In this document: positions 1 through 64,000 of the stretch, one piece after another | Layout: the number at the start of each line of letters is the position of its first letter | Position numbering within the stretch: position 1 is the first letter of the stretch | IMG/VR virus record: IMGVR_UViG_3300048838_001273 | Span: 1-64,000 of that record | Length of the DNA stretch: 64,000 nucleotides | Strand: one strand, 5' to 3' | Source: a virus | Notes under the pieces: model-generated | Told to the model about the DNA's origin: nothing | The model's input: the letters and a program-made list of their open reading frames with translations, nothing else | The model's database searches: none | Position numbers and translations under genes: made by a program

Positions 1-17
1 AAGTTCCTATTGCCATT

Positions 18-665
18 TTATGTGTTGTTTGCTATTTTAAAATAATTACCACCCGCATATGATTGTAATTCTGCTAAATTTTTCACGTATTCTAATCTAT
101 AATTTTTTTCAAATGCAGATAATTCTTGTCTTATTATAAATACATCATCATCAATTTTGGGATTACTTATAATATTTTCTTTTTTAGGGTCTTTGTAATA
201 TGCCCCATTGATAAAATTAAGACTATTCGTGCCAGATGTAATAAAAACAAATGTTGTTGTTGTTCCTGTAACATCTGTATTATCAACATACTTAATGCCT
301 CCGATGTAATATGTGACACTGACACCGGAAACCGAATTTAAAAAATCAACACCATCAACACTATACGACCCATCACCAATATATTGTTGATTAAATGGGA
401 CATTCACTGCGTACTTTTTTAGTTCACTTAGTCTACTACTTGATGTTCCTCTGACAATATTTATTGAACCTACACCACTTTGTGTTTCAGCATCAGGCGA
501 TGCGTCAAAGAATCCCATATCTTTATGAATTCCAGTTAAATTTATTTTGAAATTATAGGTTACACCAGTATCAGGAATAATTACAATGCAACTACCAGCA
601 GTGCCCGTACATGCAGTCACTCCGGTAGTCATTATCATATGCACCTTTTTTTTTATTATTTCCAT
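18..665 (-). CDS. Putative virion/baseplate-associated protein
   Basis: 215-aa ORF translationally coupled to the baseplate wedge gene; Thr/Gly-rich like the other structural genes. Confidence 0.55.
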   Translation of the reverse strand: MEIIKKKVHMIMTTGVTACTGTAGSCIVIIPDTGVTYNFKINLTGIHKDMGFFDASPDAETQSGVGSINIVRGTSSSRLSELKKYAVNVPFNQQYIGDGSYSVDGVDFLNSVSGVSVTYYIGGIKYVDNTDVTGTTTTFVFITSGTNSLNFINGAYYKDPKKENIISNPKIDDDVFIIRQELSAFEKNYRLEYVKNLAELQSYAGGNYFKIANNT

Positions 666-2503
666 TAACTAACCTTTTTTCTCAACAAAACTCTAATATC
701 TTTTTCTGGATATTTGATTTCAAACATTGAATCCTGTGTTGAATAAATGGTATTATTAATGGTTTGAATTTCACCCGTGGTAGTATTTGCAAATGCCTGT
801 GAAATAACATTATTTGAATACTGTCCACCCACCTTATTAAATACCTTGATACTTATGACATTAATCACACCATTCGCTTCAAGAATCTGTCTCTGAAGTC
901 TACCAAGAAATACATCCTGATTCATTTGGTAATCATTTATGTCAAAAAAATCTCTCACAAGTGTGATAATATTGTTTGCAATCGTATTATCACTTATATT
1001 TTCAACATATACCTCGACCTCGAAAGCCAAATTAAATATCTTACCATCTTTAATTTCAACATAGTCATTAATCATTCTAAATTGGCTAATATATTCTGCG
1101 ATGTTTTCTTTTAGTAATGTATTGCTGGTATTATTTAATTTTCCGTTATCACTAAGACCCAATATAGAAATTACTACTTTATTATTTTCCTTAAATGCGT
1201 TTGCACGAAATGGCGAACCAAATCTACCGGGCATTTTATATATCTGTAACAAATAATCGGTCAATGTAACATCTCGCATTTGACTTGAGAAGTTATATTT
1301 AATTAACTGTCTGATTTGCTCAACACTTAAACCATCATTACCACCAATTGCAGGAATTGGATTTGTCACCTTCAAACTTCTTTGAACAGCTAAATTAAAA
1401 TCTTGTCTCGAACCATCAACTTTTAAACTATAATTTCCAAGCTGAGTTAAAACTCTTGCACCAACGTTAGAATTACTGCCACCTCCGGTTCTATATCTTA
1501 CAAACAACGTATAATTTGCTTTAAGTCTTTCACCCAATGCAGTATTATTCAAAAAATTATCAAGAAAACCTTTATTTGTTACCCCTTCTTTTAACAAACC
1601 ATCACGAAATGCATTAACATCACTATCACCAGAGCCAAAAGTTAATTTACAATAACCATTTGGTGTATATTCTTTAACAAATTTTTTTGTTATGTCCAGC
1701 CAACGTGCTGCCTTTATTCCGGTTTCATTTACTGAGGAACTATCTGTGTCTTCAACAAAAATTCTCTGTTGTGCAAGATAATCGACCTCATAAAATCGAT
1801 TCTCTTCTTTAAAGAAATCACTTAACGGTGGGTTAGATACATTTGTTCCTTCAACCAAAATAACATTTTGAATTTCAATTACGTCTGAGTCTGGAAGCGT
1901 TATTGTGAAAAAGGGTATTACGTCAGATGAATTAATTACTCTTTTGAATATATTTGTAGAACCATTAACAACCACTTCTCTTTTTGTTACGCTATAATTT
2001 TGTATAATACCATTCGAATCTAAATTAGGAATGATTGAACGATTAGGGTCACCCAAATTACTTACGGGTGAATTCCAGTCAATAATATCTTGTGTTTCAA
2101 AAACTTTTCCAGCACCAACAATTTGCGCACCAACACCGAGAACCGGATAATATGTGGTGTCAGGTCTATCACCAAGAACAGGAATATTAACAGTAAGGTC
2201 AACAACTGTTACAGAAGGTCTTTTTGCAGGGATATTAAATCCCATGTTTTTCGCTATGTTTAGAATAGATGCTCGTTGTTGTGCATACTCTATTTGTGTT
2301 TCCTGAAATGCTCTATCAGTATTGATTGCCAAGTTGTTTGCAACACCAGCATTTAAATCAATAAGCATTGCACCAACACTTGAATCTGTGAAGTCTGATA
2401 ATACTTCTGGATAGGCTTGTCTTATTAAAGCAATTAAATCTGTTCGGATTTCACCGAAAGTTCTGCTTCCATATTGTATTACATTTGTAGTTTCTGTTGC
2501 CAT
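665..2503 (-). CDS. Baseplate wedge protein (T4 gp6 / baseplate J-like)
   Basis: 612 aa; N-terminal 'RTFGEIRTDLI...SDFTDSSVGAMLIDL', 'LTFGSG', 'YRTGGGSNSNV', 'IGGNDGLSVEQIR', 'VTLTDY' motifs typical of gp6-like wedge proteins; adjacent to a gp25-like gene. Confidence 0.85.
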   Translation of the reverse strand: MATETTNVIQYGSRTFGEIRTDLIALIRQAYPEVLSDFTDSSVGAMLIDLNAGVANNLAINTDRAFQETQIEYAQQRASILNIAKNMGFNIPAKRPSVTVVDLTVNIPVLGDRPDTTYYPVLGVGAQIVGAGKVFETQDIIDWNSPVSNLGDPNRSIIPNLDSNGIIQNYSVTKREVVVNGSTNIFKRVINSSDVIPFFTITLPDSDVIEIQNVILVEGTNVSNPPLSDFFKEENRFYEVDYLAQQRIFVEDTDSSSVNETGIKAARWLDITKKFVKEYTPNGYCKLTFGSGDSDVNAFRDGLLKEGVTNKGFLDNFLNNTALGERLKANYTLFVRYRTGGGSNSNVGARVLTQLGNYSLKVDGSRQDFNLAVQRSLKVTNPIPAIGGNDGLSVEQIRQLIKYNFSSQMRDVTLTDYLLQIYKMPGRFGSPFRANAFKENNKVVISILGLSDNGKLNNTSNTLLKENIAEYISQFRMINDYVEIKDGKIFNLAFEVEVYVENISDNTIANNIITLVRDFFDINDYQMNQDVFLGRLQRQILEANGVINVISIKVFNKVGGQYSNNVISQAFANTTTGEIQTINNTIYSTQDSMFEIKYPEKDIRVLLRKKVS

Positions 2504-2513
2504 GTTTTATATC

Positions 2514-2906
2514 TTAAAATTTTAAATCTAATTCACCGCTTTCACTAAAAGCATCTTCACTGTATACGAAGGCAATATTTACACTTAGTTGAGCATCACT
2601 ATCACTATTGCCGTCTTCAATTTTATTAAAATTCACGCTTTTAATTGTTAATGCTGGAATATATAATGAAACAATTTTCTTTATTTCTTGCTCAATGTCG
2701 CTTGCTGTTGAATTATCGTTAGGTTCAAAAATAAACTTTAATAAATTTGTTCCATATTCCGGTTCATAATATCTCTCTCCTTTTTGGGTTAAAAGCAATA
2801 ACAATAGGTCTGAACTAAACGCATCCTTTGTTATTCTGCTCATTTCAAAGAATGTGTTTGTTGTCACATCATCATTAAGCGGAAATTTAATATTATATGA
2901 TACCAT
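2514..2906 (-). CDS. Baseplate gp25/GPW-like protein
   Basis: 'LLLTQKGERYYEPEYGTNL..FIFEP' matches the gp25 family signature. Confidence 0.85.
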   Translation of the reverse strand: MVSYNIKFPLNDDVTTNTFFEMSRITKDAFSSDLLLLLLTQKGERYYEPEYGTNLLKFIFEPNDNSTASDIEQEIKKIVSLYIPALTIKSVNFNKIEDGNSDSDAQLSVNIAFVYSEDAFSESGELDLKF

Positions 2907-2921
2907 TATAATAGATTTTTC

Positions 2922-2930
2922 TATAAATAC
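2922..2930 (-). promoter_or_regulatory. Phage-specific (probably late) promoter motif GTATTTATA
   Basis: One of ~16 intergenic copies, each just upstream of a minus-strand start (see finding). Confidence 0.6.
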
Positions 2931-2938
2931 TTATAAAC

Positions 2939-2969
2939 AAAAAAATCCCGACAGTATATTGCCGGGATT
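2939..2969 (-). terminator. Intrinsic terminator
   Basis: AATCCCG...CGGGATT stem followed by a U-run on the minus strand. Confidence 0.65.
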
Positions 2970-2989
2970 CATATTTTAAATCAGAAGTT

Positions 2990-3457
2990 TTAATTAAAAA
3001 CAGCTTTTTTTCTACCACGCTTACCTTTATTGGCTGCTTTTTCCTCGTCTTCTTTCTGTTTTCTTGCGTCAAAAAGACTCTTTATTGACTCATGTAACAC
3101 AATAACAGAATTGTCACCATACTTCTGCAGCACGCCTGTATATGTGTTGAAATCCGGTTTAACCAGAGATACTGCATCACTTTCGCTAACGCTCACACCT
3201 GCCAGACATTCAACAATTGCCATCTCTTGTAACTCCACAGGAAGTTGTTCAAGAACTTCTTCATTGAAAACCACAGCAAAGTTTACACCATCTGTAAGAA
3301 TTTCTACAATATCGTTTGTCTTTACGATTTTATAGAGTTCTTTTTGTTTGTTATTACACAGTACTTCGAACTGAATCCACTGTGGAATGGATGTTTTTTC
3401 TCTTACTCCATCAAAGAGACTAACTACGTCCTCAGACGCTTTTTCAATTTTTGCCAT
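2990..3457 (-). CDS. Phage metallopeptidase-like protein, probably inactive
   Basis: Layout '...EQLP...QEMAIVECLAGV...LVKPDF...VLQKYG' resembles putative phage metallopeptidases but HExxH is missing. Confidence 0.45.
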   Translation of the reverse strand: MAKIEKASEDVVSLFDGVREKTSIPQWIQFEVLCNNKQKELYKIVKTNDIVEILTDGVNFAVVFNEEVLEQLPVELQEMAIVECLAGVSVSESDAVSLVKPDFNTYTGVLQKYGDNSVIVLHESIKSLFDARKQKEDEEKAANKGKRGRKKAVFN

Positions 3458-3470
3458 AAATTAATTGTTT

Positions 3471-3947
3471 TTAATTGTTAATAATAGAACCATATTTAGA
3501 TGTTATTTCATCTATTTTTTGTGATAATTCTGCATACATTGGGTCTTCGCTCTCAAATTCTTTTTCGAATTTGACTTCCAGTTCATCCATGAATGATGAC
3601 ATGTCTTCGATACTTGCCTTAACCATTTCCTCAATTTCAATTAATGTTTTTAATTGAGTATCAATCATATTGATTAAGTCTGCGATTCGCTTATTTTCTT
3701 GCTCAACCTTCTTAATCTCATTCATTTTCTTTTCATATTCCGAGTTAAGTTCAAGTGCTTCTTCTTCTGTTACGGTTTTTACTCCCGCTTCTTTAAGTCT
3801 TTTTTCAAGATTAGCTTCAGCACCACCAGTTGGTGCTATAATGTCTGCGAGTTTATCGATTTCATTTATTTTTTTTGCTGCATCCGAATTAAATTCACCA
3901 GTATCTACAGCATTCTTTAAGTTTTTTAAAAATTCTGAACCTGCCAT
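3471..3947 (-). CDS. Hypothetical coiled-coil protein
   Basis: 158-aa E/K-rich helical ORF in operon context. Confidence 0.7.
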   Translation of the reverse strand: MAGSEFLKNLKNAVDTGEFNSDAAKKINEIDKLADIIAPTGGAEANLEKRLKEAGVKTVTEEEALELNSEYEKKMNEIKKVEQENKRIADLINMIDTQLKTLIEIEEMVKASIEDMSSFMDELEVKFEKEFESEDPMYAELSQKIDEITSKYGSIINN

Positions 3948-3958
3948 TATTGTTGTTT

Positions 3959-4873
3959 TTAAATTGTACCCATGATTTCCATTTCAATTCCTTGAAATTT
4001 CCAGACCTCATGTGTGTTATTATGATTTATTCTTTTAACGAATTTAGTTATACCAAAACCTATCATTTCCCCGTATTCATTTCTAAGAAAGATTTCTTTT
4101 AAATCAATCAATTCACTGAATATCTTTGAGTTCTCTTCAATCTCATTGGTTTTGAATTTCAAAGGTACAAAAAATTCCAATTGTCTGTGTTCAAAACCAA
4201 TTTTTTTTACGTGTAAAAATTCGGTTAATTGTTCAATCTTATTTAAAGTCTCTGTATTGCTGTGAGTTGCTTGTATTGGAAATTCGAATTGTTTTGATTT
4301 ATTTTCTATGTCCTTGACCTCATACTCGTACCCCAAATCTTCCTTTTGACTTTTTTCAACAACATTAAACACTTTAGCCAGACCAACTTCAACGGGTTTG
4401 TTATTGAAAATCTGCAGTAATTCTAAATCATCGTCAGTAGTTCGTCTTTCCTTGTATTCCATTTCCAGAACCTCGCCAATTGTTTTTCCGGCATGTTTAT
4501 GTTTACCATCAAAAAAACCATAATGCTCATACCTTCTACCATATTGGTCTTTATGACCATAATTCATATGATACTTGTCGGCAGCAACAGCCATTTTATG
4601 CGGTGTTGCTGTTCTGATGAACTTATCAGCTTTCTTTAATAGTTCATAGTAATCCTTCACATACTTTTCATCCCTCTGACCAGCATAAAACCTTTCAAGC
4701 AATGGATTGTGATGCAATTTTCTTGTAGTCTTTTTCTTGCTTTCATCCAAATCATCAGGATTTGCTTTAAGTATTTCGGTTTCGGTATTATATAATGCAA
4801 TGCTGATATTTATCAAAATGCTATGAATTTTGATATATATCCAAAGGATGATTTTCTGGAAAATTTTCTTCAC
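3959..4873 (-). CDS. Hypothetical protein
   Basis: 304-aa ORF, hydrophobic N-terminus, coupled to neighbour. Confidence 0.7.
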   Translation of the reverse strand: MKKIFQKIILWIYIKIHSILINISIALYNTETEILKANPDDLDESKKKTTRKLHHNPLLERFYAGQRDEKYVKDYYELLKKADKFIRTATPHKMAVAADKYHMNYGHKDQYGRRYEHYGFFDGKHKHAGKTIGEVLEMEYKERRTTDDDLELLQIFNNKPVEVGLAKVFNVVEKSQKEDLGYEYEVKDIENKSKQFEFPIQATHSNTETLNKIEQLTEFLHVKKIGFEHRQLEFFVPLKFKTNEIEENSKIFSELIDLKEIFLRNEYGEMIGFGITKFVKRINHNNTHEVWKFQGIEMEIMGTI

Positions 4874-5424
4874 TATACTTGGTTTTGTGCTAATATTTTA
4901 TCAACCCTTGATGATTGTATTTTTCTCATTCTTTTTTGAGCAATCCCCTTTTTCTCTTCAACAATACCAAGAGCAATTGCTCTATCTGCTCTTTCATCAA
5001 GAGTTGTATTTGCCATGTAATCATTGACTTGAGATTCTACCGTGGAAATTTTACCACGCCATTTTTTAAACAATTGAATACTATCATACAGATTTCTATC
5101 AAAAAGATATAGATATGCAGTAGCAATACCATGTTTAATTCTATCCCAAATTTTGTCACCGAATGGTTGAATAATCTCAACTTCGGGTTTATTTCTTTCA
5201 TACTTAATTGCCTTGTAGAAATATTCTTTATATTTTTTTGAGGAAAGCATTGTTATAATTCTTTTACGTTCAGCATTTGCTCTATCAGTCCCATAAGAAA
5301 ATTTATTACTTTCTTTTGCTTCTTTAGTAAATAAACCAAGCAATGTTGAATCTACTGTTGCTAAGTATCTCTTAACAAAAGTATTAAAGAACCATTTTTT
5401 TAGTTTTAATTTAAGTTTTTTCAT
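4873..5424 (-). CDS. Hypothetical protein
   Basis: 183-aa basic ORF in operon context. Confidence 0.65.
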   Translation of the reverse strand: MKKLKLKLKKWFFNTFVKRYLATVDSTLLGLFTKEAKESNKFSYGTDRANAERKRIITMLSSKKYKEYFYKAIKYERNKPEVEIIQPFGDKIWDRIKHGIATAYLYLFDRNLYDSIQLFKKWRGKISTVESQVNDYMANTTLDERADRAIALGIVEEKKGIAQKRMRKIQSSRVDKILAQNQV

Positions 5425-5434
5425 GTGTATATTC

Positions 5435-6817
5435 TTATGCTAACTGTAATGTTTTGGCAACTGCTGCCCTATAAAACTCCACACGCTTTTTCGTAACATT
5501 TGCAAGGTGATATTCTTCTTTAAAATCTTCATATAGTTGTTCACCAAGTTTTTTACGTAAGTCTGCATCGAGAATGAGTCTTTTTAGGTACTTCTTCCAG
5601 TACTTATGTGCATTTTTTTCCGCAGGAATTAATACACAATTTTCCATATGTCTACCATGTACGTTATATGGTGGAATATCTGAACAAACAATTGGAAGTT
5701 TACGTGTCCAGCATTCAACTTGTTTAAGATTAGACTTCATTCTATTGAATTCATTATCTGCGAGTGGTGCAATTACAATATCTGTTTCATCCAACACTTT
5801 CGCATAAGCATTTGCTTTCTGAGTCCAACGTCTTCCAAAATTACCCTCATTATCGTAGCTAACATTTCTTTCAAAATTCATTAACCACTGTAAATAATCC
5901 GGGTTGTCAATCATTTTATGATTATCAGTAAGAATTTTTTCATAGTGCAAATACACACTTTCTTCTGATTTAATGTCTCTTTGTTTTGAACTAAAAATCA
6001 TACCCCTATATTTATTTTTCAGTTCTTCCGGTAAATTAGGAATTTCATCTACATTTCCTCTTGACCTGTTGATTGCTTTAACAATATCGTGTGTCCACAA
6101 TCCCCTCTTTTGAAGTTCAGTACCAAATTCCTGATTAAAAGTAACGTCTGTTGTACTTCCCTCAGTGTCCCATCCAGCAATAATGACTTTAAATTTATCC
6201 TTTAATTGCCAATCACCATATAAGACATTCATTACGCCATCAAGCTGTTCCATGTCACCCATGTGAGAAGAACCTGCCATGTATGTAATTCTTACCTTAC
6301 CATCAGGGTCTGGTTTCCAATTATCTTGAAATTGCTTCATCCATGTGGGGTCGATTGAATTATAGAATACACCAACATTATCTTTACCTGTCACTTTACG
6401 AATTTGTTCAGCAAAAACATCGGTTGTGGTTGTAACATAATCAGCAATTTTCAGGTTCTCCGTTATAGGAATATGCATTTTTTTCTCAAGATTCATTGCA
6501 TAAAAAGGATGTTTCTTATGTAGATACCAATAGTCATCAATATCGACTATTAATATTGTTCCAGACTTCCTAAGTTCAGTCGCAAGTGCAAGCATTTGTT
6601 TTGTATCACCCAAAAATTGACGGTGATAATGAATTATGTGGAATGTTTTTAAATAATCAATTAGTTTCGGGTCATTGAAATCCAACTGTGGATTTATCTC
6701 AACATAAAATTCGTCTGAATGATTTCTTTCAATTTCAGTGGCTGGTGTAAGTGTTCTAAAATAATTAACCCCCGCACCATCAACGTTATAGAATAAAATT
6801 CTTATTTTTCCGTCCAT
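5435..6817 (-). CDS. GT-B fold glycosyltransferase (GT4-like)
   Basis: 'VDIDDYW', 'ADYVTTTT', 'DIVIAPLADNEFNRMKSNLKQVE', 'PIVCSDIPPY' donor-binding motifs. Confidence 0.8.
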   Translation of the reverse strand: MDGKIRILFYNVDGAGVNYFRTLTPATEIERNHSDEFYVEINPQLDFNDPKLIDYLKTFHIIHYHRQFLGDTKQMLALATELRKSGTILIVDIDDYWYLHKKHPFYAMNLEKKMHIPITENLKIADYVTTTTDVFAEQIRKVTGKDNVGVFYNSIDPTWMKQFQDNWKPDPDGKVRITYMAGSSHMGDMEQLDGVMNVLYGDWQLKDKFKVIIAGWDTEGSTTDVTFNQEFGTELQKRGLWTHDIVKAINRSRGNVDEIPNLPEELKNKYRGMIFSSKQRDIKSEESVYLHYEKILTDNHKMIDNPDYLQWLMNFERNVSYDNEGNFGRRWTQKANAYAKVLDETDIVIAPLADNEFNRMKSNLKQVECWTRKLPIVCSDIPPYNVHGRHMENCVLIPAEKNAHKYWKKYLKRLILDADLRKKLGEQLYEDFKEEYHLANVTKKRVEFYRAAVAKTLQLA

Positions 6818-6907
6818 ATTTTGTCTTTATAAAATATTATAATTTAATGTAATTTATTATAAATACGAAGATAAGTGGAAAATCTTGAAAATGACAGAGT
6901 TTTTTAT

Positions 6908-6936
6908 AAAAAAAGCCAACAAAATTTGTTGGCTTT
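6908..6936 (-). terminator. Intrinsic terminator
   Basis: AAAGCCAACAAA/TTTGTTGGCTTT inverted repeat with U-run. Confidence 0.7.
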
Positions 6937-6956
6937 GATATCAATGTTATTAGTGG

Positions 6957-7364
6957 TTAGTCTTGTTTACCATCATTAGTTTCTTCCTCACTATCCTTTT
7001 TGGTATATTTTTTCTTGCCAGATGATAACTCTTTGACCTCAGATGATTTTTCTTCTTTATGTGCTACCTTCTTTTTTTCTTCTTTTTTGGGTGCAGCTTT
7101 CTTTTCGGTTTTTGGTTTTGAATTTTCTAACGCATTTGCTAATTCAACAGCACTTACTTCGACAACTGTTATTAAACCCTTAACTCTTAGTCTGTGTACT
7201 GAAAGTGGTAACGAACTTGTTGTTAAAAACATGCTATCGCCCGGTTTAACTTTAACAATTTTTTTTGTCATATCGTCCACATATTCAATATCAAGTATTG
7301 AATTATGTTTGAAATCACGTTTACCTGCCGTATTCGTTATATTTGTAATTCTGTATGTACTCAT
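6957..7364 (-). CDS. Hypothetical protein with Lys/Glu-rich tail
   Basis: 135-aa ORF. Confidence 0.7.
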   Translation of the reverse strand: MSTYRITNITNTAGKRDFKHNSILDIEYVDDMTKKIVKVKPGDSMFLTTSSLPLSVHRLRVKGLITVVEVSAVELANALENSKPKTEKKAAPKKEEKKKVAHKEEKSSEVKELSSGKKKYTKKDSEEETNDGKQD

Positions 7365-7372
7365 AGCTTTAA

Positions 7373-8206
7373 TTATTTTAGTCCTTGTATTAATGTATCA
7401 CCATATTTAATTCCATCATATCCCATTTTCATTGCTTTCTCAGCAATTGCCTTATTTTTTAAGTTAGATGATGTGGTGTTATGTTTTTTACTTAATTCTT
7501 CAAAATTGACATTTGGAAACCAAATTTTTGCCATAATATCTGCAGGTTCTTGGCTGTCTTTATATGTTACACCCAATGCATTTGTATCTAAAAGATTGTC
7601 GAATTCAATCTGATATTTACTAAATCCGGCAAGCGGTTTTAACGTAAAGAAATTACCAACCACAGAATTTTCTTTTATCGGGTCTTTTCTGTATGCAATA
7701 ATTGTTTGTTGATTACTGTTTGAGTTTTCGGTTTGAATGCTGGCATTATCTTCTTCCAATGTAGATAAGAATTCACTTCTGTCAGTGTAGTTATTATCAA
7801 TATCGTTTTCGTCATTAATGATATCATTATTTACAACTTCCTCCATGCCACTTGCTTGCTCATAATCATAAATATCCTGAATTTTATTTAAAATTCTACA
7901 AGCATCTTTCTCATTTGCCTTGATTTTGACTGCTTTAATTCGAACATTATCGAGCAAAGCACGAACCATTCTATGATGACCATCCAAAACTTTTAAATCA
8001 TCGCTAATCCAAATGGGTTTCATATCATCGAGAGAGATATTTCCAACATCATCACTAAATGTAATGCCCTGTAATGGTTGTAATTCGTTAGCATCGACTT
8101 CAACCATTTCATAATCCACACCCTCATCACCAAGTTTTTGTAATACAACACTAAATGGTGCACTAACTTGTGGAAGAAAACGTGGTTTATATCTCATGTC
8201 AATCAT
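7373..8206 (-). CDS. ParB/Srx-like domain protein
   Basis: 'LQPLQ...KPIWISDDLKVLDGHHRMVRAL' ParB-N motif. Confidence 0.7.
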   Translation of the reverse strand: MIDMRYKPRFLPQVSAPFSVVLQKLGDEGVDYEMVEVDANELQPLQGITFSDDVGNISLDDMKPIWISDDLKVLDGHHRMVRALLDNVRIKAVKIKANEKDACRILNKIQDIYDYEQASGMEEVVNNDIINDENDIDNNYTDRSEFLSTLEEDNASIQTENSNSNQQTIIAYRKDPIKENSVVGNFFTLKPLAGFSKYQIEFDNLLDTNALGVTYKDSQEPADIMAKIWFPNVNFEELSKKHNTTSSNLKNKAIAEKAMKMGYDGIKYGDTLIQGLK

Positions 8207-8230
8207 TATAATTATTTTTCTATAAATACA

Positions 8231-8800
8231 TTAAATTATAATTTTTTTTATTTCTTCCTGAATTATACACAATAAATTACGAGCACGACTTGATTCTGTC
8301 AATGCTAATGTTCCATTATTGGCAACATAAATATTGAATTCAATACCCTCCGGTATTTGACTTCTAATTGCTTCATATGCCTCAAGGTCTGTATCACGGT
8401 CTTCAAATACATCAATTATTTTTAAATCTGGAAATTGTTGAAGATACCTGAGAACCTTAACACCCTTATTGCCTTCAGCACGTTTCATATCAAGTTTATC
8501 TACCTTAATGTTATTTATATCAAGTACTGCCTGAACTTGTGGACGTAATTTTTCCATACGTGATGTCAATATTATCACATAAGAATTTGGTAATACAATT
8601 TCCTTTTTTAATTGCATTAACACACTTGGAAACGGTTTGATATCAAACACATTTAAATCCAAACTTTCAGGTCTTCCCCACCAACCTTGATACGGATATG
8701 GAGTGCCAGTCTTTTCAGACCACTGCGGTTTTCCGGTTTCTGGTTCAGGAGAATCCATTAATGTTCCATCAAAATCAAATACTGCCAATTTTGTAATCAT
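8231..8800 (-). CDS. HAD-family phosphatase (RNA-repair 'Swiss army knife' HAD-like)
   Basis: Motif I 'VFDFDGTL', 'GWW', motif II 'ILTSR', motif IV 'FEDR'. Confidence 0.8.
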   Translation of the reverse strand: MITKLAVFDFDGTLMDSPEPETGKPQWSEKTGTPYPYQGWWGRPESLDLNVFDIKPFPSVLMQLKKEIVLPNSYVIILTSRMEKLRPQVQAVLDINNIKVDKLDMKRAEGNKGVKVLRYLQQFPDLKIIDVFEDRDTDLEAYEAIRSQIPEGIEFNIYVANNGTLALTESSRARNLLCIIQEEIKKIII

Positions 8801-8807
8801 AACAACT

Positions 8808-9191
8808 TTATTTATATTCTACTTCAACTACTTTTCCAGATATTAATAATGGTCTCTTTAATTTTTGCCAATCAGTTAATTTGTTTGACATCATTGGCTT
8901 ACCACCATTTGCCCGATTTACTGCCAAGGTGATGTGTGGTTTAACATTTTTACTTTCAAATCCACTGACTCCAACAGCGATTACCTTATCGTCCATTGCA
9001 ATATCATCAACACTTAAACGCACTGGCATACCCAGAAATTTTTGAAATTCGGGGTCTAATTCACCCAAATTAATAGTCATGTGGTGTGCAATAATTTCAA
9101 ATTCAGATGGTATTATTGTTTTAAATCGATTTATTAGTCTCGTTCTGGATTGCTCATCCAGCACAACAGCACTATATGATACATTACTCAT
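8808..9191 (-). CDS. 2H phosphoesterase (2',3'-cyclic phosphodiesterase-like)
   Basis: Two HxT motifs 'HHMTINLG' and 'PHITLAV'; ATG at 9191 preferred over the longer ORF-track start. Confidence 0.75.
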   Translation of the reverse strand: MSNVSYSAVVLDEQSRTRLINRFKTIIPSEFEIIAHHMTINLGELDPEFQKFLGMPVRLSVDDIAMDDKVIAVGVSGFESKNVKPHITLAVNRANGGKPMMSNKLTDWQKLKRPLLISGKVVEVEYK

Positions 9192-9195
9192 TTGT

Positions 9196-9408
9196 TTATT
9201 TTTTATTCCATTTCCAAATATAACCACCTGCAGTCTTTCTCAAACCATTACACACTTCAGATATATGTAGAATGCCAGTTTTATTAGTTGCTTCGGTATA
9301 TGAAGAAAATTTATTTATTATTTCATTATTTTTATTCAGCATTATAACGGGTTTTGATAGCAATACACCAATTATTGGTTTTTTTTGACCTTTTAATGAT
9401 TTCGACAT
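9196..9408 (-). CDS. NUMOD1-like DNA-binding fragment (C-terminal part of split homing endonuclease)
   Basis: 'KFSSYTEA..KTG...ISEVCNGLRKTAGGYIWKW' NUMOD1/IENR1 pattern. Confidence 0.7.
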   Translation of the reverse strand: MSKSLKGQKKPIIGVLLSKPVIMLNKNNEIINKFSSYTEATNKTGILHISEVCNGLRKTAGGYIWKWNKK

Positions 9409-9779
9409 TACATCGGATTTCCACCTCCACGTCTCTTTATTTTTGATTCTTCACTCCATTTAGTGCCAAGTCTTGACTTTCCGACAGAGCAGATATTATA
9501 TCCAAAATCACGACAATTTGAATCGTATAATAATATGTATTTTCGCTCTAATTCCAATAATTTATTAATTTCAATATCATCATAAGATTCAATAATATTA
9601 AATGAAAAACCACTTTCTCCATACTTATTCCAAGCATTTTGTAATATTGGATTTTCATGTGTGTTTTTTTGCAATTGTTTCTTATGTGTTTTAAATCTAA
9701 TATCGAATGATTTTAAAGTACTACCAACATAAATTTTATTATTTATGTTATTTTTTATTATATATATTCCCACACACAT
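9408..9779 (-). CDS. GIY-YIG homing endonuclease (N-terminal part; possibly pseudogenised)
   Basis: 'GIYIIKN..NNKIYVGS', 'RFKTH', 'LQNAWNKYG', 'GYNI'; stops at 'GNPM' inside a NUMOD3-like motif. Confidence 0.8.
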   Translation of the reverse strand: MCVGIYIIKNNINNKIYVGSTLKSFDIRFKTHKKQLQKNTHENPILQNAWNKYGESGFSFNIIESYDDIEINKLLELERKYILLYDSNCRDFGYNICSVGKSRLGTKWSEESKIKRRGGGNPM

Positions 9780-9798
9780 CGCTAATTAATTCATAATA

Positions 9799-10104
9799 TT
9801 ACTCATCTTCGTTTTTCCATATTAAAATACCTGACCCATTATCAACAGTTTTTTTTATCAAATCACCATCTTTATGATATTCTATACCACAAAATCTATG
9901 TGATTCGGCAATGTATTCAAAACTAATTTCATCATATCTGTCACTTAAATCAATTACATCCAAAATGTGTTTATGATTTAAATTTCTTAATGCAAAAGAT
10001 AGTAATTCATTTTCGGTATTAACTCTTTCCAAACCGGAATATTTTCCACCATCATGCCTCGGACAATTTGGAAAATATTCAATTGAAAATACAAAGCCAT
10101 TCAT
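9799..10104 (-). CDS. Hypothetical protein
   Basis: 101-aa ORF in operon context. Confidence 0.55.
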   Translation of the reverse strand: MNGFVFSIEYFPNCPRHDGGKYSGLERVNTENELLSFALRNLNHKHILDVIDLSDRYDEISFEYIAESHRFCGIEYHKDGDLIKKTVDNGSGILIWKNEDE

Positions 10105-10118
10105 TTTGCCTCCCGATT

Positions 10119-13100
10119 TTATTGCTTTAAATTAATTCTACCTTCATTTAATATATCTCTATCATTAATAATCCAATACATTTCCTGAATTAATCTTGTG
10201 TCGTGCGAGAAATCCTCGTAGTTATTCTGCAAGAATTCAAGAATTGATGCTTTACTGACATCCCGGTATGCTGGTTTACCATTTTGATTATTCCATTCAT
10301 CATATTTTTCAACAAAAAAATGAATATCTACTTCACGTCCATTAATATTCCAAGTATAGGGTTTTTGAAAATCCCCTCTATACCCCATATATTCTTTTAA
10401 ATAATTATAATAAACGTGACCGCCTTTTAAAAATTGTGGGGCATAATCAAACTTTGGTGAGTCAACAATCTCATCATTAATTTCCTTATTTATAATTCCC
10501 AGATATCCCGTTAACCAGTCTTTTCTGTCTGGACTTAATGGTGTTACTTCAATATGTTTATTCGTTTCTCTATCATACACCCACCAGTGTTCGACAAATG
10601 ATGTGCCATATTGTATCATATATCCACCAACCGGATAATATTTTTCGGGATATGTTTTTACCATATTATAAGCATTTCTTTCACATTGTCCAGCAACACC
10701 CATTGGATTATATGTTACAGAATCTCTATCAAGATATTCAAATCCCTTTGAAATTGCCTTATCAAATATTTCCTGCTTCTGTTGATTGAACTGTAATTCA
10801 GCACTTTCAGTCAATTTTGATTTACTTCCACCCGCCAAACTTAATAATTCTTCTTTATTATTCCTAATTTTACCAGCATAAATCTTCAACAGCATTGATT
10901 TTAATGTATCACCAATCTCTTTACCCTGTAGTCCCAATGCCATTAAATCATTGCCATTAACAGCTAACTCACCCAATGTTTTTGGATATTTACCTTCCAG
11001 TAATTCCTGTGCTGCGGTTTCGATTACAGTAGGTAATATTTTACTCTGCAACGATTGCTGCGAAGTCACATACATGTTGTGCGCAATAGACCTTGCCTCA
11101 ATCGCACTCACGCTTTCAGCACCATCAAATGCCATGTCAAGTGCCTTAATTTCCTTATAGGTATCAATGTCACCCTTTAAATTATTTTTATAATAGTCTG
11201 CAGGATTCGGTAATAACCTAATTAATAAGAAAATAAACTCACCCATTGTCTGAACATCATCAAAGGGACTTCTATCAATGGTTGATTGTTTAATGTCAAA
11301 CCCAAAAATCTGATTGAATAATCCAGTGTTTTTTAATAGTTGAGCACCTGTCAACATATTACCCTTTTTGACAATTTTATCAAATTCTGTCAAAATTCTT
11401 TCAGCAGGTATTTCTTTAATTCTACTTGCGTTCTCCTGAATCATTTTCATTGTAACAGGTTCAATAGTAAAACCAAAACGACTTGCGAATTGAACTGCAC
11501 GCAGCATACGCAACGGGTCATCACTAAACGCTTCCGGGTTGACTATACGAATAATTTTATCCTTTAAATCCTGTTGTCCACCATAAGGGTCAACAATATT
11601 ACCATTAACATCTTTTGCAATAGCATTAATGGTAAAATCTCTGCGTTCCAAATCTTTCTCAATTGGTAATGCATGGTCTGAACTTACTTCAAAACCCTTA
11701 TGACCACCATCTCCGGTAGGTTTTTCGGTTCTTGGAATTGCGATATCAATTTCTTCACTCGAACCCTTTGACTTGAATTTTAATATACCAAACGATTTAC
11801 CGACTGCATCAACACGACCGTATTGACTGAGAATTTGTTCCAGTTCATCCATTGAAATACCAGTGATAAGTACATCCAAATCCTTAGATTCTTTACCCAA
11901 GAATTCATCACGAACAGCACCACCAACGCTGAATATTTTACCCCCACGTTTTTCAACTTCAGGTTTAAATGGTAATTGTTCTAATGACATTATTTGTGCT
12001 TCGTTCATATTTTCTCTATTATTGTGAACTTGTTTCCATATACATCTGTGAAATTCGTCATATCCCAATTCCCCACCTAATTTAATAATTGGGTTTGATT
12101 TTATTTCCAAATTGATTTTCAACGGCAAATTTAATACTTTTGCAGCATAAAACCTATGGTGTCCGTCCTCAATATAGAAATTTTTTCCATCGAAAGACAC
12201 ATCTATCGGTTCTTCGAGACTCACCTTTTCAGCATATTGTCTGTCAGTCAATCCTTTATGCTTAATTTCATATTTAACATTTTCGAAATCATCTTTCCAT
12301 TTAATTGAAAGTTTATCCGGTGTTATAGATTTTAATGTGTCTTCATTAAATCCAAAAGCAGCCATATCCAACATGTCTGTTGGAATTCCACCGCTTCTTA
12401 AAAGTTTTTCATCTGAATCGAAACCAGCAACATAATTTTTTATTTCATCTGTTATTCGTATTTCATGACAAGCTGGTTTCTGATTTTCCGTTAAGTTTTT
12501 TTTCTTTTTAATTAAAATCTCTTTATTATCTACGGTATATTCATATCCATTTGGTATGTTTTTTATCACGTATTGTAGATACAATGAAAACCTTCTTTTA
12601 TCATCAACACTTTTAGTTTTAGTGGGTTCAATAACAACAATATCGGGATTTTTTTCAGCAAAAAACTGCCTGATTAATTTTATTATCGTACCCATTACTT
12701 TATACATTCTGCCTTTATTCACAACAGCAATATAAACCTGTGCTGGATTTTTATAATCCAAAATACCGAAATCTATTCTCCACATATTTTCTGTTTCATC
12801 TCTCACGAATTCCAGAAAATATTCATCATTGTCTTCAGTTGTAAATTTGTATATTTTAACCAATTCATCGTCTCTTTCAGTCGTGACCTGATAATCACCA
12901 ATGTTTCCTTCACCCACCTCATTTATTGATTCAGCGAAGTCTTCATAATCTTCAGGTGATTTTTCTGGTATAACAGGAACTTTACTTCCATACTTTCTAC
13001 GAACATATTCGTCAATTGTTGCTTCTCTATATCCTAACAATCCACCTATTTCTCTTGCTTCTTCAGGAGTTTTATCGCTTAGATACCCACCATGACTTTT

Positions 13101-16100
13101 AGCAATTGCGTATAGTCTTTCACCTTTTACTTTATCTCTGAAAACAACACACATCATTGAAGACCGGGATGCCATTCTTACAGGTAAAATTTGTAATCCG
13201 TGTTTTTGAATTTTACCTGCATTATCTTTATTAACCTCAATAAATGCAACATCTCTTTTACCGGACAATAGTGTTTTTAATGCGCCTTGGTCTGTATATG
13301 CTTCGCTTGCATCGATTTCTTCACTTAACATCGAATTACTCCATTGTTTAGTCAAAATTAGATAACCACCATCACCGTCTTCGCCAATAACTTCACCACT
13401 TATATCAAATTCTTCTATATCTGAAAAATCTGGTTCTTCTGAATATCTTTTAGCGTCTTCAAATGTTTTTGTTACCCAGACTATATCACGAGCATTATAC
13501 TTATCTAACTCCTTGAGCATTTCATCACTTATATGTTCGAAATCCCCAACATTTCCTAACTCATCACGCTCAAATCTCACCACATCACCAGCAGTAGTAC
13601 CACGACTATTGGTATAATTAGAATTAACACGATATCCTTTTCCAGAATATGTTTCTTCATTTAATTTCGTACTTTTTGGTAACCTATACATTAACTGCAT
13701 TGTCTGGAAATCCTTGTTCTTGCCTTTATTCATTACGAACCCCAAAGAACCATACCATGCCTTTAACTTAGCTACGCTTGCACCCCAAACATTATCAGGT
13801 GTTAATGTAATAATTAAATTATTATTATCGGCATATTCCAATATTATATTCATGGCAGCATTGGCGTAACCTTTGCCTCTGAAATTCTTGTCAATTATAA
13901 TCTTATCAATTGCAATATAGTGGTTATTCCCCTGTATGCCTCTATCTACAATACCTACACTACCAACAACCTGACCATCATTTGTTATCTGAAAAGAATC
14001 ATATCCAGAAAGTTTAGTCGGAATGTTAATTTTAACTTCCTCACTAATTGAACCAAATTTCAAATTATTAATATCGCCTTGATTACAAGCAACACTGGTA
14101 TTACCCAGACCACCTAATCTACACTTTTTTTTTACTTCTACAGATTGTGCTCCCGGCATATATGATTTCTTCCTGTCTTCATTATACATTGCAGAATTAG
14201 CACCAACATTATTTTCTATTGATGGTGATGTATCGTTTTGATTATATGCAGGAAATCCATCTTGACCCAAATCGCTGTCTGTTGAGAATTTAGAACTACC
14301 ATCTTCTGTTACTTCTATTTTCTCAAGGTTCTTTGGTTGTAAAAAACCATTTCCAAATCCCACATCAAAGAAACCCAAAGCACCGTTCTTTTTGTAACCT
14401 AAATTGCTGTGATTTAAGTAATCCATGCTTTGTATACCATATGATTTCGTTTCTTCTGCGATTCGAAGTAAACCACCAAAAAACTCAGCATCCTGTGAAT
14501 TCTTTTTAAAGTATGAATCTATTTTGTTTTTATCTACTTTTGGATTATCCCACTCACCGAGATAGTGTTCAATCACATCTGGAATACTAAGACCCAATAT
14601 TTTTTCAAATGCAAAATCTAATCTTTTATATAGTCTTTCAATGTTTGGGTCAGTATCTAACTTCTCCAAGATAATTGCATATGTTTTAGGTATTGTAGTG
14701 TTTGTCTTAGCTTCAATTTCATAGACTTTATATGGCTGCGCAATATATTTTAAAGGTATACCTATAAGCATTAAATTTTCTGCTGCCTCACTATTATCTT
14801 TAGTGATTTTTAGTACTTTATCGTTACCGATATCATAAGCAACACCAAAATTACCACCCTTCATTGGTGTGACGTTTATATTTAACTTAGCTGCAACTTG
14901 ATTGGCAATTCTGTCCGCAAGATTTCTATCATAGTCTTCAGAAATCTGACTCTCTTCTAATCTAATAATATTATCTCCAATGTTTGGTTCTTCTGCCTTA
15001 TAACCACCGATATCGAAATACGTCAATACTCCGTCTTTATATCCAAGATTTCCAATTGTTATATAATCAGTAGACCTTATATCATAATCAAGTAGTTCTT
15101 GTCTTATATTTAATATTCCAAGAAGATAATTAAATGCATATTTTCTATCTATTTCATCTACATTTGCTTTCGGGTTTTCCGTTAACACAAGTTTAGCTAT
15201 CTCCAACGCTTCATCATAATTAAATCTTGTGGCTTTTTTTATATAGATTAATATATCTTCATATGTCATGCCGTTTGGCATTATGTTGGTTATGTCATTC
15301 TGATATTTTCTTATTTTTTCAAGAGGCTTGTCTTTTATATTTTCTTGAATTATTGCATAATATGCAACATTTTTTTCGGTATCGACAACCTTATATATTG
15401 CAAATGTTTGTGCAAGATATTTAGGATTACCACGCATTAGTTTTAACGAAGAATCTGCTTCACTTATGTCTGAAGTTATTTTTATTATTCTTTCATTATC
15501 TAACTCAAACGCAAATCCATATCCACCACCACCCATGTATGTTGGTTTAGGTAATTTTAAATATTCTGCTGCACTATCCGCTAATTCTTGGGCATAGGCT
15601 CTATCGTCCAAACTAAATGGTTTAACGTTTGGGTCGGGTTTTTCTTGTTCAACAATACTATATTCATCTAAATCAATTGGGTCTCTATCATAAACTTTTT
15701 GTTGAATAAGGTATTCTTGTAATTTTAATAGATTTTTATAGAATTTTTTATTATCATCTACACGATTCAACACTTCCTTTAAGTTATTTACTGTATCGTG
15801 GAAATTATCTAAAAGATTCGGAATACCAGAAATCGGTTTTTGTGGATATTTATCCCTGTTTAAGACGAAATTTATAAATTCTTCATTAACCATTCCATCA
15901 CCGTCACCAACACCATAAGGTGTTAATGCCCACATTCCCTGACGAATAACTGTTGTATCTCCTATATCTGAAAGTATGTCATCATTACCATGTAAATTAT
16001 TGTAGATTTCATATACTCTATATTTTTCCTTACGTTGTGGATTATAATGTGTATCATATACCTCATCGTTTAATCCATAGTCAGTAAGAACAATAGTGGG

Positions 16101-16643
16101 TTGACCATTACGTAAAACTTCACCATATGAACTTGGTCTGCCGAAATCTCCGGGTGATTGATTATAGTTATGCATGAGATTTTGTAAATCTTGTGCAAAT
16201 TCATTCTCGTAAAAAAATTCAACGGTTTCAGGTTTTTGTCCAAATATTGCTCTCTTACCTTTATTCTGTTCATAATCATTTCTGAGATAATAGTACAAAT
16301 CGTTTAAACTCGGAATTCCGGTTAACTCTTTAATTCTTTTTTCAGTAACCTTTTTACCTTTTTCCGCAACAATCCAAGCACCATCATTATCAAATTCAAA
16401 TATTTTAGTTACAATATCGTGTGTATCTTGATATCTACCAACATCAGATTCTGCATCATTTTGTGCTGCACCCTTTGTGTTTTTAGCTATTTTAAACACC
16501 TTTTCGCCATCAATGTCATAGACAATTCTACCACTACCACTACCTATTCTCTGTAAATATTGGTCGGCAAATTTAATTTTACCAGCGAAAGATTTGATTT
16601 CTTCGAATTGGTCTAAGAAATTTAAAAACTCATCGTATGTCAT
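10119..16643 (-). CDS. Giant multidomain (polyvalent) protein: three kinase-like domains, GNAT, possible ART-like, ParB-like, CCA-adding/tRNA nucleotidyltransferase, C-terminal Cys-His (transglutaminase-like) domain
   Basis: Kinase-like GxGxxG..K..DxG x3 (~14350-16550); GNAT 'FRGKGYA...WYGSLGF' (~13680-14010); 'IEDGHHR' (~12150); class II nucleotidyltransferase 'VGGAVRD..DLD', 'DLERRDFTINA', 'DDPLRMLRAVQF' (~10840-11995); 'CERNA...HWWV' (~10400-10790). Confidence 0.85.
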   Translation of the reverse strand: MTYDEFLNFLDQFEEIKSFAGKIKFADQYLQRIGSGSGRIVYDIDGEKVFKIAKNTKGAAQNDAESDVGRYQDTHDIVTKIFEFDNDGAWIVAEKGKKVTEKRIKELTGIPSLNDLYYYLRNDYEQNKGKRAIFGQKPETVEFFYENEFAQDLQNLMHNYNQSPGDFGRPSSYGEVLRNGQPTIVLTDYGLNDEVYDTHYNPQRKEKYRVYEIYNNLHGNDDILSDIGDTTVIRQGMWALTPYGVGDGDGMVNEEFINFVLNRDKYPQKPISGIPNLLDNFHDTVNNLKEVLNRVDDNKKFYKNLLKLQEYLIQQKVYDRDPIDLDEYSIVEQEKPDPNVKPFSLDDRAYAQELADSAAEYLKLPKPTYMGGGGYGFAFELDNERIIKITSDISEADSSLKLMRGNPKYLAQTFAIYKVVDTEKNVAYYAIIQENIKDKPLEKIRKYQNDITNIMPNGMTYEDILIYIKKATRFNYDEALEIAKLVLTENPKANVDEIDRKYAFNYLLGILNIRQELLDYDIRSTDYITIGNLGYKDGVLTYFDIGGYKAEEPNIGDNIIRLEESQISEDYDRNLADRIANQVAAKLNINVTPMKGGNFGVAYDIGNDKVLKITKDNSEAAENLMLIGIPLKYIAQPYKVYEIEAKTNTTIPKTYAIILEKLDTDPNIERLYKRLDFAFEKILGLSIPDVIEHYLGEWDNPKVDKNKIDSYFKKNSQDAEFFGGLLRIAEETKSYGIQSMDYLNHSNLGYKKNGALGFFDVGFGNGFLQPKNLEKIEVTEDGSSKFSTDSDLGQDGFPAYNQNDTSPSIENNVGANSAMYNEDRKKSYMPGAQSVEVKKKCRLGGLGNTSVACNQGDINNLKFGSISEEVKINIPTKLSGYDSFQITNDGQVVGSVGIVDRGIQGNNHYIAIDKIIIDKNFRGKGYANAAMNIILEYADNNNLIITLTPDNVWGASVAKLKAWYGSLGFVMNKGKNKDFQTMQLMYRLPKSTKLNEETYSGKGYRVNSNYTNSRGTTAGDVVRFERDELGNVGDFEHISDEMLKELDKYNARDIVWVTKTFEDAKRYSEEPDFSDIEEFDISGEVIGEDGDGGYLILTKQWSNSMLSEEIDASEAYTDQGALKTLLSGKRDVAFIEVNKDNAGKIQKHGLQILPVRMASRSSMMCVVFRDKVKGERLYAIAKSHGGYLSDKTPEEAREIGGLLGYREATIDEYVRRKYGSKVPVIPEKSPEDYEDFAESINEVGEGNIGDYQVTTERDDELVKIYKFTTEDNDEYFLEFVRDETENMWRIDFGILDYKNPAQVYIAVVNKGRMYKVMGTIIKLIRQFFAEKNPDIVVIEPTKTKSVDDKRRFSLYLQYVIKNIPNGYEYTVDNKEILIKKKKNLTENQKPACHEIRITDEIKNYVAGFDSDEKLLRSGGIPTDMLDMAAFGFNEDTLKSITPDKLSIKWKDDFENVKYEIKHKGLTDRQYAEKVSLEEPIDVSFDGKNFYIEDGHHRFYAAKVLNLPLKINLEIKSNPIIKLGGELGYDEFHRCIWKQVHNNRENMNEAQIMSLEQLPFKPEVEKRGGKIFSVGGAVRDEFLGKESKDLDVLITGISMDELEQILSQYGRVDAVGKSFGILKFKSKGSSEEIDIAIPRTEKPTGDGGHKGFEVSSDHALPIEKDLERRDFTINAIAKDVNGNIVDPYGGQQDLKDKIIRIVNPEAFSDDPLRMLRAVQFASRFGFTIEPVTMKMIQENASRIKEIPAERILTEFDKIVKKGNMLTGAQLLKNTGLFNQIFGFDIKQSTIDRSPFDDVQTMGEFIFLLIRLLPNPADYYKNNLKGDIDTYKEIKALDMAFDGAESVSAIEARSIAHNMYVTSQQSLQSKILPTVIETAAQELLEGKYPKTLGELAVNGNDLMALGLQGKEIGDTLKSMLLKIYAGKIRNNKEELLSLAGGSKSKLTESAELQFNQQKQEIFDKAISKGFEYLDRDSVTYNPMGVAGQCERNAYNMVKTYPEKYYPVGGYMIQYGTSFVEHWWVYDRETNKHIEVTPLSPDRKDWLTGYLGIINKEINDEIVDSPKFDYAPQFLKGGHVYYNYLKEYMGYRGDFQKPYTWNINGREVDIHFFVEKYDEWNNQNGKPAYRDVSKASILEFLQNNYEDFSHDTRLIQEMYWIINDRDILNEGRINLKQ

Positions 16644-16696
16644 GTGTTAAATTATAGTATATCCATAAATACAAACTTAGTAATAAAAACATTAAG

Positions 16697-16725
16697 AAAA
16701 AAAGCGCAATTGTTATTGCGCTTTT
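16697..16725 (-). terminator. Intrinsic terminator
   Basis: AAAAGCGCAAT/ATTGCGCTTTT inverted repeat overlapping the stop codon of 16713..17408. Confidence 0.6.
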
Positions 16726-17408
16726 GCTTTGTTTTTTTGCTGTATTTCTCGAATGGTTTCTATAACCACAGTTTTTATCATTTCTCGATTTTCTTTGAGC
16801 ACTTCCTTAATACGCTCAACAGCATACATTTCAATAATAGTGTCTTTAATTGCTTCTTCGAAGATAGGTCCTAAATTTTCACTTAAATAACCATTAACGA
16901 TTTTTTTAACATTCTCAACCAAAACGCCTTCATTGATTGTTGAAAGACCACCAGTAGCTGGAGGTGTGGTTAATAATTTTTGACCATTATAATCAACATA
17001 ATTACCTTGATTTGTTCTTGGCTGTGCACCAGTGAAACCTTCAATAGATTCTGCTAATGTTTGTTTTCTTTTTCTTTCGATATCAACAAATAATTGCTCG
17101 TCTCTTTCCGGTGACATATCAATGGGTTCGGTTCTATGTACTGGTTGTTGCACCGGGGCAACAGGCTTTACATCATGTCTTGCAACCTCACCTTTACGCA
17201 ATGCAGCTTTATTATCAACAGTCTTAACTAAATTGCTTGATGCAGTATCCCTACCAGTATTCAAAGATTCAATCAATCCATTTAAAAATGTATCTCGTGG
17301 TGCAAGATTACCACCAACTTTTTCACCGAATGGTGATTGTACCATATTTTTTTCTCTTTTACGAGATTCAATTTCACTTTTTATTTTACTTAAATCTGGT
17401 TTTGCCAT
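16713..17408 (-). CDS. Hypothetical protein (candidate head/core protein)
   Basis: 231 aa, several L/I-x-E motifs, GTATTTATA upstream. Confidence 0.6.
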   Translation of the reverse strand: MAKPDLSKIKSEIESRKREKNMVQSPFGEKVGGNLAPRDTFLNGLIESLNTGRDTASSNLVKTVDNKAALRKGEVARHDVKPVAPVQQPVHRTEPIDMSPERDEQLFVDIERKRKQTLAESIEGFTGAQPRTNQGNYVDYNGQKLLTTPPATGGLSTINEGVLVENVKKIVNGYLSENLGPIFEEAIKDTIIEMYAVERIKEVLKENREMIKTVVIETIREIQQKNKAKAQ

Positions 17409-17443
17409 TTTTATAAAATTTTATTGTTTTTTATAAATACTTC

Positions 17444-18343
17444 CTATTTAAAAAAAGGTTTCTTTTCTTCTGAGTTTTTTTCGTTTCTTTCTTGTTCAAG
17501 TTTTTCTCTTGTTTGCCTGATGAATCTATCTTCTTCAGGTTTACTGGATTTTGCAGGTGCAACCAATTTATCGTATAAACTACTCAAATTACCAACAATT
17601 GATTCGGGTGGTACTTTATGTTTGTTTGTTGCCGGAATTACTTCAAATTCATTTTTCTTATTGATTGCAACAAGATAATTGTTTGGTTTTTTCTTCCACA
17701 TGCCCTTAACAATATTATGCAATTTCTGAATATCTGCTGCAGTTTCTTTTCTATTTGCCTTATTTGCGTTATAAAACCTCTGCCACTTATCTGTTTGTGT
17801 GTCAAATGCCGAAACCTTCCGTGCAACAACATCTGGTTCACCAGCACCACCTGTTTTGGCTTTCAATGGTGGAGTGGTTCTTGAAACATATGCAATTATA
17901 CCACCACCCATTTGTTTGTCAGAACCTTCTTTATATTTCGCTGGAATTATTACATGACCTTCTTCATCCACAAATTTTCTTCCAGTAGGATATACGTTTG
18001 ATATTCTATCTACACGAAATAATCTCCATCCCGGTTTTTCTTTACCATCCAAATCATCTGTCCAGTACTCATGTTCGTTTCTTCCACCTCCCATTCGATA
18101 AGAAACACTTTTATAATTATCTTGCCATGCCCTTAATACCTTATTGCCTTCACTTGTTGTACCCAAAACATAAGGACGTATTGTTCTATTACCTGCTTGT
18201 ATACCATTATCACCAGTATAGTAGATATTTATATACTCGTGGTTCTGAATGGCATCAATAAGGTCATTATCTCCGACACCTTCTTTTAAAAGGTTACGAA
18301 AATTTTTGATATTATCGAACAATATTTTGGCTTCAGCTAACAT
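17444..18343 (-). CDS. WYL-domain-like protein
   Basis: 'RTIRPYVLG...VLRAWQ...GWRLFRVDRI' WYL signature; no HTH. Confidence 0.7.
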   Translation of the reverse strand: MLAEAKILFDNIKNFRNLLKEGVGDNDLIDAIQNHEYINIYYTGDNGIQAGNRTIRPYVLGTTSEGNKVLRAWQDNYKSVSYRMGGGRNEHEYWTDDLDGKEKPGWRLFRVDRISNVYPTGRKFVDEEGHVIIPAKYKEGSDKQMGGGIIAYVSRTTPPLKAKTGGAGEPDVVARKVSAFDTQTDKWQRFYNANKANRKETAADIQKLHNIVKGMWKKKPNNYLVAINKKNEFEVIPATNKHKVPPESIVGNLSSLYDKLVAPAKSSKPEEDRFIRQTREKLEQERNEKNSEEKKPFFK

Positions 18344-18582
18344 TATGCAGTAGCATCGTTATATTCTCGGTTTTTGTTGTACCTGTTTTTTGTCATCGAA
18401 GTTTCTCTCGACTTAATATCAGTAGTACCACCAACCTGATTTTCTAACTCTCCCTTACCTTTTTCGTCTCCATTTGATAATGCATTTGAGTGACCAACAT
18501 TATATTGGTCATTGTTATCATATGAATTTCTGGCAACATTTTGTTTTCTGAATGCCACGCTTTTTTCTTCTAATCTGCTCAT
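18343..18582 (-). CDS. Small hypothetical protein
   Basis: 79 aa, coupled to the WYL gene, GTATTTATA upstream. Confidence 0.6.
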   Translation of the reverse strand: MSRLEEKSVAFRKQNVARNSYDNNDQYNVGHSNALSNGDEKGKGELENQVGGTTDIKSRETSMTKNRYNKNREYNDATA

Positions 18583-18625
18583 TTTTCTGTTTTTAATTGA
18601 TTATTGTTATTTTTATAAATACAAA

Positions 18626-19408
18626 TTAATCGTATTTTTTAAATGTCAAAGTAATATATTCTATAAGATGCGGAACAATATCAAGAAATTCCATTTCACT
18701 AACATCATACCAGCCATAGTTTGAATTTTCCTCATTTAATGTAATTTCTGTTGACTCACCATCAAATCTGCAAGCAAATATTGTTTCTTCACTATCTTTA
18801 TGTCTTTGAATTGTCAAAATATTTGTGACTTTATTAATTTCCAATCCAGTTTCTTCCATAATCTCACGCTTAACAGCTTCTTCCGGTTTTTCGCCCTTAT
18901 CAATCGCACCACCAACAAGTGCCCATTTATTAGGCATCCACTGGTCTTTAAAATCCGAACGCTTTAATAAAAGAATTTTATTGTCATCATTAACTATAAC
19001 AGCAACAACATTTTGTTTTAATTCCTTTTTTTTCTCACTCTCATTTAAATCTGGTGCAGCACTATATGGTTTTAGTTCTGAATTTGGATTGGTTTTCACA
19101 TCACGCCTTACCTGTTTTGACCTCCGAACACCTGCTCTATCCTGATTCAATGTGGTTTCAATGAATGCTTTCATCGGTTGACCACCAGCAAGTGCGTATT
19201 GCATCTTGTCGTCAGTTTCCGGGTTGAAATAATCAAAGAAATTCTTCAACCTCTTTAGTGCCTGATAGGTCAAATAACCGTTTTTAAGCATGAATTTGGC
19301 TCGTTTAACGCCTTCTCCATGTGGACTGGATACCAAGGTTGCCTGAATACCTCTTAGTACATCTGAAGGTATCTTATACGTTTTATTATATAGTTCTTGA
19401 TTTGCCAT
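18626..19408 (-). CDS. NUDIX hydrolase with uncharacterised N-terminal domain
   Basis: Intact Nudix box 'GAIDKGEKPEEAVKREIMEETGL'. Confidence 0.85.
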   Translation of the reverse strand: MANQELYNKTYKIPSDVLRGIQATLVSSPHGEGVKRAKFMLKNGYLTYQALKRLKNFFDYFNPETDDKMQYALAGGQPMKAFIETTLNQDRAGVRRSKQVRRDVKTNPNSELKPYSAAPDLNESEKKKELKQNVVAVIVNDDNKILLLKRSDFKDQWMPNKWALVGGAIDKGEKPEEAVKREIMEETGLEINKVTNILTIQRHKDSEETIFACRFDGESTEITLNEENSNYGWYDVSEMEFLDIVPHLIEYITLTFKKYD

Positions 19409-20034
19409 TACTTTCTTTCCAAAAGATTAATTAGTTTATCAATGTCCTTCTTTTCTAACTTATTAATTAGACCAGCAATTTTTTCAATTTTCTTTTCTCT
19501 CACCTCATTGCTGTCAGACTTATTTGTAATTTCATCTTCCTTCTTATCAACCAATTTCTCTTCAATCACCTTGGCTTCATCAATATTCTCCGGTTCTTGA
19601 AACGCATTTTCAAAATGTTTTTCAACTGTTTTTACAACCTTTTTCGCCCAATCAAAATCGATTTTCTTTTTATCTTCCGGTTGAGTATTAAAATCATGTT
19701 CATTATGTAATCTAAAATCGGATTTTAATTTATTCGGATTTCTGTAATAGTATTCCAAGGTCTCCATGTATTTGTCATACATGAGTTTTGCCAAATCATT
19801 TAATAATTCAGATTGTCCTTGATTTTCCTTACCTTCGAAAAACGGTAATAATGTGAATCCAAAACGACCAAGCATGTCATACCTAAATGGTTGCGCACCA
19901 ACCTTAACATTATAGTCAGTAGTATTATTTGCTTGTGACTCTAAATCACTTCCAGATGTTGGTGTGTCGTCTTTCCCAATTAATTCTCCATTAGCATCAA
20001 TTATTTCGAAAAGTTCCCTCTTTTTTATTTTCAT
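19408..20034 (-). CDS. Hypothetical protein
   Basis: 208-aa ORF, GTATTTATA upstream. Confidence 0.65.
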   Translation of the reverse strand: MKIKKRELFEIIDANGELIGKDDTPTSGSDLESQANNTTDYNVKVGAQPFRYDMLGRFGFTLLPFFEGKENQGQSELLNDLAKLMYDKYMETLEYYYRNPNKLKSDFRLHNEHDFNTQPEDKKKIDFDWAKKVVKTVEKHFENAFQEPENIDEAKVIEEKLVDKKEDEITNKSDSNEVREKKIEKIAGLINKLEKKDIDKLINLLERK

Positions 20035-20068
20035 GACAATATGTTTTCATATAAATACTAATTCGTTA

Positions 20069-23000
20069 TTAATATTCATCACTGTCATCAAAATCAGCAT
20101 TTAAATATTCACTGGCTTCGCTTTCAATTTCACCTTCTTGTTCATTGACGTAATCTTCAAACGCTTCATCGGAATGTGGAATTTCGGTAAACATTTGTTC
20201 CATAGTTAAACCCGCAGGAATGCCATATTGTTTTTTAAATCCAGAAAAATGTTTCTCTCTTTTTTTAGTTTGTGCATCTAAATACAAGTCAGTCTCGGTC
20301 TTTGTAGTTAGTTCAGACATTTCTAATTGCTTGAGTTTATTTTCTTCTTCTTCACGCTTTCTGTCAAGTTCCAATTCAACCTCACTCTTGGGGATTTCTA
20401 TATTGGCTCTGACAATCTGCATGTACACCCCATTATATGCACCAACATGATATTCGCTACCGTCTTTAATTAAAACTAAATCACCCTCACCATATTCATC
20501 ATTTATTGATTTGATTCTCGGCTTATTGCTTGCAACCATTTTATCGTTAAGGAATTTCAATGCACTATCGTAAATTTCATAGTATATTTTATTATCCTCA
20601 GTCATTTTAAACCCATTCCATATAAGTCTTGGGTCATATCCGGTTTTATTCCAGAAATCTACCTCAAGTTTTTCCAGATGCATTGCTTCATCATAATTAT
20701 CCAAATCAAAATTCTTCAACACCAATTCATCATTTAATGGATTAAAATCACTTTTAATTAAATGACCATCTTTACCGATTTTAACTAAAATCTTGGATTG
20801 TACTTCGGGTGCAAATCCAACCAGTAGTGATTCTACACGCTTATTGAATCCATCAAGATATTTCTCGTAATTATATTCACCAGTCATATTTGGATTTTCC
20901 TGTAAATCTTCATTTGTAATTAAAGATGCACAGAATCTTTCAACACCAGTTTCCTTATCAGTAATTTTACGTGAATCGCCATGAGATTTCTTATAACCAG
21001 TATTGACATAATATACTACACTATCCAATTCAGGTTCTTGTGGCATGTAATTAGCAACAAGTTTCGTTATTTCTTCAATACTTGGATTCTCTTTTAGTTT
21101 TTCGAGATTAAGACTATCTTTATGTTTTTCAAATAATTCCCTTGCAATATTTTCACGTTTTTCAATAAGAAGTTCCATGTGTGCTTGCATACCCTTGTCT
21201 CTGCCGTTCTTATCCTTACCTCTTTTCTTGTATGCGCTTATTGTGGTTTTTATCTTACTTTTACTCGCAATCTTTTTCAAAGGAATTCTCATGTATCTGA
21301 TGTCATCACAATAATCATGGTAATAACTAACAAATTCTTTTCCTTTACCATGTAGAATTAAATCCAGACCCTTATCAATGAATTCCTCAATGTATTCAGG
21401 CATTACTTTGGATTTGATTGTGTTTCCAGTAAGTTTAATTTTTTCTTTTTCCTTACCAGTTTTCTTATCCTTCGACATTGAAAGAGTTGCGTAATTTATT
21501 CTCGAAAGATTTAAACAAGAAATAGAAACACCATCATTATCAACTGCCATGAATGGCTTCGACATTTCTTCATCATTAAACTTCTCAATGAGTGCTTCAA
21601 TTCCGGTTTTACCACCGTATTGCCACATTTCTTCAATTGTACCTTCTACCTCACCATGTACCACGCCTTCATTAGTTACTCTGATTGTTGTTTTTTCGGG
21701 ATAATGGAAGTTAACACCATCAGTAACAGCCAACAATGCCACACAACCGAAATCAGTAAACCAACTGATTGCATGTCTTAATTCAACCCTACCACTACAA
21801 GTAATCCTTGCAGCACAAACATTATCAGACCAGTTAAATGAAACACCTGAACCCAAAGCACCAAACAATGAGTTGTTCAGAATCTTAATAGGTAACTGTT
21901 TGATTTTCGCCATCGCACCTTCTTTCCCGGATATCTCACCATTAATATATTTTTGGTGTATTTCATGGTCGATTTCCTTTAGAAGTGTAACTTCCTCATT
22001 ATTAAGTTTACTACCATTTGCCAACTTTTTGTAAATGTTACGTGTTGTTGTCAAATATAAAAGCATTTTTTTCAAAACACCTGTGATATCAAACATCGGG
22101 AAGATATCATGTGTTAATTGAAGCATCGGGTAAAGAGATGCAAAGTCGATTTTTATAATTCTTTCAGTATAGCCTGATTTAAAACACCTTGCCAATCCAC
22201 CGGAAAATCTTTCGGGTTTATCGCAATGAGGAATAGCCAAATCATTTTCATAACTCCAAGCAGTCATCAATAAGTTCCAAATACCAGCACTACCCATCGT
22301 ACAAATACGCTGATATGTGGTTGGAACTATTTTTGCCAACATGAATGATGACTGATTATAAAGTTCATCGACTTGTTCGGTTTCCCAAAGGTCATCAAGC
22401 AAGTATTGCTTTACAAGTTTTTTACCGCTAATAAATGTTGTAAGTTTTTTCGGTACTGCGACCTCTCTAAACCAACCAACAAATGATTTATTTTCATCCA
22501 AATGCCTTTTCTTATATGAACTATATTCCCCATCAGTTAAATTCGATTTACTGGTTTGCAGAATATATAGTTTTTTGGCAACATCCTGATATTCATCAGG
22601 TATTTGAACATAATTGTTTGTTTCATCAATAAGGAAAATCTTATTTTCGGTGTAAAATCTACCAATTGAATTGTCTTCACCGTCAATATACGTTCTATTG
22701 TCTCTTGCAACCTTTTCAAACTTCGCAATATATTTTAATCCTGTTTCTTTTAAATCAGAGTTTACTGCTGCAGTTCTTTTTGTGGCATGTAATATATCAA
22801 TTACTGAATATCCCCACATTTCGGTTGCGGTATACTTATCAGCAGTGTTACCATATTTAACACTAACATTACCCCTTCTTTTAAGAGGCATTTCCTCTTT
22901 TAATGAGGTGGGTACACCGGATAAATCCATTTTGAGTTCCTTGGCTCTACCCAAAATAAAGTCGAAGTCAAAACCTTCAGAATAATACCCCGAAATAACC

Positions 23001-23734
23001 GCAGGTCTGAGATAATCAATTAAATTAAAAAAGTCTTGAATTAATGCTATTTCTGATTCATCGTCATTAGGTTTTTCTACTTCAAGTATTGTTTCGAAAC
23101 CCCTGTTATCCCGAACACCGATTGCAAATACTCTTGCGACCTGAAATCTTAAACCAGTGGTTTCAATGTCAAAAGTTACTTTATGAACATCCTTGTATTC
23201 TTCAAACCCCTTATATAGTCTGGTCTGATTTGAAATAAAGAATTGTTCGGTTGTTCTTGGTGCATAAAATAAATCACGATAAAGATAAATAGAATCACCC
23301 TTTTTATCCTTTACGTCCTTGCCGTATTCATCCTTCAGCTTTTCAAAAGGATTTAAACCACCTTCTCTGAAATAACCAACGATACTATTATATGATTTGC
23401 TACTTGTTACCTTAAAACAGTAGCCATCGACAAGTCTTTTTTGGTTTCCGGTTTTTAGCTTATGTATTTTAATCCCGAATAGGACTTTCATACTTTCTTT
23501 AAGTTCCTCACTTTTACCGGGATATAAGACACGGTTTAGTTTCTCCAAATCCTTTACATACATGAAAGGTTCGTATTCTATTTTTACAATCTTTTTGTCT
23601 TTGCCGGGTTCATGTATTACACATTCAGCATAATTTGTGTTAGGGTCAGTTTCAACATTTACCAAATACTTTATTTTATCATCGTAGCCTTCAAGAAAAC
23701 TCTTAATTTCGCCAAGTACTTTTAATTTATCCAT
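20069..23734 (-). CDS. Family B DNA polymerase
   Basis: ExoI 'FDIETTG', ExoII 'GFDFDFI', motif A 'DFASLYP', motif B 'KILNNSLFG', motif C 'VTDG'. Confidence 0.9.
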   Translation of the reverse strand: MDKLKVLGEIKSFLEGYDDKIKYLVNVETDPNTNYAECVIHEPGKDKKIVKIEYEPFMYVKDLEKLNRVLYPGKSEELKESMKVLFGIKIHKLKTGNQKRLVDGYCFKVTSSKSYNSIVGYFREGGLNPFEKLKDEYGKDVKDKKGDSIYLYRDLFYAPRTTEQFFISNQTRLYKGFEEYKDVHKVTFDIETTGLRFQVARVFAIGVRDNRGFETILEVEKPNDDESEIALIQDFFNLIDYLRPAVISGYYSEGFDFDFILGRAKELKMDLSGVPTSLKEEMPLKRRGNVSVKYGNTADKYTATEMWGYSVIDILHATKRTAAVNSDLKETGLKYIAKFEKVARDNRTYIDGEDNSIGRFYTENKIFLIDETNNYVQIPDEYQDVAKKLYILQTSKSNLTDGEYSSYKKRHLDENKSFVGWFREVAVPKKLTTFISGKKLVKQYLLDDLWETEQVDELYNQSSFMLAKIVPTTYQRICTMGSAGIWNLLMTAWSYENDLAIPHCDKPERFSGGLARCFKSGYTERIIKIDFASLYPMLQLTHDIFPMFDITGVLKKMLLYLTTTRNIYKKLANGSKLNNEEVTLLKEIDHEIHQKYINGEISGKEGAMAKIKQLPIKILNNSLFGALGSGVSFNWSDNVCAARITCSGRVELRHAISWFTDFGCVALLAVTDGVNFHYPEKTTIRVTNEGVVHGEVEGTIEEMWQYGGKTGIEALIEKFNDEEMSKPFMAVDNDGVSISCLNLSRINYATLSMSKDKKTGKEKEKIKLTGNTIKSKVMPEYIEEFIDKGLDLILHGKGKEFVSYYHDYCDDIRYMRIPLKKIASKSKIKTTISAYKKRGKDKNGRDKGMQAHMELLIEKRENIARELFEKHKDSLNLEKLKENPSIEEITKLVANYMPQEPELDSVVYYVNTGYKKSHGDSRKITDKETGVERFCASLITNEDLQENPNMTGEYNYEKYLDGFNKRVESLLVGFAPEVQSKILVKIGKDGHLIKSDFNPLNDELVLKNFDLDNYDEAMHLEKLEVDFWNKTGYDPRLIWNGFKMTEDNKIYYEIYDSALKFLNDKMVASNKPRIKSINDEYGEGDLVLIKDGSEYHVGAYNGVYMQIVRANIEIPKSEVELELDRKREEEENKLKQLEMSELTTKTETDLYLDAQTKKREKHFSGFKKQYGIPAGLTMEQMFTEIPHSDEAFEDYVNEQEGEIESEASEYLNADFDDSDEY

Positions 23735-23755
23735 TTCCTGTTTTTTATTATAATA

Positions 23756-24577
23756 TTATTTTTCTATTTCCCCTTCATCAGAACTAAAGTTGAACGATAA
23801 CTGATACGGTTCAAATTTTTTTTCTGCAACTCTCCATTTTTCAGCAAAATTTTCACCATTTTTATCAAGAATAGCATATCCGTTTCTCGTTAAATATCTC
23901 GAATGTAATAGTAAGAGGTTTTCATTATATTGTTTAGGGAACTCACCAATCTCATAATAATTACTTGCAAGTATTGTTCTACATGGAGCACATTCGCAAC
24001 AAGCCTCATAATCAATAATTTCAACATCTTTCGACCCAACTATTTTGGCATTCTCACAACTAAAAATCAAATCCAGATATTTTTTTGGCAATTCCTCTGC
24101 CATTTGCCATTTTTTCATTTTAATTATTGGAAACACCAAAGGTTTCACATTATCTAAAATAGGTGTATAGGACTTATATATGTTTTGAATGTCATCGAGA
24201 TATGAAATTGCATCATCATTCATAACATACCCAATTTGAATTTCATCGACATCCAGACTCTGTAGAAACACAACACTTAAAATCCAAATCGGTATTTGTT
24301 TAAAATGTAGACTATTCTCATTTGCTTTAACACCAACATTTAAAGAATATTGAATGTCCTTGAGATGTGAATCATATGAACACCTATCTACATCGAATTC
24401 TTCTTTAAATAATTCATGTAATTTTAAAATTCGATTTTTTTCAAGTATTGTTTTTATCTCATTATTTGTAATCTCAACATATATTGGTGTCACAATATTT
24501 CCTTCTTTTAAATTTTTCCATATAAGATATGTGGAATCAAGTCCACCGGAGAACAAAACTGCAACTTTTTTTGACAT
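23756..24577 (-). CDS. queC: QueC-like PP-loop ATPase (7-cyano-7-deazaguanine synthase family)
   Basis: 'VLFSGGLDST' PP-loop and C-terminal Zn-binding Cys cluster 'FSC...CCECAPC'. Confidence 0.65.
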   Translation of the reverse strand: MSKKVAVLFSGGLDSTYLIWKNLKEGNIVTPIYVEITNNEIKTILEKNRILKLHELFKEEFDVDRCSYDSHLKDIQYSLNVGVKANENSLHFKQIPIWILSVVFLQSLDVDEIQIGYVMNDDAISYLDDIQNIYKSYTPILDNVKPLVFPIIKMKKWQMAEELPKKYLDLIFSCENAKIVGSKDVEIIDYEACCECAPCRTILASNYYEIGEFPKQYNENLLLLHSRYLTRNGYAILDKNGENFAEKWRVAEKKFEPYQLSFNFSSDEGEIEK

Positions 24578-24586
24578 AAAGCAAGA

Positions 24587-27406
24587 CTATTTTCTATGTT
24601 TTTCCTTAATTTTATTTATTACATCACTAAGTACTGATTCACTGACGTTTGAAGTATAATCTTCGTTATCAATAACCTTTACGATTTCTTTTCTTTTACT
24701 CTCAATCGAAGAAAACACATAATCATCAATGGTATCAGGGAAAATCAACACGTAAATATTAACAGCAGATTTTTGTCCAATTCTATGTAAACGGTCACTA
24801 ACTTGGTCATATTCGCCCACACTATATGGTAGTGTCATTATAAATAACTTACTTGCTGCTGTCAGGGTAAGACCATAATTACAGGTTTGAATTGAACCCA
24901 AAAATCCTTTAATTGTGCTATTAATGTCCTGAAATATTTTAACAATTTCTGCACGTTCTTCAACGCTTTGGTCGCCAGTGTGTAAGGCAGCAACATCTCC
25001 AAGTCGTTCCTTTAATTCATATAGGCTTTCCTTGAAGAAATCTACAACCACCACCTTTTCTCCGGTTTCAAATATGTTTTCAATTAATTCAATAACATGC
25101 TTTATCTTCAATTGTGCCAAGTATTGTCTTAAACGAATCATGGTAGTCAATGGATTACCAGTGGGATGAATTACAAATTCATTTGCAACACCTGCTTCAA
25201 TTTCATTATAAATTTTAGCTTCCTCATCAGTCATTTCCAATATAATACGCTGATATGTTTTATCTGGAAGGTCGGTAAGTACTTCGAATTTTCTTTTTCT
25301 ATGTGTATATGGCGCAATTTTATGATAAAGTTCTTCAAGTTTTTGTTCCATACTATCGGTAATATAACCCCAACCACCATACACATCATATGTCATTCCG
25401 CAATAATATTCGTAAAAATATTTCTTTGTTGCGAAGTCAACGGGCGATATTTGATTTAAAACCGTGTATAATTCGTATGCTCTATTCGGTGCAGGAGTAC
25501 CGGATAAGAAAATCTTACTTTCTTTATTGTTCTTAAAAATATCTTTTTTAAAAGTAGATTTGAAGTTTTTAAATGTATTTGCCTTGGTGTTCTTTAATTT
25601 CTGACTTTCATCACAAATAACAGCATCAATCTCACCGATTTTTAACTTTTTCCATTTAGTTAGGAATTTTTCTTTACTTGAGGGATTAAAGAAGTCATAA
25701 TTAAGTATTACATACTTTGCATCTTCAATACCACAAGTATTTTTCTTCCAGTTTACAATATGTGCATTACTATTTGTAAACTTCTGTACCTCATTATAAA
25801 AGTTAAATTTAAGTGAGTTAGGTGTTACTACCACTACTTTCTCAAAACCATTCATTTCAACGTAAAGAATGCTTGAAAGTGTATTGTGTGTTAAAATACA
25901 ATTATTAGTACAATATAAATGGTCATCACTATCAATTAAAATACATTGTGCTTCCATTTTTCCAACATATTTAACATCAACAATTGCTCTGTTCGGTGGA
26001 TATTTTGTTGTAGCAACAAAGGTTTTAATTTTTCTTTCAAGTTTAAATGGAATAAATTGTGCTGGTAATTTTATATGTAATCTATAATATAATCTATTTT
26101 CACCTTTATATTTAACCCATTTTTCTGTTAATCTGCCAATACCACCTAACGATTGTACTATAAATTGCACATCATTAATTAATTGTTTTGATGCCAAGGT
26201 TAGTTCAACTATTGAATCTTTTCTTGAATGTCCGTCTGTATCTAAGATACCTTGTAGTATTTCAAGTCTTTGGTGTATTGATGAAAACTTATAATCATTT
26301 GGGATATATTTTGTATGTGAATTACTACCTTTCAATCCATATTTCTTCAATTCTTGATTTATGAGATTATTTTTACCATCGGCAGTTAAATAATAATCTT
26401 TTACTGACTTACCATTAATTACCATATTATGATTTTCAGGTAACCGCAATGACATTTCATTAATTAATTCTACATCCATAGAAGAAAAACCAATACCATT
26501 CAAAACAGTCAGAGACCCATCACCCAATAAACAACCTAAAATATATGGGTCGATTTTCAACTCTCTTTCTTCAAATTCTATTGGCTTAACAATTGGTATA
26601 TACCACTTATTATTACCATTCTCGAATTGTAAACCTTCATCCATAATTTCTCTGAGAGTTTTCGTCATAAATGGGTTTCCACGCCAATTACGAATATAAG
26701 TATTCACATTCCAAAGATGCTCATCACATGAACGTGCAGTAACACCATCATTAAATGTGATTTCATAAATATCTTTTAATCCCTGTGGATATACACCTAA
26801 AACCTTCTTAGGCTTACCATCGCTACCAATCACGAAATCATCAATTTTGATATCACCCATTCTAACCAAACCATTTGGTGTAACCAATTTAGAATCAAGT
26901 GGTTCGGCTTTACCCAATCCCATTTCATGGGAAATCAGCGTGTTACGGGTAACGTTCATGAACATTCCGGCAACAATTTGATGTGGATAGAGTTTTACAT
27001 CTTCTCTTAATAAAGCATGACATTTTTCAGAGTACTGAACATATGTTTCTTCGAGTTCTTTTTTATATTGTACCCAATGTTCTTTCTTTATGTTAAGGTC
27101 TGCAATAAATTTGCGTTTTTCTTCTTCCCTGACCTCAATTTTCCTGATTTGCTGAATAAAAACTTTACGACTGTCTTCATTGCCGAAATCAAAATGAATT
27201 TTATTTGAACCCTTGTATTTCTTGATTATTGCAAATAAGGAAGGTGTAGTAACTTCCCATGCCATAGCTGCAGGACTCCATTTACGGGTTTCATCCGGGA
27301 GTTCTTTAATGCGTGCAATTAACTGGTCATTGGGTGAAAAACGAACGTAATACGCTAATCTTCTTGGTATTCTTTCGCAATGCACTACAAAAATTGGTTC
27401 AAGCAT
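24587..27406 (-). CDS. SNF2/HARP-like helicase, intein-containing
   Basis: 'HEMGLGK|T' Walker A split by the intein, 'DESQ', 'LSGTP', 'QVSDRLHRIGQ'. Confidence 0.9.
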   Translation of the reverse strand: MLEPIFVVHCERIPRRLAYYVRFSPNDQLIARIKELPDETRKWSPAAMAWEVTTPSLFAIIKKYKGSNKIHFDFGNEDSRKVFIQQIRKIEVREEEKRKFIADLNIKKEHWVQYKKELEETYVQYSEKCHALLREDVKLYPHQIVAGMFMNVTRNTLISHEMGLGKAEPLDSKLVTPNGLVRMGDIKIDDFVIGSDGKPKKVLGVYPQGLKDIYEITFNDGVTARSCDEHLWNVNTYIRNWRGNPFMTKTLREIMDEGLQFENGNNKWYIPIVKPIEFEERELKIDPYILGCLLGDGSLTVLNGIGFSSMDVELINEMSLRLPENHNMVINGKSVKDYYLTADGKNNLINQELKKYGLKGSNSHTKYIPNDYKFSSIHQRLEILQGILDTDGHSRKDSIVELTLASKQLINDVQFIVQSLGGIGRLTEKWVKYKGENRLYYRLHIKLPAQFIPFKLERKIKTFVATTKYPPNRAIVDVKYVGKMEAQCILIDSDDHLYCTNNCILTHNTLSSILYVEMNGFEKVVVVTPNSLKFNFYNEVQKFTNSNAHIVNWKKNTCGIEDAKYVILNYDFFNPSSKEKFLTKWKKLKIGEIDAVICDESQKLKNTKANTFKNFKSTFKKDIFKNNKESKIFLSGTPAPNRAYELYTVLNQISPVDFATKKYFYEYYCGMTYDVYGGWGYITDSMEQKLEELYHKIAPYTHRKRKFEVLTDLPDKTYQRIILEMTDEEAKIYNEIEAGVANEFVIHPTGNPLTTMIRLRQYLAQLKIKHVIELIENIFETGEKVVVVDFFKESLYELKERLGDVAALHTGDQSVEERAEIVKIFQDINSTIKGFLGSIQTCNYGLTLTAASKLFIMTLPYSVGEYDQVSDRLHRIGQKSAVNIYVLIFPDTIDDYVFSSIESKRKEIVKVIDNEDYTSNVSESVLSDVINKIKEKHRK
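25883..26908 (-). mobile_element. 342-aa class 3 intein with LAGLIDADG homing endonuclease
   Basis: Begins Ala (AEPLDS), ends THN before Thr+1; W-C-T triad ('DEHLW', 'AQCI', 'THN'); 'LGCLLGDGS' and 'LQGILDTDG'. Confidence 0.9.
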
Positions 27407-27425
27407 AATAAATTACAATATCATG

Positions 27426-27456
27426 CAAAGATAGTTAAAAAAATATGATTGTCAAG
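27426..27456 (-). promoter_or_regulatory. Bacteroidetes-type housekeeping promoter
   Basis: CTTG-N19-TATCTTTG (-33/-7 consensus TTTG...TAnnTTTG) upstream of the helicase/QueC/PolB block. Confidence 0.7.
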
Positions 27457-27458
27457 GA

Positions 27459-27875
27459 TTATACTACAGTTGTTTTTGTTAAACTGTCAGAAATTATAAT
27501 ATCGATATAACCATTGGTGGGTAATGTAATTTTACCACATTTACCATCACCCAAGAAGTCTACCTTAAATTCACCCTGATATCTGCCGTTCTTTTTTGTG
27601 TCTTTTAATTTAAAACGATATACGAGAGTATATTCTATTTCATCCGGGAATTCCGGTCTATTTTTGTTAATAACAAGATTTGCTGGTGCATTGGCTATAC
27701 GATATAACCCATTATCTACATCAACCATTGAAAAAGTCACGGCACAATTTTCAAGCATGTCCTCAGAAATATCATACATCTCCCTTACCTTTTGAATAAG
27801 TGGATATTTCAATTCGGGAAGTGTGCTATCCTTCTTTATGAAAAATTTGTTTATATTAAATGTTGAGTAATTCAT
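27459..27875 (-). CDS. BppU-like / Ig-like structural protein
   Basis: 'FFIKKDSTLP.L...Y.F...DT...G.YQGEF.V' pattern of baseplate upper-protein N-terminal domains. Confidence 0.55.
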   Translation of the reverse strand: MNYSTFNINKFFIKKDSTLPELKYPLIQKVREMYDISEDMLENCAVTFSMVDVDNGLYRIANAPANLVINKNRPEFPDEIEYTLVYRFKLKDTKKNGRYQGEFKVDFLGDGKCGKITLPTNGYIDIIISDSLTKTTVV

Positions 27876-28261
27876 TATCCCAATTCTTCATTTGGCATGT
27901 GTGACATTAATTTTTCTCTATCAGCTTTGAGTGCATTAACTCTTTTCTTTGCAGTTGCACCAACACCATCCCCAATTAAACCCATCATAAGTGCTTCGAA
28001 ATTCGTAAGTGGATGTCCAACGAATTCAATGTAAAATCTAAAGAAAATATATGTAAATAAAACTGTTGTTAAATATCTTTTCCAGTTATCTCCGAGCCAG
28101 AATTTCCAACTCCATTTTTTTGGTGTATGTGTACTTTGAACATCACGCCCTGTGGTTTCAGTTAAACCATAAATAACATATCCTATGATTAAAAACCACG
28201 CATAACCAAATAGTTCAATCCAAGTATATTCACCAAAAATAATTTTAAAAATTTCATCCAT
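27875..28261 (-). CDS. Membrane protein, holin candidate
   Basis: 128 aa with 2-3 hydrophobic segments and a charged C-terminus. Confidence 0.45.
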   Translation of the reverse strand: MDEIFKIIFGEYTWIELFGYAWFLIIGYVIYGLTETTGRDVQSTHTPKKWSWKFWLGDNWKRYLTTVLFTYIFFRFYIEFVGHPLTNFEALMMGLIGDGVGATAKKRVNALKADREKLMSHMPNEELG

Positions 28262-28286
28262 TGTTTCCGCTTTAATATAAATACAA

Positions 28287-28550
28287 TTATTTTATCTTAT
28301 TGCCACCTTTAATTCTTCCTTTATTTGGAATAATTTTATTTCTATCATCCATATTTAATTCAAAATCATAATTTACATCTATTGATAACTTATAACCATT
28401 ACCACCTGATTTAATATAAACTTCTTTAATTATTGGTTGATAATCAATTTCTTCAATTGTTATTTTAGTGCCGTTATCAAGATACATTTCTTGACCTATA
28501 AGTGTTTCTCTTAACAGAAGTTCTATAAAATTTGTTCTAATCTTTGCCAT
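28287..28550 (-). CDS. Hypothetical protein
   Basis: 87-aa ORF. Confidence 0.6.
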   Translation of the reverse strand: MAKIRTNFIELLLRETLIGQEMYLDNGTKITIEEIDYQPIIKEVYIKSGGNGYKLSIDVNYDFELNMDDRNKIIPNKGRIKGGNKIK

Positions 28551-28555
28551 AAAAA

Positions 28556-29281
28556 TTATAATATAAAGTTTTCATACTTATCATAAACACCCCAAACAAA
28601 CACATTTTTCATTGCAAGAATAAATTCATCCCAAGTTCCTTGTAATAATACATAACTATTTTCCCTTAAACCTTGTCCGGCAAATGCATTTGTCGATTCA
28701 ATATAATCCATGATACCGTCTTTCTTATCACCATAATTAATACCTAATCTACCCATATCATGATATGCGAACACCAGAGGTTCAACAGTATTAAGTAGGT
28801 CTTCCGCATCATCAAAACTCAGGTATTGTGGTACAATGAATTTAACATAAAACCATCTCTGTCTACATGAAGCAGTAATGTTTCCATGATGTTTATGCCA
28901 TTCCAATAATATATAACCCTGTGCTTGTTGCAAAGACATACCTTTGGTTGTCATTAAAAAAATTACTGCACTTGTGGCATCTGGATATGCATAATATTTA
29001 ATACACAAATCTTTTTCTGTGTTTGTTAAACCAGTCCAACCAACTTCCATCGCAATTGTCTTAATTGCACATTTATATGCAAAATAATCGTTGGCGACTA
29101 AACTCCCATATTTATCCCAATTCGCAATTGAACTAATGTCAACATATCCTGTTGGCATCGTGTCACCACTATAAATCATTCTGAATGGTTCGTTGCCGTT
29201 TAGTTGTTCTGATGTCCAACTATCCAAATCAACCCCAATGATTTCATCACCTATTTTATATGCCAATAAATATCTTTTCAT
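28556..29281 (-). CDS. Hypothetical protein (tail region)
   Basis: 241-aa ORF immediately after tail-fibre-like genes. Confidence 0.65.
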   Translation of the reverse strand: MKRYLLAYKIGDEIIGVDLDSWTSEQLNGNEPFRMIYSGDTMPTGYVDISSIANWDKYGSLVANDYFAYKCAIKTIAMEVGWTGLTNTEKDLCIKYYAYPDATSAVIFLMTTKGMSLQQAQGYILLEWHKHHGNITASCRQRWFYVKFIVPQYLSFDDAEDLLNTVEPLVFAYHDMGRLGINYGDKKDGIMDYIESTNAFAGQGLRENSYVLLQGTWDEFILAMKNVFVWGVYDKYENFIL

Positions 29282-29282
29282 G

Positions 29283-30608
29283 TTATATTAATGAACTTGT
29301 TTTTAATAATGTTAAATATCTATTTGTTGATGTTGCAGTACCAGTAGAAGTTCTCCATCTGATTTCAACGGTTGCTGTTGTTCCTAATGTTATTGGATAA
29401 CCAGCAATAACGTGAGTGGCTGCAACATTACCTTGTGTTGCACCTCTTCTAAACATCATTTCACTATTGGTTTGAGCAACACCACCAATATAAATTGTTG
29501 TATAAATTTGAGCATTTGAACTACCATGCTGCACCCAATTACCATAATTAAGTAAATAAGTACCTGCTGGTACATTTGTTATTTGCATGCCGGTTTGTAA
29601 TGTATCTGTTGTGCTTGTTGTTGTTGCTGCACCAGCACTTGTAGCATTTAAAACTACCATTGGGTGTGTATCAACAAATTGTTTATCAACAAGTGTTCTG
29701 TCATCATAACTACCACTTAAATCTGTTGAATATTTCGCCAGTCCTGCCATATTGGTTGCGCCAGCAATACCCACACCACCAGCAACAGTTAAAGCACCTG
29801 TTGTCGGTGATACAGATGCTGTTGTCATTGGTACGATTGCTGTGGTGTCCGTTATTCTTAATTTTTCAACAGTATCAACAGTTCTTCTTCTGATTGAAAA
29901 TGCATCATTTGGTGTTGTATCTCCATCCAAATACATGTCCCACCAAGCATTACCTGCGGTAGTTGGTGTATTACCTGTGCCCCAAACGAATTCAACAGCA
30001 GGGTCTCCACCAACACCACCAACTCTCCAAACACGAATGACGGCATTTGTATCAATTAGCGATAATGTGCGAGGTACGTTCCCCGGTGTGTTTCCCCTTA
30101 ATCTATCTACATTAACTGAATCACCAAAAGCAACTTTACCAAGACCCAACAATCCCAAATTATCGTTCGAAACTAAACCAGTTAATCCGCTTGTATTGAA
30201 GTAAAGAATATTATCAACAGTATTAACAATAAAAACTGGATTAATGCCGTCAACTACATTAAAATTACCTGTCATAGTATCACCACTCCGATTAACCTTA
30301 GTGTTTTCTAAATTAATTATTGCTGTTGTTGTGTTTCCACTGAAATCAGTAAAAATATCATAAGTAACACTATCTTCAGATGTTGGTGGTGGCGAAATTT
30401 CCTTAACATATTCATTAACTGTTTGTTCTGTATTAAAAACAATAGTTCCACCACTCTCTCTATATAAATAAAGAGGTTGAATATCTGGAATAAAGAAATC
30501 GATTAAAATCTCACCAGTATCTGGTGGCAAAGGAGCAAAACTATTATTGCTCCTTGCTACCAAAGTATTATTATATTCAGTATTATATAGAAAATATTCT
30601 AACGCCAT
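29283..30608 (-). CDS. Tail fibre-like protein
   Basis: 'KVNRSGDTMTG', 'TGALTVAGGVGI' fibre motifs; N-terminus paralogous to 30616..33777. Confidence 0.7.
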   Translation of the reverse strand: MALEYFLYNTEYNNTLVARSNNSFAPLPPDTGEILIDFFIPDIQPLYLYRESGGTIVFNTEQTVNEYVKEISPPPTSEDSVTYDIFTDFSGNTTTAIINLENTKVNRSGDTMTGNFNVVDGINPVFIVNTVDNILYFNTSGLTGLVSNDNLGLLGLGKVAFGDSVNVDRLRGNTPGNVPRTLSLIDTNAVIRVWRVGGVGGDPAVEFVWGTGNTPTTAGNAWWDMYLDGDTTPNDAFSIRRRTVDTVEKLRITDTTAIVPMTTASVSPTTGALTVAGGVGIAGATNMAGLAKYSTDLSGSYDDRTLVDKQFVDTHPMVVLNATSAGAATTTSTTDTLQTGMQITNVPAGTYLLNYGNWVQHGSSNAQIYTTIYIGGVAQTNSEMMFRRGATQGNVAATHVIAGYPITLGTTATVEIRWRTSTGTATSTNRYLTLLKTSSLI

Positions 30609-30615
30609 TCATTAA

Positions 30616-33600
30616 TTATTGTAATGTATTTTTCTTTTTAATTGAAATACTACCACTTAATTGTGTTGTTGCCGTACCAGTTTGAGCGGTTCTAAATCCA
30701 CTCAACACAATAATATCATTTGCAGTCAACGTTACAACTGCAGACGCTAAGTTTACACTACCAGCAGCACCAGTTCTATTTGCCATACCCGCAGCAGCAG
30801 TCACATTAAGTGTTGTCGCACCGTTTAATGTGACATTTCCACCAATACTAATATTACTATTAGAATTAATAACAAACGGTATATTGTAACTAATCTCATA
30901 ACTGCCTGTTTCAAGAACTTTTATATTAGTTCCACCTGTCCATTCATATAACGAACCGCTAAGTGTTTGAGAATGCCATATAATTCCTGTTGGAGCGACA
31001 GTATTAATATTTGTTCCACCTGTGTGAACCAAGAATATCTCATTTGCACTTGTGCTTGCTGTGTAACCAGTAAATATTGTTGTATCGAGTTTTGTATCGG
31101 TTACACCTGAAATATAGTCAATATCATCTTCAATACCAGATAATCTTGTTTCGGTATCTCCAGTATAAGTATTAAAATCCGTTATTAATAACCTATTATC
31201 TGTTTCACCACTAATATAATCGATATCATCTTCAATACCGGATAATCTGGTTTCAGTATCTCCAGTATATGTGTTGAATACAGAAACATCAAGTTTTGTT
31301 GCGGTTAAACCAGTAACATCGCTTTCAAGGTTACTAATATCGGTTTCAATACCCTGTAATCTGGTTTCTGTAGTACCCGTATATGAATTGAAAACACTTG
31401 CATTGAGTTTACTATTTAATGCAGTTGCAAGTGTACCACTTGTGATATCAACATTGAATGTATTACCAGTCCAAACAATCGAATTACCAGCAAGACTTGC
31501 ACCATCAACCGCAATTGTCTGACCAGTAATTCCAATACCAACACCTGCCTGTAAATCAAGAGGTGAACTAAATAAGGTAAATGTTAATGGAGTTGTCCCA
31601 ACAATAATTGGATTTGGTGTTACCAGTACCCAAATTGTGTTCTCGTACTCAGTACCATATAAAACAGGTATTAAATTACCATCAGTTACTTCACCATCAG
31701 GATTGCCATTAAAGTCATCTGAACGCACAAAATCATTTGTTGCTAACGTATAAACATATATACCGTTCTCACTTGCAAGTGTTTGCTGTGTAATTAAAAC
31801 TCTATCACCATCAAGTAAAGTGTAACCATCAATGCTACCAGTAAATGTTGCACCTGTAAGGTCAATATTACCATCAACAGTTGTAGTTGCTGCCTTAACA
31901 TTTGCTTTTGGAATCAAACCACTTGCAACACTATCAACATATGCTTTATCAACTAAGGAACGATTTTGGAATGTTCCACTATAATCATCAGCATATTGAA
32001 TACCACGTGGTGTTGCACGGTCATCGGTAATTAATAGTGTAGTTTCGCCAACCTCAATTTTTGTAACAGGTGTTGAAGTACTGTCATTACCCTGTATTTT
32101 AACAACACCACCATCGCTTTCGATATTTATCCCACCCACACCGTTAGCATCAATAAGGTTAATTGCACCTACCGATTGTAAGGTGATATTATCAACATTA
32201 ATTGTAAAATCATGAGTTAAACCACTAATTACAGTATCTTCAGTAAGTGTACCACCAAGTTTAACATCTTTACTTCCAGACTTGCTTAAACCATTGGTTG
32301 CACCTGTAATATTTATAAGACTTTCATTAAATAGTTCAGTAACATCATCTTCAAGGTCACCAATTCTGGTTTCAGTTGCACCAGTATAGATATTAAATGT
32401 ACTTATATCGAGTTTATTTGCTATTTGTGCACTTAAACCCGATGTTAAACCTGTTACATAAGCAGCATCAACAAGCGAACGAGCAACAAAATTTGGACTG
32501 TAATTCGCAAGATATTCAATACCAGCAAATCCACTATCACCATTAGCAATTATTCTACCGTTATTACATATTTGAAGTTGTGCATTATCACCACCAGCAA
32601 TATTGTATGCACATAAACTAATTGTCAGATTAGTTTGAGTAATTAAAGTACCACAAGAATTATTAACAGTGTTTTGATTTAAAGTTAACACACTTGGTTG
32701 TATGTCAATTGAACTATTACCAAATGCATCATTACCCAATGTATATAAACCATCTGAATGTATTACTGTGCTAAAAGTAGTACCAGTATCTTTAAATGTA
32801 AGACTTCTGCTTGGATTTAATGTTATTGTCGTATTTGTATCAATATTTCCACCTAAACCAATATCTGCACCATAAACACTTAAACCACGTGTAGCACCAG
32901 TAATTGTTCCAGCACCACCTGTTTGTCCACTAATAATCAGATTATCAGCATCACCACTAAGACTTAATCCACCTAAAACACTAATTGATTTAAGCGTTAT
33001 GTTTCTTCCCGAAGTACTACCTAAAGTAGTTCCAGTTCCCAAATTGGTTACTCCTGTAAGAGCAGCATCGAGAATTGGCTGAGTATTACCAGTATATGTA
33101 TTGAATACTGATACATCGAGTTTACTTGTAGTTAAACCGGAAGTAACACCACTTAAATAATCAATATCTTCATCAATTGCTTCTAACCATTGTTCAGTAC
33201 TTGCTGTATATCCAGTGAAAACGCTTTCATCGAGTTTGGCATTTAGAGCATTCTGTAAATCTGTTTGATTTGAAAGTGTTCCTGTAATATCACCCCAATT
33301 AACTGTTGTTCCTGATGGAACTACCGAATAAATTGTTATTGTGTTACCGTCTTCAAAAACCTGAGTACCACCACTACCAACAAATGTGAGGTCTGTACCA
33401 CCAGTTAATTGTGCAATGCTGAATCCACTGTCTTCAATATTACCGTCAGCAGTGAAAATAGGTACTTGACCTGTTGCACCAGTAACAGTATCAATTTTAG
33501 TTTCAGTTATACCAGTTACCTGACCATATGTTACCAAATCATCAGGTGATGGTGGTGGTGCAATGTGTTGACTATACGCACTAATGTTTGAATCGGTGTT

Positions 33601-33777
33601 TGGTACTACATCTGTGCCACCAGTTACTCTCCAAAGAAACACTGGTTGAATCTCAGGGATTACGAAATTCGAAAATAATGATGCTTCATTAACTCCGGGA
33701 TTGTTTGTAGCACTTTCTCTTACAATTGTTTCTGCGTAAGTTGTGCCCGTGCTGTAAATTAAATATCTAAATGCCAT
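30616..33777 (-). CDS. Tail fibre-like protein with internal repeats
   Basis: 'WGDITGTLSNQTDLQNAL', 'DGDRVLITQQT.ASENGIY' fibre modules; 34-aa repeats. Confidence 0.75.
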   Translation of the reverse strand: MAFRYLIYSTGTTYAETIVRESATNNPGVNEASLFSNFVIPEIQPVFLWRVTGGTDVVPNTDSNISAYSQHIAPPPSPDDLVTYGQVTGITETKIDTVTGATGQVPIFTADGNIEDSGFSIAQLTGGTDLTFVGSGGTQVFEDGNTITIYSVVPSGTTVNWGDITGTLSNQTDLQNALNAKLDESVFTGYTASTEQWLEAIDEDIDYLSGVTSGLTTSKLDVSVFNTYTGNTQPILDAALTGVTNLGTGTTLGSTSGRNITLKSISVLGGLSLSGDADNLIISGQTGGAGTITGATRGLSVYGADIGLGGNIDTNTTITLNPSRSLTFKDTGTTFSTVIHSDGLYTLGNDAFGNSSIDIQPSVLTLNQNTVNNSCGTLITQTNLTISLCAYNIAGGDNAQLQICNNGRIIANGDSGFAGIEYLANYSPNFVARSLVDAAYVTGLTSGLSAQIANKLDISTFNIYTGATETRIGDLEDDVTELFNESLINITGATNGLSKSGSKDVKLGGTLTEDTVISGLTHDFTINVDNITLQSVGAINLIDANGVGGINIESDGGVVKIQGNDSTSTPVTKIEVGETTLLITDDRATPRGIQYADDYSGTFQNRSLVDKAYVDSVASGLIPKANVKAATTTVDGNIDLTGATFTGSIDGYTLLDGDRVLITQQTLASENGIYVYTLATNDFVRSDDFNGNPDGEVTDGNLIPVLYGTEYENTIWVLVTPNPIIVGTTPLTFTLFSSPLDLQAGVGIGITGQTIAVDGASLAGNSIVWTGNTFNVDITSGTLATALNSKLNASVFNSYTGTTETRLQGIETDISNLESDVTGLTATKLDVSVFNTYTGDTETRLSGIEDDIDYISGETDNRLLITDFNTYTGDTETRLSGIEDDIDYISGVTDTKLDTTIFTGYTASTSANEIFLVHTGGTNINTVAPTGIIWHSQTLSGSLYEWTGGTNIKVLETGSYEISYNIPFVINSNSNISIGGNVTLNGATTLNVTAAAGMANRTGAAGSVNLASAVVTLTANDIIVLSGFRTAQTGTATTQLSGSISIKKKNTLQ
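31105..31400 (-). repeat. Coding tandem repeat (102-nt period; 'FNTYTGDTETRLSGIEDDIDYISG')
   Basis: Near-identical copies at ~31111 and ~31213, a more diverged copy at ~31340-31400. Confidence 0.75.
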
Positions 33778-33792
33778 TTTTTTGTGTTTTTC

Positions 33793-34926
33793 TTATATTA
33801 TTCTGTTTATTTTTATCCATGTTCCATTTCCTAAAGTATATACAGCACCCGAATTTCCAATTCTGAATGCCATTAATTCAAGATAATCACCACTTAATAG
33901 TGCTTCCATATATTCTGGCATTACATTGGTACTTGAATCATTGATATTATTCAAATTGAATGATGCCATACTCATTGGAGTTATATCTGTATTTCCGTTT
34001 TTTCTGATAACAGTACCAATATTTTTTGCACTGCTTGTATCATTATTAACATTTAAAACATATGAAATACCATATAAACCATCTTCTTGTATATAAATAC
34101 GAGAACCACCCGTAAAACTCAAAGAAGTTCCAGTTGTACCCGTTGTCCAGATAATTGCACTTGCCACAATGTTATTTACGTTTACACCACCAACAGTATC
34201 AAGTAATCTTATTGCCTTTGGTAGTTTTACATTGATAGTATTTCCTGTTGTAATTTCAATACCTGTTCCCGGAATCAATAAATCCTGTTTTGCTTGAATT
34301 AAAAGCAAAGTTTGTCCACTATATGTATTAAAATTAGATTTTGCTAAATACGTATTAGGAATTGTTGTGCCAGAAAACGTATTAAAATCAGATTTTGCTA
34401 AATACGTATTAGGTGCAGTTATTCCGGTATATGTATTGAATGCAATTTTTGATGCAAATTGGTTTGGTGCTGTATTGCCCGTATAGTCAGCAAATGCAGA
34501 TATGTCAACTTTAGCACCAATATCACTTAAATAAGCTATTGTGCCATTAGAATTTTGAATCGTTAATTTCCTAAAAGTGTTTGTACTAATACCGGATGTT
34601 GTGAACATCACACCTTTTGTGCTGTCAACACTATCATATATTTGAAAATTATCTGATTTGAAATAATCGGGCGTATCACCAAGAAACCTCCACACACTGC
34701 CTGTTGAGAAGTAAAATCCAGAAGATTTTCTATTTAAAACATAATTACCACTTCCAGAGCGAACAACATAAATTTGACCACTGGCTGAACCTGCTGCTGG
34801 TAATTCCGAAAAAGTATTAACTTGAGGATATGTTGAACCGCTTGTGGGTGTGCTACCACTTCCAGAGAAATCCCCGTTAAATAAATATATGTTACCAGTT
34901 AATAAATCTACTGTAAAGGTTGCCAT
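33793..34926 (-). CDS. Tail fibre-like protein with C1q/BclA-C-like C-terminus
   Basis: 18-aa repeats 'PNTYLAKS.FNT.SG'; C-terminal 'IYIQEDGLYGISY...L.SGDYLEL'. Confidence 0.65.
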   Translation of the reverse strand: MATFTVDLLTGNIYLFNGDFSGSGSTPTSGSTYPQVNTFSELPAAGSASGQIYVVRSGSGNYVLNRKSSGFYFSTGSVWRFLGDTPDYFKSDNFQIYDSVDSTKGVMFTTSGISTNTFRKLTIQNSNGTIAYLSDIGAKVDISAFADYTGNTAPNQFASKIAFNTYTGITAPNTYLAKSDFNTFSGTTIPNTYLAKSNFNTYSGQTLLLIQAKQDLLIPGTGIEITTGNTINVKLPKAIRLLDTVGGVNVNNIVASAIIWTTGTTGTSLSFTGGSRIYIQEDGLYGISYVLNVNNDTSSAKNIGTVIRKNGNTDITPMSMASFNLNNINDSSTNVMPEYMEALLSGDYLELMAFRIGNSGAVYTLGNGTWIKINRII

Positions 34927-34985
34927 TAAATATACTTTTTAATAAATACTTACGAGAAACGTTTTATCGGAAAGCAGATAAAAAT

Positions 34986-35010
34986 AAAAAGGGGAATTTT
35001 TATCCCCCTT
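34986..35010 (-). terminator. Intrinsic terminator
   Basis: GGGGA...TCCCC stem with U-run on the minus strand. Confidence 0.55.
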
Positions 35011-35248
35011 ACATTTTATATGTGTACGATAATCGGTCGTCCCAGACATATTTAAAGTCTTGTTTACCGTCTGGATATCCGAAATGCCAAACACTTCCAA
35101 TTTTCCAAATTCTCCTTATTCTCCAATGTGGTTTGCTTGGGTCTTTGAAATTATTTGAAATTCCAATATAATATTCAGTTGCCGATAATTCGTCAATTAG
35201 CATTATTGGGTCTCTAACCCTATCTTGTACATTAAAATCGTTTAACAT
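35009..35248 (-). CDS. Small hypothetical virion-associated protein
   Basis: 79 aa ('WRIRRI...WDDRLSYTY'); has its own GTATTTATA motif and terminator. Confidence 0.65.
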   Translation of the reverse strand: MLNDFNVQDRVRDPIMLIDELSATEYYIGISNNFKDPSKPHWRIRRIWKIGSVWHFGYPDGKQDFKYVWDDRLSYTYKM

Positions 35249-35280
35249 TTTTTGTTTTACTATAAATACTGAAAATTTTC

Positions 35281-36204
35281 TTATGTATTATAATTTTCAT
35301 ATAATTTATATGCAAGTAATCCACTTGGTTTAACGGCATAAATATATGTACCATCCCCCGTGATTTTATTAATTCCATTATCAACACTCCAAAGATTTGT
35401 ATCTTGTGGCACAACATTAGAATCCTGAGTATAATTCGCTAATCCAAATGTATCTTGAGCAACATATACGTATTTACCATCACCCCAGATACCTAATGGG
35501 TCGCTTGGTGTTGTTCCTTGTGCTCGATTCATAACCAAAGATAATGTCGAACCATTAAAACTAAATACACCAATACCCCTTTCTCCAGTAGCTACATAAA
35601 TATATGAACCACCACTCCACACACCGTTTGAAGGAACACTTGAAGTAATATTAGCTATCTGAGTCCATGTTGTACCATCGAATGTGTGAACATATAAACC
35701 ATTATTTTCTTTTGCACCCAATATATATGTATCATTACACCATATACCAACAAAATAATTACCACTAATAAATCTTACTTTCGCTGTTGAAAACGTAGTT
35801 CCATTAAATGTATATCCAATTATACTTGCTGTCTCAACACCAAAAACTTGCCCAACATTATTAGCAGTAACTAATTGATATGCTTCGCTCCATTGTTGTT
35901 TTAAGGTAATATGTGTTAATACACTACCATTAAAACTATATGCTCTAAGTCCTTCCTGACACGCAGCAAATATATACGTACCATTACCACCAACACCATT
36001 ATATGTTCCACCTTGATAATCAGTATCTATTAACGTAAAAGAAGTTCCATTGAAACTATACACCCTTAATCCAGATGTACCACATGCAACAAAAATATAT
36101 GTACCATCACAATATATATCACTATACACCCCACCTGCCCATGTTTCAGTAAGATATTTTATTTTACCAATGACATTATTTTGTACTGTGAATATTTTAG
36201 ACAT
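35281..36204 (-). CDS. LVIVD-like beta-propeller repeat protein
   Basis: Repeats of 'DGTYIFVA....GLRVYSFNG'; ATG at 36204 overlaps the upstream stop. Confidence 0.7.
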   Translation of the reverse strand: MSKIFTVQNNVIGKIKYLTETWAGGVYSDIYCDGTYIFVACGTSGLRVYSFNGTSFTLIDTDYQGGTYNGVGGNGTYIFAACQEGLRAYSFNGSVLTHITLKQQWSEAYQLVTANNVGQVFGVETASIIGYTFNGTTFSTAKVRFISGNYFVGIWCNDTYILGAKENNGLYVHTFDGTTWTQIANITSSVPSNGVWSGGSYIYVATGERGIGVFSFNGSTLSLVMNRAQGTTPSDPLGIWGDGKYVYVAQDTFGLANYTQDSNVVPQDTNLWSVDNGINKITGDGTYIYAVKPSGLLAYKLYENYNT

Positions 36205-38062
36205 ATGTTGCAATATTAAAATCTGTATTAGTTCCGTCAAAAATCCACGTTAAATGATATGTTCCTGTTGGTATTGCAGTTACACTTCCATTAAGTTTTG
36301 ATGTGGGAAGTGTTATTGTTATAGGTCCTGATGTAACAACAAGTCGTAAATCCCCGGACATGCCATTAACTCGATTAGTTAATGATAAGGTAAAATTACC
36401 AGACGCACTTAATGTTTTATTTAATCCAGTACTTGTATCCCATGTAACAGTTGAACCATATGTTAATGCTGCATATGCATCATATCCACCACCAGCAGCA
36501 CCACAACTTAGATTTCCGGTTGCATCAATATAAACAACATTTGTTTCGCTTGATTTTGCGGGTAATTCTTTTAACATAATTCTACCAGCAGTTCCTGAAG
36601 TAGAAGCACCCGCCTGAATACAAACATCACCACCAGTACCAGTACTTGAATTGCTACCACCACAAATTCTAACTGCTCCCGCTCCCGTTGAAGACGAAGA
36701 AAGTCCTGCCCTTAATGCCACACTACAACAATTACCAGCAGCATAAGAAATAATTCCCCCAATTGTTGTATCAATAATGCCCTTTGAACCAAGACCACCA
36801 ATGGTTAAATATCCACCCGTTGATGCATATGTGTTATTAAGAAGTAGATAGTTAGTATTTGCACATAATCTAACACCAGTTGTTGAATTAAATATACTCT
36901 CACCAGCACTACTACATATACATGTTGAGTCAGACCATTTCAATTTATCACCAGCAGGTAGATAGATATCTTCACCTTCTGCTGGAGATAAACCCGTTGC
37001 ACCACTTGACCAATATGAATCGCCACCACTCGTTGCACCAGAATATAATTTACCAGCACTATCAATATATAGTACATCTGTTTGTGTTGTGCATGTCGGT
37101 AAATTTTTCATATGAATATATGAATTATTACCACCACAAATGTCTATACCCTGACCAACACTAATGATATTTCCATCACAACCACACAGAACCACTTTTC
37201 CCGCAGCAGCATCAACATTAAAATCACTTAATTGGTGAAATGACATTGAGTGTGTATACGAATCACCAGATATTGTTGTACTTTCACTTAAATTACCGCC
37301 TAATTTAACTGTTGTCGTATTTGCACTCAAACCATTACAAGCAACAGTAAATCCACCACCACTACCACCACTTATAAGACCAGCACTTAATTTACCGTTT
37401 GCATCAACATAAATTCCACATGTTTCTGTTGTTTTTGCTGGTAAACTTTTTAAATAAACATCATCGCTTTCAATATACATGTCATCATTATGCATATATA
37501 GGTGTCTGCAACCATTATCACTTAAAAAAGTTATTGTATCAGAATATGTGCCGTCATATCTTCTACCCAGACCAGAATTCGGTTCATCAACAAATCCATA
37601 ACTTACATTACAAGTACCAGTTTGAAATGGGTAAACATTTAATTTAAAATCACCACTAACATTTCTCGTAAAAGAATATTTACTAAATATCCATTCATAT
37701 GAATTATCGTTAGTTCTCATGGCAATTTCACCAGTAGCATCACTACCAAATGCTCTCATATAAAGATTATTATTCCAATATATGCAGCCACTATTTAAAT
37801 CAATATTTTCACCATTAGATGGATATAAACCAGTCGTACCACTTGACCAATAAGCATCTCCACCACCGCCAGTAGCACCACTAATTAATATTTCATTATC
37901 GGTTTGAATTATTTGAATTGATGTTCCGGTTGCAGAAATACTTCTAAATTCCAGATTATTTCCACCAGCTTTACCTTTAAAAACGCAAGCATCACCACCA
38001 CCAAGATTCTGACCCTGTGTTGTATTACCAACTAAACTTATGTTTGACCTATTTCCGCTCAT
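36197..38062 (-). CDS. Tail fibre-like protein
   Basis: Gly/Ser/Thr/Cys-rich; 'NLEFRSI', repeated 'LP.....vYiD..GKL' modules. Confidence 0.65.
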   Translation of the reverse strand: MSGNRSNISLVGNTTQGQNLGGGDACVFKGKAGGNNLEFRSISATGTSIQIIQTDNEILISGATGGGGDAYWSSGTTGLYPSNGENIDLNSGCIYWNNNLYMRAFGSDATGEIAMRTNDNSYEWIFSKYSFTRNVSGDFKLNVYPFQTGTCNVSYGFVDEPNSGLGRRYDGTYSDTITFLSDNGCRHLYMHNDDMYIESDDVYLKSLPAKTTETCGIYVDANGKLSAGLISGGSGGGFTVACNGLSANTTTVKLGGNLSESTTISGDSYTHSMSFHQLSDFNVDAAAGKVVLCGCDGNIISVGQGIDICGGNNSYIHMKNLPTCTTQTDVLYIDSAGKLYSGATSGGDSYWSSGATGLSPAEGEDIYLPAGDKLKWSDSTCICSSAGESIFNSTTGVRLCANTNYLLLNNTYASTGGYLTIGGLGSKGIIDTTIGGIISYAAGNCCSVALRAGLSSSSTGAGAVRICGGSNSSTGTGGDVCIQAGASTSGTAGRIMLKELPAKSSETNVVYIDATGNLSCGAAGGGYDAYAALTYGSTVTWDTSTGLNKTLSASGNFTLSLTNRVNGMSGDLRLVVTSGPITITLPTSKLNGSVTAIPTGTYHLTWIFDGTNTDFNIATYV

Positions 38063-38088
38063 TTTATTATTTTATTATAAATACTGGT

Positions 38089-38642
38089 TTAATTTCTTAT
38101 TTTCTTCCAAATCTTATTATGAAATTTATCATCATCAAGACTAATAAACCTTTCATCTTTTCCAGTATTTTGATTTTCTTCCTCACCGAGAATAATATAC
38201 CCACCTACCTTAATTTCGTCTTCAATTCTTTTTTTCAGCAATTCTTTTAACTCTGGTTTATAAAAAGGTAGCCAATAATAAATAATATCATAATTACAAT
38301 AATTTTTAAAATCCAGACAATCCATTTCGTTAAACTTGATTTCAGGAAACATTTGTTTAGATATTAAAAATAGTGTTGGATTCTTTTCAATACCTTCAGC
38401 AATCATTCCCATCTGTTCGGCAATTCCACACATGTATCCAACACCACTACCAATTTCTAAAAATCTTTTATTGTTAAAATCAAATCCGGTTTTTTTATTA
38501 ATTCCATTAACCCCAAAAAAAAATCAAGATTCAACATAAAATATCTATAACTATCAGTTCCGAGTATCTCATCATGTTTTTCTAACGCAAGATTAAAAAA
38601 ATAATGATTAATTTGTTTCAATAAATATTCACTATAATTCAT
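38089..38642 (-). pseudogene. Class I SAM-dependent methyltransferase split by a -1 frameshift
   Basis: ORF 38457..38642 joins the frame of 38089..38433 across T9/A7 runs to give '...KTGFDFNNKRFLEIGSGVGYMCG...EGIE...YDIIYYW...IKVGGYII'. Confidence 0.7.
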
Positions 38643-38644
38643 AA

Positions 38645-39253
38645 TTATTCAGGTAAAAACCCCGTTCCAGATACTTGACTTGTTGGTGACCCTTTACAAT
38701 ATGTACCAACACATTGTGTTATTGAATCTAAACTAACTCGTGCTGTTGCAATACTCTCACCAAAAATACTAACACATGTCACAATATGTATTAAATCATT
38801 ATAATCCACTTTACGTGCAATTGTTGTCCAAGTACCACTACAATTATATGCTTTTGAACTAACACTACATTGATAAATTCCGACTCCATTACATATAACA
38901 CAAACCAATGCTTGCGATACGTTAATATTATTGGCAGTCATTGCCCACGAATAATTCGGATAATAACAATCGCCAACAGGAACTACACCACTTGGTTGTA
39001 AACATCCACACGTACAACAAACAGTTAATGTAGATTGAGTTGATATTGGTAATATGCTTAATGTTTTTGTCGTTACTGGTGCATATCCATAAAATTCTAA
39101 CATACTATGTGGTGCTGATTTACCTGCACTAACACTTAGTGCAGATAAACTCTTCGGTGGTGTTACATTACCATCAACTGCTTGTGCAATTGATGTACAA
39201 GTACCACCGGGACACGAAATTATCCCTAAACAACCACTTAAAGGCATTGCCAT
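38645..39253 (-). CDS. Cys-rich tail-associated protein
   Basis: N-terminal 'M.MPLSG.L...SL..LS..AG...PHSM.EFYGY' resembles small tail-tip/adhesin N-termini. Confidence 0.55.
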   Translation of the reverse strand: MAMPLSGCLGIISCPGGTCTSIAQAVDGNVTPPKSLSALSVSAGKSAPHSMLEFYGYAPVTTKTLSILPISTQSTLTVCCTCGCLQPSGVVPVGDCYYPNYSWAMTANNINVSQALVCVICNGVGIYQCSVSSKAYNCSGTWTTIARKVDYNDLIHIVTCVSIFGESIATARVSLDSITQCVGTYCKGSPTSQVSGTGFLPE

Positions 39254-39266
39254 AATTCTTAATTTT

Positions 39267-39605
39267 TTAGTCTACAATTATTTGTAATTCGATAATTTCT
39301 TCACCATAATGTTCATTTAAAACATCTCTGACCTTTTCATATAACATTTGTGGTGTTAATGTATAAAATTCTTCTTCATCAATGTTATTTAATGTAATAT
39401 CGTCAGGAAGAACTTCATTAGTAACTTGAATATTAGTATATCCACCTTCAAAAAGTTCTCTGTTTCTCCAAATTTTTGGATAAACCTTTACAACAGTAGT
39501 CCCTATTTTGAATACCGACTCAAACTTAATTGTTGCGCCACTTGCAATAAGACTTCCGTCACTTGCTGTTAACCCTGAAAGGGTTATTAAATCAATTTTT
39601 GCCAT
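39267..39605 (-). CDS. Hypothetical protein
   Basis: 112-aa ORF. Confidence 0.65.
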   Translation of the reverse strand: MAKIDLITLSGLTASDGSLIASGATIKFESVFKIGTTVVKVYPKIWRNRELFEGGYTNIQVTNEVLPDDITLNNIDEEEFYTLTPQMLYEKVRDVLNEHYGEEIIELQIIVD

Positions 39606-39642
39606 ATTTTTTATTTAAATTTTTTATTAAATACTTTAATTA

Positions 39643-40392
39643 TTATCCATAAACATAACTACTTTGATAATATGGGTCTCCAAGTCTATATGAACCAGAA
39701 ACCTGTGTTATTTCACCAATATACATTGATGCATCAGCATATCCGTAAGGACCGTCAATAGAGGCATTTGTACAAAAACATACATTATCTGTTGATTTTA
39801 CAGTAAATGAATAATCTCCTGAATCACTGTTTTCATAAACACTACATCCTAAAATTTGAATGGAATTACATAATATACACATCTCAGCACCTGACATTGA
39901 GTCCCCATATAAATCATAATAAACACAAATAGTTGTACAAGTACTTGGAACACAAACGCCACATAATTTTGAAAGACAATAACTATAATAGCCAGAATCA
40001 TAACTATTTATTGAACTCAAATAAACGGGGTCGGCAGCAAGTTGTGAAATACTAACACATTTGGTTGTTCCAACATTTGGTATAAATTGTATTGTTGCAC
40101 TTCTTGCTGTATCACAATTTTGAGCAATTTCAAGATTTACTGTAGTTCCCGGTGCGGGTGCTGGATATTGTGGAGACGATACTGTAATCCAAGAAACATT
40201 CGGGACTTTTGCCAATGTTGTTTTATTATAAACGTGACCACATAGGCTCACAGAACACGTTCTGCCAGTATTACTGATATTCGTAAATGAAGTTGGTGAT
40301 ATGGTTATATCTGCTGGGTCAATGCATGTAAGATTAATTGCACCAGCACCAAAACTAAGAAGTCTACCATTAACACTTATTGCCTGTCCCAT
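39643..40392 (-). CDS. BACON-domain-like tail-associated protein
   Basis: 'SWITVS...GTTVNLEIAQN..TARSATIQF...VSISQ' BACON pattern. Confidence 0.6.
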   Translation of the reverse strand: MGQAISVNGRLLSFGAGAINLTCIDPADITISPTSFTNISNTGRTCSVSLCGHVYNKTTLAKVPNVSWITVSSPQYPAPAPGTTVNLEIAQNCDTARSATIQFIPNVGTTKCVSISQLAADPVYLSSINSYDSGYYSYCLSKLCGVCVPSTCTTICVYYDLYGDSMSGAEMCILCNSIQILGCSVYENSDSGDYSFTVKSTDNVCFCTNASIDGPYGYADASMYIGEITQVSGSYRLGDPYYQSSYVYG

Positions 40393-40399
40393 GTTATAA

Positions 40400-43177
40400 T
40401 TATCCTTTTAATTTACAGATTTCTGCTTCTAATTTATTAATTTGTAACTGTTGTTCTTTAATTGCTTCAATTAATACCGCAGTTAATTTTCCATATTTAA
40501 GACCTAATTTATCGTCACATATACCATATTCGAAATCATCTTCATTTGGTTGACTATGTGATACAATCTCCGGTAATATTTTTTCAACATCCTGTGCAAT
40601 AAGACCCATATTTCTTTCACGTTTTTCGTCACAGCAAAGATTATAATAAACACCACATAATTGATTTATCTTTGATAAAGCATTCGATATTGGTATTATA
40701 TTTTCTTTTAATCTACAGTCAGAAGTTGCTACCCAATCAGGTGCACTACCACAAGTACTTGCATACACGATACCTGTTACACATACACCATTGGTTAGTG
40801 TTCTAATTTTCTCACTACCGTCATATCTTAATGATACACAGCTATTTGGTGCAACGTATACCTGTAAATCAGTACCTGCATAAAGACGAACATCTCCCGT
40901 ACTAACACCTGCATATGAGCAAATCCATACACTGCCACCACCATATGCACTACCACCACAAATATACACATTACCACCAGTTGCAGTACCAAATGCATCA
41001 CCACCACAAATATATGTGTGTCCACCAGTACCACTGGAACTACCACCACTGCCACCACGAATAGTGACAGCACCACCAGCAGAAGTACTTGCACCCTGAT
41101 TACCATCAATGCTTAATGCAGAGCCAGTAGTTGTTGAAGCCTGATTGAAATATATACATCTTGCTGCACCTGTTTTTAACCTAATATCAGTTGCACCAGT
41201 AATTGTTGAACCATTATAACATAATATATCGTATTGTGCAAGATTTGTTGTAACATCAATAGGTGCACACCATTCGCCAACTCCAGTTGATGTTGAAGTC
41301 AAAACAGAACCTGTTGCTGCACCAGTTGTTAATTGTATTACGGGTGTGATTACACAAGTCGTTACACACGAAATTCCATTTGTATATGTATTACCATAAA
41401 ACACACCCCCCCAACAACCCACAGGTAATGTCGTAGTCCAACCACAACTTGGTGCTATACCAACAATACCTGCACCATCGTTTGTACCTAATAATTGACC
41501 TATTACACCATAATTATATCGGCTGGTTTTACCACCAGCTAATGCCCAAACACCGTGCGAACGACCACTTGAAGAACCAGCAGTATAATATGCATCAATA
41601 TGTGCACCATAGTTTCCACCACCCGTAGTACCACCTTTATTTAAAATTCTTAATCCATAATTTGTTGTAGTGCTACCAGACCAACCATAAATTCTAACCG
41701 CCTCACAGTCGTTTGTTGATTCGAAATGAGCATCGATATTTACATCAGAAACATAATTGGTTTCATTTACTCTTATTTTTGGTGTTTTAACACATGTTGT
41801 TCCACAAGTAATTGGTGCTGCTGCGCAAGTTACCCCACAAACAATAGGACTACAAACATATGTTGTGACATAATGAACACCACTTGTAATTGTTCCTATT
41901 GATGTTGTACTAAATCTAAGGGTCGTACCATAATGTAATGCAACACAACCACAGTCATCATCTCCGACACCACCATATATATTAACAACACCACCACAAA
42001 CTTCATTATAAAATCCGTCACAATAAGAAGCATTTCCACCATAAATATTAACATTACCACCACATGCGGTATCTGCAAAACAAACAATACCAGTTCCTGC
42101 ACAAATATTGACATGACCTCCACAACCACAACCAACCCCACTATCATCTTCATTATATCCAGTACCTGCAATAATGTTAACTGCACCACCAGCAACATAT
42201 CCACTATCATCACAATAATAACTAATATCAGTGCCCCTTAAAGTAATTGGATTTGTTATTGGGGTTGTTAATGCTGCCATACATATCGTTCTTGCAGCAG
42301 TACTTTGAAATACAATATTTCCAGCAACACCCAATACGCTACCATCAAACGTTAAATTAGGCTCTGCACAAATATCACCACTTGCGTTTATATATGTTGT
42401 TATGGCATTATCAGTTGTTCCACTTACAGCAATTCCTCCACCTGCGGGAGTTTGCCATGTTGCATTACCACTTGCATCTGATACTAAAACACAACCAGCA
42501 GCAGCACCTGTTTGAACTTGTAAGGTATCAGTAACTAAATTACCAGTTACATCCACACCAGTTGTGGTTGTTATTAATTTTGGAGAACCATTATATCTCA
42601 ATGATGTTGTACCACTCCTTGTCATTAAAAGTGGTGTTTGATGTGATGAAAAATTGCCTTGAACAGCACCTGTATCAAAATCATATCTTATATCATCGCC
42701 ATCGTAAACGAGTCTAAAATATGTTCCAGCATCACTTTGATGAAATACCATTGGAACAGCAGCACTCGATATTCTCACACAACCACTTGAACAAATAATT
42801 GGCGAACAAACACAAGTACTTGCACAAATATCACCAGTTGCTTTTAATGAAGAACCATTAAAGGTTAGATTTGGTTGTGCACAAATACCACTAACACTCA
42901 TATAAGTACCAATAGCATTAGATGTACTACCACTCCAATTAAGCATACCACTTCCACCACCACTTGTTTTTTCAACAAGACAACCATCAGCAATACCATC
43001 CTTAAACCAGTATTCGACAACACTACCACCAACATTAACACCAACAGTTAAACCAGTTACACGTGTACCTGCTGTATTTGTAAGAGCATCTGCGCAAGAT
43101 GCCCACGGACCGTACCTTGCATCTACATTCGATAATGCATTTATAGGTTGTATTCCAAAAGGAAGATTTAAACTCAT
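40400..43177 (-). CDS. Tail fibre/spike with C-terminal intramolecular chaperone (peptidase S74)
   Basis: 'SDCRLKENI...L.GV.Y...GLIAQDVEKILPEIV...Y.KLTAVLIEAIKE'. Confidence 0.85.
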   Translation of the reverse strand: MSLNLPFGIQPINALSNVDARYGPWASCADALTNTAGTRVTGLTVGVNVGGSVVEYWFKDGIADGCLVEKTSGGGSGMLNWSGSTSNAIGTYMSVSGICAQPNLTFNGSSLKATGDICASTCVCSPIICSSGCVRISSAAVPMVFHQSDAGTYFRLVYDGDDIRYDFDTGAVQGNFSSHQTPLLMTRSGTTSLRYNGSPKLITTTTGVDVTGNLVTDTLQVQTGAAAGCVLVSDASGNATWQTPAGGGIAVSGTTDNAITTYINASGDICAEPNLTFDGSVLGVAGNIVFQSTAARTICMAALTTPITNPITLRGTDISYYCDDSGYVAGGAVNIIAGTGYNEDDSGVGCGCGGHVNICAGTGIVCFADTACGGNVNIYGGNASYCDGFYNEVCGGVVNIYGGVGDDDCGCVALHYGTTLRFSTTSIGTITSGVHYVTTYVCSPIVCGVTCAAAPITCGTTCVKTPKIRVNETNYVSDVNIDAHFESTNDCEAVRIYGWSGSTTTNYGLRILNKGGTTGGGNYGAHIDAYYTAGSSSGRSHGVWALAGGKTSRYNYGVIGQLLGTNDGAGIVGIAPSCGWTTTLPVGCWGGVFYGNTYTNGISCVTTCVITPVIQLTTGAATGSVLTSTSTGVGEWCAPIDVTTNLAQYDILCYNGSTITGATDIRLKTGAARCIYFNQASTTTGSALSIDGNQGASTSAGGAVTIRGGSGGSSSGTGGHTYICGGDAFGTATGGNVYICGGSAYGGGSVWICSYAGVSTGDVRLYAGTDLQVYVAPNSCVSLRYDGSEKIRTLTNGVCVTGIVYASTCGSAPDWVATSDCRLKENIIPISNALSKINQLCGVYYNLCCDEKRERNMGLIAQDVEKILPEIVSHSQPNEDDFEYGICDDKLGLKYGKLTAVLIEAIKEQQLQINKLEAEICKLKG

Positions 43178-43189
43178 ATTATCTATTTT

Positions 43190-44554
43190 TTAACTAACAG
43201 TTATTGCATGCGTTGTTGATGTTGGGTACGGTGTATCGGCTTGCATTGCATATAATTTATATGTTCTATCATTATTTCCAGCATCCTTAACAGTAAAAGA
43301 ACCATTAATTAACGCATATTCACTCGTAATATTTAAATTCAAGTTACCTGTATCTATTACAGATGTTATTGATTTCGTACTTGGTATAGCAACAGCAAAA
43401 ATCTTATTTACAGTACCAGTTGTGAGGTTAAAACTATTTACAGTTGCAAAGTTATTATTACTTAAACTCCTTACATCTGTTGAGGTAGTTGGTACAGCAG
43501 TAGTACTACCCCAGAATTGTTTTAATACTGGTGTGATTGTTCTTGTTGGGGAACTAACAGTACCTGCAACAATTTTACCTGTTGGGTCTGGAATACCAAG
43601 ATTATTATCTTTAGTTACACCACATGCATAACTCACTTTTCCAACATATGATATTGCAGATGTAATGTTGGTATCAGTAACTAAATTATTCATATTATTT
43701 GAATAATTACTACCATTACGACATAATTCATATCCGGTTGCAGTACCTGCATCGTTTTGGGTGAAACTTATGTTTGCAGTCGCATTGGTTACAGTAGCAC
43801 CCATTTCAACTGTCTGAGTTAATCCGGCAGTTAAATTAGCTGTTGGTGCTGTATATACAGGAGGTTCTGCAATAACACCTAATATTTGATTTATAACAAT
43901 TGCAATGGCTTGATTTTGAACTGGATTAGTACTACCAGTATTTAATTCAGTATCAACTACAATGCTTGCAGTATCGCCTGTGGTAATTATGTACCCGGCA
44001 TAAGGTAAAACCCAACCACTTGTGGTTGAATCTGCCAATAACATCGCTTTACTTATGTGAGTATCACCAGTAGGTTCTGTTGCAGTCAATAAACCCGGAG
44101 TACTGTCACTCAAGAAATATGTTGTACTTTGAACCAATGAAGTTAAACCAGTTATATAACCAGCCTGTGTTAATTCGAACGCATTGATATTTGGAACACT
44201 ACTGACTATACCCAGAACTTCACCATCATATGTTCCATCAGCGATTGCTTTATTATATGTGCCACCTGACCAACCTATAACATCCTGAACACTAAACCCA
44301 TGTGAAGATTGGCTAATTTGTTTTTTTATTGCATCACCGGAAGCCGAAACATTTATTTCTTGCCATGTTGCAACACCAGATGCATCGGAAACCAAAACTT
44401 TTCCAACACCAGCACCACCACATATACTTAATGTAGCACCGTTTTCAATATCAAGTTGTCCGTAAATTTGAGTACAACCTGATAAATTCATCACATCACT
44501 AACACATTGCTCAAATTTACAACTATTTAGATTCGGTTTTGTATCTATTGCCAT
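43190..44554 (-). CDS. Tail-associated protein (paralog family A)
   Basis: N-terminus 'TKPNL...FEQ....LSG' shared with 51384..52433 and 53947..55104. Confidence 0.65.
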   Translation of the reverse strand: MAIDTKPNLNSCKFEQCVSDVMNLSGCTQIYGQLDIENGATLSICGGAGVGKVLVSDASGVATWQEINVSASGDAIKKQISQSSHGFSVQDVIGWSGGTYNKAIADGTYDGEVLGIVSSVPNINAFELTQAGYITGLTSLVQSTTYFLSDSTPGLLTATEPTGDTHISKAMLLADSTTSGWVLPYAGYIITTGDTASIVVDTELNTGSTNPVQNQAIAIVINQILGVIAEPPVYTAPTANLTAGLTQTVEMGATVTNATANISFTQNDAGTATGYELCRNGSNYSNNMNNLVTDTNITSAISYVGKVSYACGVTKDNNLGIPDPTGKIVAGTVSSPTRTITPVLKQFWGSTTAVPTTSTDVRSLSNNNFATVNSFNLTTGTVNKIFAVAIPSTKSITSVIDTGNLNLNITSEYALINGSFTVKDAGNNDRTYKLYAMQADTPYPTSTTHAITVS

Positions 44555-44635
44555 TACATTAAAATATTATTTTTGAATTAACATTATTACTTAAAGATAA
44601 ATACTCAAAAACTAATACTTAGTTCGGGTTTACGG

Positions 44636-44672
44636 AAAAAAAATAAACCCGTTGGTATCAATGGGTTTATTT
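44636..44672 (-). terminator. Intrinsic terminator
   Basis: AAATAAACCC...GGGTTTATTT inverted repeat with U-run. Confidence 0.65.
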
Positions 44673-44700
44673 AAACTATAAAAATGGCTTTTTATTTGTT

Positions 44701-45612
44701 CTACTTTTGTTTGTTCACGGCTTCAATGATTTTATTAATATCAAATACGTTAACTGTATCGTAGGGGAACTGCTGTATCTGTCCACTAATGTCGAATTGG
44801 TCTAAATAACTGAACTTATTTAACTCCCGGACATAATTTGCATTGGGTTGAACATTAATATGGTCTGGATATCCAAACACTTCGGGTTTATTTCCAATCC
44901 AAACAACGGTGCTTTGTAAATCCAGTGCAGCAGCAACATGCTGTGCAAAACTATCAATAAATAATCTCTTTGTACTTAATGGGAATACTGCATAAAGTTC
45001 CCTATAAGGAAGCGTTAATTGTTCCACTCCCTGTAACACGGGTTGCTCCGGTGACTTTATATGTAAAATTCTATACGATTTTGCAAAATAACTCACGAGT
45101 TTTTGTGCAATTTCAATTGGCATATCCCTATACCATGATTTCTTTGAATATTGCCCCGTAGGAGACCCACCATGCGTTTGTAATAACATAATTGGTCTGT
45201 TATCCGGTTTTATCTTATCCCTCGCTATTTCGAGTTCTCTGGGGTTTAAATAGATTTTTGGTTTTATGCCATCATGAGGGATACCATACATATCACACCA
45301 AGATTGTGTAAGATGCTTTCTTTGTAAAATATGGTCTTCGGTATGATAAACTTCTTGTCTTAAAATTATTGTATCCTCTTTTACATAATCATCAAAAAAA
45401 TACTGCATTTGACCAAATGTGTAAAATCTATATACATCTGGATTATAAAAGAACGGACCGTCCCATGCCGTTACAACAATCAATTTTCTATCTGGATATT
45501 TTTTCTTTATTGCCCTACAAACTGCAGTAGCCATCACTTGTTTACCATGTCCACCCTCTGTATGAAATATAACAAATTTATCTTCTTTTTTTATTGAACC
45601 ATCATTTTTCAT
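44701..45612 (-). CDS. Glycosyltransferase, GT9 (heptosyltransferase)-like
   Basis: 'EGGHGKQVMATAV.RAIKKKYPD', 'FIDSFAQHVAAAL....VVW' (GT9 D-S/T-x-x-x-H motif). Confidence 0.7.
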   Translation of the reverse strand: MKNDGSIKKEDKFVIFHTEGGHGKQVMATAVCRAIKKKYPDRKLIVVTAWDGPFFYNPDVYRFYTFGQMQYFFDDYVKEDTIILRQEVYHTEDHILQRKHLTQSWCDMYGIPHDGIKPKIYLNPRELEIARDKIKPDNRPIMLLQTHGGSPTGQYSKKSWYRDMPIEIAQKLVSYFAKSYRILHIKSPEQPVLQGVEQLTLPYRELYAVFPLSTKRLFIDSFAQHVAAALDLQSTVVWIGNKPEVFGYPDHINVQPNANYVRELNKFSYLDQFDISGQIQQFPYDTVNVFDINKIIEAVNKQK

Positions 45613-45695
45613 GAACAAAATATTTATTTTATAATTATAATTTTTTATACTTTTTTATAAATACGAAACTAATTCAAAAAATCCCGATTTACAAG

Positions 45696-45731
45696 AAAAA
45701 AAAATGGGAAACTTTTGATTTCCCATTTTTT
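45696..45731 (-). terminator. Intrinsic terminator (possibly bidirectional)
   Basis: AAAATGGGAAA...TTTCCCATTTT inverted repeat flanked by A and T runs. Confidence 0.7.
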
Positions 45732-45747
45732 GTAAAAATTGTCGTTA

Positions 45748-48700
45748 TTAGTTAACGAAAGAGAAGACGTACCATGAACCCAAAGCAGCATTCCAAACAA
45801 TTTCAAGTGCACCACCATCTGTGTTGATTAAAGCTGAGTTTGTGCTATTATCAATCTCATCACCAACAGCAGGTGCAATCTCAATAGGATAACTCATTGC
45901 AGCACTTGCAGCATCTTTAATTCTGAACACCTGTCCATCAGTTATTGTTGAACCGGAAGGTAAGGTAATTGTTATACCACTTGTTGGTGAATTAACTAAC
46001 TGTACGTATGTACTACCAGATGTTAAAGTAACATTGGTAGTTACGACTGTCATTGCGTAGATGTTATTCTTATCACCAAGTTCTGAACCACTAACGGTTC
46101 TTACTTCACCACCACTTGTTCTTACAAGAACACTATCGCTTGTTGAACCAGCAGCAGGTGTTGTTGCTAAACAAACAGAACCATAAATTGTTGTATTTGA
46201 ACCACTTAATGTGATAACACCAGTATCAAATGTTGCGCAAGTATCACTATTAGTAAGTTTAAGAGCACTACCTTGCATATCAACACATGAACTACCGTTT
46301 TCGATTTGAACGCAGTCACTTGCAGGTGTTAATCTAATAAAGTTCGTTGAACAAGCATCTAATGAAATGACATTTGTTGAACCATTGACACTTATAGAAG
46401 AGTTGCTTGCCGAAACATCACCAAGGGTAACGTTTCCACTTGTTGAAATATCCAAACCAAATCCACCTGCACTTTCACAAACTCTAAAGGATTTATCAGC
46501 AACATTAATTGTTGTGTTTTCAGTTAATGTACCACCAAGACAAACAACACCACTGGTATTTGTTAAACCATTTGTGAATGTAACAGCACTCACTGAAATT
46601 TGAGAATCAACATATTCTTTATCAACAAGTGAACGGTCAGTAAATGTTCCATGATAACAAGTAGCATATTCAATACCTGCTTCAGAACCACTTCTACCAT
46701 CAGTCCAAACAGCATTACCACTACCATCAATAGTTAAATTACCAATTGCAGTACCTAATAAGATTTTACATATGCTTGATTGAATATTAATATCACCACT
46801 ATTTGCTGCTGGTGGTGTTGCACCTGCTGTATAAATATTAACATCGGTATTATAACCATACAAACAAATACCATCCATTGGATGGAAAACAATATTTTTA
46901 TCGTTTGTACCAGTATTTTCACCAATAATTACAGTACCATTAGAGCAAACATGTAAACCAGTGTCAACCATACCACCACCAGTGGTTACGTTAAAACTAT
47001 ATGTAGTATCAGTACTAATACCAGTATTTTCAGTTAAATTACCACCAAGACAAACAGCACCACTGGTTAATGTTAAACCATTTGTGAATGTTGCAGCACT
47101 CGCTGAAATTTGTGAATCAACATAACACTTAGAAACGAGCGAATCATCTTGGAAAGTCAAACTATAATCAGCAGCGTATTGAATACCATAACCATTTCCA
47201 CTGTTATCAGTGAAGATATTACCAGCAGCAGTAAGACAAAGCACACCACTATCGCTTGCACCTATTTCAACTTCCTCGCTTGAATTAGCAAAAATGTGTA
47301 TACCATTACCTGCCGTTATATTTGTATTATTTGTTACTATATTAAGAGGATTTGCATTGAATATACCGCCATTCATCGGTCCTAAACAAATATAACCAGA
47401 ACTTTCATCAATATTACCTAAAATCGGCTGACCATCAGCATCAATACATAAACCAGTACCACTACCATTATCAATAGTGAAACCATAAATTCCAGTCATA
47501 TCAATATAGGTATTTTCAGTTAATTGACCACCAAGACAAACAACACCACTGGTATTTGTTAAACCATTTGTGAATGTAACAGCACTCGCTGAAATTTGTG
47601 AATCAACATAACATTTAGAAACAAGTGAATTGCCAACAAATGTTAAGCTATAATCGGCAGCATATTCAATACCCGTAGTACCAAGACTTGTAAATACTGT
47701 ACAGCTACCATCCATAAGTAAAGTATCAGCACCTGATTTAAGTGTAATACATTGGTCATTCTCCAATCTAATACATGTATTGGTTTGACAAAATTCTTGT
47801 ACACCCGAACTGACAAAATTTGATGTGCAACCACTTGTCAATTTAAACGAATTATTACACATGCTTATATTTACACAAGTATTATCAACATCAATCTCAG
47901 AATTACCATTATATAAACTAATTAATTTTGTTGCTGGGTCAATGTATACCTCAGTTGTTCCATCACCAATTGTCAAATTAAATGTACTTGGATTGATTGT
48001 TGTGTTACCTGTTAATGTACCACCAAGTTTAACATCATGTGCACCTGATTTACTTAAACCGTTTGTTGCACCAGTCACATAATCAGCTTCGATTGTATCG
48101 AGTCTTGAATCCAAACCACTCGTTAAACCAGTTACATAACCAGCGTCTACAAGTGAACGTGCAACAAAACTTCCACTATAATTATCACCATAAATAACAC
48201 CTTGTTTTACTGTGGTACTACTATCGATAATTCTTAAATTAGTACCTTCCACAATTGTTATATCTGTTGCTTGACATAATGAACCACCAAGACCAACAAC
48301 ACCTGTGGTATATTCAGTTAAACCATTTGTTACACCTGAAAGTACACCACCTAATTGTGTGTTAATATCACTAACATTTACGTCAATAACACCTGCACTC
48401 CAATCTAAAGCGTTACCTGCAATTGCTGAATTTACTGTTAATCCGGTTGACAATAATTGTAAACCTGAATTATCTGCTAAATCAATTTTTAAATCGCCAC
48501 TACTAAATTCAAGACCTGAGTTACTTGCCAATTCAACATTAATTTCTTTGGTCTCTCCTGTGGTATCAATTCTAATACCATCACCAGCACTTACATCAAG
48601 TAATTGTGAGAATTTAGTAAACACTAAATCTGTTAAACCTAAAGTAATTGGGTCTTTTGAAATAAGTATCCAAGAACTATTAATATTTGTACTACCACTT

Positions 48701-51351
48701 AATACTGGTATTAATGCACCCTCACTTACTTCACCATCAGGACTATCATCAAAATCTGATGAACGTGTCCAAGTACCACCAGAATTAACAATATAAATAC
48801 CGTTTTCAGTTTCATCTGTTTGGTCTTTTACAAGAACCCTTTCACCACCAAGAAGCGATATACCATCAATTGTTTCTGTTCCACTTAAATCTAAGTTAGA
48901 ACCTGTTGTTGCTACCAATACTGCTGATTTTGGGTCTAAACCTGCTGCAACAGTATCTACATATAATTTTGTCACAAGTGAACTATCTTGGAAAGTTGTA
49001 CTATAATCTGTAGTATAACGTAAACCTCTTAAATCACTTGTGGTTATTGTACCACCAGAAAGTGACATTACTAAATTAGCGTCACTTGTAATTTCAACAT
49101 TTCCTGATGTATGAACATCAAGTAAATCTAATTTACTACCTGAAGTACCTAATGATAAGTCAAATGCACCAGTAATTTCAGTATCTTCAGTTAATGCACC
49201 ACCAAGAATAGCATTTTGTCCATCAGTACTTAAACCGTTTGTAGCACCAGTAAGACCACCAAGTGAACTTAAAGTAGTTTTTGAAATCGAACCATCAGAC
49301 GGGTCAAAAGTAAGTACATCACCAGCAAAGTTTGCGGGAGTTGTTTTTAATCTAACCTCACCAGTTAAATTAACGCCTGTACTACCAGTTAAATTAGCCT
49401 GATTAACATTAATATTTAATGTTTGTGAACCGTATATTGTTGTGGTTTCAGTTAAAGCACCACCAAGTTGAACATCAACACCATCAACATTTAAACCATT
49501 ACTTGCGGTTACACCACTTGCAGCAACTAAATCATCAACATATTGCTTTGTAACAAGAGTACGGTCAAGGAAAGTACTTTCATAATCTCCACCATATGTT
49601 AAACCGGAATTGGTTATATTAACACATTTTCCCTGACGATGAACTAATTTAAAATCGTTTCCACTGTTGGTTAAATAAATACAAGAACCATTGAAATTCA
49701 ATATTGTACCTAATGAACTAAATTGACTTGTTGCTGTTCCAGAGTTAAAATTAAGACTTCCAGAATCCAAGCAAATAGTTGTATTAGCAGCTAAAGAACC
49801 ACCAAGACACACATTTCTACCTGTTTTACCTAAACCACTTGTTGCCCCCGTAACTGCAATATCTGTAACTTCTTCAATATCATCAAGTCTTGTATCAGTT
49901 GCACCACTCCATGTTTGAAGGTCATCAATTTCACCTTCAATACCAATCAATCTCGTATTTGTAGTACCTGTATATGAATTGAAAGTAGTTATTGCTAATT
50001 TAGTATCGGTTTGACCACTTAAATAGTCGATGTCATCCTCAATACCTTCAAGTCTTGTATCGGTTGTTGCAGTATATCCAGTGAAAACATCTGCATCGAG
50101 TTTATCATCAATATTTTCAACCTGAATTACTTGTGCATCGGTCAAGTGATTATATTCACCTGCAGTACCACCCTGAATTCCACCTAAATCATTGTGAGTT
50201 GCAACACTCTGTGTTACAAAAACCTGTTCATATGCAGAGTCTACTTCAACAATTGTTGAATTACCTTCTTGTACAATAACTCTTGCACTAAGAGTTGCAT
50301 AACCTGAAACAACTGGAGGTAATGCTGCAGGTGGTGTTGCAAGTTGCGCTTGAGTTAAGCCTGAATACTGATTTGTATCATAAACAACATGAATACTACC
50401 ATCATGAACCACATATACCCAACGAATTGTATAATATCCGGTACTTAAAGAAGTAACAGAAGTACTATTTTGGTTATAATTTGTATTATTTATATTACCA
50501 CTTGTAATATTTGGAGCATTCCAAGTACCTGCAATTCTATACCATTCTCTGAAATCATCGGTTATACTATCAAAATCTTCTGTGGTAAATCTATTAAGAA
50601 CTTCTGCCCATAATACACCTGCACTAACTTGAATAGTTAAACCTGAAACACTTGTTGTAACCAAACCGCTTGCTCTCTGAACACCATAAACTTGGTCACC
50701 ATATAGGTGAAGTCTACGATTAAGATTCCAAAGATTTTGTCCACAAAGTCTAATGATTGTAAGATTCAACGTATCGTCATGAAAAACTCTACCTAAGTTG
50801 AAATTGTCATTACGTTGAATTTGTGCTTCATTTGTACTTGCTTTAATTTGCTTATCAACTGCATCATAATAAATATATGAATATCCATCTGCAATTGCTA
50901 AGTTTGATACAGCATTCCAAGTAACATATCTGTTTTGTGCAGTATCACCAGTACCATCTTTAATCAAACCTGTACCTGCTGCTACGTTTACACTTGCACC
51001 CACTCCTTGTGTTATCGTTCCACCACTGATACGACCTGCTGATTCAACGGTATCATACCATGTTTTTAAATTTAAACCTGTTTCAGTTGTACCTGACATC
51101 CAGACTTTATCATATGTTGCTGTAGCATCAGTTGAATTATCTTTAGGTACGAGGTCACCATTACCTATACCGTCTTTGTACCAGTATTCCTCACCAGCAA
51201 TATTTACTGTTAAGCCAGTATATCTCAAGTTACTTGCTATTGCAGCATTTGCTGTTGAAACATCAGCATATGGTGTTAAATTATTAAGATATCTTGCATC
51301 GGTTGGTTTCCCAGCAAGTACTTGTATGTTATCATTTAAATTAATTGCCAT
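45748..51351 (-). CDS. Very long tail fibre-like protein (paralog family B)
   Basis: 1867 aa; repeated 'NGL.......LGG.LTENT.I' modules, 'ERVLVKDQTDETENGIY'; N-terminus shared with 40400..43177 and 52528..53934. Confidence 0.75.
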   Translation of the reverse strand: MAINLNDNIQVLAGKPTDARYLNNLTPYADVSTANAAIASNLRYTGLTVNIAGEEYWYKDGIGNGDLVPKDNSTDATATYDKVWMSGTTETGLNLKTWYDTVESAGRISGGTITQGVGASVNVAAGTGLIKDGTGDTAQNRYVTWNAVSNLAIADGYSYIYYDAVDKQIKASTNEAQIQRNDNFNLGRVFHDDTLNLTIIRLCGQNLWNLNRRLHLYGDQVYGVQRASGLVTTSVSGLTIQVSAGVLWAEVLNRFTTEDFDSITDDFREWYRIAGTWNAPNITSGNINNTNYNQNSTSVTSLSTGYYTIRWVYVVHDGSIHVVYDTNQYSGLTQAQLATPPAALPPVVSGYATLSARVIVQEGNSTIVEVDSAYEQVFVTQSVATHNDLGGIQGGTAGEYNHLTDAQVIQVENIDDKLDADVFTGYTATTDTRLEGIEDDIDYLSGQTDTKLAITTFNSYTGTTNTRLIGIEGEIDDLQTWSGATDTRLDDIEEVTDIAVTGATSGLGKTGRNVCLGGSLAANTTICLDSGSLNFNSGTATSQFSSLGTILNFNGSCIYLTNSGNDFKLVHRQGKCVNITNSGLTYGGDYESTFLDRTLVTKQYVDDLVAASGVTASNGLNVDGVDVQLGGALTETTTIYGSQTLNINVNQANLTGSTGVNLTGEVRLKTTPANFAGDVLTFDPSDGSISKTTLSSLGGLTGATNGLSTDGQNAILGGALTEDTEITGAFDLSLGTSGSKLDLLDVHTSGNVEITSDANLVMSLSGGTITTSDLRGLRYTTDYSTTFQDSSLVTKLYVDTVAAGLDPKSAVLVATTGSNLDLSGTETIDGISLLGGERVLVKDQTDETENGIYIVNSGGTWTRSSDFDDSPDGEVSEGALIPVLSGSTNINSSWILISKDPITLGLTDLVFTKFSQLLDVSAGDGIRIDTTGETKEINVELASNSGLEFSSGDLKIDLADNSGLQLLSTGLTVNSAIAGNALDWSAGVIDVNVSDINTQLGGVLSGVTNGLTEYTTGVVGLGGSLCQATDITIVEGTNLRIIDSSTTVKQGVIYGDNYSGSFVARSLVDAGYVTGLTSGLDSRLDTIEADYVTGATNGLSKSGAHDVKLGGTLTGNTTINPSTFNLTIGDGTTEVYIDPATKLISLYNGNSEIDVDNTCVNISMCNNSFKLTSGCTSNFVSSGVQEFCQTNTCIRLENDQCITLKSGADTLLMDGSCTVFTSLGTTGIEYAADYSLTFVGNSLVSKCYVDSQISASAVTFTNGLTNTSGVVCLGGQLTENTYIDMTGIYGFTIDNGSGTGLCIDADGQPILGNIDESSGYICLGPMNGGIFNANPLNIVTNNTNITAGNGIHIFANSSEEVEIGASDSGVLCLTAAGNIFTDNSGNGYGIQYAADYSLTFQDDSLVSKCYVDSQISASAATFTNGLTLTSGAVCLGGNLTENTGISTDTTYSFNVTTGGGMVDTGLHVCSNGTVIIGENTGTNDKNIVFHPMDGICLYGYNTDVNIYTAGATPPAANSGDINIQSSICKILLGTAIGNLTIDGSGNAVWTDGRSGSEAGIEYATCYHGTFTDRSLVDKEYVDSQISVSAVTFTNGLTNTSGVVCLGGTLTENTTINVADKSFRVCESAGGFGLDISTSGNVTLGDVSASNSSISVNGSTNVISLDACSTNFIRLTPASDCVQIENGSSCVDMQGSALKLTNSDTCATFDTGVITLSGSNTTIYGSVCLATTPAAGSTSDSVLVRTSGGEVRTVSGSELGDKNNIYAMTVVTTNVTLTSGSTYVQLVNSPTSGITITLPSGSTITDGQVFRIKDAASAAMSYPIEIAPAVGDEIDNSTNSALINTDGGALEIVWNAALGSWYVFSFVN
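46517..47622 (-). repeat. Three dispersed ~100-nt near-identical coding repeats
   Basis: Copies at ~46517-46613, ~47027-47136 and ~47513-47622 encoding 'YVDSQIS.SA.TFTNGLT.TSG.VCLGG.LTENT'. Confidence 0.8.
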
Positions 51352-51383
51352 TTTTTCTTGTTTTTATATTTTCCGTTTTATTA

Positions 51384-52433
51384 TTATTGTTGTGCTGTGT
51401 TTGTCATACAATATGCATTTGCACTGGTATCAGTCGGATAGTTACTTATATATATCTTATAACTCTGACCACTCCAACATGACTCAGGCGAGTTAACGCT
51501 TACAGTACTTGGCGCATCAAATAAATCTGCAGGACTGCCAATGTTACCTTTATTGGTAGGACCTTCATACCAACCTAATTTAGTTGTACTTGCAGCAGGT
51601 GTTGCGAACCATAAATATTTATTAGTTTGTGAACCATATGTGATATTTATTTGTGCTGTACTTGTTGCAACAACCTTACTACCTGTAGCAAGCAATGCTG
51701 AATCTGCTGTTGGTTCGCTTGCGCTCACACCATAAAAATATGGGTATAATCCGGTTAACGAAGCATTACTTGCTGTTGTATTTCCAGCACCCAATGGTGA
51801 ACTAAAATCATTATCTTTATTTGATTTTGGTTGAACACCAGCATCATAGAATGTACATGAACCCCAAGTATTTGCACCAGCACCTACAGTATAACCTGTT
51901 ACTTCTTTAATTACGGGCGATGTTGTACATGAATATGTGCCAGCAACCTGTGTACCACTAAAAACATAACTATTTGCTGCACCACTTCTAAATGGTGAAG
52001 CACTACAACCTTGTGGGTTAATACTACCCCTACTAAATGTACTTGTTACATTAATTGATGGTAATACACAACCAACTTCACGTGTACCAGTTTGAGACAA
52101 CGATGTTGATGTTGAGGGAGCAGTAAGTGTTCCACAAATTTCAGGAAACAATAAATCCTGAATAATTTCATTACTTGTTTTTCCGGTTAACACATAACCA
52201 ACATCAATTCCACCAACAGCAACTGCAGCAGGTGATAATAATGGTGGTAAATATACTGTACTACCAGTAGCTGTAACGATATTATCATCAACATATTTTT
52301 TGTCAACGATTTGTGTATCACCAGTAAATGTTGGATGAGAACCGTATCTTGTATTACCGCTAAGAGTTAGGGTAGTACCAACGCTTTGTTCAACATGTTG
52401 GTCATCTATTTTAATTTTTGTATTAAAAGCCAT
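51384..52433 (-). CDS. Tail-associated protein (paralog family A)
   Basis: 'YPYFYG', 'YLWFATP' motifs; clear paralog of 53947..55104. Confidence 0.7.
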   Translation of the reverse strand: MAFNTKIKIDDQHVEQSVGTTLTLSGNTRYGSHPTFTGDTQIVDKKYVDDNIVTATGSTVYLPPLLSPAAVAVGGIDVGYVLTGKTSNEIIQDLLFPEICGTLTAPSTSTSLSQTGTREVGCVLPSINVTSTFSRGSINPQGCSASPFRSGAANSYVFSGTQVAGTYSCTTSPVIKEVTGYTVGAGANTWGSCTFYDAGVQPKSNKDNDFSSPLGAGNTTASNASLTGLYPYFYGVSASEPTADSALLATGSKVVATSTAQINITYGSQTNKYLWFATPAASTTKLGWYEGPTNKGNIGSPADLFDAPSTVSVNSPESCWSGQSYKIYISNYPTDTSANAYCMTNTAQQ

Positions 52434-52527
52434 AGTTTTTGTTTTTATTTAATCTCTTATTATTATTTTTCTGTTTCTAATAAATAGTTTCAAAACGCAT
52501 TAAGTCTTTTCACAACTGAAAATTTTT

Positions 52528-53934
52528 TTAATTTATAAATGCTGCAGTACTCCAAAAACATTTACTGTTGAAAATAAAGGTAATTGAGCCGTATTCTGTA
52601 TTAATTGTTGCCGTTGAGCCACCTACAATATGTTGTGATGGTACAGTAGAACATATACATATTGAATTACTTAAAGCATTTCCCGCAATATCTGAAACCA
52701 CAATTCTCTGTCCATCTTTTGGAGAAGCGGGTAAAAATATTGTAGTACCACCACTTGCACCAATAAAATCACTTTCAGTTGTTGCCGTATATCCCGTAGT
52801 TGTGAAATCAGCAACATTTAAAGTATTTCCACCCTGACTCTGAATAATTACAGTACTGCCAGATAGTGAAACCGATGTACTTCCACTACCAACAATATTT
52901 CTAAACTCTAATGTTTTATTATTTTTATTATCAAAAATACCAGTACCACCAGTAAATCCAATATTTGTTGCACCAGTTAACTCAACACCGCTACCACCAC
53001 TTGAAGTAGAAAAGAATACCAAAGTATCACCGACTTGAGTGATATTTGTGTCTCCACTTCCAACAAGTGTACGGAATTGTAATGTAGTTCCGGTTCTTTG
53101 TTTAAAAACCTCATTACCTATACCAACGTTCTGTCCAGTTAAAACACTTGAAACACCAGAAAAATGAATGAAATTATCATCAAAAGTAATTCCCATTGTG
53201 TCTGGAGTATCATTAATTATTGTTCTTAAATGTAAATCCTGATTAGTTTTATTTCTATAAATTGGATTTCCTATTGTTAGTGTAGTACCAGTTGTAAGAC
53301 TACCAGTTGGAGTGACTGAATTACTACCATTTGTCGTAAATCCTGTCCACTGTGTATTGGTATATCCAACACCTGCGTAAGATACTGGTACAACTAAATC
53401 ACCAACACTTTCGGCAACATTACCATCCATGAGTGTCCAAGCAGAAGTGTCTTGATAAAATACCCATGACTTATTCTGTAATGGATTATAATAACCACGT
53501 CTTTGTGCTCCATTATATACAGGAGTTCCTATTCTTACTATATCTGAAGAATCTATGTAGTAATTATTATATTGTGAATAGTAAAATCCATCATATCCTG
53601 AAGGAAATGCACTTAATGCAAGTCTCTGCACACCAGTAAATCCACTAAAAAAACCTAAATTTGTTGCACCAGTAATAAAGTCACCAACAATTTGTTCCGA
53701 AGCATACTTCTTTTCAATTAAATCAATGTCAGCTACACCCGCATAATACCAGTATTCGGTATTACTGCTACCAGTATTAATAAGTACAGTTAAACCAATA
53801 TGTCTTTCAGGAATACTTATTGCTGCATTTACTGCTGCAACAGAAACATAAGCGGTATTTCCACTGCTTAAATATTTTGCATTAACAGGTTTACCCGCAT
53901 TTATTCTAATATTATCATTTAAAATTATTGCCAT
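52528..53934 (-). CDS. Tail-associated protein (paralog family B)
   Basis: 'MAIILNDNIRINAGKP..AKY...GLTV...EYWY'; C-terminus similar to that of 45748..51351. Confidence 0.7.
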   Translation of the reverse strand: MAIILNDNIRINAGKPVNAKYLSSGNTAYVSVAAVNAAISIPERHIGLTVLINTGSSNTEYWYYAGVADIDLIEKKYASEQIVGDFITGATNLGFFSGFTGVQRLALSAFPSGYDGFYYSQYNNYYIDSSDIVRIGTPVYNGAQRRGYYNPLQNKSWVFYQDTSAWTLMDGNVAESVGDLVVPVSYAGVGYTNTQWTGFTTNGSNSVTPTGSLTTGTTLTIGNPIYRNKTNQDLHLRTIINDTPDTMGITFDDNFIHFSGVSSVLTGQNVGIGNEVFKQRTGTTLQFRTLVGSGDTNITQVGDTLVFFSTSSGGSGVELTGATNIGFTGGTGIFDNKNNKTLEFRNIVGSGSTSVSLSGSTVIIQSQGGNTLNVADFTTTGYTATTESDFIGASGGTTIFLPASPKDGQRIVVSDIAGNALSNSICICSTVPSQHIVGGSTATINTEYGSITFIFNSKCFWSTAAFIN

Positions 53935-53946
53935 TTTTATATGTTT

Positions 53947-55104
53947 TTAAATATTCCTTAATTGCATTACCGCAGTTGAACATGTTTGATAATTACTAAT
54001 ATATGCTTGATATGTTTGACCACTCCAACATATTGTTGTTATGTCTGTAATATTTGAAGCAGCAGGAAATAAATTACCACCCGGACTCACAGCACCACCA
54101 ATACTTCCTTTATTTGTTGCGTCAACATACCAACAAGTTTTTGGTGTAGATGCGACTGGTATTGCAAACCATATATAATCATCTGGGGTACTACAAAAAT
54201 TAATATTAATGGTGCTATTACTAAATCCCACATTTATGACAGGACCACTATTGACGTTTGAATTTCTACTTAAATCGGCAGCTATTATACAACTACATAT
54301 TGTCGTATCTGTCGGTCTATTAACACCAGCAGGACAACCACCACTTGCAATTTTTCCGAAAAAGTATGGATATATACCACAAACACTTACAACTTGTGGA
54401 GCAGTTACACCCGAAGAAAGTGGTGTATTATACGCAGTACCTTCACTACCTAAAGGTTGAACGCCAGCAGCATATGTTACACATGCAAACGCACTTCTAT
54501 TACCAGCAGCCACAGTATATGAAGGAAACGGTGATACTGATATACTTGATGAACTGGTTACACATGAATGACCACTAAAATAAAAATCATTCCAAGTATA
54601 ACATGTTGCTGCTCCACTTCTTTTATCACTCGCACTACAATATTGAGGATTAATACAACCTCGATTAAATGAAAGTGTTGCAGATAATGAGTTTAAAACA
54701 CATCCAACTTCATATGGATTTGTTACAGGCATTAAGAATGATGGCGAAGGTGCTGTAAGCGTACCAAATAATTCCGGTACTAATATACTTTGAAGTATAT
54801 TTTGGATTGAAGTTCCACTTATTGAAGTTCCGGCAGGTAATCCACCAACAGTACATGTTGTAGGAGAAGCACCATAATAAAATCCACTACCACTACCACC
54901 AGATATTGGTGTTAATTTAATTTTAGTCCCATCGAACACCAACGCATCACCAGCAGCAGTTGTACCGCCAGAAGTAGCATCTATTTCAATACCTTTTGAT
55001 TTTAAAACACCTGTAAAATCAGTCGTACCAGATAACGTCAACGTACTTCCAGTTAACTGCTTAAATTGTTCATCACTTAAATCAGGTCTTGCGAAGAATG
55101 GCAT
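53947..55104 (-). CDS. Tail-associated protein (paralog family A), Cys-rich
   Basis: 'YPYFFG', 'YIWFAIP', 'WSGQTY..YISNY.T'. Confidence 0.7.
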   Translation of the reverse strand: MPFFARPDLSDEQFKQLTGSTLTLSGTTDFTGVLKSKGIEIDATSGGTTAAGDALVFDGTKIKLTPISGGSGSGFYYGASPTTCTVGGLPAGTSISGTSIQNILQSILVPELFGTLTAPSPSFLMPVTNPYEVGCVLNSLSATLSFNRGCINPQYCSASDKRSGAATCYTWNDFYFSGHSCVTSSSSISVSPFPSYTVAAGNRSAFACVTYAAGVQPLGSEGTAYNTPLSSGVTAPQVVSVCGIYPYFFGKIASGGCPAGVNRPTDTTICSCIIAADLSRNSNVNSGPVINVGFSNSTININFCSTPDDYIWFAIPVASTPKTCWYVDATNKGSIGGAVSPGGNLFPAASNITDITTICWSGQTYQAYISNYQTCSTAVMQLRNI

Positions 55105-55244
55105 ATTTTTTAATTTAAATCTTTTATATTATTTTTCAAATTAAGCTAACTTAATGACCGTTCAGTAAGTTACCTAAACCGAAGTTTTCGCTTCGGTTTT
55201 ATTTATAATAAATACAAAAGAAAAGATTAAAAATTGCCGGAAAT

Positions 55245-55277
55245 AAAAAAACCCCGAAAGATTTTTCTTCCGGGGTT
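55245..55277 (-). terminator. Intrinsic terminator of the vWA/ARPP operon
   Basis: AACCCCG...CGGGGTT stem with U-run. Confidence 0.7.
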
Positions 55278-55295
55278 GCTATATTAAAGATTGTC

Positions 55296-56393
55296 TTAAA
55301 GACTAAATCTTTCTTGTTTTCTTGCTTTCTTCCTGAGTTCATTTACCTCACGAAGTGCATTTGGGTCGAACCTGTCACGTTTAACAACACTTACTAAGTG
55401 GTTAAATTCGTTTTCAGTAATTACCTGACCAACGTACCCTTCTGTTTTAAGAACAAAAGACTTTGGTGCAGTTCTTGAAGTTGACTGTCCTTCAGTATCT
55501 GCAGTTGCATTGAATGTAAGTTCAAGAAGTTCCTGAATCTTTTCATGCACGCTTGCGGTCATGGTCTGCTTTACTTTCTTCAAAGATTTTTCAAGCAAAT
55601 CAATGATATTATCCTGATGACTTTTCTTCATTTCATTGTATGTTTCGGTGAAAACATTCATTGAAGTCCTATTCTTTAACTCGCTGATAATTGCAAGTGC
55701 ACCGTAACAATCACGAATCATCAAATCCCAAACCTGTTCAGCGTATGTGAATGAAGGAAATTTATCGACTGCGACAATTTCACCATCAATCAACACAACA
55801 ATACCGATAAGATTTTTTGGACGTTCGAAGTGTGCAATGAACTGTTCGAGTTTCTTGTCATACTTATTAAAGTAAACGTCCAAGTAATTACCGGAATTAC
55901 ACTGAGTATCCTGTCCCAACTTCTGAATAGCAGGATAGATGTTACCGTGACCTGATGTTTGACCAACGGCATCGAATAACATTTCACGCATGGTTACTGG
56001 AATCATACGGAATTCCTGAGTACCACGGAAGTGTCCAGTCTGTCCACCCTGTACACAACCAGCATCATGATATGTAGTTTGTGCTTTAGGTTCAACATAA
56101 CCTGCCTTCACCATACCGTGGTTCTGAGCACTCTGTTTTGTCATAACAGCCATCTGAGCAGGAAGAATAACTTCCTTATTCTCTTTATTGGTGAAACTGA
56201 TTTGACCATATGAACTGTTACCAGCAGTCAATGAAGTCAAAGGATTAGCAAAACGCTCGTCCAATGAGAATTCTTTGTCAGTTGTTAAACACACGATTTG
56301 CATGTTCATAATTGACTGAACGATAATGTTACCTTCACTATCCTTGACAGGACGGCAACCTTTAAGTAATTCTGTGAAATCTCTTGTATTCAT
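55296..56393 (-). CDS. ARPP-1/DUF6569-like protein
   Basis: 'N....VILP...AQN......CVQ' and 'F......GIVVLIDGEIVAVDKF.S......W..MI...Y' match the ARPP pattern as recalled; needs HMM confirmation. Confidence 0.6.
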   Translation of the reverse strand: MNTRDFTELLKGCRPVKDSEGNIIVQSIMNMQIVCLTTDKEFSLDERFANPLTSLTAGNSSYGQISFTNKENKEVILPAQMAVMTKQSAQNHGMVKAGYVEPKAQTTYHDAGCVQGGQTGHFRGTQEFRMIPVTMREMLFDAVGQTSGHGNIYPAIQKLGQDTQCNSGNYLDVYFNKYDKKLEQFIAHFERPKNLIGIVVLIDGEIVAVDKFPSFTYAEQVWDLMIRDCYGALAIISELKNRTSMNVFTETYNEMKKSHQDNIIDLLEKSLKKVKQTMTASVHEKIQELLELTFNATADTEGQSTSRTAPKSFVLKTEGYVGQVITENEFNHLVSVVKRDRFDPNALREVNELRKKARKQERFSL

Positions 56394-56404
56394 GTTTTTA
56401 ATTT

Positions 56405-58039
56405 TTAAGCGTTAACACTAATTTTATTTGACCTCTTAACAGGTGCAGCTTCTAAAGCACGAACCTGATTTTCAAGCCACCTTGGGGTATCGATTTCCAA
56501 TAACCTTGCGTTAATCTGTGGCTGAAGTGCAACTGGATTATTGATTGCCATTGTGACAACACCCGAACCCAATTTACGAACATTAGCACCCATTTCAGCA
56601 CTGGTGATTGGTGAAATCTGGAAAATCGGAATGCTCCTACCAGATTCTGCTTGCCAGATTGAAATAACTTCGTTGGTTAGACCATCGTAAGCATTTTCAT
56701 AACCATCAGTTAAGATGAAAATCGCATCATAAGGACGTGCAGTATTTTCTGATTTAAGCAATTCAATGAATGAACTTGCCAAGTCAGTAATTTCGTCACG
56801 AGTCTTAACAAATGTTGCAACATCTGCTGACCTACCCAATACCTTTGCAGTGAAATCAGCAATTGCCCTTGGAGTGTTCTTTGACTCAGCCTTATGACCA
56901 GTCATTGAAGCACTGTCATCGACAACAATACCAATACTCTGGTAGAAGAAACCTGCAATCTTTTTCTTTTCAGCAAGTTTACTAATTGCAACATTCAATT
57001 CAGGTGTGAAACCATTTTCATAACCTGTCTTGTAAAGTGCCATGAAGTCAGTTGCTTTTTCAAGTTCAACATGCTTTTCAACACCCAACTTCGCAGTACT
57101 TTTGGTCTGACGAACCTGCTGGTTAACCGAAGTTACCTTAACATTCTTACGAACCAAAGCCTTTGTTGCTTCTCTCTGAACAGCAGTTGCCCACATACTG
57201 TGGTACTGTGGGTGAGTTACAGAAGAAATTAAACCGAGCAATACTTCTTCCGGTACATTCTGAACATTGGTGATGTCAGTTTTTGCCTTCTGATATTCAT
57301 TTAAAATACTGAATTCACTGTAGTCAATACCAGTATCTCTTTTGAAGATGAATAACAATAACTTAAATGCACGAGTTGTGTCACCGTTAAAGTATTTCAA
57401 AAGCAAATCATTTGCAATACCCATTTCCTTTTCAGTTCCAATAAGAAGGTTGTTACCATAAGTAACGTACTTCTGTGCAATTGAAAGCAGAATTGAAGTT
57501 CTTTTTGTTCCATAGGTGTGCTTCAAAATATTTGCAAGTTTGTTACGGTACTTCAATGAATAGAATTCAAGGTTTGACTGACCCCAAATGAAGCCGAGTA
57601 CAATTTTCCTTGACCTTTCGTTGTTAATCCTTGATTTTTTCAAATCAATGAAAAGACGTAACGCATAGGTAATACCATTATCAGAACCTGCAAGGTTATT
57701 CAACGCACTAAGAACTGCCTTATCAGATAATCCATTATCATACCAGTCAATTGGATTAACTATATTACAAGCACCACCCCTATAGGTTTCTTTGAATTCG
57801 TTAAGCAATACCTCAGACACAAATCTTCCGGTAGCACCTTTTTGGCTTGCAATAATTAATGGAAGTTCCTTTGAAAGTTTATACATACTCCTAATCTGAG
57901 TCTGTAATGCCTTCATCTGTTCATCCTTTTTGTGGTAGTAAGTTGCTGAACTTTTGCTACCTGATGCAATTGTTAAACCTTCAATTAATGACTGCTTAAC
58001 GCTTGTAAGCATCTTCTGTGTTAATACCAATTTTTCCAT
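56405..58039 (-). CDS. Helical + vWA protein, divergent Ro60/TROVE-like candidate
   Basis: 544 aa; long helical N-terminus then vWA MIDAS 'VVDDSASM' and 'FILTDGYEN'; directly downstream of tRNA-like RNAs. Confidence 0.6.
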   Translation of the reverse strand: MEKLVLTQKMLTSVKQSLIEGLTIASGSKSSATYYHKKDEQMKALQTQIRSMYKLSKELPLIIASQKGATGRFVSEVLLNEFKETYRGGACNIVNPIDWYDNGLSDKAVLSALNNLAGSDNGITYALRLFIDLKKSRINNERSRKIVLGFIWGQSNLEFYSLKYRNKLANILKHTYGTKRTSILLSIAQKYVTYGNNLLIGTEKEMGIANDLLLKYFNGDTTRAFKLLLFIFKRDTGIDYSEFSILNEYQKAKTDITNVQNVPEEVLLGLISSVTHPQYHSMWATAVQREATKALVRKNVKVTSVNQQVRQTKSTAKLGVEKHVELEKATDFMALYKTGYENGFTPELNVAISKLAEKKKIAGFFYQSIGIVVDDSASMTGHKAESKNTPRAIADFTAKVLGRSADVATFVKTRDEITDLASSFIELLKSENTARPYDAIFILTDGYENAYDGLTNEVISIWQAESGRSIPIFQISPITSAEMGANVRKLGSGVVTMAINNPVALQPQINARLLEIDTPRWLENQVRALEAAPVKRSNKISVNA

Positions 58040-58068
58040 AATCTATATGTGTTTAAAATTTCGTTCTG

Positions 58069-58099
58069 CAATAATAACAATTATAATTCAATTTACAAA
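58069..58099 (-). promoter_or_regulatory. Bacteroidetes-type promoter (near consensus) for the vWA/ARPP genes
   Basis: TTTG-N19-TATTATTG. Confidence 0.5.
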
Positions 58100-58106
58100 A
58101 AAAATC

Positions 58107-58160
58107 AAAAAAAAAATGGGTGAGATGAAACATTTCTGCTCCAAGTCCCCACCCATTTTT
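58107..58160 (-). terminator. Terminator ending the ncRNA operon
   Basis: AAAAATGGGTG...CACCCATTTTT stem running into a U10 tract on the minus strand. Confidence 0.6.
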
Positions 58161-58193
58161 CATTTTGGAATACTCTTCTTCTAAAAAAAAAGA

Positions 58194-58284
58194 GAAGAAG
58201 TTCGGTTGTATTTTGGTAAGTTTGTCCCGCCTCTCATGAGCGGGATTACATTTTTCAATTTACTGTAAACACAGCCAGTTCTTC
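58194..58284 (-). ncRNA. Y-RNA-like RNA unit A
   Basis: 5' GAAGAA pairs with 3' UUCUUC; GUGUUUACAGUAA motif opposite CUUAC..AAAUAC; inner UCCCGC/GCGGGA hairpin. Confidence 0.65.
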
Positions 58285-58494
58285 CACCAAATTTCTTGTT
58301 TTTGAAAAACTCAGTACTTCTACTTAGAAAACCATTCTTAACCTCTCGTGCGTTTAAAACGCAAATTCAAATGTTAGGTGGTATGCCCCTTTTTTGTTAA
58401 AAAATTCTGATACCAACAGCCAAAAACTTTAAGCAGTGGGGTTTGCTTAATATTAAATAAATCTTATTTGCTAACCGTCACCACTTAATAACTT

Positions 58495-58634
58495 AGGGAA
58501 CATTTTAAAAGTATTTGTTGTTTTTAATGCAAGTTTAACCGACTTGTGACTTAACCGCTTGTCTAATTTTCAATTTTGGCTGAAAATGAAGGATTCGAAC
58601 CTCCGTATTACTGTAAACACTTTTCGTTTTCCCT
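58495..58634 (-). ncRNA. Y-RNA-like RNA unit B: circularly permuted tRNA mimic
   Basis: AGGGAA/UUCCCU ends; motif; T arm GGAGG-UUCGAAU-CCUUC; closed acceptor AUUUUCA-GCCAAAAU-UGAAAAU; D arm GAC-AAGCGGUUAA-GUC; anticodon arm CAAGU-CGGUUAA-ACUUG. Confidence 0.8.
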
Positions 58635-58700
58635 TTGTACTTTAAAGAACGTTACCCCGAAGTTTGTGTTGCCACAGGGACAACGGGGAATTATAATTTT

Positions 58701-58776
58701 AGAAGAAATTCGTTAGTCTTGTGTTGTAAGTGTCTGATTTACCGTCAAATTTACTGTAAAAACTATCAGTTCTTCT
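58701..58776 (-). ncRNA. Y-RNA-like RNA unit C
   Basis: AGAAGAA/UUCUUCU ends; GUUUUUACAGUAA motif opposite CUUAC; inner UUUGA-CGGUAAA-UCAGA hairpin. Confidence 0.7.
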
Positions 58777-58781
58777 TTTTG

Positions 58782-58854
58782 TAGCGGGAGAGGGATTCGA
58801 ACCCCCGACCTCTTGGTTATGAGCCAAGCGAGATACCACTTCTACCATCCCGCA
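58782..58854 (-). tRNA. tRNA-Met(CAT), initiator-like, CCA not encoded
   Basis: Acceptor UGCGGGA/UCCCGCU (1:72 mismatch), anticodon arm CUUGG-CUCAUAA-CCAAG, T arm GGGGG-UUCGAAU-CCCUC. Confidence 0.85.
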
Positions 58855-58892
58855 ATATAAAGGGTTTTTGTGAAAAACCCTTAAAAACTTTG

Positions 58893-59028
58893 TGGGGAGA
58901 ACAGGACTCGAACCTGTAATCTATTGATTTCAACTCAATTGCTTTACCTTTACTGAAAACACTACGAGTTCTCTCTGTGAAGAGAGCAGTGAGATAGTAT
59001 TTCTTGTTTTTGTTTTTGCTATCTCCCC
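58893..59028 (-). ncRNA. tRNA-like RNA unit D with ~65-nt insertion in the D-loop
   Basis: Acceptor GGGGAGA/UCUCCCC; T arm ACAGG-UUCGAGU-CCUGU; anticodon arm AUUGA-GUUGAAA-UCAAU; insertion carries GUGUUUUCAGUAAA. Confidence 0.75.
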
Positions 59029-59074
59029 ATGTAAAAAAATTCATTTCTTAAAAGAACGTTGTCCAAAGACTCTG

Positions 59075-59106
59075 CAAATATAAAACACCTTTTTTTAATA
59101 TGCAAG
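59075..59106 (-). promoter_or_regulatory. Bacteroidetes-type promoter of the RNA operon
   Basis: CTTG-N20-TATATTTG. Confidence 0.75.
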
Positions 59107-59199
59107 TGTTTTTGAAAAAAAATAAAAATATTTTTATAGACCTCTGGAAAAATAAATACTTGATGTTTTACAAAAAGTTACATTTTTTTATAAAAATTT

Positions 59200-61245
59200 T
59201 CACTCTTTTTTTATAACATTCTGTCTTTTACGTAATTGCGCCAACTTTTCTTTTATAAATTTTTCATTATCTTGTGGTGCATCCGGGTCAATTAACCTGT
59301 CATTAACATCTATTTCAGTATTAATATTTTTTTGAACTGGTGGTAAAATTTCTTTTCTTTCTTGAATTTCGGGTAGTGTTTCAACTGATTCTTGCACAAT
59401 ATTAGGTACGTCTTTTAACTCGACTTCCTTTTCAATGACATTAGTATAAAAGGTTTCACCAGTCCAACTATCCATTATAAAATCAGTATCTGTTGTGTTT
59501 ATTCCCTCATTTACTCCCTCACTTACTCCCTCATTTACACCATCACTTACACCATCAGGTTCGTCAGTAGCTTCTTCATCTATTTCTAATATACTTCCAG
59601 TACTCGGCACTACAATATCTTCTACAGTCTCAGGCACATTATTTCCAGTTTTACCGGACATCAAATCTTCTAAACTATCTTTATACGATTGAATTTTACC
59701 GGGTTTTACAGCATCATTTGGAGTATCATTTACGGCATCATCTTTCAGTTTTCCCTCAATTATATTTCCATAATACTCACTAACAGGTATATGAATAGCA
59801 GTACCTGTCTTATTTGTCTTATCTTCCAATTTGTCAATATCTGGAGTATCGTGGTGCTTGATGTTTTTACTCATCTTGCTATACTTATACCTGTCATCTT
59901 CGATTTTGATTTCCATTGTATCATTATTGAAGATACAGTTCGTAAAAGTCTGACCGTCTTGTGCAAACCTTGCTTTAATAATTCTGATATTAGCAAGATG
60001 TGCTTCTTTTTGTTCAGGAGTTTTTGCCACACTCATGAAAAAGTGTGCTTTTTGTACTCTCTTTATATTACCACCAGTTTGATGAACCTCAACGAATTCA
60101 GAATCGAAACCACTACGGTTTGACTGAATTGCAGTCCATGCAGGAATATTCAAATCTCCGGCAAGTGCTTCGAATGATTTAACAATTACAAGTTCAGCTT
60201 CATTTCTATCTGCAGTTTTTTTATGAGATTCCAAACAATCCAGATAATCCAAAACAATTTCATCAAAAACATATCCATATTTTTTCTGATGCCTTGTAAT
60301 CCAGTTACGAATATCCATCATAGTGGTGTTCTCCTGACTAAATTTCTTAATCATGAGTTTACCTCTACCCCTTTTTCTTAATTCATCGGCTTTTTCATGT
60401 GAAAGTTTAGTTACTCTCTCATTTTCATCATCTTCATTTAACTGGCTCAACTTAGATTTTGTCCAAATTGTAAAGTGCTTTCTCTGAATCTGTTCTACAG
60501 TATCTTCGAAGACGATTTGAAGTACGTTTTTACCAACTTCAAGTCCGGTATTTGCTATTTTTGTTAGTAATGTTGTTTTACCAACACCCGATGGTGTTAA
60601 TATTACACCAATTTCTCCCTTACCTAACCCACCACCAGTAAGTACGTCAATAACTTCAACACCAGTGGGTATTGTTTCTCTGAATTCTTTTCTTAATGCC
60701 TTTTCAATGTTATCTGTAACTTCAGTACCATAATCTTCTTCTTCACCAATATGTGAGATTTTCAAGAATTTTTCTTCAATATAACCAAGAGTGTGTTTAT
60801 GTTTTATTTCACCACTTTTGGTTTTAGCTAAAATATATTCACCTATCTTCCTGTATTCCTGTTGTTTAATGAAATTATTGGTTGCCTTTTGTACAACAAT
60901 ACCGTCATAAAGCATTTCTTTATTTAAAACCCTTTCATTCCATAATTCAACACGTTTAATTACAGCAAATAAGGATTCTTCCTCGATTATGTTGTTCGGA
61001 GTTTTATAAGAATTAATTGCAAGATGTATACTTTTATTTTGAAGATTTGGTACTTTTTCATACTCTTTATAATACTCCAAAATGATGAGAAACAGCCTTT
61101 TTAAATAAGGGTCATCAAAGTATTCTACTTCTAAATTTGGTATTGTTTTTTCTGCAAACTCCGGTTCTACAAGCAATTGCCACATTAGGCTTTGTTGAAA
61201 ATCAGGACCGAGATATGCAGAAAATGTATTTGTACTATCACTCAT
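59200..61245 (-). CDS. dnaB: Replicative DnaB/T4 gp41-like helicase with acidic C-terminal extension
   Basis: 'IPTG', 'GGGL', Walker A 'TPSGVGKT', 'VLDYLD', 'WTAIQSNR', 'KARF'. Confidence 0.9.
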   Translation of the reverse strand: MSDSTNTFSAYLGPDFQQSLMWQLLVEPEFAEKTIPNLEVEYFDDPYLKRLFLIILEYYKEYEKVPNLQNKSIHLAINSYKTPNNIIEEESLFAVIKRVELWNERVLNKEMLYDGIVVQKATNNFIKQQEYRKIGEYILAKTKSGEIKHKHTLGYIEEKFLKISHIGEEEDYGTEVTDNIEKALRKEFRETIPTGVEVIDVLTGGGLGKGEIGVILTPSGVGKTTLLTKIANTGLEVGKNVLQIVFEDTVEQIQRKHFTIWTKSKLSQLNEDDENERVTKLSHEKADELRKRGRGKLMIKKFSQENTTMMDIRNWITRHQKKYGYVFDEIVLDYLDCLESHKKTADRNEAELVIVKSFEALAGDLNIPAWTAIQSNRSGFDSEFVEVHQTGGNIKRVQKAHFFMSVAKTPEQKEAHLANIRIIKARFAQDGQTFTNCIFNNDTMEIKIEDDRYKYSKMSKNIKHHDTPDIDKLEDKTNKTGTAIHIPVSEYYGNIIEGKLKDDAVNDTPNDAVKPGKIQSYKDSLEDLMSGKTGNNVPETVEDIVVPSTGSILEIDEEATDEPDGVSDGVNEGVSEGVNEGINTTDTDFIMDSWTGETFYTNVIEKEVELKDVPNIVQESVETLPEIQERKEILPPVQKNINTEIDVNDRLIDPDAPQDNEKFIKEKLAQLRKRQNVIKKE

Positions 61246-61339
61246 TATTAATATGTGTCAAAAAAAGGGAATAGTTGCAGAAGAAAGAAGAAAACTTATG
61301 AAAAAATATGAAATAGCAACTATTCCCCAATACAGTTAT

Positions 61340-61987
61340 TTAATTTCTGTTGAGTTTCCTCAACATCTCTCCCCTTTTAGCAGGAGAAAGTTCACGAATC
61401 TGATTGATTGACAATCCCCTGATGTTAATCAAATCATAATCGTCCCACATATTACAAATGTCGTTTCTTTTAATTTTATTCTGTATAATATCTGCAGCCT
61501 CAACGATTGCGTCAATTAAATCCACTGACCATCTGGCAACCGGATTAAATCCATCAACGTAAAATAATCTCTCAACAATTGGTTTATCATTAATGTAAAA
61601 ACCCATTTTACATTCAACCCCTCTTATTACCTTTTCTTCAATCTGTTGAGTAATGGAGTTTGGTGAATATCTCATATCCTCTCTCCATTCTTTGGGGTAG
61701 AGACTAATCATTTTTTGGTGATACTGGAATAAATCGTATACTTTGTTTTCAGAATCGGGTGTGGTAGTATCAATTCTACCGACATCTGCAATAACATCAT
61801 AATTTCTTTTAGAAAGTGTCTTTTGTAGTTTAGTGATTGTTTTTGGTAAAACTTCCCGGATATCAATTGAATGTCTGGTGAAGGGATTAAATTGATTTGC
61901 ATCAAAAACTTTCTCTCCCAATAAAACATCTTCTTGGTATACTGAGAATCTAAACTGGTTGGAATAATCCTTCTCTTTCTCGTTCAT
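61340..61987 (-). CDS. Hypothetical protein (replication block)
   Basis: 215-aa ORF; TATATTTG (-7 box) at 62022..62029 upstream. Confidence 0.7.
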   Translation of the reverse strand: MNEKEKDYSNQFRFSVYQEDVLLGEKVFDANQFNPFTRHSIDIREVLPKTITKLQKTLSKRNYDVIADVGRIDTTTPDSENKVYDLFQYHQKMISLYPKEWREDMRYSPNSITQQIEEKVIRGVECKMGFYINDKPIVERLFYVDGFNPVARWSVDLIDAIVEAADIIQNKIKRNDICNMWDDYDLINIRGLSINQIRELSPAKRGEMLRKLNRN

Positions 61988-62059
61988 TTTAATTTATATT
62001 AAAAGGTTAATACTATAGGGACAAATATAACTACAAAACATCAAAAGTAAAAGACTTTT

Positions 62060-63112
62060 TTATAAAGTTCTTGATTTATTTTTTTGATATTCTGTAAGTA
62101 GCTGTTTCTCATTCATGATGACTGAATAAAAAGGTTCGACATAATTCGGAAATGTGCTTGTGTAGACAGTGAGAAACTCATCTTCAAGCATCATTTTATA
62201 TAAATTTTTGCTTCCACGGTCTTCCGGTGAGAGGGGAGCATCTAACTGCAACAACTCTTCTTTGGCATTTTCTGTAAGCATTGGTTGTCTTAAATTAACT
62301 AATTGAAAATTGGTCTTTAGTCTTTCTATATTATTAATTAGGTTTTCCAGTGCTTTTAATGGTTTCTTTTTCTCCAATGCTCGTTGTTTATTTATTTCAT
62401 CGGCTTTGGCACAAATTTCACGAACCGTCAAATGCTTAAAACTCAATTCGGGAAAATATTTTAATAACGTGTCTTCCTTTACACCACCAACACCTTTGAT
62501 GTTGTCAGCAGGGTCACCACAAATAATTTTCAATGCAAGTGCATTTGAATAGTGGTGATTAAAATGCATCATATAATTTATTTTGGTAACTGGTTGTTCT
62601 ATGTTTGCGAACAGGATTGTTATATTTAAATCGAGTAATTGTGCGAAATCCCTATCATTACTATATAAAAAAATCTCTTCTTTATTATTATAATGTAAGC
62701 AATATGCAGCAATTAAATCATCGGCTTCGACATCATCGACCTCAATCTGTCTTATAAATAATTCTTCTGCATATGCTTGAATTCTTTTTCTTTGATTTAA
62801 AATGGATTCCTCTTTTTCTTTCTCCCTGCGAATTTCAGAAGCAGTCATCTCAATTTTTTTGTACCATTCTTTGGTTTTACGGTTTGCTTTATATTCTCTA
62901 TCAATCCGGTGACGCATAACGCCCCCACCTTCACCGTCCCAAACAAGAACAACCTTATTGATTTTATGTTCTTTAATAAGTTTTCGAACCGTAGTCATAA
63001 ATGAATAAAGTCCACCTATATGTCCAAATTTAGACGTATAGGTGTCCTTTGCACCATGAAACGAGCGTTTCAAAAGGAAAGAGGAATCCACTAACAAAGT
63101 TCTGATTTTCAT
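62060..63112 (-). CDS. 5'-3' exonuclease / flap endonuclease (T4 RNase H, PolI N-terminal family)
   Basis: 'LLVD', 'VWDG', 'YKANR', 'EADDLIA', 'SNDRDFAQL', 'GDPADNIKGV.G'. Confidence 0.9.
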   Translation of the reverse strand: MKIRTLLVDSSFLLKRSFHGAKDTYTSKFGHIGGLYSFMTTVRKLIKEHKINKVVLVWDGEGGGVMRHRIDREYKANRKTKEWYKKIEMTASEIRREKEKEESILNQRKRIQAYAEELFIRQIEVDDVEADDLIAAYCLHYNNKEEIFLYSNDRDFAQLLDLNITILFANIEQPVTKINYMMHFNHHYSNALALKIICGDPADNIKGVGGVKEDTLLKYFPELSFKHLTVREICAKADEINKQRALEKKKPLKALENLINNIERLKTNFQLVNLRQPMLTENAKEELLQLDAPLSPEDRGSKNLYKMMLEDEFLTVYTSTFPNYVEPFYSVIMNEKQLLTEYQKNKSRTL

Positions 63113-63999
63113 CCTATTTCTAAGATTTCCCCAGCTTTTATTTCGGTAAATTTATCTTCGATGTCTTCAACATTAACATCTGAACCAAGTGCATTTCTGA
63201 AATACAATAAATTATCTTTTTTGTATTCATCAATGCCTTCAGGTACAATAAATCCATGCGGTGTTGATATGATTTTACCTTCGAATGAAACACCACCAAG
63301 TTCACAGTCAATCTGGTTCTTAGCAACGCTTACGTTGGTTTCAATACCGTATGTAACACTACGTTTTTTACTTGTAGCTTCTACCTTTTTAGTTCCGTGT
63401 GCTGCAACACCACCGAAATGATAAATAAGACGTGAACCATAATAAAATGTCTCACCACCTTTATGTTTTACAACACCCATACCCATGTTATCAATCCAGA
63501 TTTTCTGAACTCCAATAACAGTATTGGTATATGGTTTATTTTCTTTTCTGCTGCTTGGAATTGTATTATTGAGCAGGTATTTGAATTGTTTTTCAAATGC
63601 TCCGGCATTCCACATGTTGTTATCACTTGTGTTATTTTCCTGTGCCATGATTGTTCTGTTGCAATCAAGTGTTCCAAGTGAATCAATTGCAAATAATAAA
63701 TCAAATGGTAGATTTCCGGCATCCTGCTCATCAATAAAATAATCAATAGCATCTTTCAAGTCTTCAATACTTGCTTCTTTTCTTTTGGGGTCTCTTTTCT
63801 TTCCGAAATTATTAAGAAGATAATCATTATTTACCTCATAATAAAAACCACTTTCCCAATCAAATCCCATCTTTGATAAACGTTCTCTACCTAAGTTATT
63901 TTCGGTATCGATTATAATTGGAAGTACGCCCATTTTCTGAGCATTAACAATACCTTCACATATTGCAGTTGATTTACCAGTATTACTGAAACCACGTGC
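63109..63999 (-). CDS. recA: RecA/UvsX-like recombinase (5' end beyond the window)
   Basis: Frame stays open to the window edge and encodes Walker A 'GFSNTGKS', then 'IDTEN', Walker B 'AIDSLG', 'GG..F.Y', 'KNQ'. Confidence 0.8.
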   Translation of the reverse strand, partial: ARGFSNTGKSTAICEGIVNAQKMGVLPIIIDTENNLGRERLSKMGFDWESGFYYEVNNDYLLNNFGKKRDPKRKEASIEDLKDAIDYFIDEQDAGNLPFDLLFAIDSLGTLDCNRTIMAQENNTSDNNMWNAGAFEKQFKYLLNNTIPSSRKENKPYTNTVIGVQKIWIDNMGMGVVKHKGGETFYYGSRLIYHFGGVAAHGTKKVEATSKKRSVTYGIETNVSVAKNQIDCELGGVSFEGKIISTPHGFIVPEGIDEYKKDNLLYFRNALGSDVNVEDIEDKFTEIKAGEILEIG

Positions 64000-64000
64000 A

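Follow-up and report, generated by a model that had tools for sequence, protein, structure and literature searches.

The region of interest lies on the minus strand of a 64,000-nucleotide stretch of DNA (the window) that derives from an uncultured giant phage; the contig represents ~22% of a ~350-kb genome. A giant multidomain open reading frame (ORF) of 2174 residues (10119..16643) was recognized from the ORF list, its translation and its Pfam and PHROG matches. It contains a class II CCA-adding (tRNA nucleotidyltransferase) domain near its end (residues ~1556-1936; 10836..11978), assigned from Pfam, PHROG, NCBIfam and PDB matches, and a C-terminal region of ~238 residues behind the CCA body and tail (10122..10835), defined by tblastn and blastp matches in relatives. 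The giant ORF is followed by an inserted ORF of 101 residues (orf101, 9799..10104), a free-standing GIY-YIG homing endonuclease split into two ORFs (9196..9779; PF01541, 3.7e-11, and PHROG homing endonuclease matches), a minimal 127-residue 2H phosphoesterase (8808..9191) and a 189-residue DxDGT HAD phosphatase (8231..8800). Pfam and PHROG searches, motifs and AF2 folds thus confirmed the gene order described in an earlier note on this DNA. The start of the 2H gene was placed at the ATG at 9191, rather than the GTG at 9227, because of the alignment of homologues.

Besides the CCA-adding domain and the C-terminal region, the giant protein has three kinase-like Gly-loop repeats, a GNAT domain (residues 883-998) and a DGHHR ParB-like motif. 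The CCA part is constant among relatives and the N-terminal modules differ from one relative to another. In the C-terminal region the last ~75 residues are conserved, and in relatives with fused proteins these directly precede the 2H domain. As a very large, shifting string of enzymatic domains, the protein resembles the polyvalent proteins (PMC5512222), with which it shares the kinase-like, GNAT and ParB-like elements; the 2H domain joins these in relatives, and ART-PolyVal in one 2H relative. This likeness is one of domain content. In contrast, a CCA-adding domain has no occurrence in the polyvalent-protein paper, where 2H domains were taken as RNases or signal degraders (PMC5512222).

Judged by its sequence, the nucleotidyltransferase domain is of the class II CCA-adding type. 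Pfam searches identified the PolyA_pol head (PF01743, 82.7 bits) and PolyA_pol_RNAbd (PF12627, 56.3 bits), the domain matched phrog_2244, tRNA nucleotidyltransferase, at 2.4e-67, and the motifs GGAVRD..DLD, RRDFTINA and DDPLRMLRA were visible in the translation. Its closest solved relative was the Bacillus CCA-adding enzyme 1miv (PDB). We consider it very improbable that the domain instead makes poly(A), adds single A residues or acts as another kind of tailing polymerase and, with the 2H and HAD proteins, remodels other RNA ends. Sequence does not readily distinguish class II CCA enzymes from bacterial poly(A) polymerases, PDB entries named poly(A) polymerase scored only slightly below CCA enzymes, and the PcnB and A-adding models also matched the head and neck. 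Since all NCBIfam matches fell under their equivalog cut-offs, the profiles cannot by themselves tell CCA addition from A-adding or poly(A) activity. However, the best profile was that of the Bacillus-type CCA enzyme (CCA tRNA nucleotidyltransferase, PRK13299), which aligned over nearly its full length, body and tail included (positions 15-389/396, 179 bits), whereas PcnB was confined to the head and neck (112 bits). Also arguing against a tailing polymerase are the match to the Pfam tail family tRNA_NucTran2_2 (PF13735), which at 24.2 bits is below cut-off, and the need for CCA addition to ~47/55 tRNAs of the phage clade.

The earlier note had remarked that the CCA domain lacks an obvious HD domain, and this was borne out: no HD domain was found in the giant protein by Pfam search, and the NCBIfam model of the E. 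coli-type Cca (NF008137; class II with a C-terminal HD) aligned over positions 2-207/409 only. The E. coli-type enzyme is credited with 2',3'-cyclic phosphodiesterase and 2'-nucleotidase/phosphatase activities in addition to CCA addition (PMC10673834, citing Yakunin 2004). The phage enzyme has the same head and neck, and the set of activities we propose for the locus would equal that of the E. coli-type Cca. The two differ in that the phage enzyme has a Bacillus-type body and tail and is embedded in a 2174-residue protein without an HD, and in that the phosphoesterase steps are assigned to the 2H and HAD proteins, encoded by separate genes here but fused in relatives.

The 2H protein has two HxT motifs, H37-M-T39 and H86-I-T88, that were nearly invariant in 58 relatives. 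Its only passing Pfam match was to PF08302, the Trl1 CPD domain, and this was marginal (23.2-23.5 bits; cut-off 23). The AF2 model (pLDDT 96.7) matched the CNPase catalytic domain with Z 13.3 and rmsd 2.1 A over 124/127 residues (VIA-wide), and every top Foldseek PDB match was a CNPase. The top BFVD matches were giant-virus proteins of 765 and 771 residues, one of them named RNA ligase, whose size suggests that they are Trl1-type ligases. As modeled, the fold is much nearer to CNPase and Trl1-CPD than to Acb1, and the protein is predicted to be an RNA 2',3'-cyclic phosphodiesterase. The CPD of the fungal/plant tRNA ligase Trl1 and vertebrate CNPase share the two HxT motifs and were the best fold match among 2H families; the phage 2H differs from the CNPase catalytic domain in being ~60% of its size, with sequence identity of ~10-14%, and its locus has the CCA-adding enzyme as the partner rather than a ligase or kinase.

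We also weighed whether the 2H protein destroys host immune signalling nucleotides (of the CBASS or 2'-5' oligoadenylate type) as Acb1 does, with the HAD a nucleotidase and neither protein acting on RNA ends. Acb1, itself a small 2H protein of phages and comparable in size, was among the fold matches (BFVD E 7e-4 to 2e-2), and a signal-degrading or RNase role was proposed for the 2H domains of polyvalent proteins (Iyer et al. 2017, PMC5512222). Nevertheless, we judge such a role very improbable, as the match to Acb1 (Z 7.2, 4.1 A) fell well short of that to CNPase, the sole passing Pfam family was the Trl1 CPD domain, and repeated fusion to a tRNA nucleotidyltransferase would be hard to account for. 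The match to LigT was lower again (Z 5.7; both VIA-wide).

In the HAD protein the DxDGT motif (D9, D11, T13), T79/S80, K112 and D134 are conserved, and a conserved GWWGRPESLDL insert lies between motifs I and II. Orthologues pass PF10307, HAD_SAK_1 (25.7-31.1 bits), and the window copy scored 14.4 against the cut-off of 25.6. For the AF2 model (pLDDT 93.9), Foldseek and VIA-wide agreed in ranking first the T4 Pnkp phosphatase (Z 13.3 and 12.8) and Pnkp1 from the bacterial RNA-repair complex Pnkp1/Rnl/Hen1 (Z 13.6), with a lead over other HAD structures of within ~1 Z unit, so that the fold alone does not fix the substrate. Based on this model and the orthologues, the protein is predicted to be an RNA-end 2'/3'-phosphatase of the HAD_SAK_1/Pnkp-phosphatase type. 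Like the T4 Pnkp 3'-phosphatase, Pnkp1 and HAD_SAK_1 (the 'Swiss Army Knife' HAD of RNA repair), it is an acylphosphatase of the DxDGT kind in which each of the four HAD motifs is present, and it differs from T4 Pnkp and Pnkp1 in its own insert and in not being fused to a polynucleotide kinase.

The order CCA, 2H, HAD was retained in 25/25 loci from IMG/VR that belong to the same clade as the window. Linkage of the three enzymes rests on fusions and not on synteny inside one clade. We surveyed fusions among the best 150 50%-identity representatives of the 2H family, plus 114 loci. A CCA domain was present in the same chain as the 2H domain in 40 of these best 150 representatives (35 CCA-2H, 3 2H-CCA-HAD, 1 CCA-2H-HAD and 1 2H-CCA), and 3 more were 2H-HAD or HAD-2H chains. 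Inspection of the DNA verified a single 1507-residue ORF with GNAT, CCA, 2H and HAD in one frame (L026), and CCA, the C-terminal region and 2H in one frame in L031 and >20 metagenome loci. A second phage lineage (L036-L041) has a 2H-CCA-HAD ORF of 694-705 residues amid different neighbouring genes; the L040 copy is isolated on its strand, with a Thg1 tRNA-His guanylyltransferase at a distance of 6 kb. In addition, 2H was still beside CCA in lineages where CCA identity was only 33-38% (L077, L096, L103, L106 and L114). Other fusion partners in the 2H family were a P-loop kinase (P0382), a second type of HAD (P0335) and ART-PolyVal (P0249), making it a general end-healing or polyvalent-protein module, which counts against a dedicated pathway.

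Together, these data make it reasonably probable that the locus encodes a three-enzyme pathway acting on tRNA 3' ends, in which a cyclic phosphate is opened, the phosphate removed and the CCA rebuilt. The CNPase/Trl1-CPD-like 2H would first open a terminal 2',3'-cyclic phosphate, presumably leaving a 2'-phosphate and a free 3'-OH as its closest structural relatives do; the Trl1 CPD domain is described as giving 3'-OH/2'-PO4 ends (PMC7145591, PMC6379707). The HAD would then strip the remaining 2'- or 3'-phosphate, a role for which the T4 Pnkp DxDxT phosphatase, which heals cyclic-phosphate and phosphate ends, offers a precedent (PMC3592404). Finally, the CCA-adding domain of the giant protein would restore the missing C, C and A. 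We infer both the order of steps and the substrate, tRNA and perhaps tmRNA 3' ends. As the HD-type activities would be supplied by unrelated folds, this would constitute a non-homologous replacement of the HD domain of the E. coli-type Cca. The purpose may be to undo damage to tRNA tails by metal-independent host RNases during infection; in related phages the domains are fused into one protein, which makes joint cleaning and rebuilding of damaged tails probable. Some defences are known to cut the CCA tails of tRNAs, Cas12a3 being an example (PMC13594972). Cas12a3 uses a RuvC site and so would be expected to leave a 3'-OH, for which neither 2H nor HAD would be needed. Thus, the core of the interpretation in the earlier note, three enzymes acting jointly on tRNA 3' ends with 2H and HAD in place of an HD, holds as a prediction, and the fusions in several orders and the CNPase/Trl1-CPD and Pnkp/HAD_SAK_1 types of the two proteins support it beyond adjacency. 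Its further argument, that no RNA ligase in the window indicates an aim at acceptor ends, fails; an absence from the window is no evidence because the contig is ~22% of the genome and complete relatives carry their ligases elsewhere. Rnl1- and Rnl2-like ligases were identified in 3/4 complete relatives and RtcB in the fourth, all >100 kb from the CCA/2H/HAD locus, and these could also use healed RNA ends.

A complete relative encodes 55 tRNA genes and a tmRNA, with the CCA encoded in 8/55 tRNA genes and absent from 47/55, and the tRNA-Met gene in the window (58781..58854, minus strand; 3' end ...GCTA-C-AAAAAG) also has no encoded CCA. This tRNA-Met is likely a substrate of the CCA enzyme, to which the maturation of the phage's own tRNAs without CCA very probably also falls, a second job that the earlier note had missed. 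These tRNA genes, together with the ligases, favor an explanation without a dedicated pathway, in which the CCA enzyme mainly matures phage tRNAs and tmRNA, 2H and HAD are general healers feeding Rnl1, Rnl2 or RtcB, and RNA-repair genes merely cluster. Also in its favor, one 2H relative carries a fused PNK-like P-loop kinase. That the three enzyme genes in the window are separate, with a mobile element between, counts against a dedicated pathway. However, maturation of tRNA by RNase P and exonucleases produces 3'-OH ends, for which neither 2H nor HAD is needed. In the jumbo-phage literature 2H and SAK-HAD are seen as healing ends for ATP-grasp ligases (PMC7824862), but the 2H domains of polyvalent proteins were noted never to be associated with ligases (Iyer et al. 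2017, PMC5512222). The recurrent fusion partner here was the CCA enzyme, with no fusion of 2H to a ligase among the best 150 representatives or the 114 loci, and the ligases are distant. We therefore regard the explanation by general healers as unlikely and prefer the pathway on tRNA 3' ends.

The genes p277 (7373-8206), in which DGHHR is present, and p135 (6957-7364) occupy 6957..8206 on the same strand and, by neighbour comparison, are always syntenic downstream of the HAD gene. They are probably co-transcribed and, since the second lineage lacks them, are probably not core parts. A consensus scan, the sole basis for these sites, identified minus-strand terminator-like hairpins directly upstream of the giant gene (16700..16725), where one likely bounds the transcription unit on its upstream side, and behind p135 (6912..6936). 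The scan detected no further minus-strand terminator-like site between 16700 and 6936, so that the stretch from the giant gene to p135 may be transcribed as a single unit.

Of the inserted ORFs, orf101 had no family match in Pfam or PHROG, and neighbour comparison located a homologue in the corresponding position of one relative (L074). The GIY-YIG (9408-9779) and NUMOD (9196-9408) ORFs of the homing endonuclease overlap by one base (TAATG), and the endonuclease is intact as a single ~220-residue ORF at the same site in L005, L045, L046, L054 and L094.

The virus record comprises 78.9 kb with a GC content of ~32% and an estimated completeness of 22%, and the window, its first 64 kb, carries essentially all of its genes on the minus strand. 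The locus is flanked by phage genes, namely those for baseplate wedge subunits, a family B DNA polymerase, a helicase-primase, a NUDIX hydrolase and a QueC-like protein. There was no megablast match to the region among GenBank phages, and the DNA polymerase of the window has no close cultured relative. First in the order of transcription is the gene for a giant multidomain protein of 2174 aa (10119-16643, minus), with a 101-aa ORF, orf101, 3' of it (9799-10104, minus). These are followed by the two ORFs of a homing endonuclease, a 123-aa GIY-YIG ORF (9408-9779, minus) and a 70-aa NUMOD ORF (9196-9408, minus) that overlap by one base (TAATG), the 2H-like ORF (8808-9191, minus), the HAD-like ORF directly 3' of it (8231-8800, minus), and two conserved ORFs, p277 (7373-8206, minus) and then p135 (minus). 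In a simple scan for consensus matches, the minus strand showed strong terminator-like hairpins at just two places, 16725-16700 and 6936-6912, and the genes from the giant one to p135 may therefore form a single transcription unit.

Analyses of the giant protein bore out the proposal in the earlier note that a CCA nucleotidyltransferase without an obvious HD domain lies near its end. Residues ~1556-1936 matched the Pfam poly(A)-polymerase/CCA head PF01743 (82.7 bits), the neck PF12627 (56.3 bits) and phrog_2244, annotated "tRNA nucleotidyltransferase" (2.4e-67), and the tRNA nucleotidyltransferase tail PF13735 scored 24.2 bits (cut-off 27). The closest solved structure was the Bacillus CCA-adding enzyme 1miv. 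The translation and its alignments to 1miv and 6ibp showed the features of a class II enzyme (a Pol-beta head with GGxVRD...DxD, the RRD and (E/D)DxxR motifs, and a neck) with the catalytic motifs intact. No HD domain was present among the Pfam matches at E <= 0.01, and the model for the E. coli-type multifunctional Cca (NF008137) aligned over positions 2-207 of 409 only. In the E. coli-type enzyme, by contrast, the nucleotidyltransferase is joined to a C-terminal HD phosphohydrolase.

An alternative is that the transferase synthesizes poly(A). The PcnB poly(A) polymerase profile did match, at 112 bits, over the head and neck only. The top NCBIfam profile was that of the Bacillus-type CCA enzyme, PRK13299, with 179 bits over positions 15-389 of 396 (cut-off 290 bits), and every NCBIfam match of the transferase fell under its equivalog cut-off. 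Together, these profile matches favour CCA addition over poly(A) synthesis, short of proof. An ESM Atlas search with the C-terminal region of the giant protein, which follows the CCA domain, gave sub-threshold leads only. In a 144-kb metagenome contig (L069, 8409-10741) the CCA domain was interrupted, with its residues 1-91 fused behind a 2H domain and residues 88-389 resuming ~1.1 kb downstream in a separate ORF; this break could represent an intron, an intein-free split or the insertion of a mobile element in the CCA gene.

Searches of PDB sequences, both single-sequence and profile, found nothing meaningful for either the 2H or the HAD protein, so structure prediction was needed for both; NCBIfam held no model for either. 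Alignment with relatives indicated that the 2H protein starts at the ATG at 9191 and has 127 aa. Its H37-x-T39 and H86-x-T88 motifs are nearly invariant (>=90% conserved in 58 sequences), and the only Pfam family matched was PF08302, the CPD domain of fungal tRNA ligase, with a marginal 23.2-23.5 bits in the window copy (cut-off 23) and up to 31 bits in relatives. An AlphaFold model based on the alignment of the family had a pLDDT of 96.7, and all top Foldseek matches in the PDB were to the catalytic domain of CNPase. An aligner independent of Foldseek gave Z 13.3 for that match, with an rmsd of 2.1 A over 124 of the 127 residues. All other 2H families had much lower scores, among them a Burkholderia phage phosphodiesterase as the next family (Z 7.5), Acb1 (7t27; Z 7.2, rmsd 4.1 A) and LigT (Z 5.7). 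The two HxT/S motifs, together with matches to many 2H-family folds at Z 4-13, place the protein in the 2H superfamily, whose fold is a pseudo-symmetric pair of beta-sheet lobes, as the earlier note had supposed. Among the predicted viral structures in BFVD, the best matches were giant-virus proteins of 765-771 aa, one of them named an RNA ligase, which from their size we infer to be Trl1-type tRNA ligases; Acb1 entries ranked far lower in this structural comparison (E 7e-4 or worse).

On the strength of the PF08302 match, the CNPase matches from Foldseek and the independent aligner, and the giant-virus proteins in BFVD, the 2H protein is a minimal CNPase/Trl1-CPD-like predicted cyclic phosphodiesterase, nearer to that clade in sequence and modelled structure than to the LigT, AKAP7/ns2 or Usb1 clades and, in modelled structure, than to Acb1. 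Enzymes of the CNPase/Trl1-CPD clade convert a 2',3'-cyclic phosphate to a 2'-phosphate and a free 3'-OH (PMC7145591, PMC6379707). By analogy with these nearest relatives (PMC7145591), the product of the phage enzyme would also be a 2'-phosphate. The 127-aa protein, as an unusually small CNPase-like catalytic core with a confident predicted structure, may interest enzymologists.

The DxDGT HAD anticipated after the 2H gene was likewise evident. Motifs I-IV of a DxDxT acylphosphatase of the HAD superfamily are conserved (D9, D11 and T13 of DxDGT, T79/S80, K112, and D134 of a DD-type motif IV), and a distinctive insert, GWWGRPESLDL, follows motif I. The window protein scored 14.4 bits against the Pfam family HAD_SAK_1 (PF10307; gathering threshold 25.6), its orthologues scored 25.7, 27.8 and 31.1 bits, and genomic matches to PF10307 exceeded the cut-off in three of the four complete relatives. 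HAD_SAK_1 is the "Swiss Army Knife" family of RNA-repair HADs. The HAD model (pLDDT 93.9) matched HAD folds, with their Rossmann-like core, at Z 10-13.6, and both Foldseek and the independent aligner ranked the phosphatase domains of Pnkp1 (Z 13.6), a member of the Pnkp1/Rnl/Hen1 RNA repair complex, and of T4 Pnkp (Z 13.3) at the top, with a lead of only ~1 Z unit over other HAD proteins. Longer HAD forms of ~300-410 aa were also found (L003, L004, L012, P0164, P0173 and P0198), with a C-terminal extension unrelated to 2H and, in one of them, a faint ART-PolyVal match (E 0.14). Because of this extension, the relatives of ~300 aa were ruled out as candidate 2H-HAD fusions.

The synteny in related phages that the earlier note had proposed to check was found in all 25 IMG/VR loci of the window's own clade, on contigs of up to 365 kb, in the order DNA polymerase, p208, NUDIX, p299, p231, giant/CCA, 2H, HAD, p277, p135 and glycosyltransferase. 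This alone proves little because the 25 loci are close relatives. More telling was an exhaustive comparison of the 2H sequence with 1.8 billion representative proteins, which returned 1086 matches at E <= 1e-3; architectures were tallied for the best 150 of these. The 2H domain stood alone in 80, was arranged as CCA-2H in 35, 2H-CCA-HAD in three, CCA-2H-HAD in one, 2H-CCA in one, and 2H-HAD or HAD-2H in three, and was joined to other or unrecognised parts in 27. The other recognised partners were a PNK-like P-loop kinase, a second HAD type and ART-PolyVal; there was no RNA-ligase fusion among the identifiable 2H fusions.

Fusions were also checked in DNA under the standard code. One 357-kb record (L026) had GNAT, CCA, 2H and HAD in a single-frame ORF of 1507 aa, and L031 and more than 20 metagenome loci had the CCA domain, the C-terminal region and 2H in a single frame. 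Six loci (L036-L041) encoded a 2H-CCA-HAD protein of 694-705 aa with none of the neighbour genes of the window, and in one of them (L040, 8001-10085) this ORF stood by itself on its strand, surrounded by small phage genes. The 2H-CCA-HAD loci were recovered by a metagenome scan; the scan of viral contigs found no match to the 2H-CCA-HAD proteins P0293 and P0328, and no deposited phage covered at least 80% of the triple fusion. In distant lineages, with CCA domains of 33-38% identity, 2H still adjoins CCA. The three domains have thus remained linked while being repeatedly fused, split and reordered, and this persistence is good evidence that they function jointly. Atu_ph07 was rejected as a further case of linkage, its distant 2H homologue being 8.5 kb from the CCA gene, which we considered too loose. 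L040 also encodes a Thg1-type tRNA-His guanylyltransferase (phrog_4717, 5e-85) 6 kb from the triple fusion and a phrog_388 nucleotidyltransferase nearby (15903-16745, 3845-4939), and thus clusters enzymes for both tRNA ends.

The most likely mechanism is the repair of a tRNA 3' end, as proposed in the earlier note, in which 2H would open a terminal 2',3'-cyclic phosphate, HAD would then strip the phosphate left behind, and the transferase would put back the missing C, C and A. The analysis shows what the domains are, their motifs, their folds and their linkage; the tRNA substrate, the regiochemistry of the product, the order of the steps and a role in counter-defence are inferred. According to PMC10673834, citing Yakunin 2004, the HD domain of Cca presumably removes cyclic phosphates from the ends of tRNAs, and the phage 2H and HAD set looks like a non-homologous replacement of that domain.

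The complete 363-kb relative G001, the record of locus L009, had 55 tRNA genes for all amino acids and a full-length tmRNA (Rfam, 101 bits), with the tRNA arrays at ~195.9-237.4 kb (L124-L126). The CCA is encoded in only eight of these 55 genes, a feature the earlier note had missed; it is absent from 47, which indirectly favours CCA addition as the activity of the transferase, and 28 end in C then AA. The tRNA-Met gene of the window also has no encoded CCA. The CCA enzyme therefore almost certainly also matures phage tRNAs. RNase P and exonucleases, however, produce mature tRNAs with a 3'-OH, and this role does not account for the 2H and HAD partners. Twelve spacers between neighbouring tRNAs in G001 were only 1-12 nt long. 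Rfam at the gathering threshold found no known ribozyme, the matches being limited to tRNAs and the tmRNA in 60 kb of the relative's tRNA arrays and to tRNA in the window. Release of the tRNAs by ribozymes, as a source of cyclic-phosphate ends, thus finds no support in this clade as far as known ribozymes go. Rfam also gave a partial tRNA-like match (29.4 bits over model positions 9-63) just upstream of the tRNA-Met, at 58901-58954 (minus), which ARAGORN did not call.

The earlier note had also argued from the absence of an RNA ligase. No RNA ligase or PNK-type kinase was found in the contig, in contrast to T4-type Pnkp and Pnkp-Rnl-Hen1 systems, in which a 5'-OH polynucleotide kinase and an RNA ligase accompany the phosphatase. 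As an argument, though, this absence counts for nothing, the record being roughly one fifth of the genome. Among four complete relatives (349-365 kb), Rnl1-like and Rnl2-like ligases were present in three and RtcB in one, all more than 100 kb from the CCA/2H/HAD locus. The ligase genes of these three types were at 343324-343797, 212448-212993, 276-782 and 258628-259101 in G001, and at 348880-349941 in the complete relative G003.

Bacteria commonly attack tRNA as a last line of defence, to which phages are known to respond with spare tRNAs and by repairing the anticodon loop with ligases. Metal-independent RNases leave cyclic phosphates and would be the relevant attackers here. Defences that clip the CCA tail have recently been described, e.g., Cas12a3 (PMC13594972). 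The RuvC site of Cas12a3 would leave a 3'-OH, and ends cut by it would consequently need no healing. The components themselves have been noted before: a survey of jumbo phages by Iyer et al. named 2H enzymes, HAD phosphatases of the SAK family and CCA-adding enzymes as individual components of RNA repair, and took 2H and HAD to heal ends for ATP-grasp ligases (PMC7824862). The paper on polyvalent proteins states that the 2H domains in them never occur alongside ligases, proposes RNase or signal-degrading roles for them, and leaves CCA enzymes unmentioned (PMC5512222).

Our broadest reading, which we offer tentatively and as somewhat on the doubtful side, is that huge phages carry an undescribed, widespread and self-contained tRNA-tail repair machine. 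It would consist of a minimal CNPase-like 2H, a SAK-type HAD and a CCA-adding enzyme, frequently joined in a single chain, as a non-homologous counterpart of the bacterial Cca HD domain. Its purpose would be to undo the damage by host defences or toxins that cut tRNA acceptor ends so as to leave cyclic phosphates. Phages of this clade would deliver it within a variable polyvalent giant protein, and it would be active from the very start of infection. If so, ligase-independent end healing with CCA addition would be a third phage answer, aimed at the acceptor end, that could be tested directly with three small proteins or a single natural fusion of ~700 aa. A very large 2H family (1086 representative clusters, E <= 1e-3), annotated almost entirely as "hypothetical", would also gain a function, and the set would provide a case in which a 2H and HAD pair has taken the place of an HD domain.

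The first ~1550 residues of the giant protein (12000-16643, minus) are a string of shifting modules, as seen in comparison with loci L001-L035, and resemble the polyvalent proteins described by Iyer et al. 2017. The modules include three kinase-like Gly-loop repeats, a GNAT domain, "Mid" segments and a DGHHR ParB-like motif. They were gained, lost or duplicated among relatives, such that module content varies from phage to phage over the N-terminal two thirds of the protein, and four loci (L011, L017, L023 and L024) encode just CCA proteins of ~620-750 aa. The DGHHR motif, typical of ParB/sulfiredoxin-like domains, is present in the giant protein (residues ~1480) and in p277, the gene of which is immediately 3' of the HAD gene without exception in this clade; neither motif region had a Pfam match at E <= 0.01.

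The GIY-YIG/NUMOD homing endonuclease is a single ORF of ~220 aa in five related loci (L005, L045, L046, L054 and L094). The window copy (9196-9779) is split into its 123-aa and 70-aa ORFs with ~26 linker codons lost relative to the intact copies, and is therefore probably decaying. Among relatives, the CCA-2H and 2H-HAD intervals range from 0 to about 4 kb, and this variation suggests that both gaps are insertion hot spots for mobile genes.

Follow-up and report, generated by a model that had tools for sequence, protein, structure and literature searches.

A giant multi-enzyme protein of a huge uncultured T4-like phage with a conserved phi-x-E motif at its module junctions

Module architecture of the giant ORF

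The window, a stretch of viral DNA of 64,000 nucleotides, contains a minus-strand ORF whose product is a chain of about a dozen unrelated enzymes from a huge uncultured T4-like phage (Table 1). The genome fragment bearing it measures 78.9 kb, an estimated 22% of a genome that we propose to be ~340 kb long and to belong to a jumbo phage related to T4. The large metagenomic family of the giant ORF comprises at least 180 proteins and 97 viral contigs, from phages of ~300–366 kb. The giant gene sits among replication and auxiliary genes, with DNA polymerase, NUDIX and glycosyltransferase genes as its neighbours here, and in G003, one of the complete relatives, it lies at 158–163 kb, far from the head module at 297–315 kb. 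The search turned up no cultured relative for which a proteome exists, and in cultured phages it matched only stand-alone D1-like ORFs of XacN1 and Xoo-sp13.

Table 1 Features of the giant ORF and its surroundings (positions in the window)
Feature	Position	Strand	Description
Terminator-like hairpin	16695..16721	minus	gcgcaat-aaca-attgcgc and T run; predicted from sequence to end the upstream transcription unit
Promoter-like motif	16665..16672	minus	GTATTTAT, 22 nt upstream of ATG; variant GTATTTATGG
Giant ORF	10119..16643	minus	2174 aa; existence borne out
Residues 1–254	15882..16643	minus	MTYDEF helix, kinase-like D1 (~1–188), conserved low-confidence 205–254; ends VNE254
Residues 255–332	15648..15881	minus	helical segment; ends IVE332 (INE in most relatives)
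Residues 333–564	14952..15647	minus	kinase-like D2 (AF2, Foldseek); ends LEE564
Residues 565–780	14304..14951	minus	short spacer to ISE569, kinase-like D3 (AF2, Foldseek); ends VTE780
Residues 781–822	14178..14303	minus	conserved low-confidence linker (DGSSKFST...); ends YNE822
Residues 823–868	14040..14177	minus	46-aa 'CNQGD element'; sites at both flanks
Residues 869–996	13656..14039	minus	GNAT acetyltransferase (Pfam Acetyltransf_1, 30.4 bits); ends LNE996
Residues 997–1108	13320..13655	minus	DGDGGYL-motif module; ends LSE1108
Residues 1109–1242	12918..13319	minus	NleE-like module ('IDASEAY'); ends INE1242
Residues 1243–1386	12486..12917	minus	second GNAT-like fold ('VGEGN' module); ends LTE1386
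Residues 1387–1548	12000..12485	minus	ParB/sulfiredoxin-like module (DGHHR motif); ends MNE1548
Residues 1549–1946	10806..11999	minus	class II CCA-adding enzyme / tRNA nucleotidyltransferase; ends LTE1946
Residues 1947–2084	10392..10805	minus	orphan module (earlier note's 'Cys-His enzyme'); ends LKE2084
Residues 2085–2167	10143..10391	minus	small C-terminal module; ends LNE2167 (100% conserved)
Tail and insertion	9196..10142	minus	7-residue tail and stop of giant ORF, then insertion splitting ancestral gene
101-aa ORF	9799-10104	minus	in insertion
GIY-YIG homing endonuclease	9408-9779	minus	in insertion; GIY-YIG 43.6 bits
70-aa ORF	9196-9408	minus	in insertion
Detached former modules	8231..9191	minus
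2H cyclic phosphodiesterase	8808-9191	minus	tRNA_lig_CPD 23.2 bits
HAD-like phosphatase	8231-8800	minus

The N-terminal half carries three kinase-like domains. The AF2 model of D1 matches APH(2'')/Hanks kinases in Foldseek (prob 1.0, E ~5e-4), and phrog_4301 spans residues 14–209. Invariant or nearly invariant residues (A1/A2) include the G-loop GGGGYG, K388, E395, D526, N532 and D544 in D2, and K612, E619, D741, N747 and D760 in D3. No other piece of the family is as well conserved as the CNQGD element (RKKSYMPG..VKKKCRLGGLGNTSxACNQGDINNL..ISE), which nearly all of 120 homologues contain and which is tandemly duplicated in P0023, P0042 and P0076, each with two copies; the GNAT module that follows it occurs in ~36 of the 120.

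In the C-terminal half, searches of Pfam and the PDB gave no match for residues 997–1108. The NleE-like module, the commonest accessory module of the family, aligns with NleE (4r29_A; VIA Z 10.8, rmsd 2.8, 109 residues), and Pfam NleE scores 27.3 bits in the relative P0061 but only 13.4 bits here. Residues 1249–1381 match many GNAT chains (Z 7–7.9) and, weakly, DUF6934 (19.6 bits), while the ParB/sulfiredoxin-like module aligns with sulfiredoxin 6ky4_A (Z 7.8, 77 residues), with a weak phrog_1033 match and PF02195 recorded for relatives. The CCA module matches PolyA_pol (82.7 bits), PolyA_pol_RNAbd (56.3 bits), phrog_2244 (E 2e-67) and, over 373 residues, 1miv_A (Z 29.7). The small C-terminal module has a confident fold (pLDDT 93–96) and is found in ~77 of 120 homologues, and relatives additionally carry ART-PolyVal and 2H domains. 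The orphan module is poorly modelled (pLDDT ~30–60), with no homologue in the family set, no fold match and only unnamed clusters in the Atlas. The enzyme identities proposed in the earlier note hold for the kinase-like, GNAT, ParB-like and CCA modules (Pfam, Foldseek, VIA), whereas 'Cys-His enzyme' is at most a putative label for the orphan module.

Comparison with fused relatives places the downstream insertion seven residues past LNE2167, and a homing endonuclease insertion has split the gene here exactly at one junction. The 2H ORF beyond it is 50–76% identical to the C-terminal module of ~70 relatives, while P0110 and L180 end in a segment matched by the HAD ORF. Modules tolerate being separated at junctions: 2H and HAD are separate ORFs here, and some relatives have stand-alone CCA genes, which start ~5 residues or less from the MNE1548 junction.

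The junction motif in the family

Nearly every domain boundary had been reported in the earlier note to carry an L/I/M-x-E motif of the prohead-protease type. All of the motifs listed are present where they were placed, and most fit that pattern; MVNEE, VTED and YNED do not. The sites at 254, 780 and 822 contain V or Y in this protein and mostly I, L, V or M in relatives, the counterpart of YNE822 being phi-x-E followed by R. In the single sequence, the 39 [LIM]xE motifs are not a significant enrichment (30.9±4.7 in shuffles, p=0.06), and low-pLDDT linkers hold 7 of the 23 sites within residues 1–869, with 4.3 expected (p=0.12). The suggested enrichment in linkers is thus not borne out by the single sequence, but it applies to the conserved junction sites, every one of which falls in a low-pLDDT linker in two AlphaFold models; the remaining conserved phi-x-E sites fall within folded domains.

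Comparison across the family shows that the pattern at domain boundaries is real. Sites kept in at least 60% of aligned homologues are E254, 332, 564, 569, 780, 868, 996, 1108, 1238/1242, 1386, 1548, 1946, 2084 and 2167, and clusters of homology breakpoints coincide with all of them except E2167. This last site, without a breakpoint cluster in that analysis, is counted as a junction because ~70 relatives have a 2H module joined there, directly after the C-terminal module. E868 is kept in 98% of 182 aligned segments, with 128 breakpoints. When 177 family proteins were compared all against all, phi-x-E occurred within ±3 residues of 52% of 1893 HSP-end peaks, compared to 18.9% of random positions, and the Glu of [L/I/V/M]-x-E was the exact last aligned residue in 640 of the 1893 (~34%, ~2% expected); the break-peak logo reads L45/I31/V14/M8 at −2 and Glu at 0. 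The motif precedes the GNAT, NleE-like, VGEGN, ParB-like, CCA, C-terminal and 2H modules whatever the upstream module; the domain shuffling anticipated at these boundaries is indeed seen in relatives, with homology breaking at phi-x-E.

Head protease, N-terminus and expression signals

A Peptidase_S77 protein (T4 gp21 family) is encoded in all five complete relatives tested (299–363 kb), and this gp21 homologue is the only protease of known L/I-x-E Glu specificity found in these genomes. T4 gp21 acts inside the prohead and cuts Alt at ITE-6 and LTE-619, and a CTS targets the T4 internal proteins (PMC5694885). G003 also has genes for a gp23-type capsid protein and a gp20-type portal. Its scaffold-like protein contains 30 phi-x-E motifs (16.0±3.3 expected), an excess shared by T4 gp22 (21, compared to 11.1±2.7).

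The family N-terminus, MTY[DEAQ]EF..FLPE, resembles the T4 CTS as compared with T4 IPII and IPIII. Tyr-x-x-Phe, critical in the T4 CTS MKTYQEFIAE (PMC9026906), is retained, and 112 of 123 such N-termini have a phi-x-E at most 22 residues downstream. The N-terminal helix is modelled within D1 (pLDDT ~80), and the likeness may therefore be coincidental; no other ORF of G000 or G003 shares it.

The GTATTTAT motif occurs 19 times in the window, always on the minus strand (7.4±2.6 expected). In G003 it precedes scaffold/MCP, portal, gp19, gp25 and the giant gene but not DNA polymerase, primase-helicase, DnaB or the exonuclease; the late-type motif earlier reported upstream of the giant gene is thus one that structural genes share and replication genes lack. 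The earlier proposal of a late polyprotein that a T4-type prohead protease would cut at L/I-x-E gains from several independent lines, namely the junctions, the relatives' gp21-family and head genes, the promoter motif, the CTS-like N-terminus and the split, although no protease gene was found on the 78.9-kb fragment itself.

A proposed cargo polyprotein and its alternatives

On balance, we consider it moderately probable that the product of the giant ORF is a polyvalent cargo polyprotein, which the T4-related jumbo phage packages, cuts with its head protease and injects. From the module architecture, the junction motif, its placement in linkers, the promoter motif and the relatives' T4-type head genes, all of which are observed, we infer cleavage, protease identity, packaging, injection and host targets as follows. 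The gene would be transcribed alongside structural genes from its GTATTTAT-type promoter, and the product targeted to the assembling prohead core, possibly via the N-terminal MTYxEF...L-x-E peptide. The gp21-family serine protease would then cut after Glu at the conserved [L/I/V/M]-x-E sites in the flexible inter-module linkers. The multiple products foreseen in the earlier note are retained, but their number would be about 13–15 rather than about ten: three kinase-like enzymes, the 46-residue basic two-cysteine peptide, the GNAT, NleE-like and second GNAT-like modules, the ParB/Srx-like module, the CCA-adding enzyme, modules 997–1108 and 1947–2084, the C-terminal module and linker peptides. 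These pieces would remain in the head and reach the next host with the DNA, where they may weaken defences, modify proteins of the host and repair the 3' ends of tRNAs. If each junction is a self-contained cleavage site, modules could be swapped, duplicated, lost or split off without harm to their neighbours, which would explain the cassette-like variation of the family.

The enzymes might instead act uncleaved in the cytoplasm, as a 'Swiss-army' protein for RNA repair and host modification in which phi-x-E is merely a favoured linker or domain-capping motif. CCA, 2H and HAD form a plausible tRNA 3'-end repair set, and the window holds other RNA-repair genes; the 2H and HAD ORFs that have split off, like the stand-alone CCA genes, show that such enzymes can be made without the polyprotein, and this is just as compatible with a cytoplasmic role. 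The DNA polymerase, NUDIX and glycosyltransferase neighbours and the D1-like ORFs of XacN1 and Xoo-sp13, which lie among auxiliary genes in non-structural neighbourhoods, point the same way. We nevertheless regard this reading as unlikely, since we know of no reason for unrelated domains all to start after [L/I/V/M]-x-E with an invariant Glu, a motif that matches the specificity of the T4-type head protease encoded by relatives, since infection-time repair enzymes would be expected early, and since the promoter motif is of the structural genes' type and not that of replication genes.

Conserved junctions argue for cleavage and are silent on its place, so a true polyprotein could also be cut outside the capsid by a host or other phage protease, yielding equimolar cytoplasmic enzymes that are not packaged; that modules work as separate genes in some genomes agrees with this. 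It appears improbable, as no protease was seen within the giant protein, its family lacks an MPTase or papain-like module, the sole candidate (residues 1947–2084) is unique to this member, and the one L/I-x-E protease found is a homologue of an enzyme that in T4 acts within the prohead (PMC5694885). The family is highly variable in the order and content of its modules, with breaks clustering at the motif, as they would if it were a recombination footprint in which short shared nucleotide stretches drive cassette exchange and the peptide has no role. However, the hydrophobic residue is encoded by at least eight different codons, which places the conservation at the amino-acid level, and the middle position is taken variously by N, K, D, P, S or T beside a fixed Glu, so there is no conserved nucleotide word at junctions. 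The motif is also kept at 254, 564, 569 and 780, which are never shuffled, making a footprint highly improbable.

The closest parallels are the polyvalent proteins described by Iyer, Burroughs, Anand, de Souza & Aravind (2017, PMC5512222) from phages and conjugative elements, whose packaging and injection were predicted and which likewise join many unrelated enzymatic domains in one polypeptide. Shared with them are GNAT, ParB-like and 2H domains, a kinase type truncated at its C-terminus that is reported mostly in phages of Bacteroidetes and Verrucomicrobia (PMC5512222) and, in relatives, ART-PolyVal; the giant ORF, too, is phage-encoded. Unlike them, the giant ORF lacks a zincin-like metallopeptidase, MuF, ArdC-N and the other hub domains of the class and does not adjoin head genes; its proposed processing is in trans, with the head protease acting at the conserved L/I-x-E junctions. 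A term search within PMC5512222 found neither a full CCA-adding enzyme nor an NleE-like domain.

The relatives' T4-type head module (gp20, gp21, gp23), the L/I-x-E rule with its predicted cut after Glu and the N-terminal TYxEF...phi-x-E, resembling MKTYQEFIAE, recall T4 IPI-III and Alt, which are CTS-targeted, cut by gp21 and injected; Alt is an enzyme that modifies the host, is packaged and loses a piece at either end. Each T4 cargo protein has a single function and sheds short propeptides, whereas this 250-kDa chain has ~14 internal predicted cuts that would release separate enzymes, and the residue after the cut is Ala or Ser in T4 but mostly acidic or Gly at the predicted sites here. Similarly, phiKZ, 201phi2-1 and SPN3US are giant phages that package many proteins, and a gp21-related S80 protease cuts their ejection or inner-body proteins after the Glu of a three-residue motif, in some proteins at several sites (PMC5694885). 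Their motif is S/A/G-x-E or A-x-E rather than [L/I/V/M]-x-E, and their substrates are mostly proteins of unknown function losing propeptides, in contrast to the recognisable enzymes and interchangeable modules found here. Finally, the CCA module resembles the stand-alone phage CCA-adding enzymes (phrog_2244): it is of the ordinary class II kind and shares 30–45% identity with CCA genes of hundreds of cultured phages, but differs from these in being a polyprotein module, between MNE1548 and LTE1946, under a late-type promoter.

Conservation of the φ-x-E motif at module junctions

We confirmed the 2174-amino acid (aa) open reading frame (ORF) in the window, here called the giant gene, and a whole-length search with its product retrieved at least 188 related proteins of 1200-2900 aa from metagenomes. 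A profile scan placed family members on 97 viral contigs, twelve of them of ~300-366 kb; detecting these relatives required an alignment-based scan, as scanning the viral contigs with the single protein returned none. The loci L106-L185 come from freshwater and other IMG samples.

The earlier note had described head-protease-like sites at nearly every domain boundary of this protein. From the query sequence alone, the motif pattern is indistinguishable from chance, since [LIM]xE occurs 39 times against 30.9±4.7 expected and, within residues 1-869, 7 of 23 sites fall in low-confidence linkers of the structural model against 4.3 expected (p=0.12); breakpoints and conservation in relatives, however, bear the description out. 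BLAST alignments between query and relatives end or start in sharp clusters at E254, 564, 569-572, 868-870, 996, 1106, 1241, 1545-1546 and 1946, with a further cluster at 2094-2097, about ten residues beyond LKE2084. Among the φ-x-E sites (φ being L, I, V or M, a T4 gp21-type cleavage motif) present in at least 60% of aligned homologues, those at 254, 332, 564, 569, 780, 868, 996, 1108, 1238, 1386, 1548, 1946 and 2084 are rich in breakpoints, and those inside domains, at 94, 101, 290, 395, 434, 660, 1744, 1753, 1802, 1892 and 2136, have none. E2167 has none in the same analysis either, and is counted as a junction because a 2H module is joined there in ~70 relatives.

Domains are shuffled at the same boundaries in relatives, a check that the earlier note had proposed. 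Non-homologous modules each start after φ-x-E, irrespective of the module upstream (for example ..VNE/KVNLNLP for the GNAT module, ..INEE/IDASEAY, ..LNE/VGEGN, ..MNE/AxIMSLQDLP for the CCA module and ..LLxE/E.VKRVSYSAVVLD for 2H, with a slash at the junction). When 177 proteins were compared all against all, the motif lay within 3 residues of 52% of 1893 HSP-end peaks, against 18.9% of random positions, and Glu was the final aligned residue in 640 of the 1893 (~34%, ~2% expected), counts that do not represent independent events, the proteins being mutually related. The junction logo reads L45 I31 V14 M8 at position -2, N30 K13 D13 P11 at -1, E at 0 and E21 D14 G12 N12 at +1.

AlphaFold models were obtained for residues 1-869 (pLDDT 73) and 1109-2174 (pLDDT 76), with 996-1108 in neither; alignments A3 and A4 were left out of folding because short modules were misplaced in them. 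Low-confidence stretches span residues 189-250, 325-335, 555-569, 780-833, 839-858 and 866-869 in the first model and 1225-1252, 1382-1390, 1543-1550, 1942-1954, 2035-2094 and 2163-2174 in the second. Nearly every junction site sits in such a stretch, E254 lying four residues past the edge of 189-250. Conserved at all module junctions and placed in linkers, the L/I-x-E sites would mark the boundaries of the predicted products.

Modules of the giant protein and their folds

Coverage along the query indicates that residues 1-870 are kept by nearly all family members and that, over 120 homologues, residues 870-1550 form a variable cassette region (see table). Structure prediction on the two long segments, which the earlier note had proposed per domain, yielded kinase-like, ParB-like and CCA-adding enzyme folds; residues 1947-2084 were modelled poorly.

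Three kinase-like domains, D1-D3, match APH(2'')/Hanks kinases with a Foldseek probability of 1.0 at a modest E of ~5e-4. Residues K388/E395/D526/N532/D544 of D2 and K612/E619/D741/N747/D760 of D3 are invariant or nearly so, and D1 diverges more than either. Judged by their modelled bilobal fold and the Lys/Glu/Asp/Asn/Asp set, these domains belong to the protein-kinase-like superfamily; they are short, ~190 aa, and no Pfam kinase model matches them. Pfam searches with separate modules likewise gave no match for the CNQGD element described below, residues 997-1108 and 1947-2084, or the C-terminal module.

Residues 869-996 are a GNAT domain. Residues 1109-1221 align with NleE (Z 10.8, 109 residues), covering NleE residues 86-220 only; the Pfam NleE model scores 13.4 bits in the query, below cut-off, against 27.3 bits in the family protein P0061, and profiles of 1109-1242 and 997-1108 found no credible match among PDB sequences. 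Residues 1249-1381 adopt a GNAT-like fold in the model, with a middling score (Z 7-8). The following module has a predicted fold (residues 1434-1518, Z 7.8 to 6ky4_A) and a DGHHR-type motif (near residue 1494) that fit the ParB/sulfiredoxin superfamily; it has a weak phrog_1033 match, and PF02195 is recorded in relatives. Residues 1549-1947 are a predicted class II CCA-adding enzyme with Pol-beta head, neck and body (PF01743, 82.7 bits; PF12627, 56.3 bits; Z 29.7 over 373 residues aligned to 1miv_A).

Relatives of residues 1947-2084 are absent from the family set. In the ESM Atlas this module met unnamed clusters alone, with a YunG-like hit at 0.88 as a weak lead, and a fold search with the 1066-residue model gave no match for it or for 2085-2167 among the matches listed, a list filled by CCA and GNAT-like hits. 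We abandoned its reading as a 'Cys-His enzyme' or self-protease, since no family member other than the query has this module whereas the junction motif is family-wide. An MPTase or MuF domain was not found in the query. Modules added in relatives comprise ART-PolyVal (53 bits), 2H/Acb1-like and HAD.

The most conserved piece of the family, above any enzymatic domain, is the 46-aa CNQGD element (consensus RKKSYMPG..V.VKKKCRLGGLGNTSxACNQGDINNL..[IV]xE), which has a site at either flank and is tandemly duplicated in P0023, P0042 and P0076. Its only two cysteines are separated by 12-14 residues, its model is of low confidence, and it is confined to the giant protein in each genome examined; it may act as a peptide inside the head or serve in binding or targeting.

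In another stretch, residues 205-250, E212, G219, N220, D222, L224, W238, P242 and G248 are invariant and the model is disordered. Family members that lack D1 start exactly there (MAKEKYQLYELFNF..), and the stretch may be a conserved binding peptide.

Coordinates of the giant gene, its modules and associated features (window positions unless a locus or accession is named)
Feature	Position (strand)	Residues	Homologues with module (of 120)
Giant ORF	10119-16643 (-)	1-2174	
Kinase-like D1		1-188	
Conserved stretch	15894-16031 (-)	205-250	
Kinase-like D2		345-545	
Kinase-like D3		572-760	
CNQGD element	14040-14177 (-)	823-868	
GNAT		869-996	~36
Module 997-1108		997-1108	~17
NleE-like		1109-1242	~64
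GNAT-like		1243-1386	~12
ParB/Srx-like		1387-1548	13-29
CCA-adding enzyme		1549-1946	~112 (1550-1940)
Orphan module		1947-2084	
C-terminal module		~2090-2167	~77
Split-off 2H ORF	8808-9191 (-)		
Split-off HAD ORF	8231-8800 (-)		
Insertion	9196-10104 (-)		
GIY-YIG ORFs	9408-9779; 9196-9408		
277-aa protein	7373-8206 (-)		
DNA polymerase	20069-23734		
GTATTTAT(A), example sites	2923-2930, 8222-8229, 16665-16672, 34942-34949, 45657-45664 (-)		
Split protease, L084	G001:C1:212760-216053		
Split protease, L085	G003:C1:301242-304541		
Split protease, L086	G004:C1:295720-298914		
Split protease, L186	L186:6640-8544 (-)		
D1-like ORF, L187 (XacN1 ORF170)	AP018399.1 81006-81653		
D1-like ORF, L188 (Xoo-sp13_166)			

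Expression, head genes and the polyprotein reading

The late-type motif that the earlier note saw upstream of the giant gene is present: the window has 19 copies of GTATTTAT where 7.4 are expected, all of them on the coding strand, and one of these precedes the gene by 22 nt and follows a terminator-like hairpin. In the relative genome G003 (339,898 bp, with terminal repeats), it precedes scaffold/MCP, portal, gp19, gp25 and the giant-gene orthologue, a structural-gene association, and is absent upstream of DNA polymerase, primase-helicase, DnaB and exonuclease. This placement supports late expression of the giant gene, short of proof. The T4 late box TATAAATA, when reverse-complemented, gives GTATTTAT(A) as read on the coding strand; the motif is strand-specific and promoter-like, occurring at structural and cargo-type genes, and is absent upstream of replication genes in both window and G003.

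T4 gp21 cleaves after Glu, for example at ITE-6 and LTE-619 in Alt (PMC5694885). No gp21-family protease was found on the source contig of 78.9 kb, estimated at ~22% of a genome, and Peptidase_S77 (the T4 gp21 family) is encoded by all five complete relatives tested (299-363 kb; 48.9 bits in G003). G003 also has a gp23-type capsid protein, a gp20-type portal, gp19 and gp25 homologues and, between protease and capsid genes, a Lys/Glu-rich scaffold-like protein with 30 φ-x-E against 16.0±3.3 expected, an excess equivalent to that of T4 gp22 (21 against 11.1±2.7). The head protease of three of the five is a ~650-aa ORF in which ~370-430 aa separate two Peptidase_S77 halves; the G003 insert begins with Cys, has a weak Pfam Intein_splicing match (23.3 bits, below cut-off) and is probably an intein. 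The protease genes of G002 (G002:C1:174225-174692) and G005 (G005:C1:86740-87207) are free of this intein-like insert.

Most family members start with MTY[DEAQ]EF[KL]xNFLPEF, and φ-x-E follows within 22 residues in 112 of the 123 with an MTYxEF-type N-terminus, most commonly at E13. T4 IPII and IPIII begin MKTYQEFIAE/A, and in the T4 capsid-targeting sequence Tyr4 and Phe7 are important for targeting, as are residues 8 and 10 for cutting (PMC9026906); the likeness of MTYxEF...FLPE to T4 MKTYQEFIAE is short, and the stretch is modelled as a helix within D1. A targeting tag shared by several proteins is not supported, because neither the MTYxEF start nor the CNQGD element nor the GNDDILSD stretch occurs in any other ORF of the genomes G000 and G003.

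In the ~70 relatives, the C-terminal module is followed by ..LLxE/ and then 2H, with HAD next in two. The giant ORF in the window ends 7 residues past the equivalent LNE2167, and 2H and HAD are separate ORFs. Exactly at the C-terminal/2H junction lies an insertion with a 101-aa ORF (family unassigned) and a homing endonuclease of the GIY-YIG type that seems to be divided over two ORFs; this is a mobile insertion that split the gene of the proposed polyprotein. Some relatives have a stand-alone CCA gene that starts within ~5 residues of the CCA junction. Chain breaks at junctions are thus tolerated, since 2H and HAD in the window and CCA in relatives stand as separate genes.

The best available explanation, which we consider somewhat probable, is that the giant protein is a late-made polyprotein that would be cut by the head protease at L/I-x-E, packaged and injected; we infer cleavage, packaging and injection alike. 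Tolerated breaks are consistent with mature separate products and equally with enzymes that need no packaging, and they would also suit an uncleaved cytoplasmic multi-enzyme, a reading that we regard as unlikely given the junction sites conserved across the family. Cleavage of a polyprotein outside the capsid could use those same sites and seems distinctly improbable beside the Peptidase_S77 genes of relatives. The junction motif might instead be a footprint of recombination at the points where modules are exchanged; diverse codons encode the sites, which rules out a conserved DNA word, and we give this reading very little credence.

Building on the head-protease reading, we tentatively propose, as a possibility a little short of even, a true polyprotein strategy in a dsDNA phage, in which the prohead serves as processing chamber and its protease cuts the late-made chain at universal 'plug-and-play' L/I-x-E joints, releasing over a dozen separate effector enzymes, among them a virion-delivered CCA-adding enzyme. 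The joints would permit free exchange, duplication and shedding of modules, and the CNQGD peptide would serve inside the head, or as a packaging signal, in a way that is new. If true, this would unite polyvalent effector chains with T4 capsid targeting and gp21 processing in a single mechanism, and would explain the evolution of effector cocktails in giant phages by cassette shuffling. A simple rule, conserved φ-x-E in linkers plus a gp21-type protease, would then predict the mature cargo of hundreds of uncultured huge phages and set the true boundaries of several unassigned domains, allowing separate expression and assay. The natural junctions between modules would also suggest a way to load foreign proteins into T4-like capsids, and a tRNA CCA-repair enzyme brought in alongside the DNA would count as a new type of pre-emptive counter-defence.

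The giant protein appears to fit the polyvalent proteins of Iyer et al. 2017 (PMC5512222), in which a single polypeptide of a phage or conjugative element combines two to 15 domains of disparate activity, and for which packaging and injection were predicted. It carries three kinase-like, GNAT, NleE-like, GNAT-like, ParB/Srx-like and CCA domains. Of the repertoire typical of the class (ART-PolyVal, truncated kinase, GNAT, DdrB-like ParB, 2H, MPTase, MuF), GNAT occurs in the query, and ART-PolyVal and 2H in relatives; the kinase-like domains are as short as those described for the class but match no Pfam kinase model, and neither MPTase nor MuF was found. Genes of the class lie near late or virion genes; the giant gene has the late-type motif and mixed neighbours (DNA polymerase 5'; glycosyltransferase, gp25 and wedge 3'). 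Self-processing has been proposed for the class, mainly by zincin-like peptidases and rarely by C-terminal assemblin-like ones (PMC5512222), whereas the query has no peptidase module and its L/I-x-E joints imply a trans-acting T4-type protease; a complete CCA-adding enzyme and a domain resembling NleE also set it apart. Precedents for the mechanism come from T4 (Alt, internal proteins) and from phiKZ and SPN3US (ejection proteins); these proteins lose propeptides, whereas the query chain would yield many enzymes.

Cultured relatives and genomic setting

Megablast of the giant gene against cultured phages gave no match, and tblastn matched the CCA module and stand-alone D1-like ORFs in XacN1 and Xoo-sp13, nothing else. 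Among cultured phages, the N-terminal 869 aa have no relatives other than these ~210-aa ORFs (27-29% identity to D1), which lie amid auxiliary genes (5'-nucleotidase, GNAT, macro domain, glutaredoxins) of two Xanthomonas jumbo phages; ORF170 is not named among the virion proteins in the XacN1 paper.

The DNA has a GC content of ~33% with nearly all genes on the minus strand, and the IMG/VR contig with the giant gene also bears gp25, wedge and fibre genes. Upstream neighbours of the giant gene are a family-B-type DNA polymerase, a NUDIX protein and a WYL protein; downstream are a 2H phosphodiesterase, a HAD phosphatase, a glycosyltransferase, gp25 and a baseplate wedge protein, and the remainder of the window holds tail-fibre and replication genes. 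The DNA polymerase gene, ~3.5 kb 5' of the giant gene, is a neighbour kept in many relatives (loci L122-L128, L141, L147 and others), and in G003 the gene order is unchanged throughout: wedge, gp25, glycosyltransferase, ParB-like, giant gene, 231-aa ORF, WYL, NUDIX, 208-aa ORF, DNA polymerase. Two transcription units 3' of the giant gene, a 277-aa protein without a Pfam match has a ParB/Srx-type 'LDGHHR' and a late-type promoter motif, and its orthologue occupies the equivalent position in G003.

What the first reader, a model, noticed from the sequence alone, without database searches (positions are those of the whole stretch)
58194..59028. Four RNAs share a GUGUUUACAGUAA internal-loop stem but carry different cargo
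The plus-strand motif TTACTG(T/A)AA(A)CAC recurs at 58259-58272, 58608-58620, 58750-58763 and 58949-58962. In each RNA it is preceded by a purine-rich helix strand (GAAGAAC, AGGGAA, AGAAGAA, AGAGAG). Flanking helices differ in sequence yet still pair (GAAGAA/UUCUUC, AGGGAA/UUCCCU, AAAAGUG/UACUUUU, UAGUUUU/AAGACUA, UAGUG/UACUA). This covariation-like pattern around an invariant loop is what a protein-binding handle looks like.
Basis: partly seen in the sequence, partly recalled or inferred. Interest (0 to 1): 0.85.

Follow-up and report, generated by a model that had tools for sequence, protein, structure and literature searches.

The report
Shared handle of phage Y-like RNAs
Four small RNAs of a giant phage share one conserved two-strand stem ("handle") that carries tRNA look-alikes in different arrangements, and they lie directly upstream of a hidden relative of the RNA-binding ring protein Ro60, so this is most likely an undescribed branch of the known Ro60/Y-RNA particles.

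Summary
GUKUUUWCAGUAA occurs four times, on the minus strand only, within 58193-59028, and nowhere else in the 78.9-kb record.

The motif is not an internal loop. GUKUUU is the 5' strand of a helix (P2) with a conserved G-U wobble, and WCAGUAA is the junction strand behind it. A purine-rich helix (P1) lies outside P2. P1 and P2 form by pairing a 5' module (M5) with a 3' module (M3). RNAalifold recovers both helices in all four RNA classes, with compensatory changes among about 100 homologues.

The handle carries four different bodies:
- a complete circularly permuted tRNA (unit 2);
- a normal-order tRNA with the handle grafted into its D loop (unit 4);
- a bare anticodon-stem-loop mimic (unit 3);
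- a plain hairpin (unit 1).

The gene directly downstream (544 aa) has no Pfam hit but folds as full-length Ro60 (Z 18.2). An ARPP-1-like gene always follows it. The same trio, with the handle as GGRACUR..GUCAWUACAG, recurs in distant phages, Planctomycetota, Myxococcota and Bacteroidota.

Best reading: the handle is the binding stem for the Ro60-like ring. This is a new variant of the Ro60/Y-RNA system; binding is inferred, not shown. This scan has already noted the same module in at least seven other genomes.

The parts
58893..59028 (-). Unit 4: normal-order tRNA-like RNA with the handle inserted as a closed hairpin (M3-loop-M5) between position 11 and the D-loop GG. Acceptor strands 59022-59028 and 58894-58900; anticodon arm 58923-58939 (loop GUUGAAA); T arm 58901-58917.
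   Evidence: RNAalifold on 30 homologues predicts the acceptor stem (8 bp, covarying), P2, P1, the anticodon arm and the T arm. Rfam tRNA gives a partial hit of 29.4 bits at 58901-58954.
58950..58976 (-). Unit 4 handle, 5' module M5: P1 strand AGAGAG 58971-58976, P2 strand UAGUGUUU 58957-58964, junction UCAGUAA 58950-58956.
58981..59002 (-). Unit 4 handle, 3' module M3: P2 strand AAAUACUA 58995-59002 and P1 strand CUCUCU 58981-58986. It lies upstream of M5 here and is joined to it by the loop UCAC.
58781..58854 (-). Ordinary tRNA-Met (CAU) without a handle. Unit 3 starts 4 nt after its discriminator base.
   Evidence: ARAGORN; Rfam tRNA 52.3 bits
58701..58776 (-). Unit 3: 76-nt RNA consisting of the handle plus one anticodon-stem-loop mimic (stem 58744-58748 with 58732-58736, loop CGGUAAA 58737-58743). 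M5 58751-58776; M3 58701-58720.
   Evidence: On 28 homologues, P1+P2+hairpin is 96% paired against 58% or less when slid. Pair 17-74 is GC in 15 and AU in 12 sequences. A rival D-like helix is weaker.
58495..58634 (-). Unit 2: circularly permuted tRNA-like RNA closed by the handle. In order: M5 58608-58633; T arm 58588-58604; acceptor 3' strand 58581-58587; G-CCA-AAAU loop 58573-58580; acceptor 5' strand 58566-58572; D arm 58548-58563; anticodon arm 58530-58546 (loop CGGUUAA); A/C-rich linker; M3 58495-58516.
   Evidence: RNAalifold on 37 homologues predicts P1, P2, the T arm, a closed 8-bp acceptor stem, the D arm and the anticodon arm. 21 of 36 pairs are compensatory.
58193..58285 (-). Unit 1: handle (M5 58260-58285, M3 58193-58212) carrying a GC hairpin (58225-58245) whose sequence and presence vary among relatives.
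   Evidence: RNAalifold on 12 homologues keeps only P1 and P2 as the consensus.
56405..58039 (-). 544-aa Ro60-like protein: a helical-repeat ring plus a vWA domain with the MIDAS motif D374-x-S376-x-S378. Proposed binder of the handle.
   Evidence: No Pfam or PDB sequence hit. AF2 model pLDDT 92.7. The top 11 Foldseek hits are all Ro60/Rsr. VIA-align Z 18.2, rmsd 4.1, 408 residues aligned over residues 15-513. MIDAS motif.
55296..56393 (-). 365-aa ARPP-1-like protein, always the next gene, predicted to dock on the MIDAS face of the Ro60-like protein.
   Evidence: Pfam PF20208, E 1.6e-15. It follows the Ro60-like gene in 60 of 60 close loci and 57 of 60 distant loci. Complex score 0.66 against a best control of 0.00.
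58107..58154 (-). GC-rich hairpin followed by a run of U, ending the RNA cluster. Terminator-like by eye.
   Evidence: Sequence. The consensus terminator scan did not call it because the loop is too long.

Best explanation
**What the motif is.** It is the conserved core of a bipartite RNA handle.
- The 5' module is M5: RGRRRAAC, 4-5 variable nt, GUKUUU, WCAGUAA.
- The 3' module is M3: AAAUAC or AARAC, 4-10 nt, YYYCYY.
- M5 pairs with M3 to give an outer helix P1 (6-7 bp), an asymmetric internal loop, and an inner helix P2 (7-10 bp) with a conserved G-U wobble.
- P2 ends in the single-stranded WCAGUAA.

**What it most likely does.** It is most likely the docking stem for the Ro60-like ring protein encoded directly downstream. 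That would make these RNAs a diverged class of Y RNAs.

**What the variable parts are.** They are tRNA-shaped or anticodon-arm-shaped modules that the particle displays. The ARPP-1-like enzyme is predicted to sit on the ring's vWA/MIDAS face.

**Shown and inferred.**
- Shown here: the helices, their covariation, the tRNA-like bodies, the Ro60 fold and the strict synteny across phyla.
- Inferred: that the ring binds the handle, and that the displayed tRNA mimics act as bait or adaptors for tRNA-binding factors and not as decoding tRNAs. Candidates for such factors are host anticodon nucleases and repair or modification enzymes.
For: **Handle structure.**
- P1 and P2 are predicted independently in all four classes and in a cross-phylum set.
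- They pass slide and shuffle controls in unit-3 homologues.
- The G-U wobble in P2 is invariant: GU in 37 of 37 unit-2 homologues, UG in 29 of 30 unit-4 homologues, GU in 11 of 12 unit-1 homologues.
- One handle joins tRNA bodies at the variable loop (unit 2) or the D loop (unit 4). In relatives it joins them at the acceptor end. The handle, not the tRNA part, is therefore the constant element.

**Protein.**
- The AF2 model (pLDDT 92.7) matches only Ro60/Rsr over its full length: Foldseek E 2e-7, VIA Z 18.2, rmsd 4.1, 408 residues aligned. The next tier matches the vWA domain alone.

**Linkage.**
- The motif lies upstream of this gene in 75 of 76 loci and only there in complete genomes.
- Distant homologues (25-31% identity) in viral contigs and in Planctomycetota and Kapaibacteria genomes carry RNAs of the same architecture, GGRACUR..GUCAWUACAG, upstream of the gene.
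- The order 5' strand - T arm - closed acceptor stem - D arm - 3' strand is that of YrlA Y RNAs (PMC4201824). Phage Ro60 proteins with upstream Y-like RNAs are known (PMC12135203).

**Against a decoding role.**
- The anticodon column is the most variable column of the alignment (1.94 bits; 13 anticodons in 37 sequences).
- U33 is present in only 24 of 37 sequences.
- Complete relatives carry 36-65 ordinary tRNAs elsewhere in the genome.

**ARPP docking.** Score 0.66 against a best control of 0.00. That mark was reached by 58 of 80 solved complexes and 2 of 110 mismatched pairs. The three runs agree in at least 85% of contacts, and the partner pLDDT is 85. The interface includes S376-S378 and D445-G453.
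Against: - No binding experiment exists, and none of these tools models RNA-protein contacts.
- The handle lacks the Ro60-contact motifs of known Y RNAs: GNCGAAN0-1G in YrlA and GGUCCGA in animals. CGAA occurs in only about half of the copies, and there it lies inside covarying P2 pairs.
- The protein misses the Pfam TROVE model, so the relationship rests on fold alone.
- Unit 2 keeps all four arms, and N-CCA follows the acceptor strand in 26 of 37 homologues. In some relatives a complete tRNA with CCA sits between M5 and M3. A precursor or 'stored tRNA' role is therefore not excluded.
- Transcription is not shown. Contigs from RNA libraries cover the units in genomic order, but they could derive from DNA.
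Confidence: 0.65

Rival explanations
1. The handle is a maturation signal. It would be a leader-trailer helix cut by RNase III, RNase P or RNase Z, or a protein-dependent splice signal comparable to the bulge-helix-bulge of permuted tRNA genes. It would be removed to release real decoding tRNAs. Units 2 and 4 would then be a permuted and an intron-containing tRNA gene.
For: - Unit 2 has all four arms and N-CCA in 26 of 37 homologues.
- Unit 4 has covarying acceptor, anticodon and T arms.
- M3-loop-M5 inside a tRNA, against M5...M3 around one, is the topology expected of an intron and its permuted form.
- A relative has a complete tRNA plus CCA between M5 and M3.
- Every complete relative encodes an RNA ligase: Rnl-type in three and RtcB in the fourth.
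- M. smegmatis YrlA is itself cut by RNase P and receives CCA (PMC4201824).
Against: - Units 1 and 3 contain no tRNA to release.
- Removing the unit-4 insert leaves a D stem of only two pairs.
- Sequence, not only structure, of M5 is conserved across phyla, which a structure-reading nuclease would not require.
- The anticodon is hypervariable, and U33 is missing in 13 of 37 homologues.
- 36-65 ordinary tRNAs lie elsewhere in the genome.
- No tRNA-splicing endonuclease was found in five genomes.
- The handle is not a 3-nt/4-bp/3-nt bulge-helix-bulge.
- This reading does not explain the strict linkage to the Ro60-like gene.
Confidence: 0.17
2. The M3/M5 element is a small self-processing RNA: a ribozyme or mini-intron. 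It would excise itself from unit 4 and circularise the enclosed 'exon' in units 1-3, as in a permuted intron-exon arrangement.
For: - Both topologies occur, closed hairpin and flanking pair.
- A few nucleotides are strongly conserved: AAC, GUKUUU, CAGUAA.
- In unit-4 homologues the M3 strand can also pair with the acceptor 5' strand, like an exon-binding guide: 92% paired against 57% or less when slid.
Against: - No Rfam ribozyme or intron family matches at E up to 10.
- About 45 conserved nucleotides is far below any known self-splicing intron.
- RNA-library contigs show only the colinear form. This evidence is weak.
- This reading does not explain the linkage to the Ro60-like and ARPP genes.
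Confidence: 0.05
3. The repeat acts as DNA. It would be a promoter, an operator or an iteron (the core TTTAC-A-GTAAA is partly palindromic) next to the replication genes.
For: - The core TTTACAGTAAA is an imperfect palindrome in units 1 and 3.
- The cluster abuts a DnaB-like helicase gene.
Against: - All copies lie on one strand, in every relative.
- Distant partner strands change in a compensatory way, which only an RNA helix explains.
- The palindrome is broken in unit 4 and absent from the distant clades, which have UUACAG only.
- Cumulative GC skew shows no turning point here.
Confidence: 0.03

Closest known systems
YrlA-type bacterial and phage Y RNAs with Ro60/Rsr (Chen et al. 2014, PMC4201824; Salmonella, M. 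smegmatis, mycobacteriophages)
   Same: - The RNAs are encoded next to a Ro60-fold gene.
- The 5' and 3' ends pair into a long stem with a conserved 5' strand.
- The internal order is T arm, closed acceptor-like stem, D arm.
- An acceptor loop carrying CCA recalls M. smegmatis YrlA, which is cut by RNase P and receives CCA.
- There are several RNAs per locus.
   Different: - The GNCGAAN0-1G motif is absent; the conserved handle is AAC..GUKUUU-WCAGUAA or GGRACUR..UUACAG.
- No Rfam match other than tRNA.
- The stem leaves the tRNA body at the variable loop, the D loop or the acceptor end, not in place of the anticodon stem, so a full anticodon arm is kept and is hypervariable.
- The protein is undetectable with the TROVE profile.
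- An ARPP-1-like gene is the fixed partner, not rtcB/rtcA.
Thermus phage phiLo Ro60 with Yrl1/Yrl2 (PMC12135203; PDB 9L5Y)
   Same: - A phage-encoded Ro60-fold ring with small RNAs directly upstream of its gene.
- 9L5Y is among the structural matches (Z 14.9).
   Different: - The phiLo RNAs are stem-bulge-stem Y RNAs recognised by a CGAA motif and have no tRNA bodies.
- In phiLo the proposed partner is host PNPase; here an ARPP-like protein is predicted on the MIDAS face.
Circularly permuted tRNA genes of Cyanidioschyzon merolae and some algae and archaea (recalled from knowledge; reviewed in PMC4238349)
   Same: In unit 2 the 3' half precedes the 5' half, a short linker closes the acceptor stem, and the leader pairs with the trailer.
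   Different: - Those genes use a bulge-helix-bulge cut by the tRNA-splicing endonuclease and yield decoding tRNAs with fixed anticodons.
- Here there is no such endonuclease, no bulge-helix-bulge geometry, a sequence-conserved handle shared with non-tRNA cargo, and hypervariable anticodons.
Ordinary tRNA (Rfam RF00005)
   Same: T arm, D arm, anticodon arm and acceptor stem with the usual conserved nucleotides. Distant bacterial versions score 50-60 bits as tRNA.
   Different: - In the window only tRNA-Met is a canonical tRNA.
- The handle-bearing units are permuted, interrupted or reduced, and ARAGORN does not find them.

Membership tests
YrlA / Y RNA (Rfam RF02553, RF00019; Chen et al. 2014) | Encoded adjacent to a Ro60 (TROVE) orthologue | tested here: met
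   The cluster ends 1-150 nt upstream of a gene whose model matches Ro60 over its full length. Linkage holds in 75 of 76 loci. The protein fails the TROVE sequence profile.
YrlA / Y RNA (Rfam RF02553, RF00019; Chen et al. 2014) | 5' and 3' ends pair into a stem carrying the Ro60-contact motif GNCGAAN0-1G (GGUCCGA in animals) | tested here: not met
   The stem is present and covaries. The motif is not conserved: CGAA occurs in about half of the copies and inside covarying pairs. A different conserved 5' strand takes its place.
YrlA / Y RNA (Rfam RF02553, RF00019; Chen et al. 2014) | tRNA-like domain in the order T arm - closed acceptor-like stem - D arm, with the long stem replacing the anticodon stem | tested here: inconclusive
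   The order is met in unit 2, but a separate anticodon arm exists and the stem leaves at the variable-loop position. Units 1 and 3 have no T or D arm, and unit 4 is in normal order.
YrlA / Y RNA (Rfam RF02553, RF00019; Chen et al. 2014) | Match to the family covariance model | tested here: not met
   cmscan of 57900-59300 at E up to 10 lists no Y RNA or YrlA match. None appears in distant loci either.
YrlA / Y RNA (Rfam RF02553, RF00019; Chen et al. 2014) | Bound by Ro60 in vivo or in vitro | not testable with these tools
   Needs EMSA, RIP or cryo-EM.
Ro60 / TROVE protein family (for the 544-aa neighbour) | Ring of helical repeats followed by a vWA domain with MIDAS | tested here: met
   VIA-align Z 18.2, rmsd 4.1, 408 residues aligned, covering residues 15-513, against 2I91_B. 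The nine best chains are all Ro60/Rsr. DxSxS at residues 374-378.
Ro60 / TROVE protein family (for the 544-aa neighbour) | Match to Pfam TROVE (PF05731) | tested here: not met
   No Pfam family at E up to 0.01 for the protein or for ten relatives. No TROVE match in five genomes read in six frames. A profile search of PDB sequences finds no Ro60.
Circularly permuted tRNA genes processed through a bulge-helix-bulge | 3' half upstream of 5' half, with the acceptor stem closed by a linker | tested here: met
   Unit 2 and 36 homologues. The closed acceptor stem has 8 pairs with many compensatory changes.
Circularly permuted tRNA genes processed through a bulge-helix-bulge | Bulge-helix-bulge at the leader-trailer junction and a tRNA-splicing endonuclease | tested here: not met
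   The junction is P1, an asymmetric loop and P2, not 3-nt bulges spaced by 4 bp. PF01974 is absent from five genomes, while the control search finds it in archaea.
Decoding tRNA | Conserved anticodon and U33 among orthologues; free acceptor end | tested here: not met
   13 anticodons in 37 unit-2 homologues. The anticodon column is the most variable column. U33 is present in 24 of 37. The acceptor is closed by a loop.

The most novel reading that the evidence does not exclude
The handle marks a widespread, undescribed ribonucleoprotein machine of bacteria and jumbo phages. A Ro60-like ring would hold an ARPP-type enzyme on its MIDAS face and be loaded with interchangeable RNAs whose fast-evolving anticodon loops act as specificity modules. 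These modules would serve as bait or decoys for anticodon nucleases, or as guides that select particular tRNAs or codon-like targets. This would make it an RNA-programmed player in the tRNA-centred arms race between phages and hosts.
Probability: 0.25. Interest if true: 0.88.

Novelty: new variant of a known kind. Interest (0 to 1): 0.72.

Why it matters
Ro60/Y-RNA particles are conserved from bacteria to humans, yet what the tRNA-like part of bacterial Y RNAs does is still unknown.

This branch offers several new angles:
- The same protein handle is grafted onto tRNA bodies at three different positions, and onto a bare anticodon arm.
- The anticodon is the fastest-changing site, which points directly at the anticodon loop as the working surface.
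- The branch shows that Ro60-fold proteins are much more widespread than the TROVE profile reveals: about 300 clusters at 50% identity, in several phyla and in giant phages.
- It has a fixed, uncharacterised enzyme partner (ARPP-1).
- Unit 2 is a complete circularly permuted tRNA in a bacterial virus. My one full-text search for permuted tRNAs in phages found no such case.

Tried and rejected
**Searches that found nothing or were not decisive**
- Rfam at gathering score and at E up to 10 gives only tRNA in the cluster. The weak sRNA or terminator-like hits are far below their thresholds.
- blastn against 50,697 phage records matches only the tRNA-Met.
- PHROGs and Pfam do not name the 544-aa protein. 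phmmer and a profile search against PDB sequences find no Ro60.
- The viral scan with P0012 found no locus.
- The ARPP-like model (pLDDT 82) has no significant Foldseek match in the PDB.
- Literature searches for permuted tRNAs in phages, tRNA-like RNAs of jumbo phages, and Ro60 with tRNA arrays or Planctomycetes found no description of this handle. The library is partial.

**RNA evidence that does not settle expression or processing**
- No sequencing run holds more than 14% of the sampled words.
- Contigs of four sediment and lake RNA libraries, laid at 80% likeness, cover relatives' units 1-4 in genomic order. They show no joint at the handle. Being contigs, they show neither transcription nor absence of processing.

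**Checks that came out weak or negative**
- RtcB is present in only one of four complete relatives.
- My script searching for P1/P2 partners in distant loci was too permissive: 52 hits against 35 for shuffled strands. I relied on the alignments and RNAalifold instead.
- The D-stem-like pairing CUGAU/AUCAG in unit 3 is weaker than P2 plus the hairpin: 83% paired, with one pair broken in half of the sequences.
- In-silico removal of the unit-4 insert does not restore a normal D stem.
- The 209 nt between units 2 and 1 fold no better than shuffles (z 0.19).
- The sigma-70 promoter and terminator scan gave nothing above background.

**Tool availability**
Full report
**Setting**

The window is part of a 78.9-kb fragment, about 22% complete, of a giant phage. 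Its relatives are 320-365-kb genomes. All genes read on the minus strand.

The finding lies in a 1.16-kb non-coding gap. On one side is a DnaB-like helicase gene (59200-61245). On the other is a 544-aa gene of no known family (56405-58039).

**Observation**

GTKTTTWCAGTAA occurs exactly four times, on the minus strand, at 58260-58272, 58608-58620, 58751-58763 and 58950-58962. With one mismatch allowed there are 10 matches against 1.4 expected, and no shuffle reaches 10. The whole record holds no further exact copy.

Searching viral contigs with the 544-aa protein gave 72 loci. In 75 of the 76 loci then held, the motif lies upstream of the gene and on its strand, in 1-5 copies. In five complete relatives, exact copies are confined to that one cluster. 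The repeat is real, strand-specific and family-wide.

**Anatomy of the handle**

Lining up about 120 distinct copies shows that the conserved block is longer than the motif: RGRRRAAC, then 4-5 variable bases, then GUKUUU, then WCAGUAA. I call this M5. Each M5 has a partner M3, which reads AAAUAC or AARAC, then 4-10 bases, then a pyrimidine run.
- The purine run of M5 pairs with the pyrimidine run of M3 to form P1.
- The variable bases plus GUKUUU pair with AAAUAC plus its variable bases to form P2.
- WCAGUAA stays single-stranded at the inner end of P2.

RNAalifold, run without any guidance, predicts P1 and P2 in four separate alignments:
- unit-2 homologues: 37 sequences, 21 of 36 pairs compensatory;
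- unit-4 homologues: 30 sequences, 16 of 31 pairs compensatory;
- unit-1 homologues: 12 sequences, with only P1 and P2 kept in the consensus;
- a cross-phylum set: 17 sequences, 18 of 25 pairs compensatory.

For unit-3 homologues I named the structure and counted pairs. 96% of cells are paired, against 58% or less when the partner is slid. No shuffle reaches the observed covariation score, and one P2 pair splits GC 15 to AU 12.

The second G of GUGUUU always pairs with U: 37 of 37, 29 of 30 and 11 of 12 sequences. A conserved wobble of this kind is a usual mark of a protein-recognition site.

**The cargo**

- **Unit 2 (58495-58634)** reads, in order: M5, T arm, acceptor 3' strand, a loop with G-CCA, acceptor 5' strand, UA, D arm, a 5-bp anticodon arm with a 7-nt loop, an A/C-rich linker, M3. 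The closed acceptor stem shows compensatory changes at every position. This is a complete, circularly permuted tRNA opened at the variable-loop position and held shut by the handle.
- **Unit 4 (58893-59028)** is in normal order. Its acceptor strands lie 130 nt apart and covary, and its anticodon and T arms are intact. The handle sits as a closed hairpin (M3, loop, M5) where the 5' half of the D arm should be.
- **Unit 3 (58701-58776)** starts 4 nt after an ordinary tRNA-Met. It is the handle plus one hairpin whose loop CGGUAAA is the tRNA-Tyr anticodon loop with G in place of U33.
- **Unit 1 (58193-58285)** is the handle plus a GC hairpin that varies or is missing in relatives.
- In some relatives and in distant clades the handle flanks a whole tRNA body at its acceptor end.

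The handle is thus the constant element, and tRNA parts are attached to it in at least three topologies.

**These are unlikely to be working tRNAs**

- Among 37 unit-2 homologues the first anticodon position is the most variable column of the alignment (1.94 bits against a mean of 0.64).
- 13 different anticodons occur, and U33 is present in only 24 sequences. N-CCA follows the acceptor strand in 26.
- Near-identical planctomycete versions differ almost only in the loop.
- Complete relatives carry 36-65 ordinary tRNAs in separate arrays elsewhere in the genome.

**The neighbouring protein**

A note from the first-stage reader on this genome suggested that the 544-aa protein is Ro60-like, and I tested that.
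- Sequence methods fail: no Pfam family for it or for ten relatives, no TROVE match in five genomes, and no PDB sequence match even with a profile.
- The family is large: 306 clusters at 50% identity.
- Its alignment shows a DxSxS MIDAS motif.
- The AlphaFold model built on 97 sequences is confident: pLDDT 92.7, pTM 0.91.
- The 11 best Foldseek matches are all Ro60: Xenopus, human, Deinococcus Rsr and Thermus phage phiLo. They align over the full length at E down to 2e-7.
- VIA-align gives Z 18.2, rmsd 4.1 A and 408 aligned residues covering 15-513. The next tier matches only the vWA domain (Z 12 or less).

The protein is therefore a Ro60-fold ring with a vWA domain, hidden from sequence profiles.

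**The ARPP-like partner**

The next gene (365 aa) matches Pfam ARPP-1. That domain is a predicted enzyme of unknown activity, proposed to act on sugar or ribose moieties (PMC9503650). It follows the Ro60-like gene in 60 of 60 close loci and 57 of 60 distant loci.

A complex prediction supports docking, but it does not show it.
- Score 0.66 against a best control of 0.00.
- That mark was reached by 58 of 80 solved complexes and 2 of 110 mismatched pairs.
- The three runs agree in at least 85% of contacts, and the partner pLDDT is 85.
- The contacts lie on the MIDAS face (S376-S378, D445-G453).

**Breadth**

Distant homologues of the protein (25-31% identity) occur in other viral contigs. They also occur in genomes of Planctomycetota, Myxococcota, Bacteroidota and other phyla, often inside tRNA arrays.

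Upstream of many of these genes lie RNAs with the same design: a P1 strand, ACUR, a few bases, a P2 strand, UUACAG, a tRNA-like body, the P2 partner, about 9 bases, and the P1 partner. One of them is again a permuted tRNA with a tetraloop-closed acceptor stem. GUGUUUACAGUAA is the local form of GUCAWUACAG.

**Interpretation**

Taken together, the evidence fits the Ro60/Y-RNA pattern best. The RNAs share a terminal stem with a conserved 5' strand. They carry tRNA mimicry in the order T arm, closed acceptor stem, D arm. They lie directly upstream of a Ro60-fold gene.

Known examples of this pattern are YrlA in Salmonella, M. smegmatis and mycobacteriophages (PMC4201824), Yrl1/2 of phage phiLo (PMC12135203), and the ROT/TROVE proteins with a tRNA-like partner noted in some jumbo phages (PMC7824862).

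Formal membership tests fail, however:
- the GNCGAAN0-1G contact motif is absent;
- there is no Rfam match other than tRNA;
- there is no TROVE profile match;
- the stem leaves the tRNA body at other positions;
- an anticodon arm is retained and is hypervariable;
- the fixed partner is ARPP and not RtcB/RtcA.

I therefore file this as a new variant of a known kind: it works like a Y RNA but is not a YrlA family member.

**Mechanism**

Shown here: the handle helices, the tRNA-like bodies, the Ro60 fold and the trio's linkage.

Inferred:
- The ring binds the handle, mainly through the conserved M5 strand and the wobble pair.
- The ARPP-like protein sits on the vWA domain.
- The displayed tRNA or anticodon-arm mimics recruit or distract tRNA-binding factors.

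The non-U33 GUN loops are those of Tyr, Asn, His and Asp, the set cut by colicin E5-type nucleases (from knowledge). Together with the rapid anticodon turnover, this makes bait or decoy for anticodon nucleases the most attractive specific idea. It is untested.

**Rivals**

- A maturation or splice signal for real tRNAs is the main alternative (confidence 0.17). It fits units 2 and 4 and the presence of RNA ligases in every complete relative. It does not fit units 1 and 3, the cross-phylum sequence conservation, the hypervariable anticodons, or the absence of a splicing endonuclease.
- A self-processing mini-intron (0.05) lacks support. One odd observation remains: in unit-4 homologues the M3 strand can also pair with the acceptor 5' strand (92% paired against 57% or less when slid).
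- A DNA-level site (0.03) is excluded in practice by strand specificity and compensatory changes.

**Expression**

Expression is not established. RNA-library contigs of relatives cover the units colinearly, but they cannot prove transcription or exclude processing.

**Earlier notes of this scan**

Follow-up reports on at least seven other genomes describe the same trio and reach the same reading. I treat them as agreement, not as evidence.

Noticed in passing
window 59048-59057 and 58641-58650 (minus strand): The box GTTCTTTWAA, continuing as AAATA in relatives, occurs only twice in the 64-kb window. The copies lie 19 nt upstream of unit 4 and 7 nt upstream of unit 2. The box is conserved at the same places in relatives. 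It could be a cluster-specific promoter (TAAAAT-like -10 element) or a processing site.
   Followed up: partly
window 58655-58697 (minus strand): Between units 3 and 2 lies a conserved nested hairpin (CCCCG ... GUUGUC-loop-GGCAAC ... CGGGG). It recurs nearly unchanged in many relatives (for example L033, L040, L017) and has no handle.
   Followed up: no
window 58330-58430 (minus strand): A conserved stretch (GGCUGUUGGUAUCAG ... GGGGCAUACCACCUAACAUUUGA) between units 2 and 1 recurs in relatives. Contigs of two RNA libraries cover it at about 95% identity. Its fold energy is no better than that of shuffles.
   Followed up: partly
A2 columns 21-27 with 53-59; window 59019-59025 with 58991-58997: In unit-4 homologues the M3 strand CUAUCUC is complementary to the acceptor 5' strand plus U8-A9-G10 (GAGAUAG), and changes on the two sides match in three sequences. 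92% of cells are paired, against 57% or less when slid. This helix competes with both the acceptor stem and P2, so it may be a conformational switch.
   Followed up: partly
complete relatives G001-G005 (e.g. G002:C1:249000-283000): Each complete relative carries 36-65 ordinary tRNA genes in arrays far from the Ro60-like cluster and on the opposite strand.
   Followed up: partly
L087:2289-2378 and L087:4622-4712: In a Chitinophagales MAG, two matches to the orphan Flavo-1 RNA motif (41.7 and 51 bits) flank the Ro60-like/ARPP-like pair.
   Followed up: no
L082 (JBAZIW010000001.1, 362,763 bp): A contig with the same length as one of the complete phage relatives (G004) is deposited as a scaffold of a 'Candidatus Paceibacterota' MAG. 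This is either a mis-binned phage genome or a hint at the host.
   Followed up: no
G001, G003, G004 (Rnl-type) and G002:C1:348880-349941 (RtcB): Every complete relative encodes at least one RNA ligase, far from the cluster. This fits an RNA-repair capacity in these phages.
   Followed up: partly
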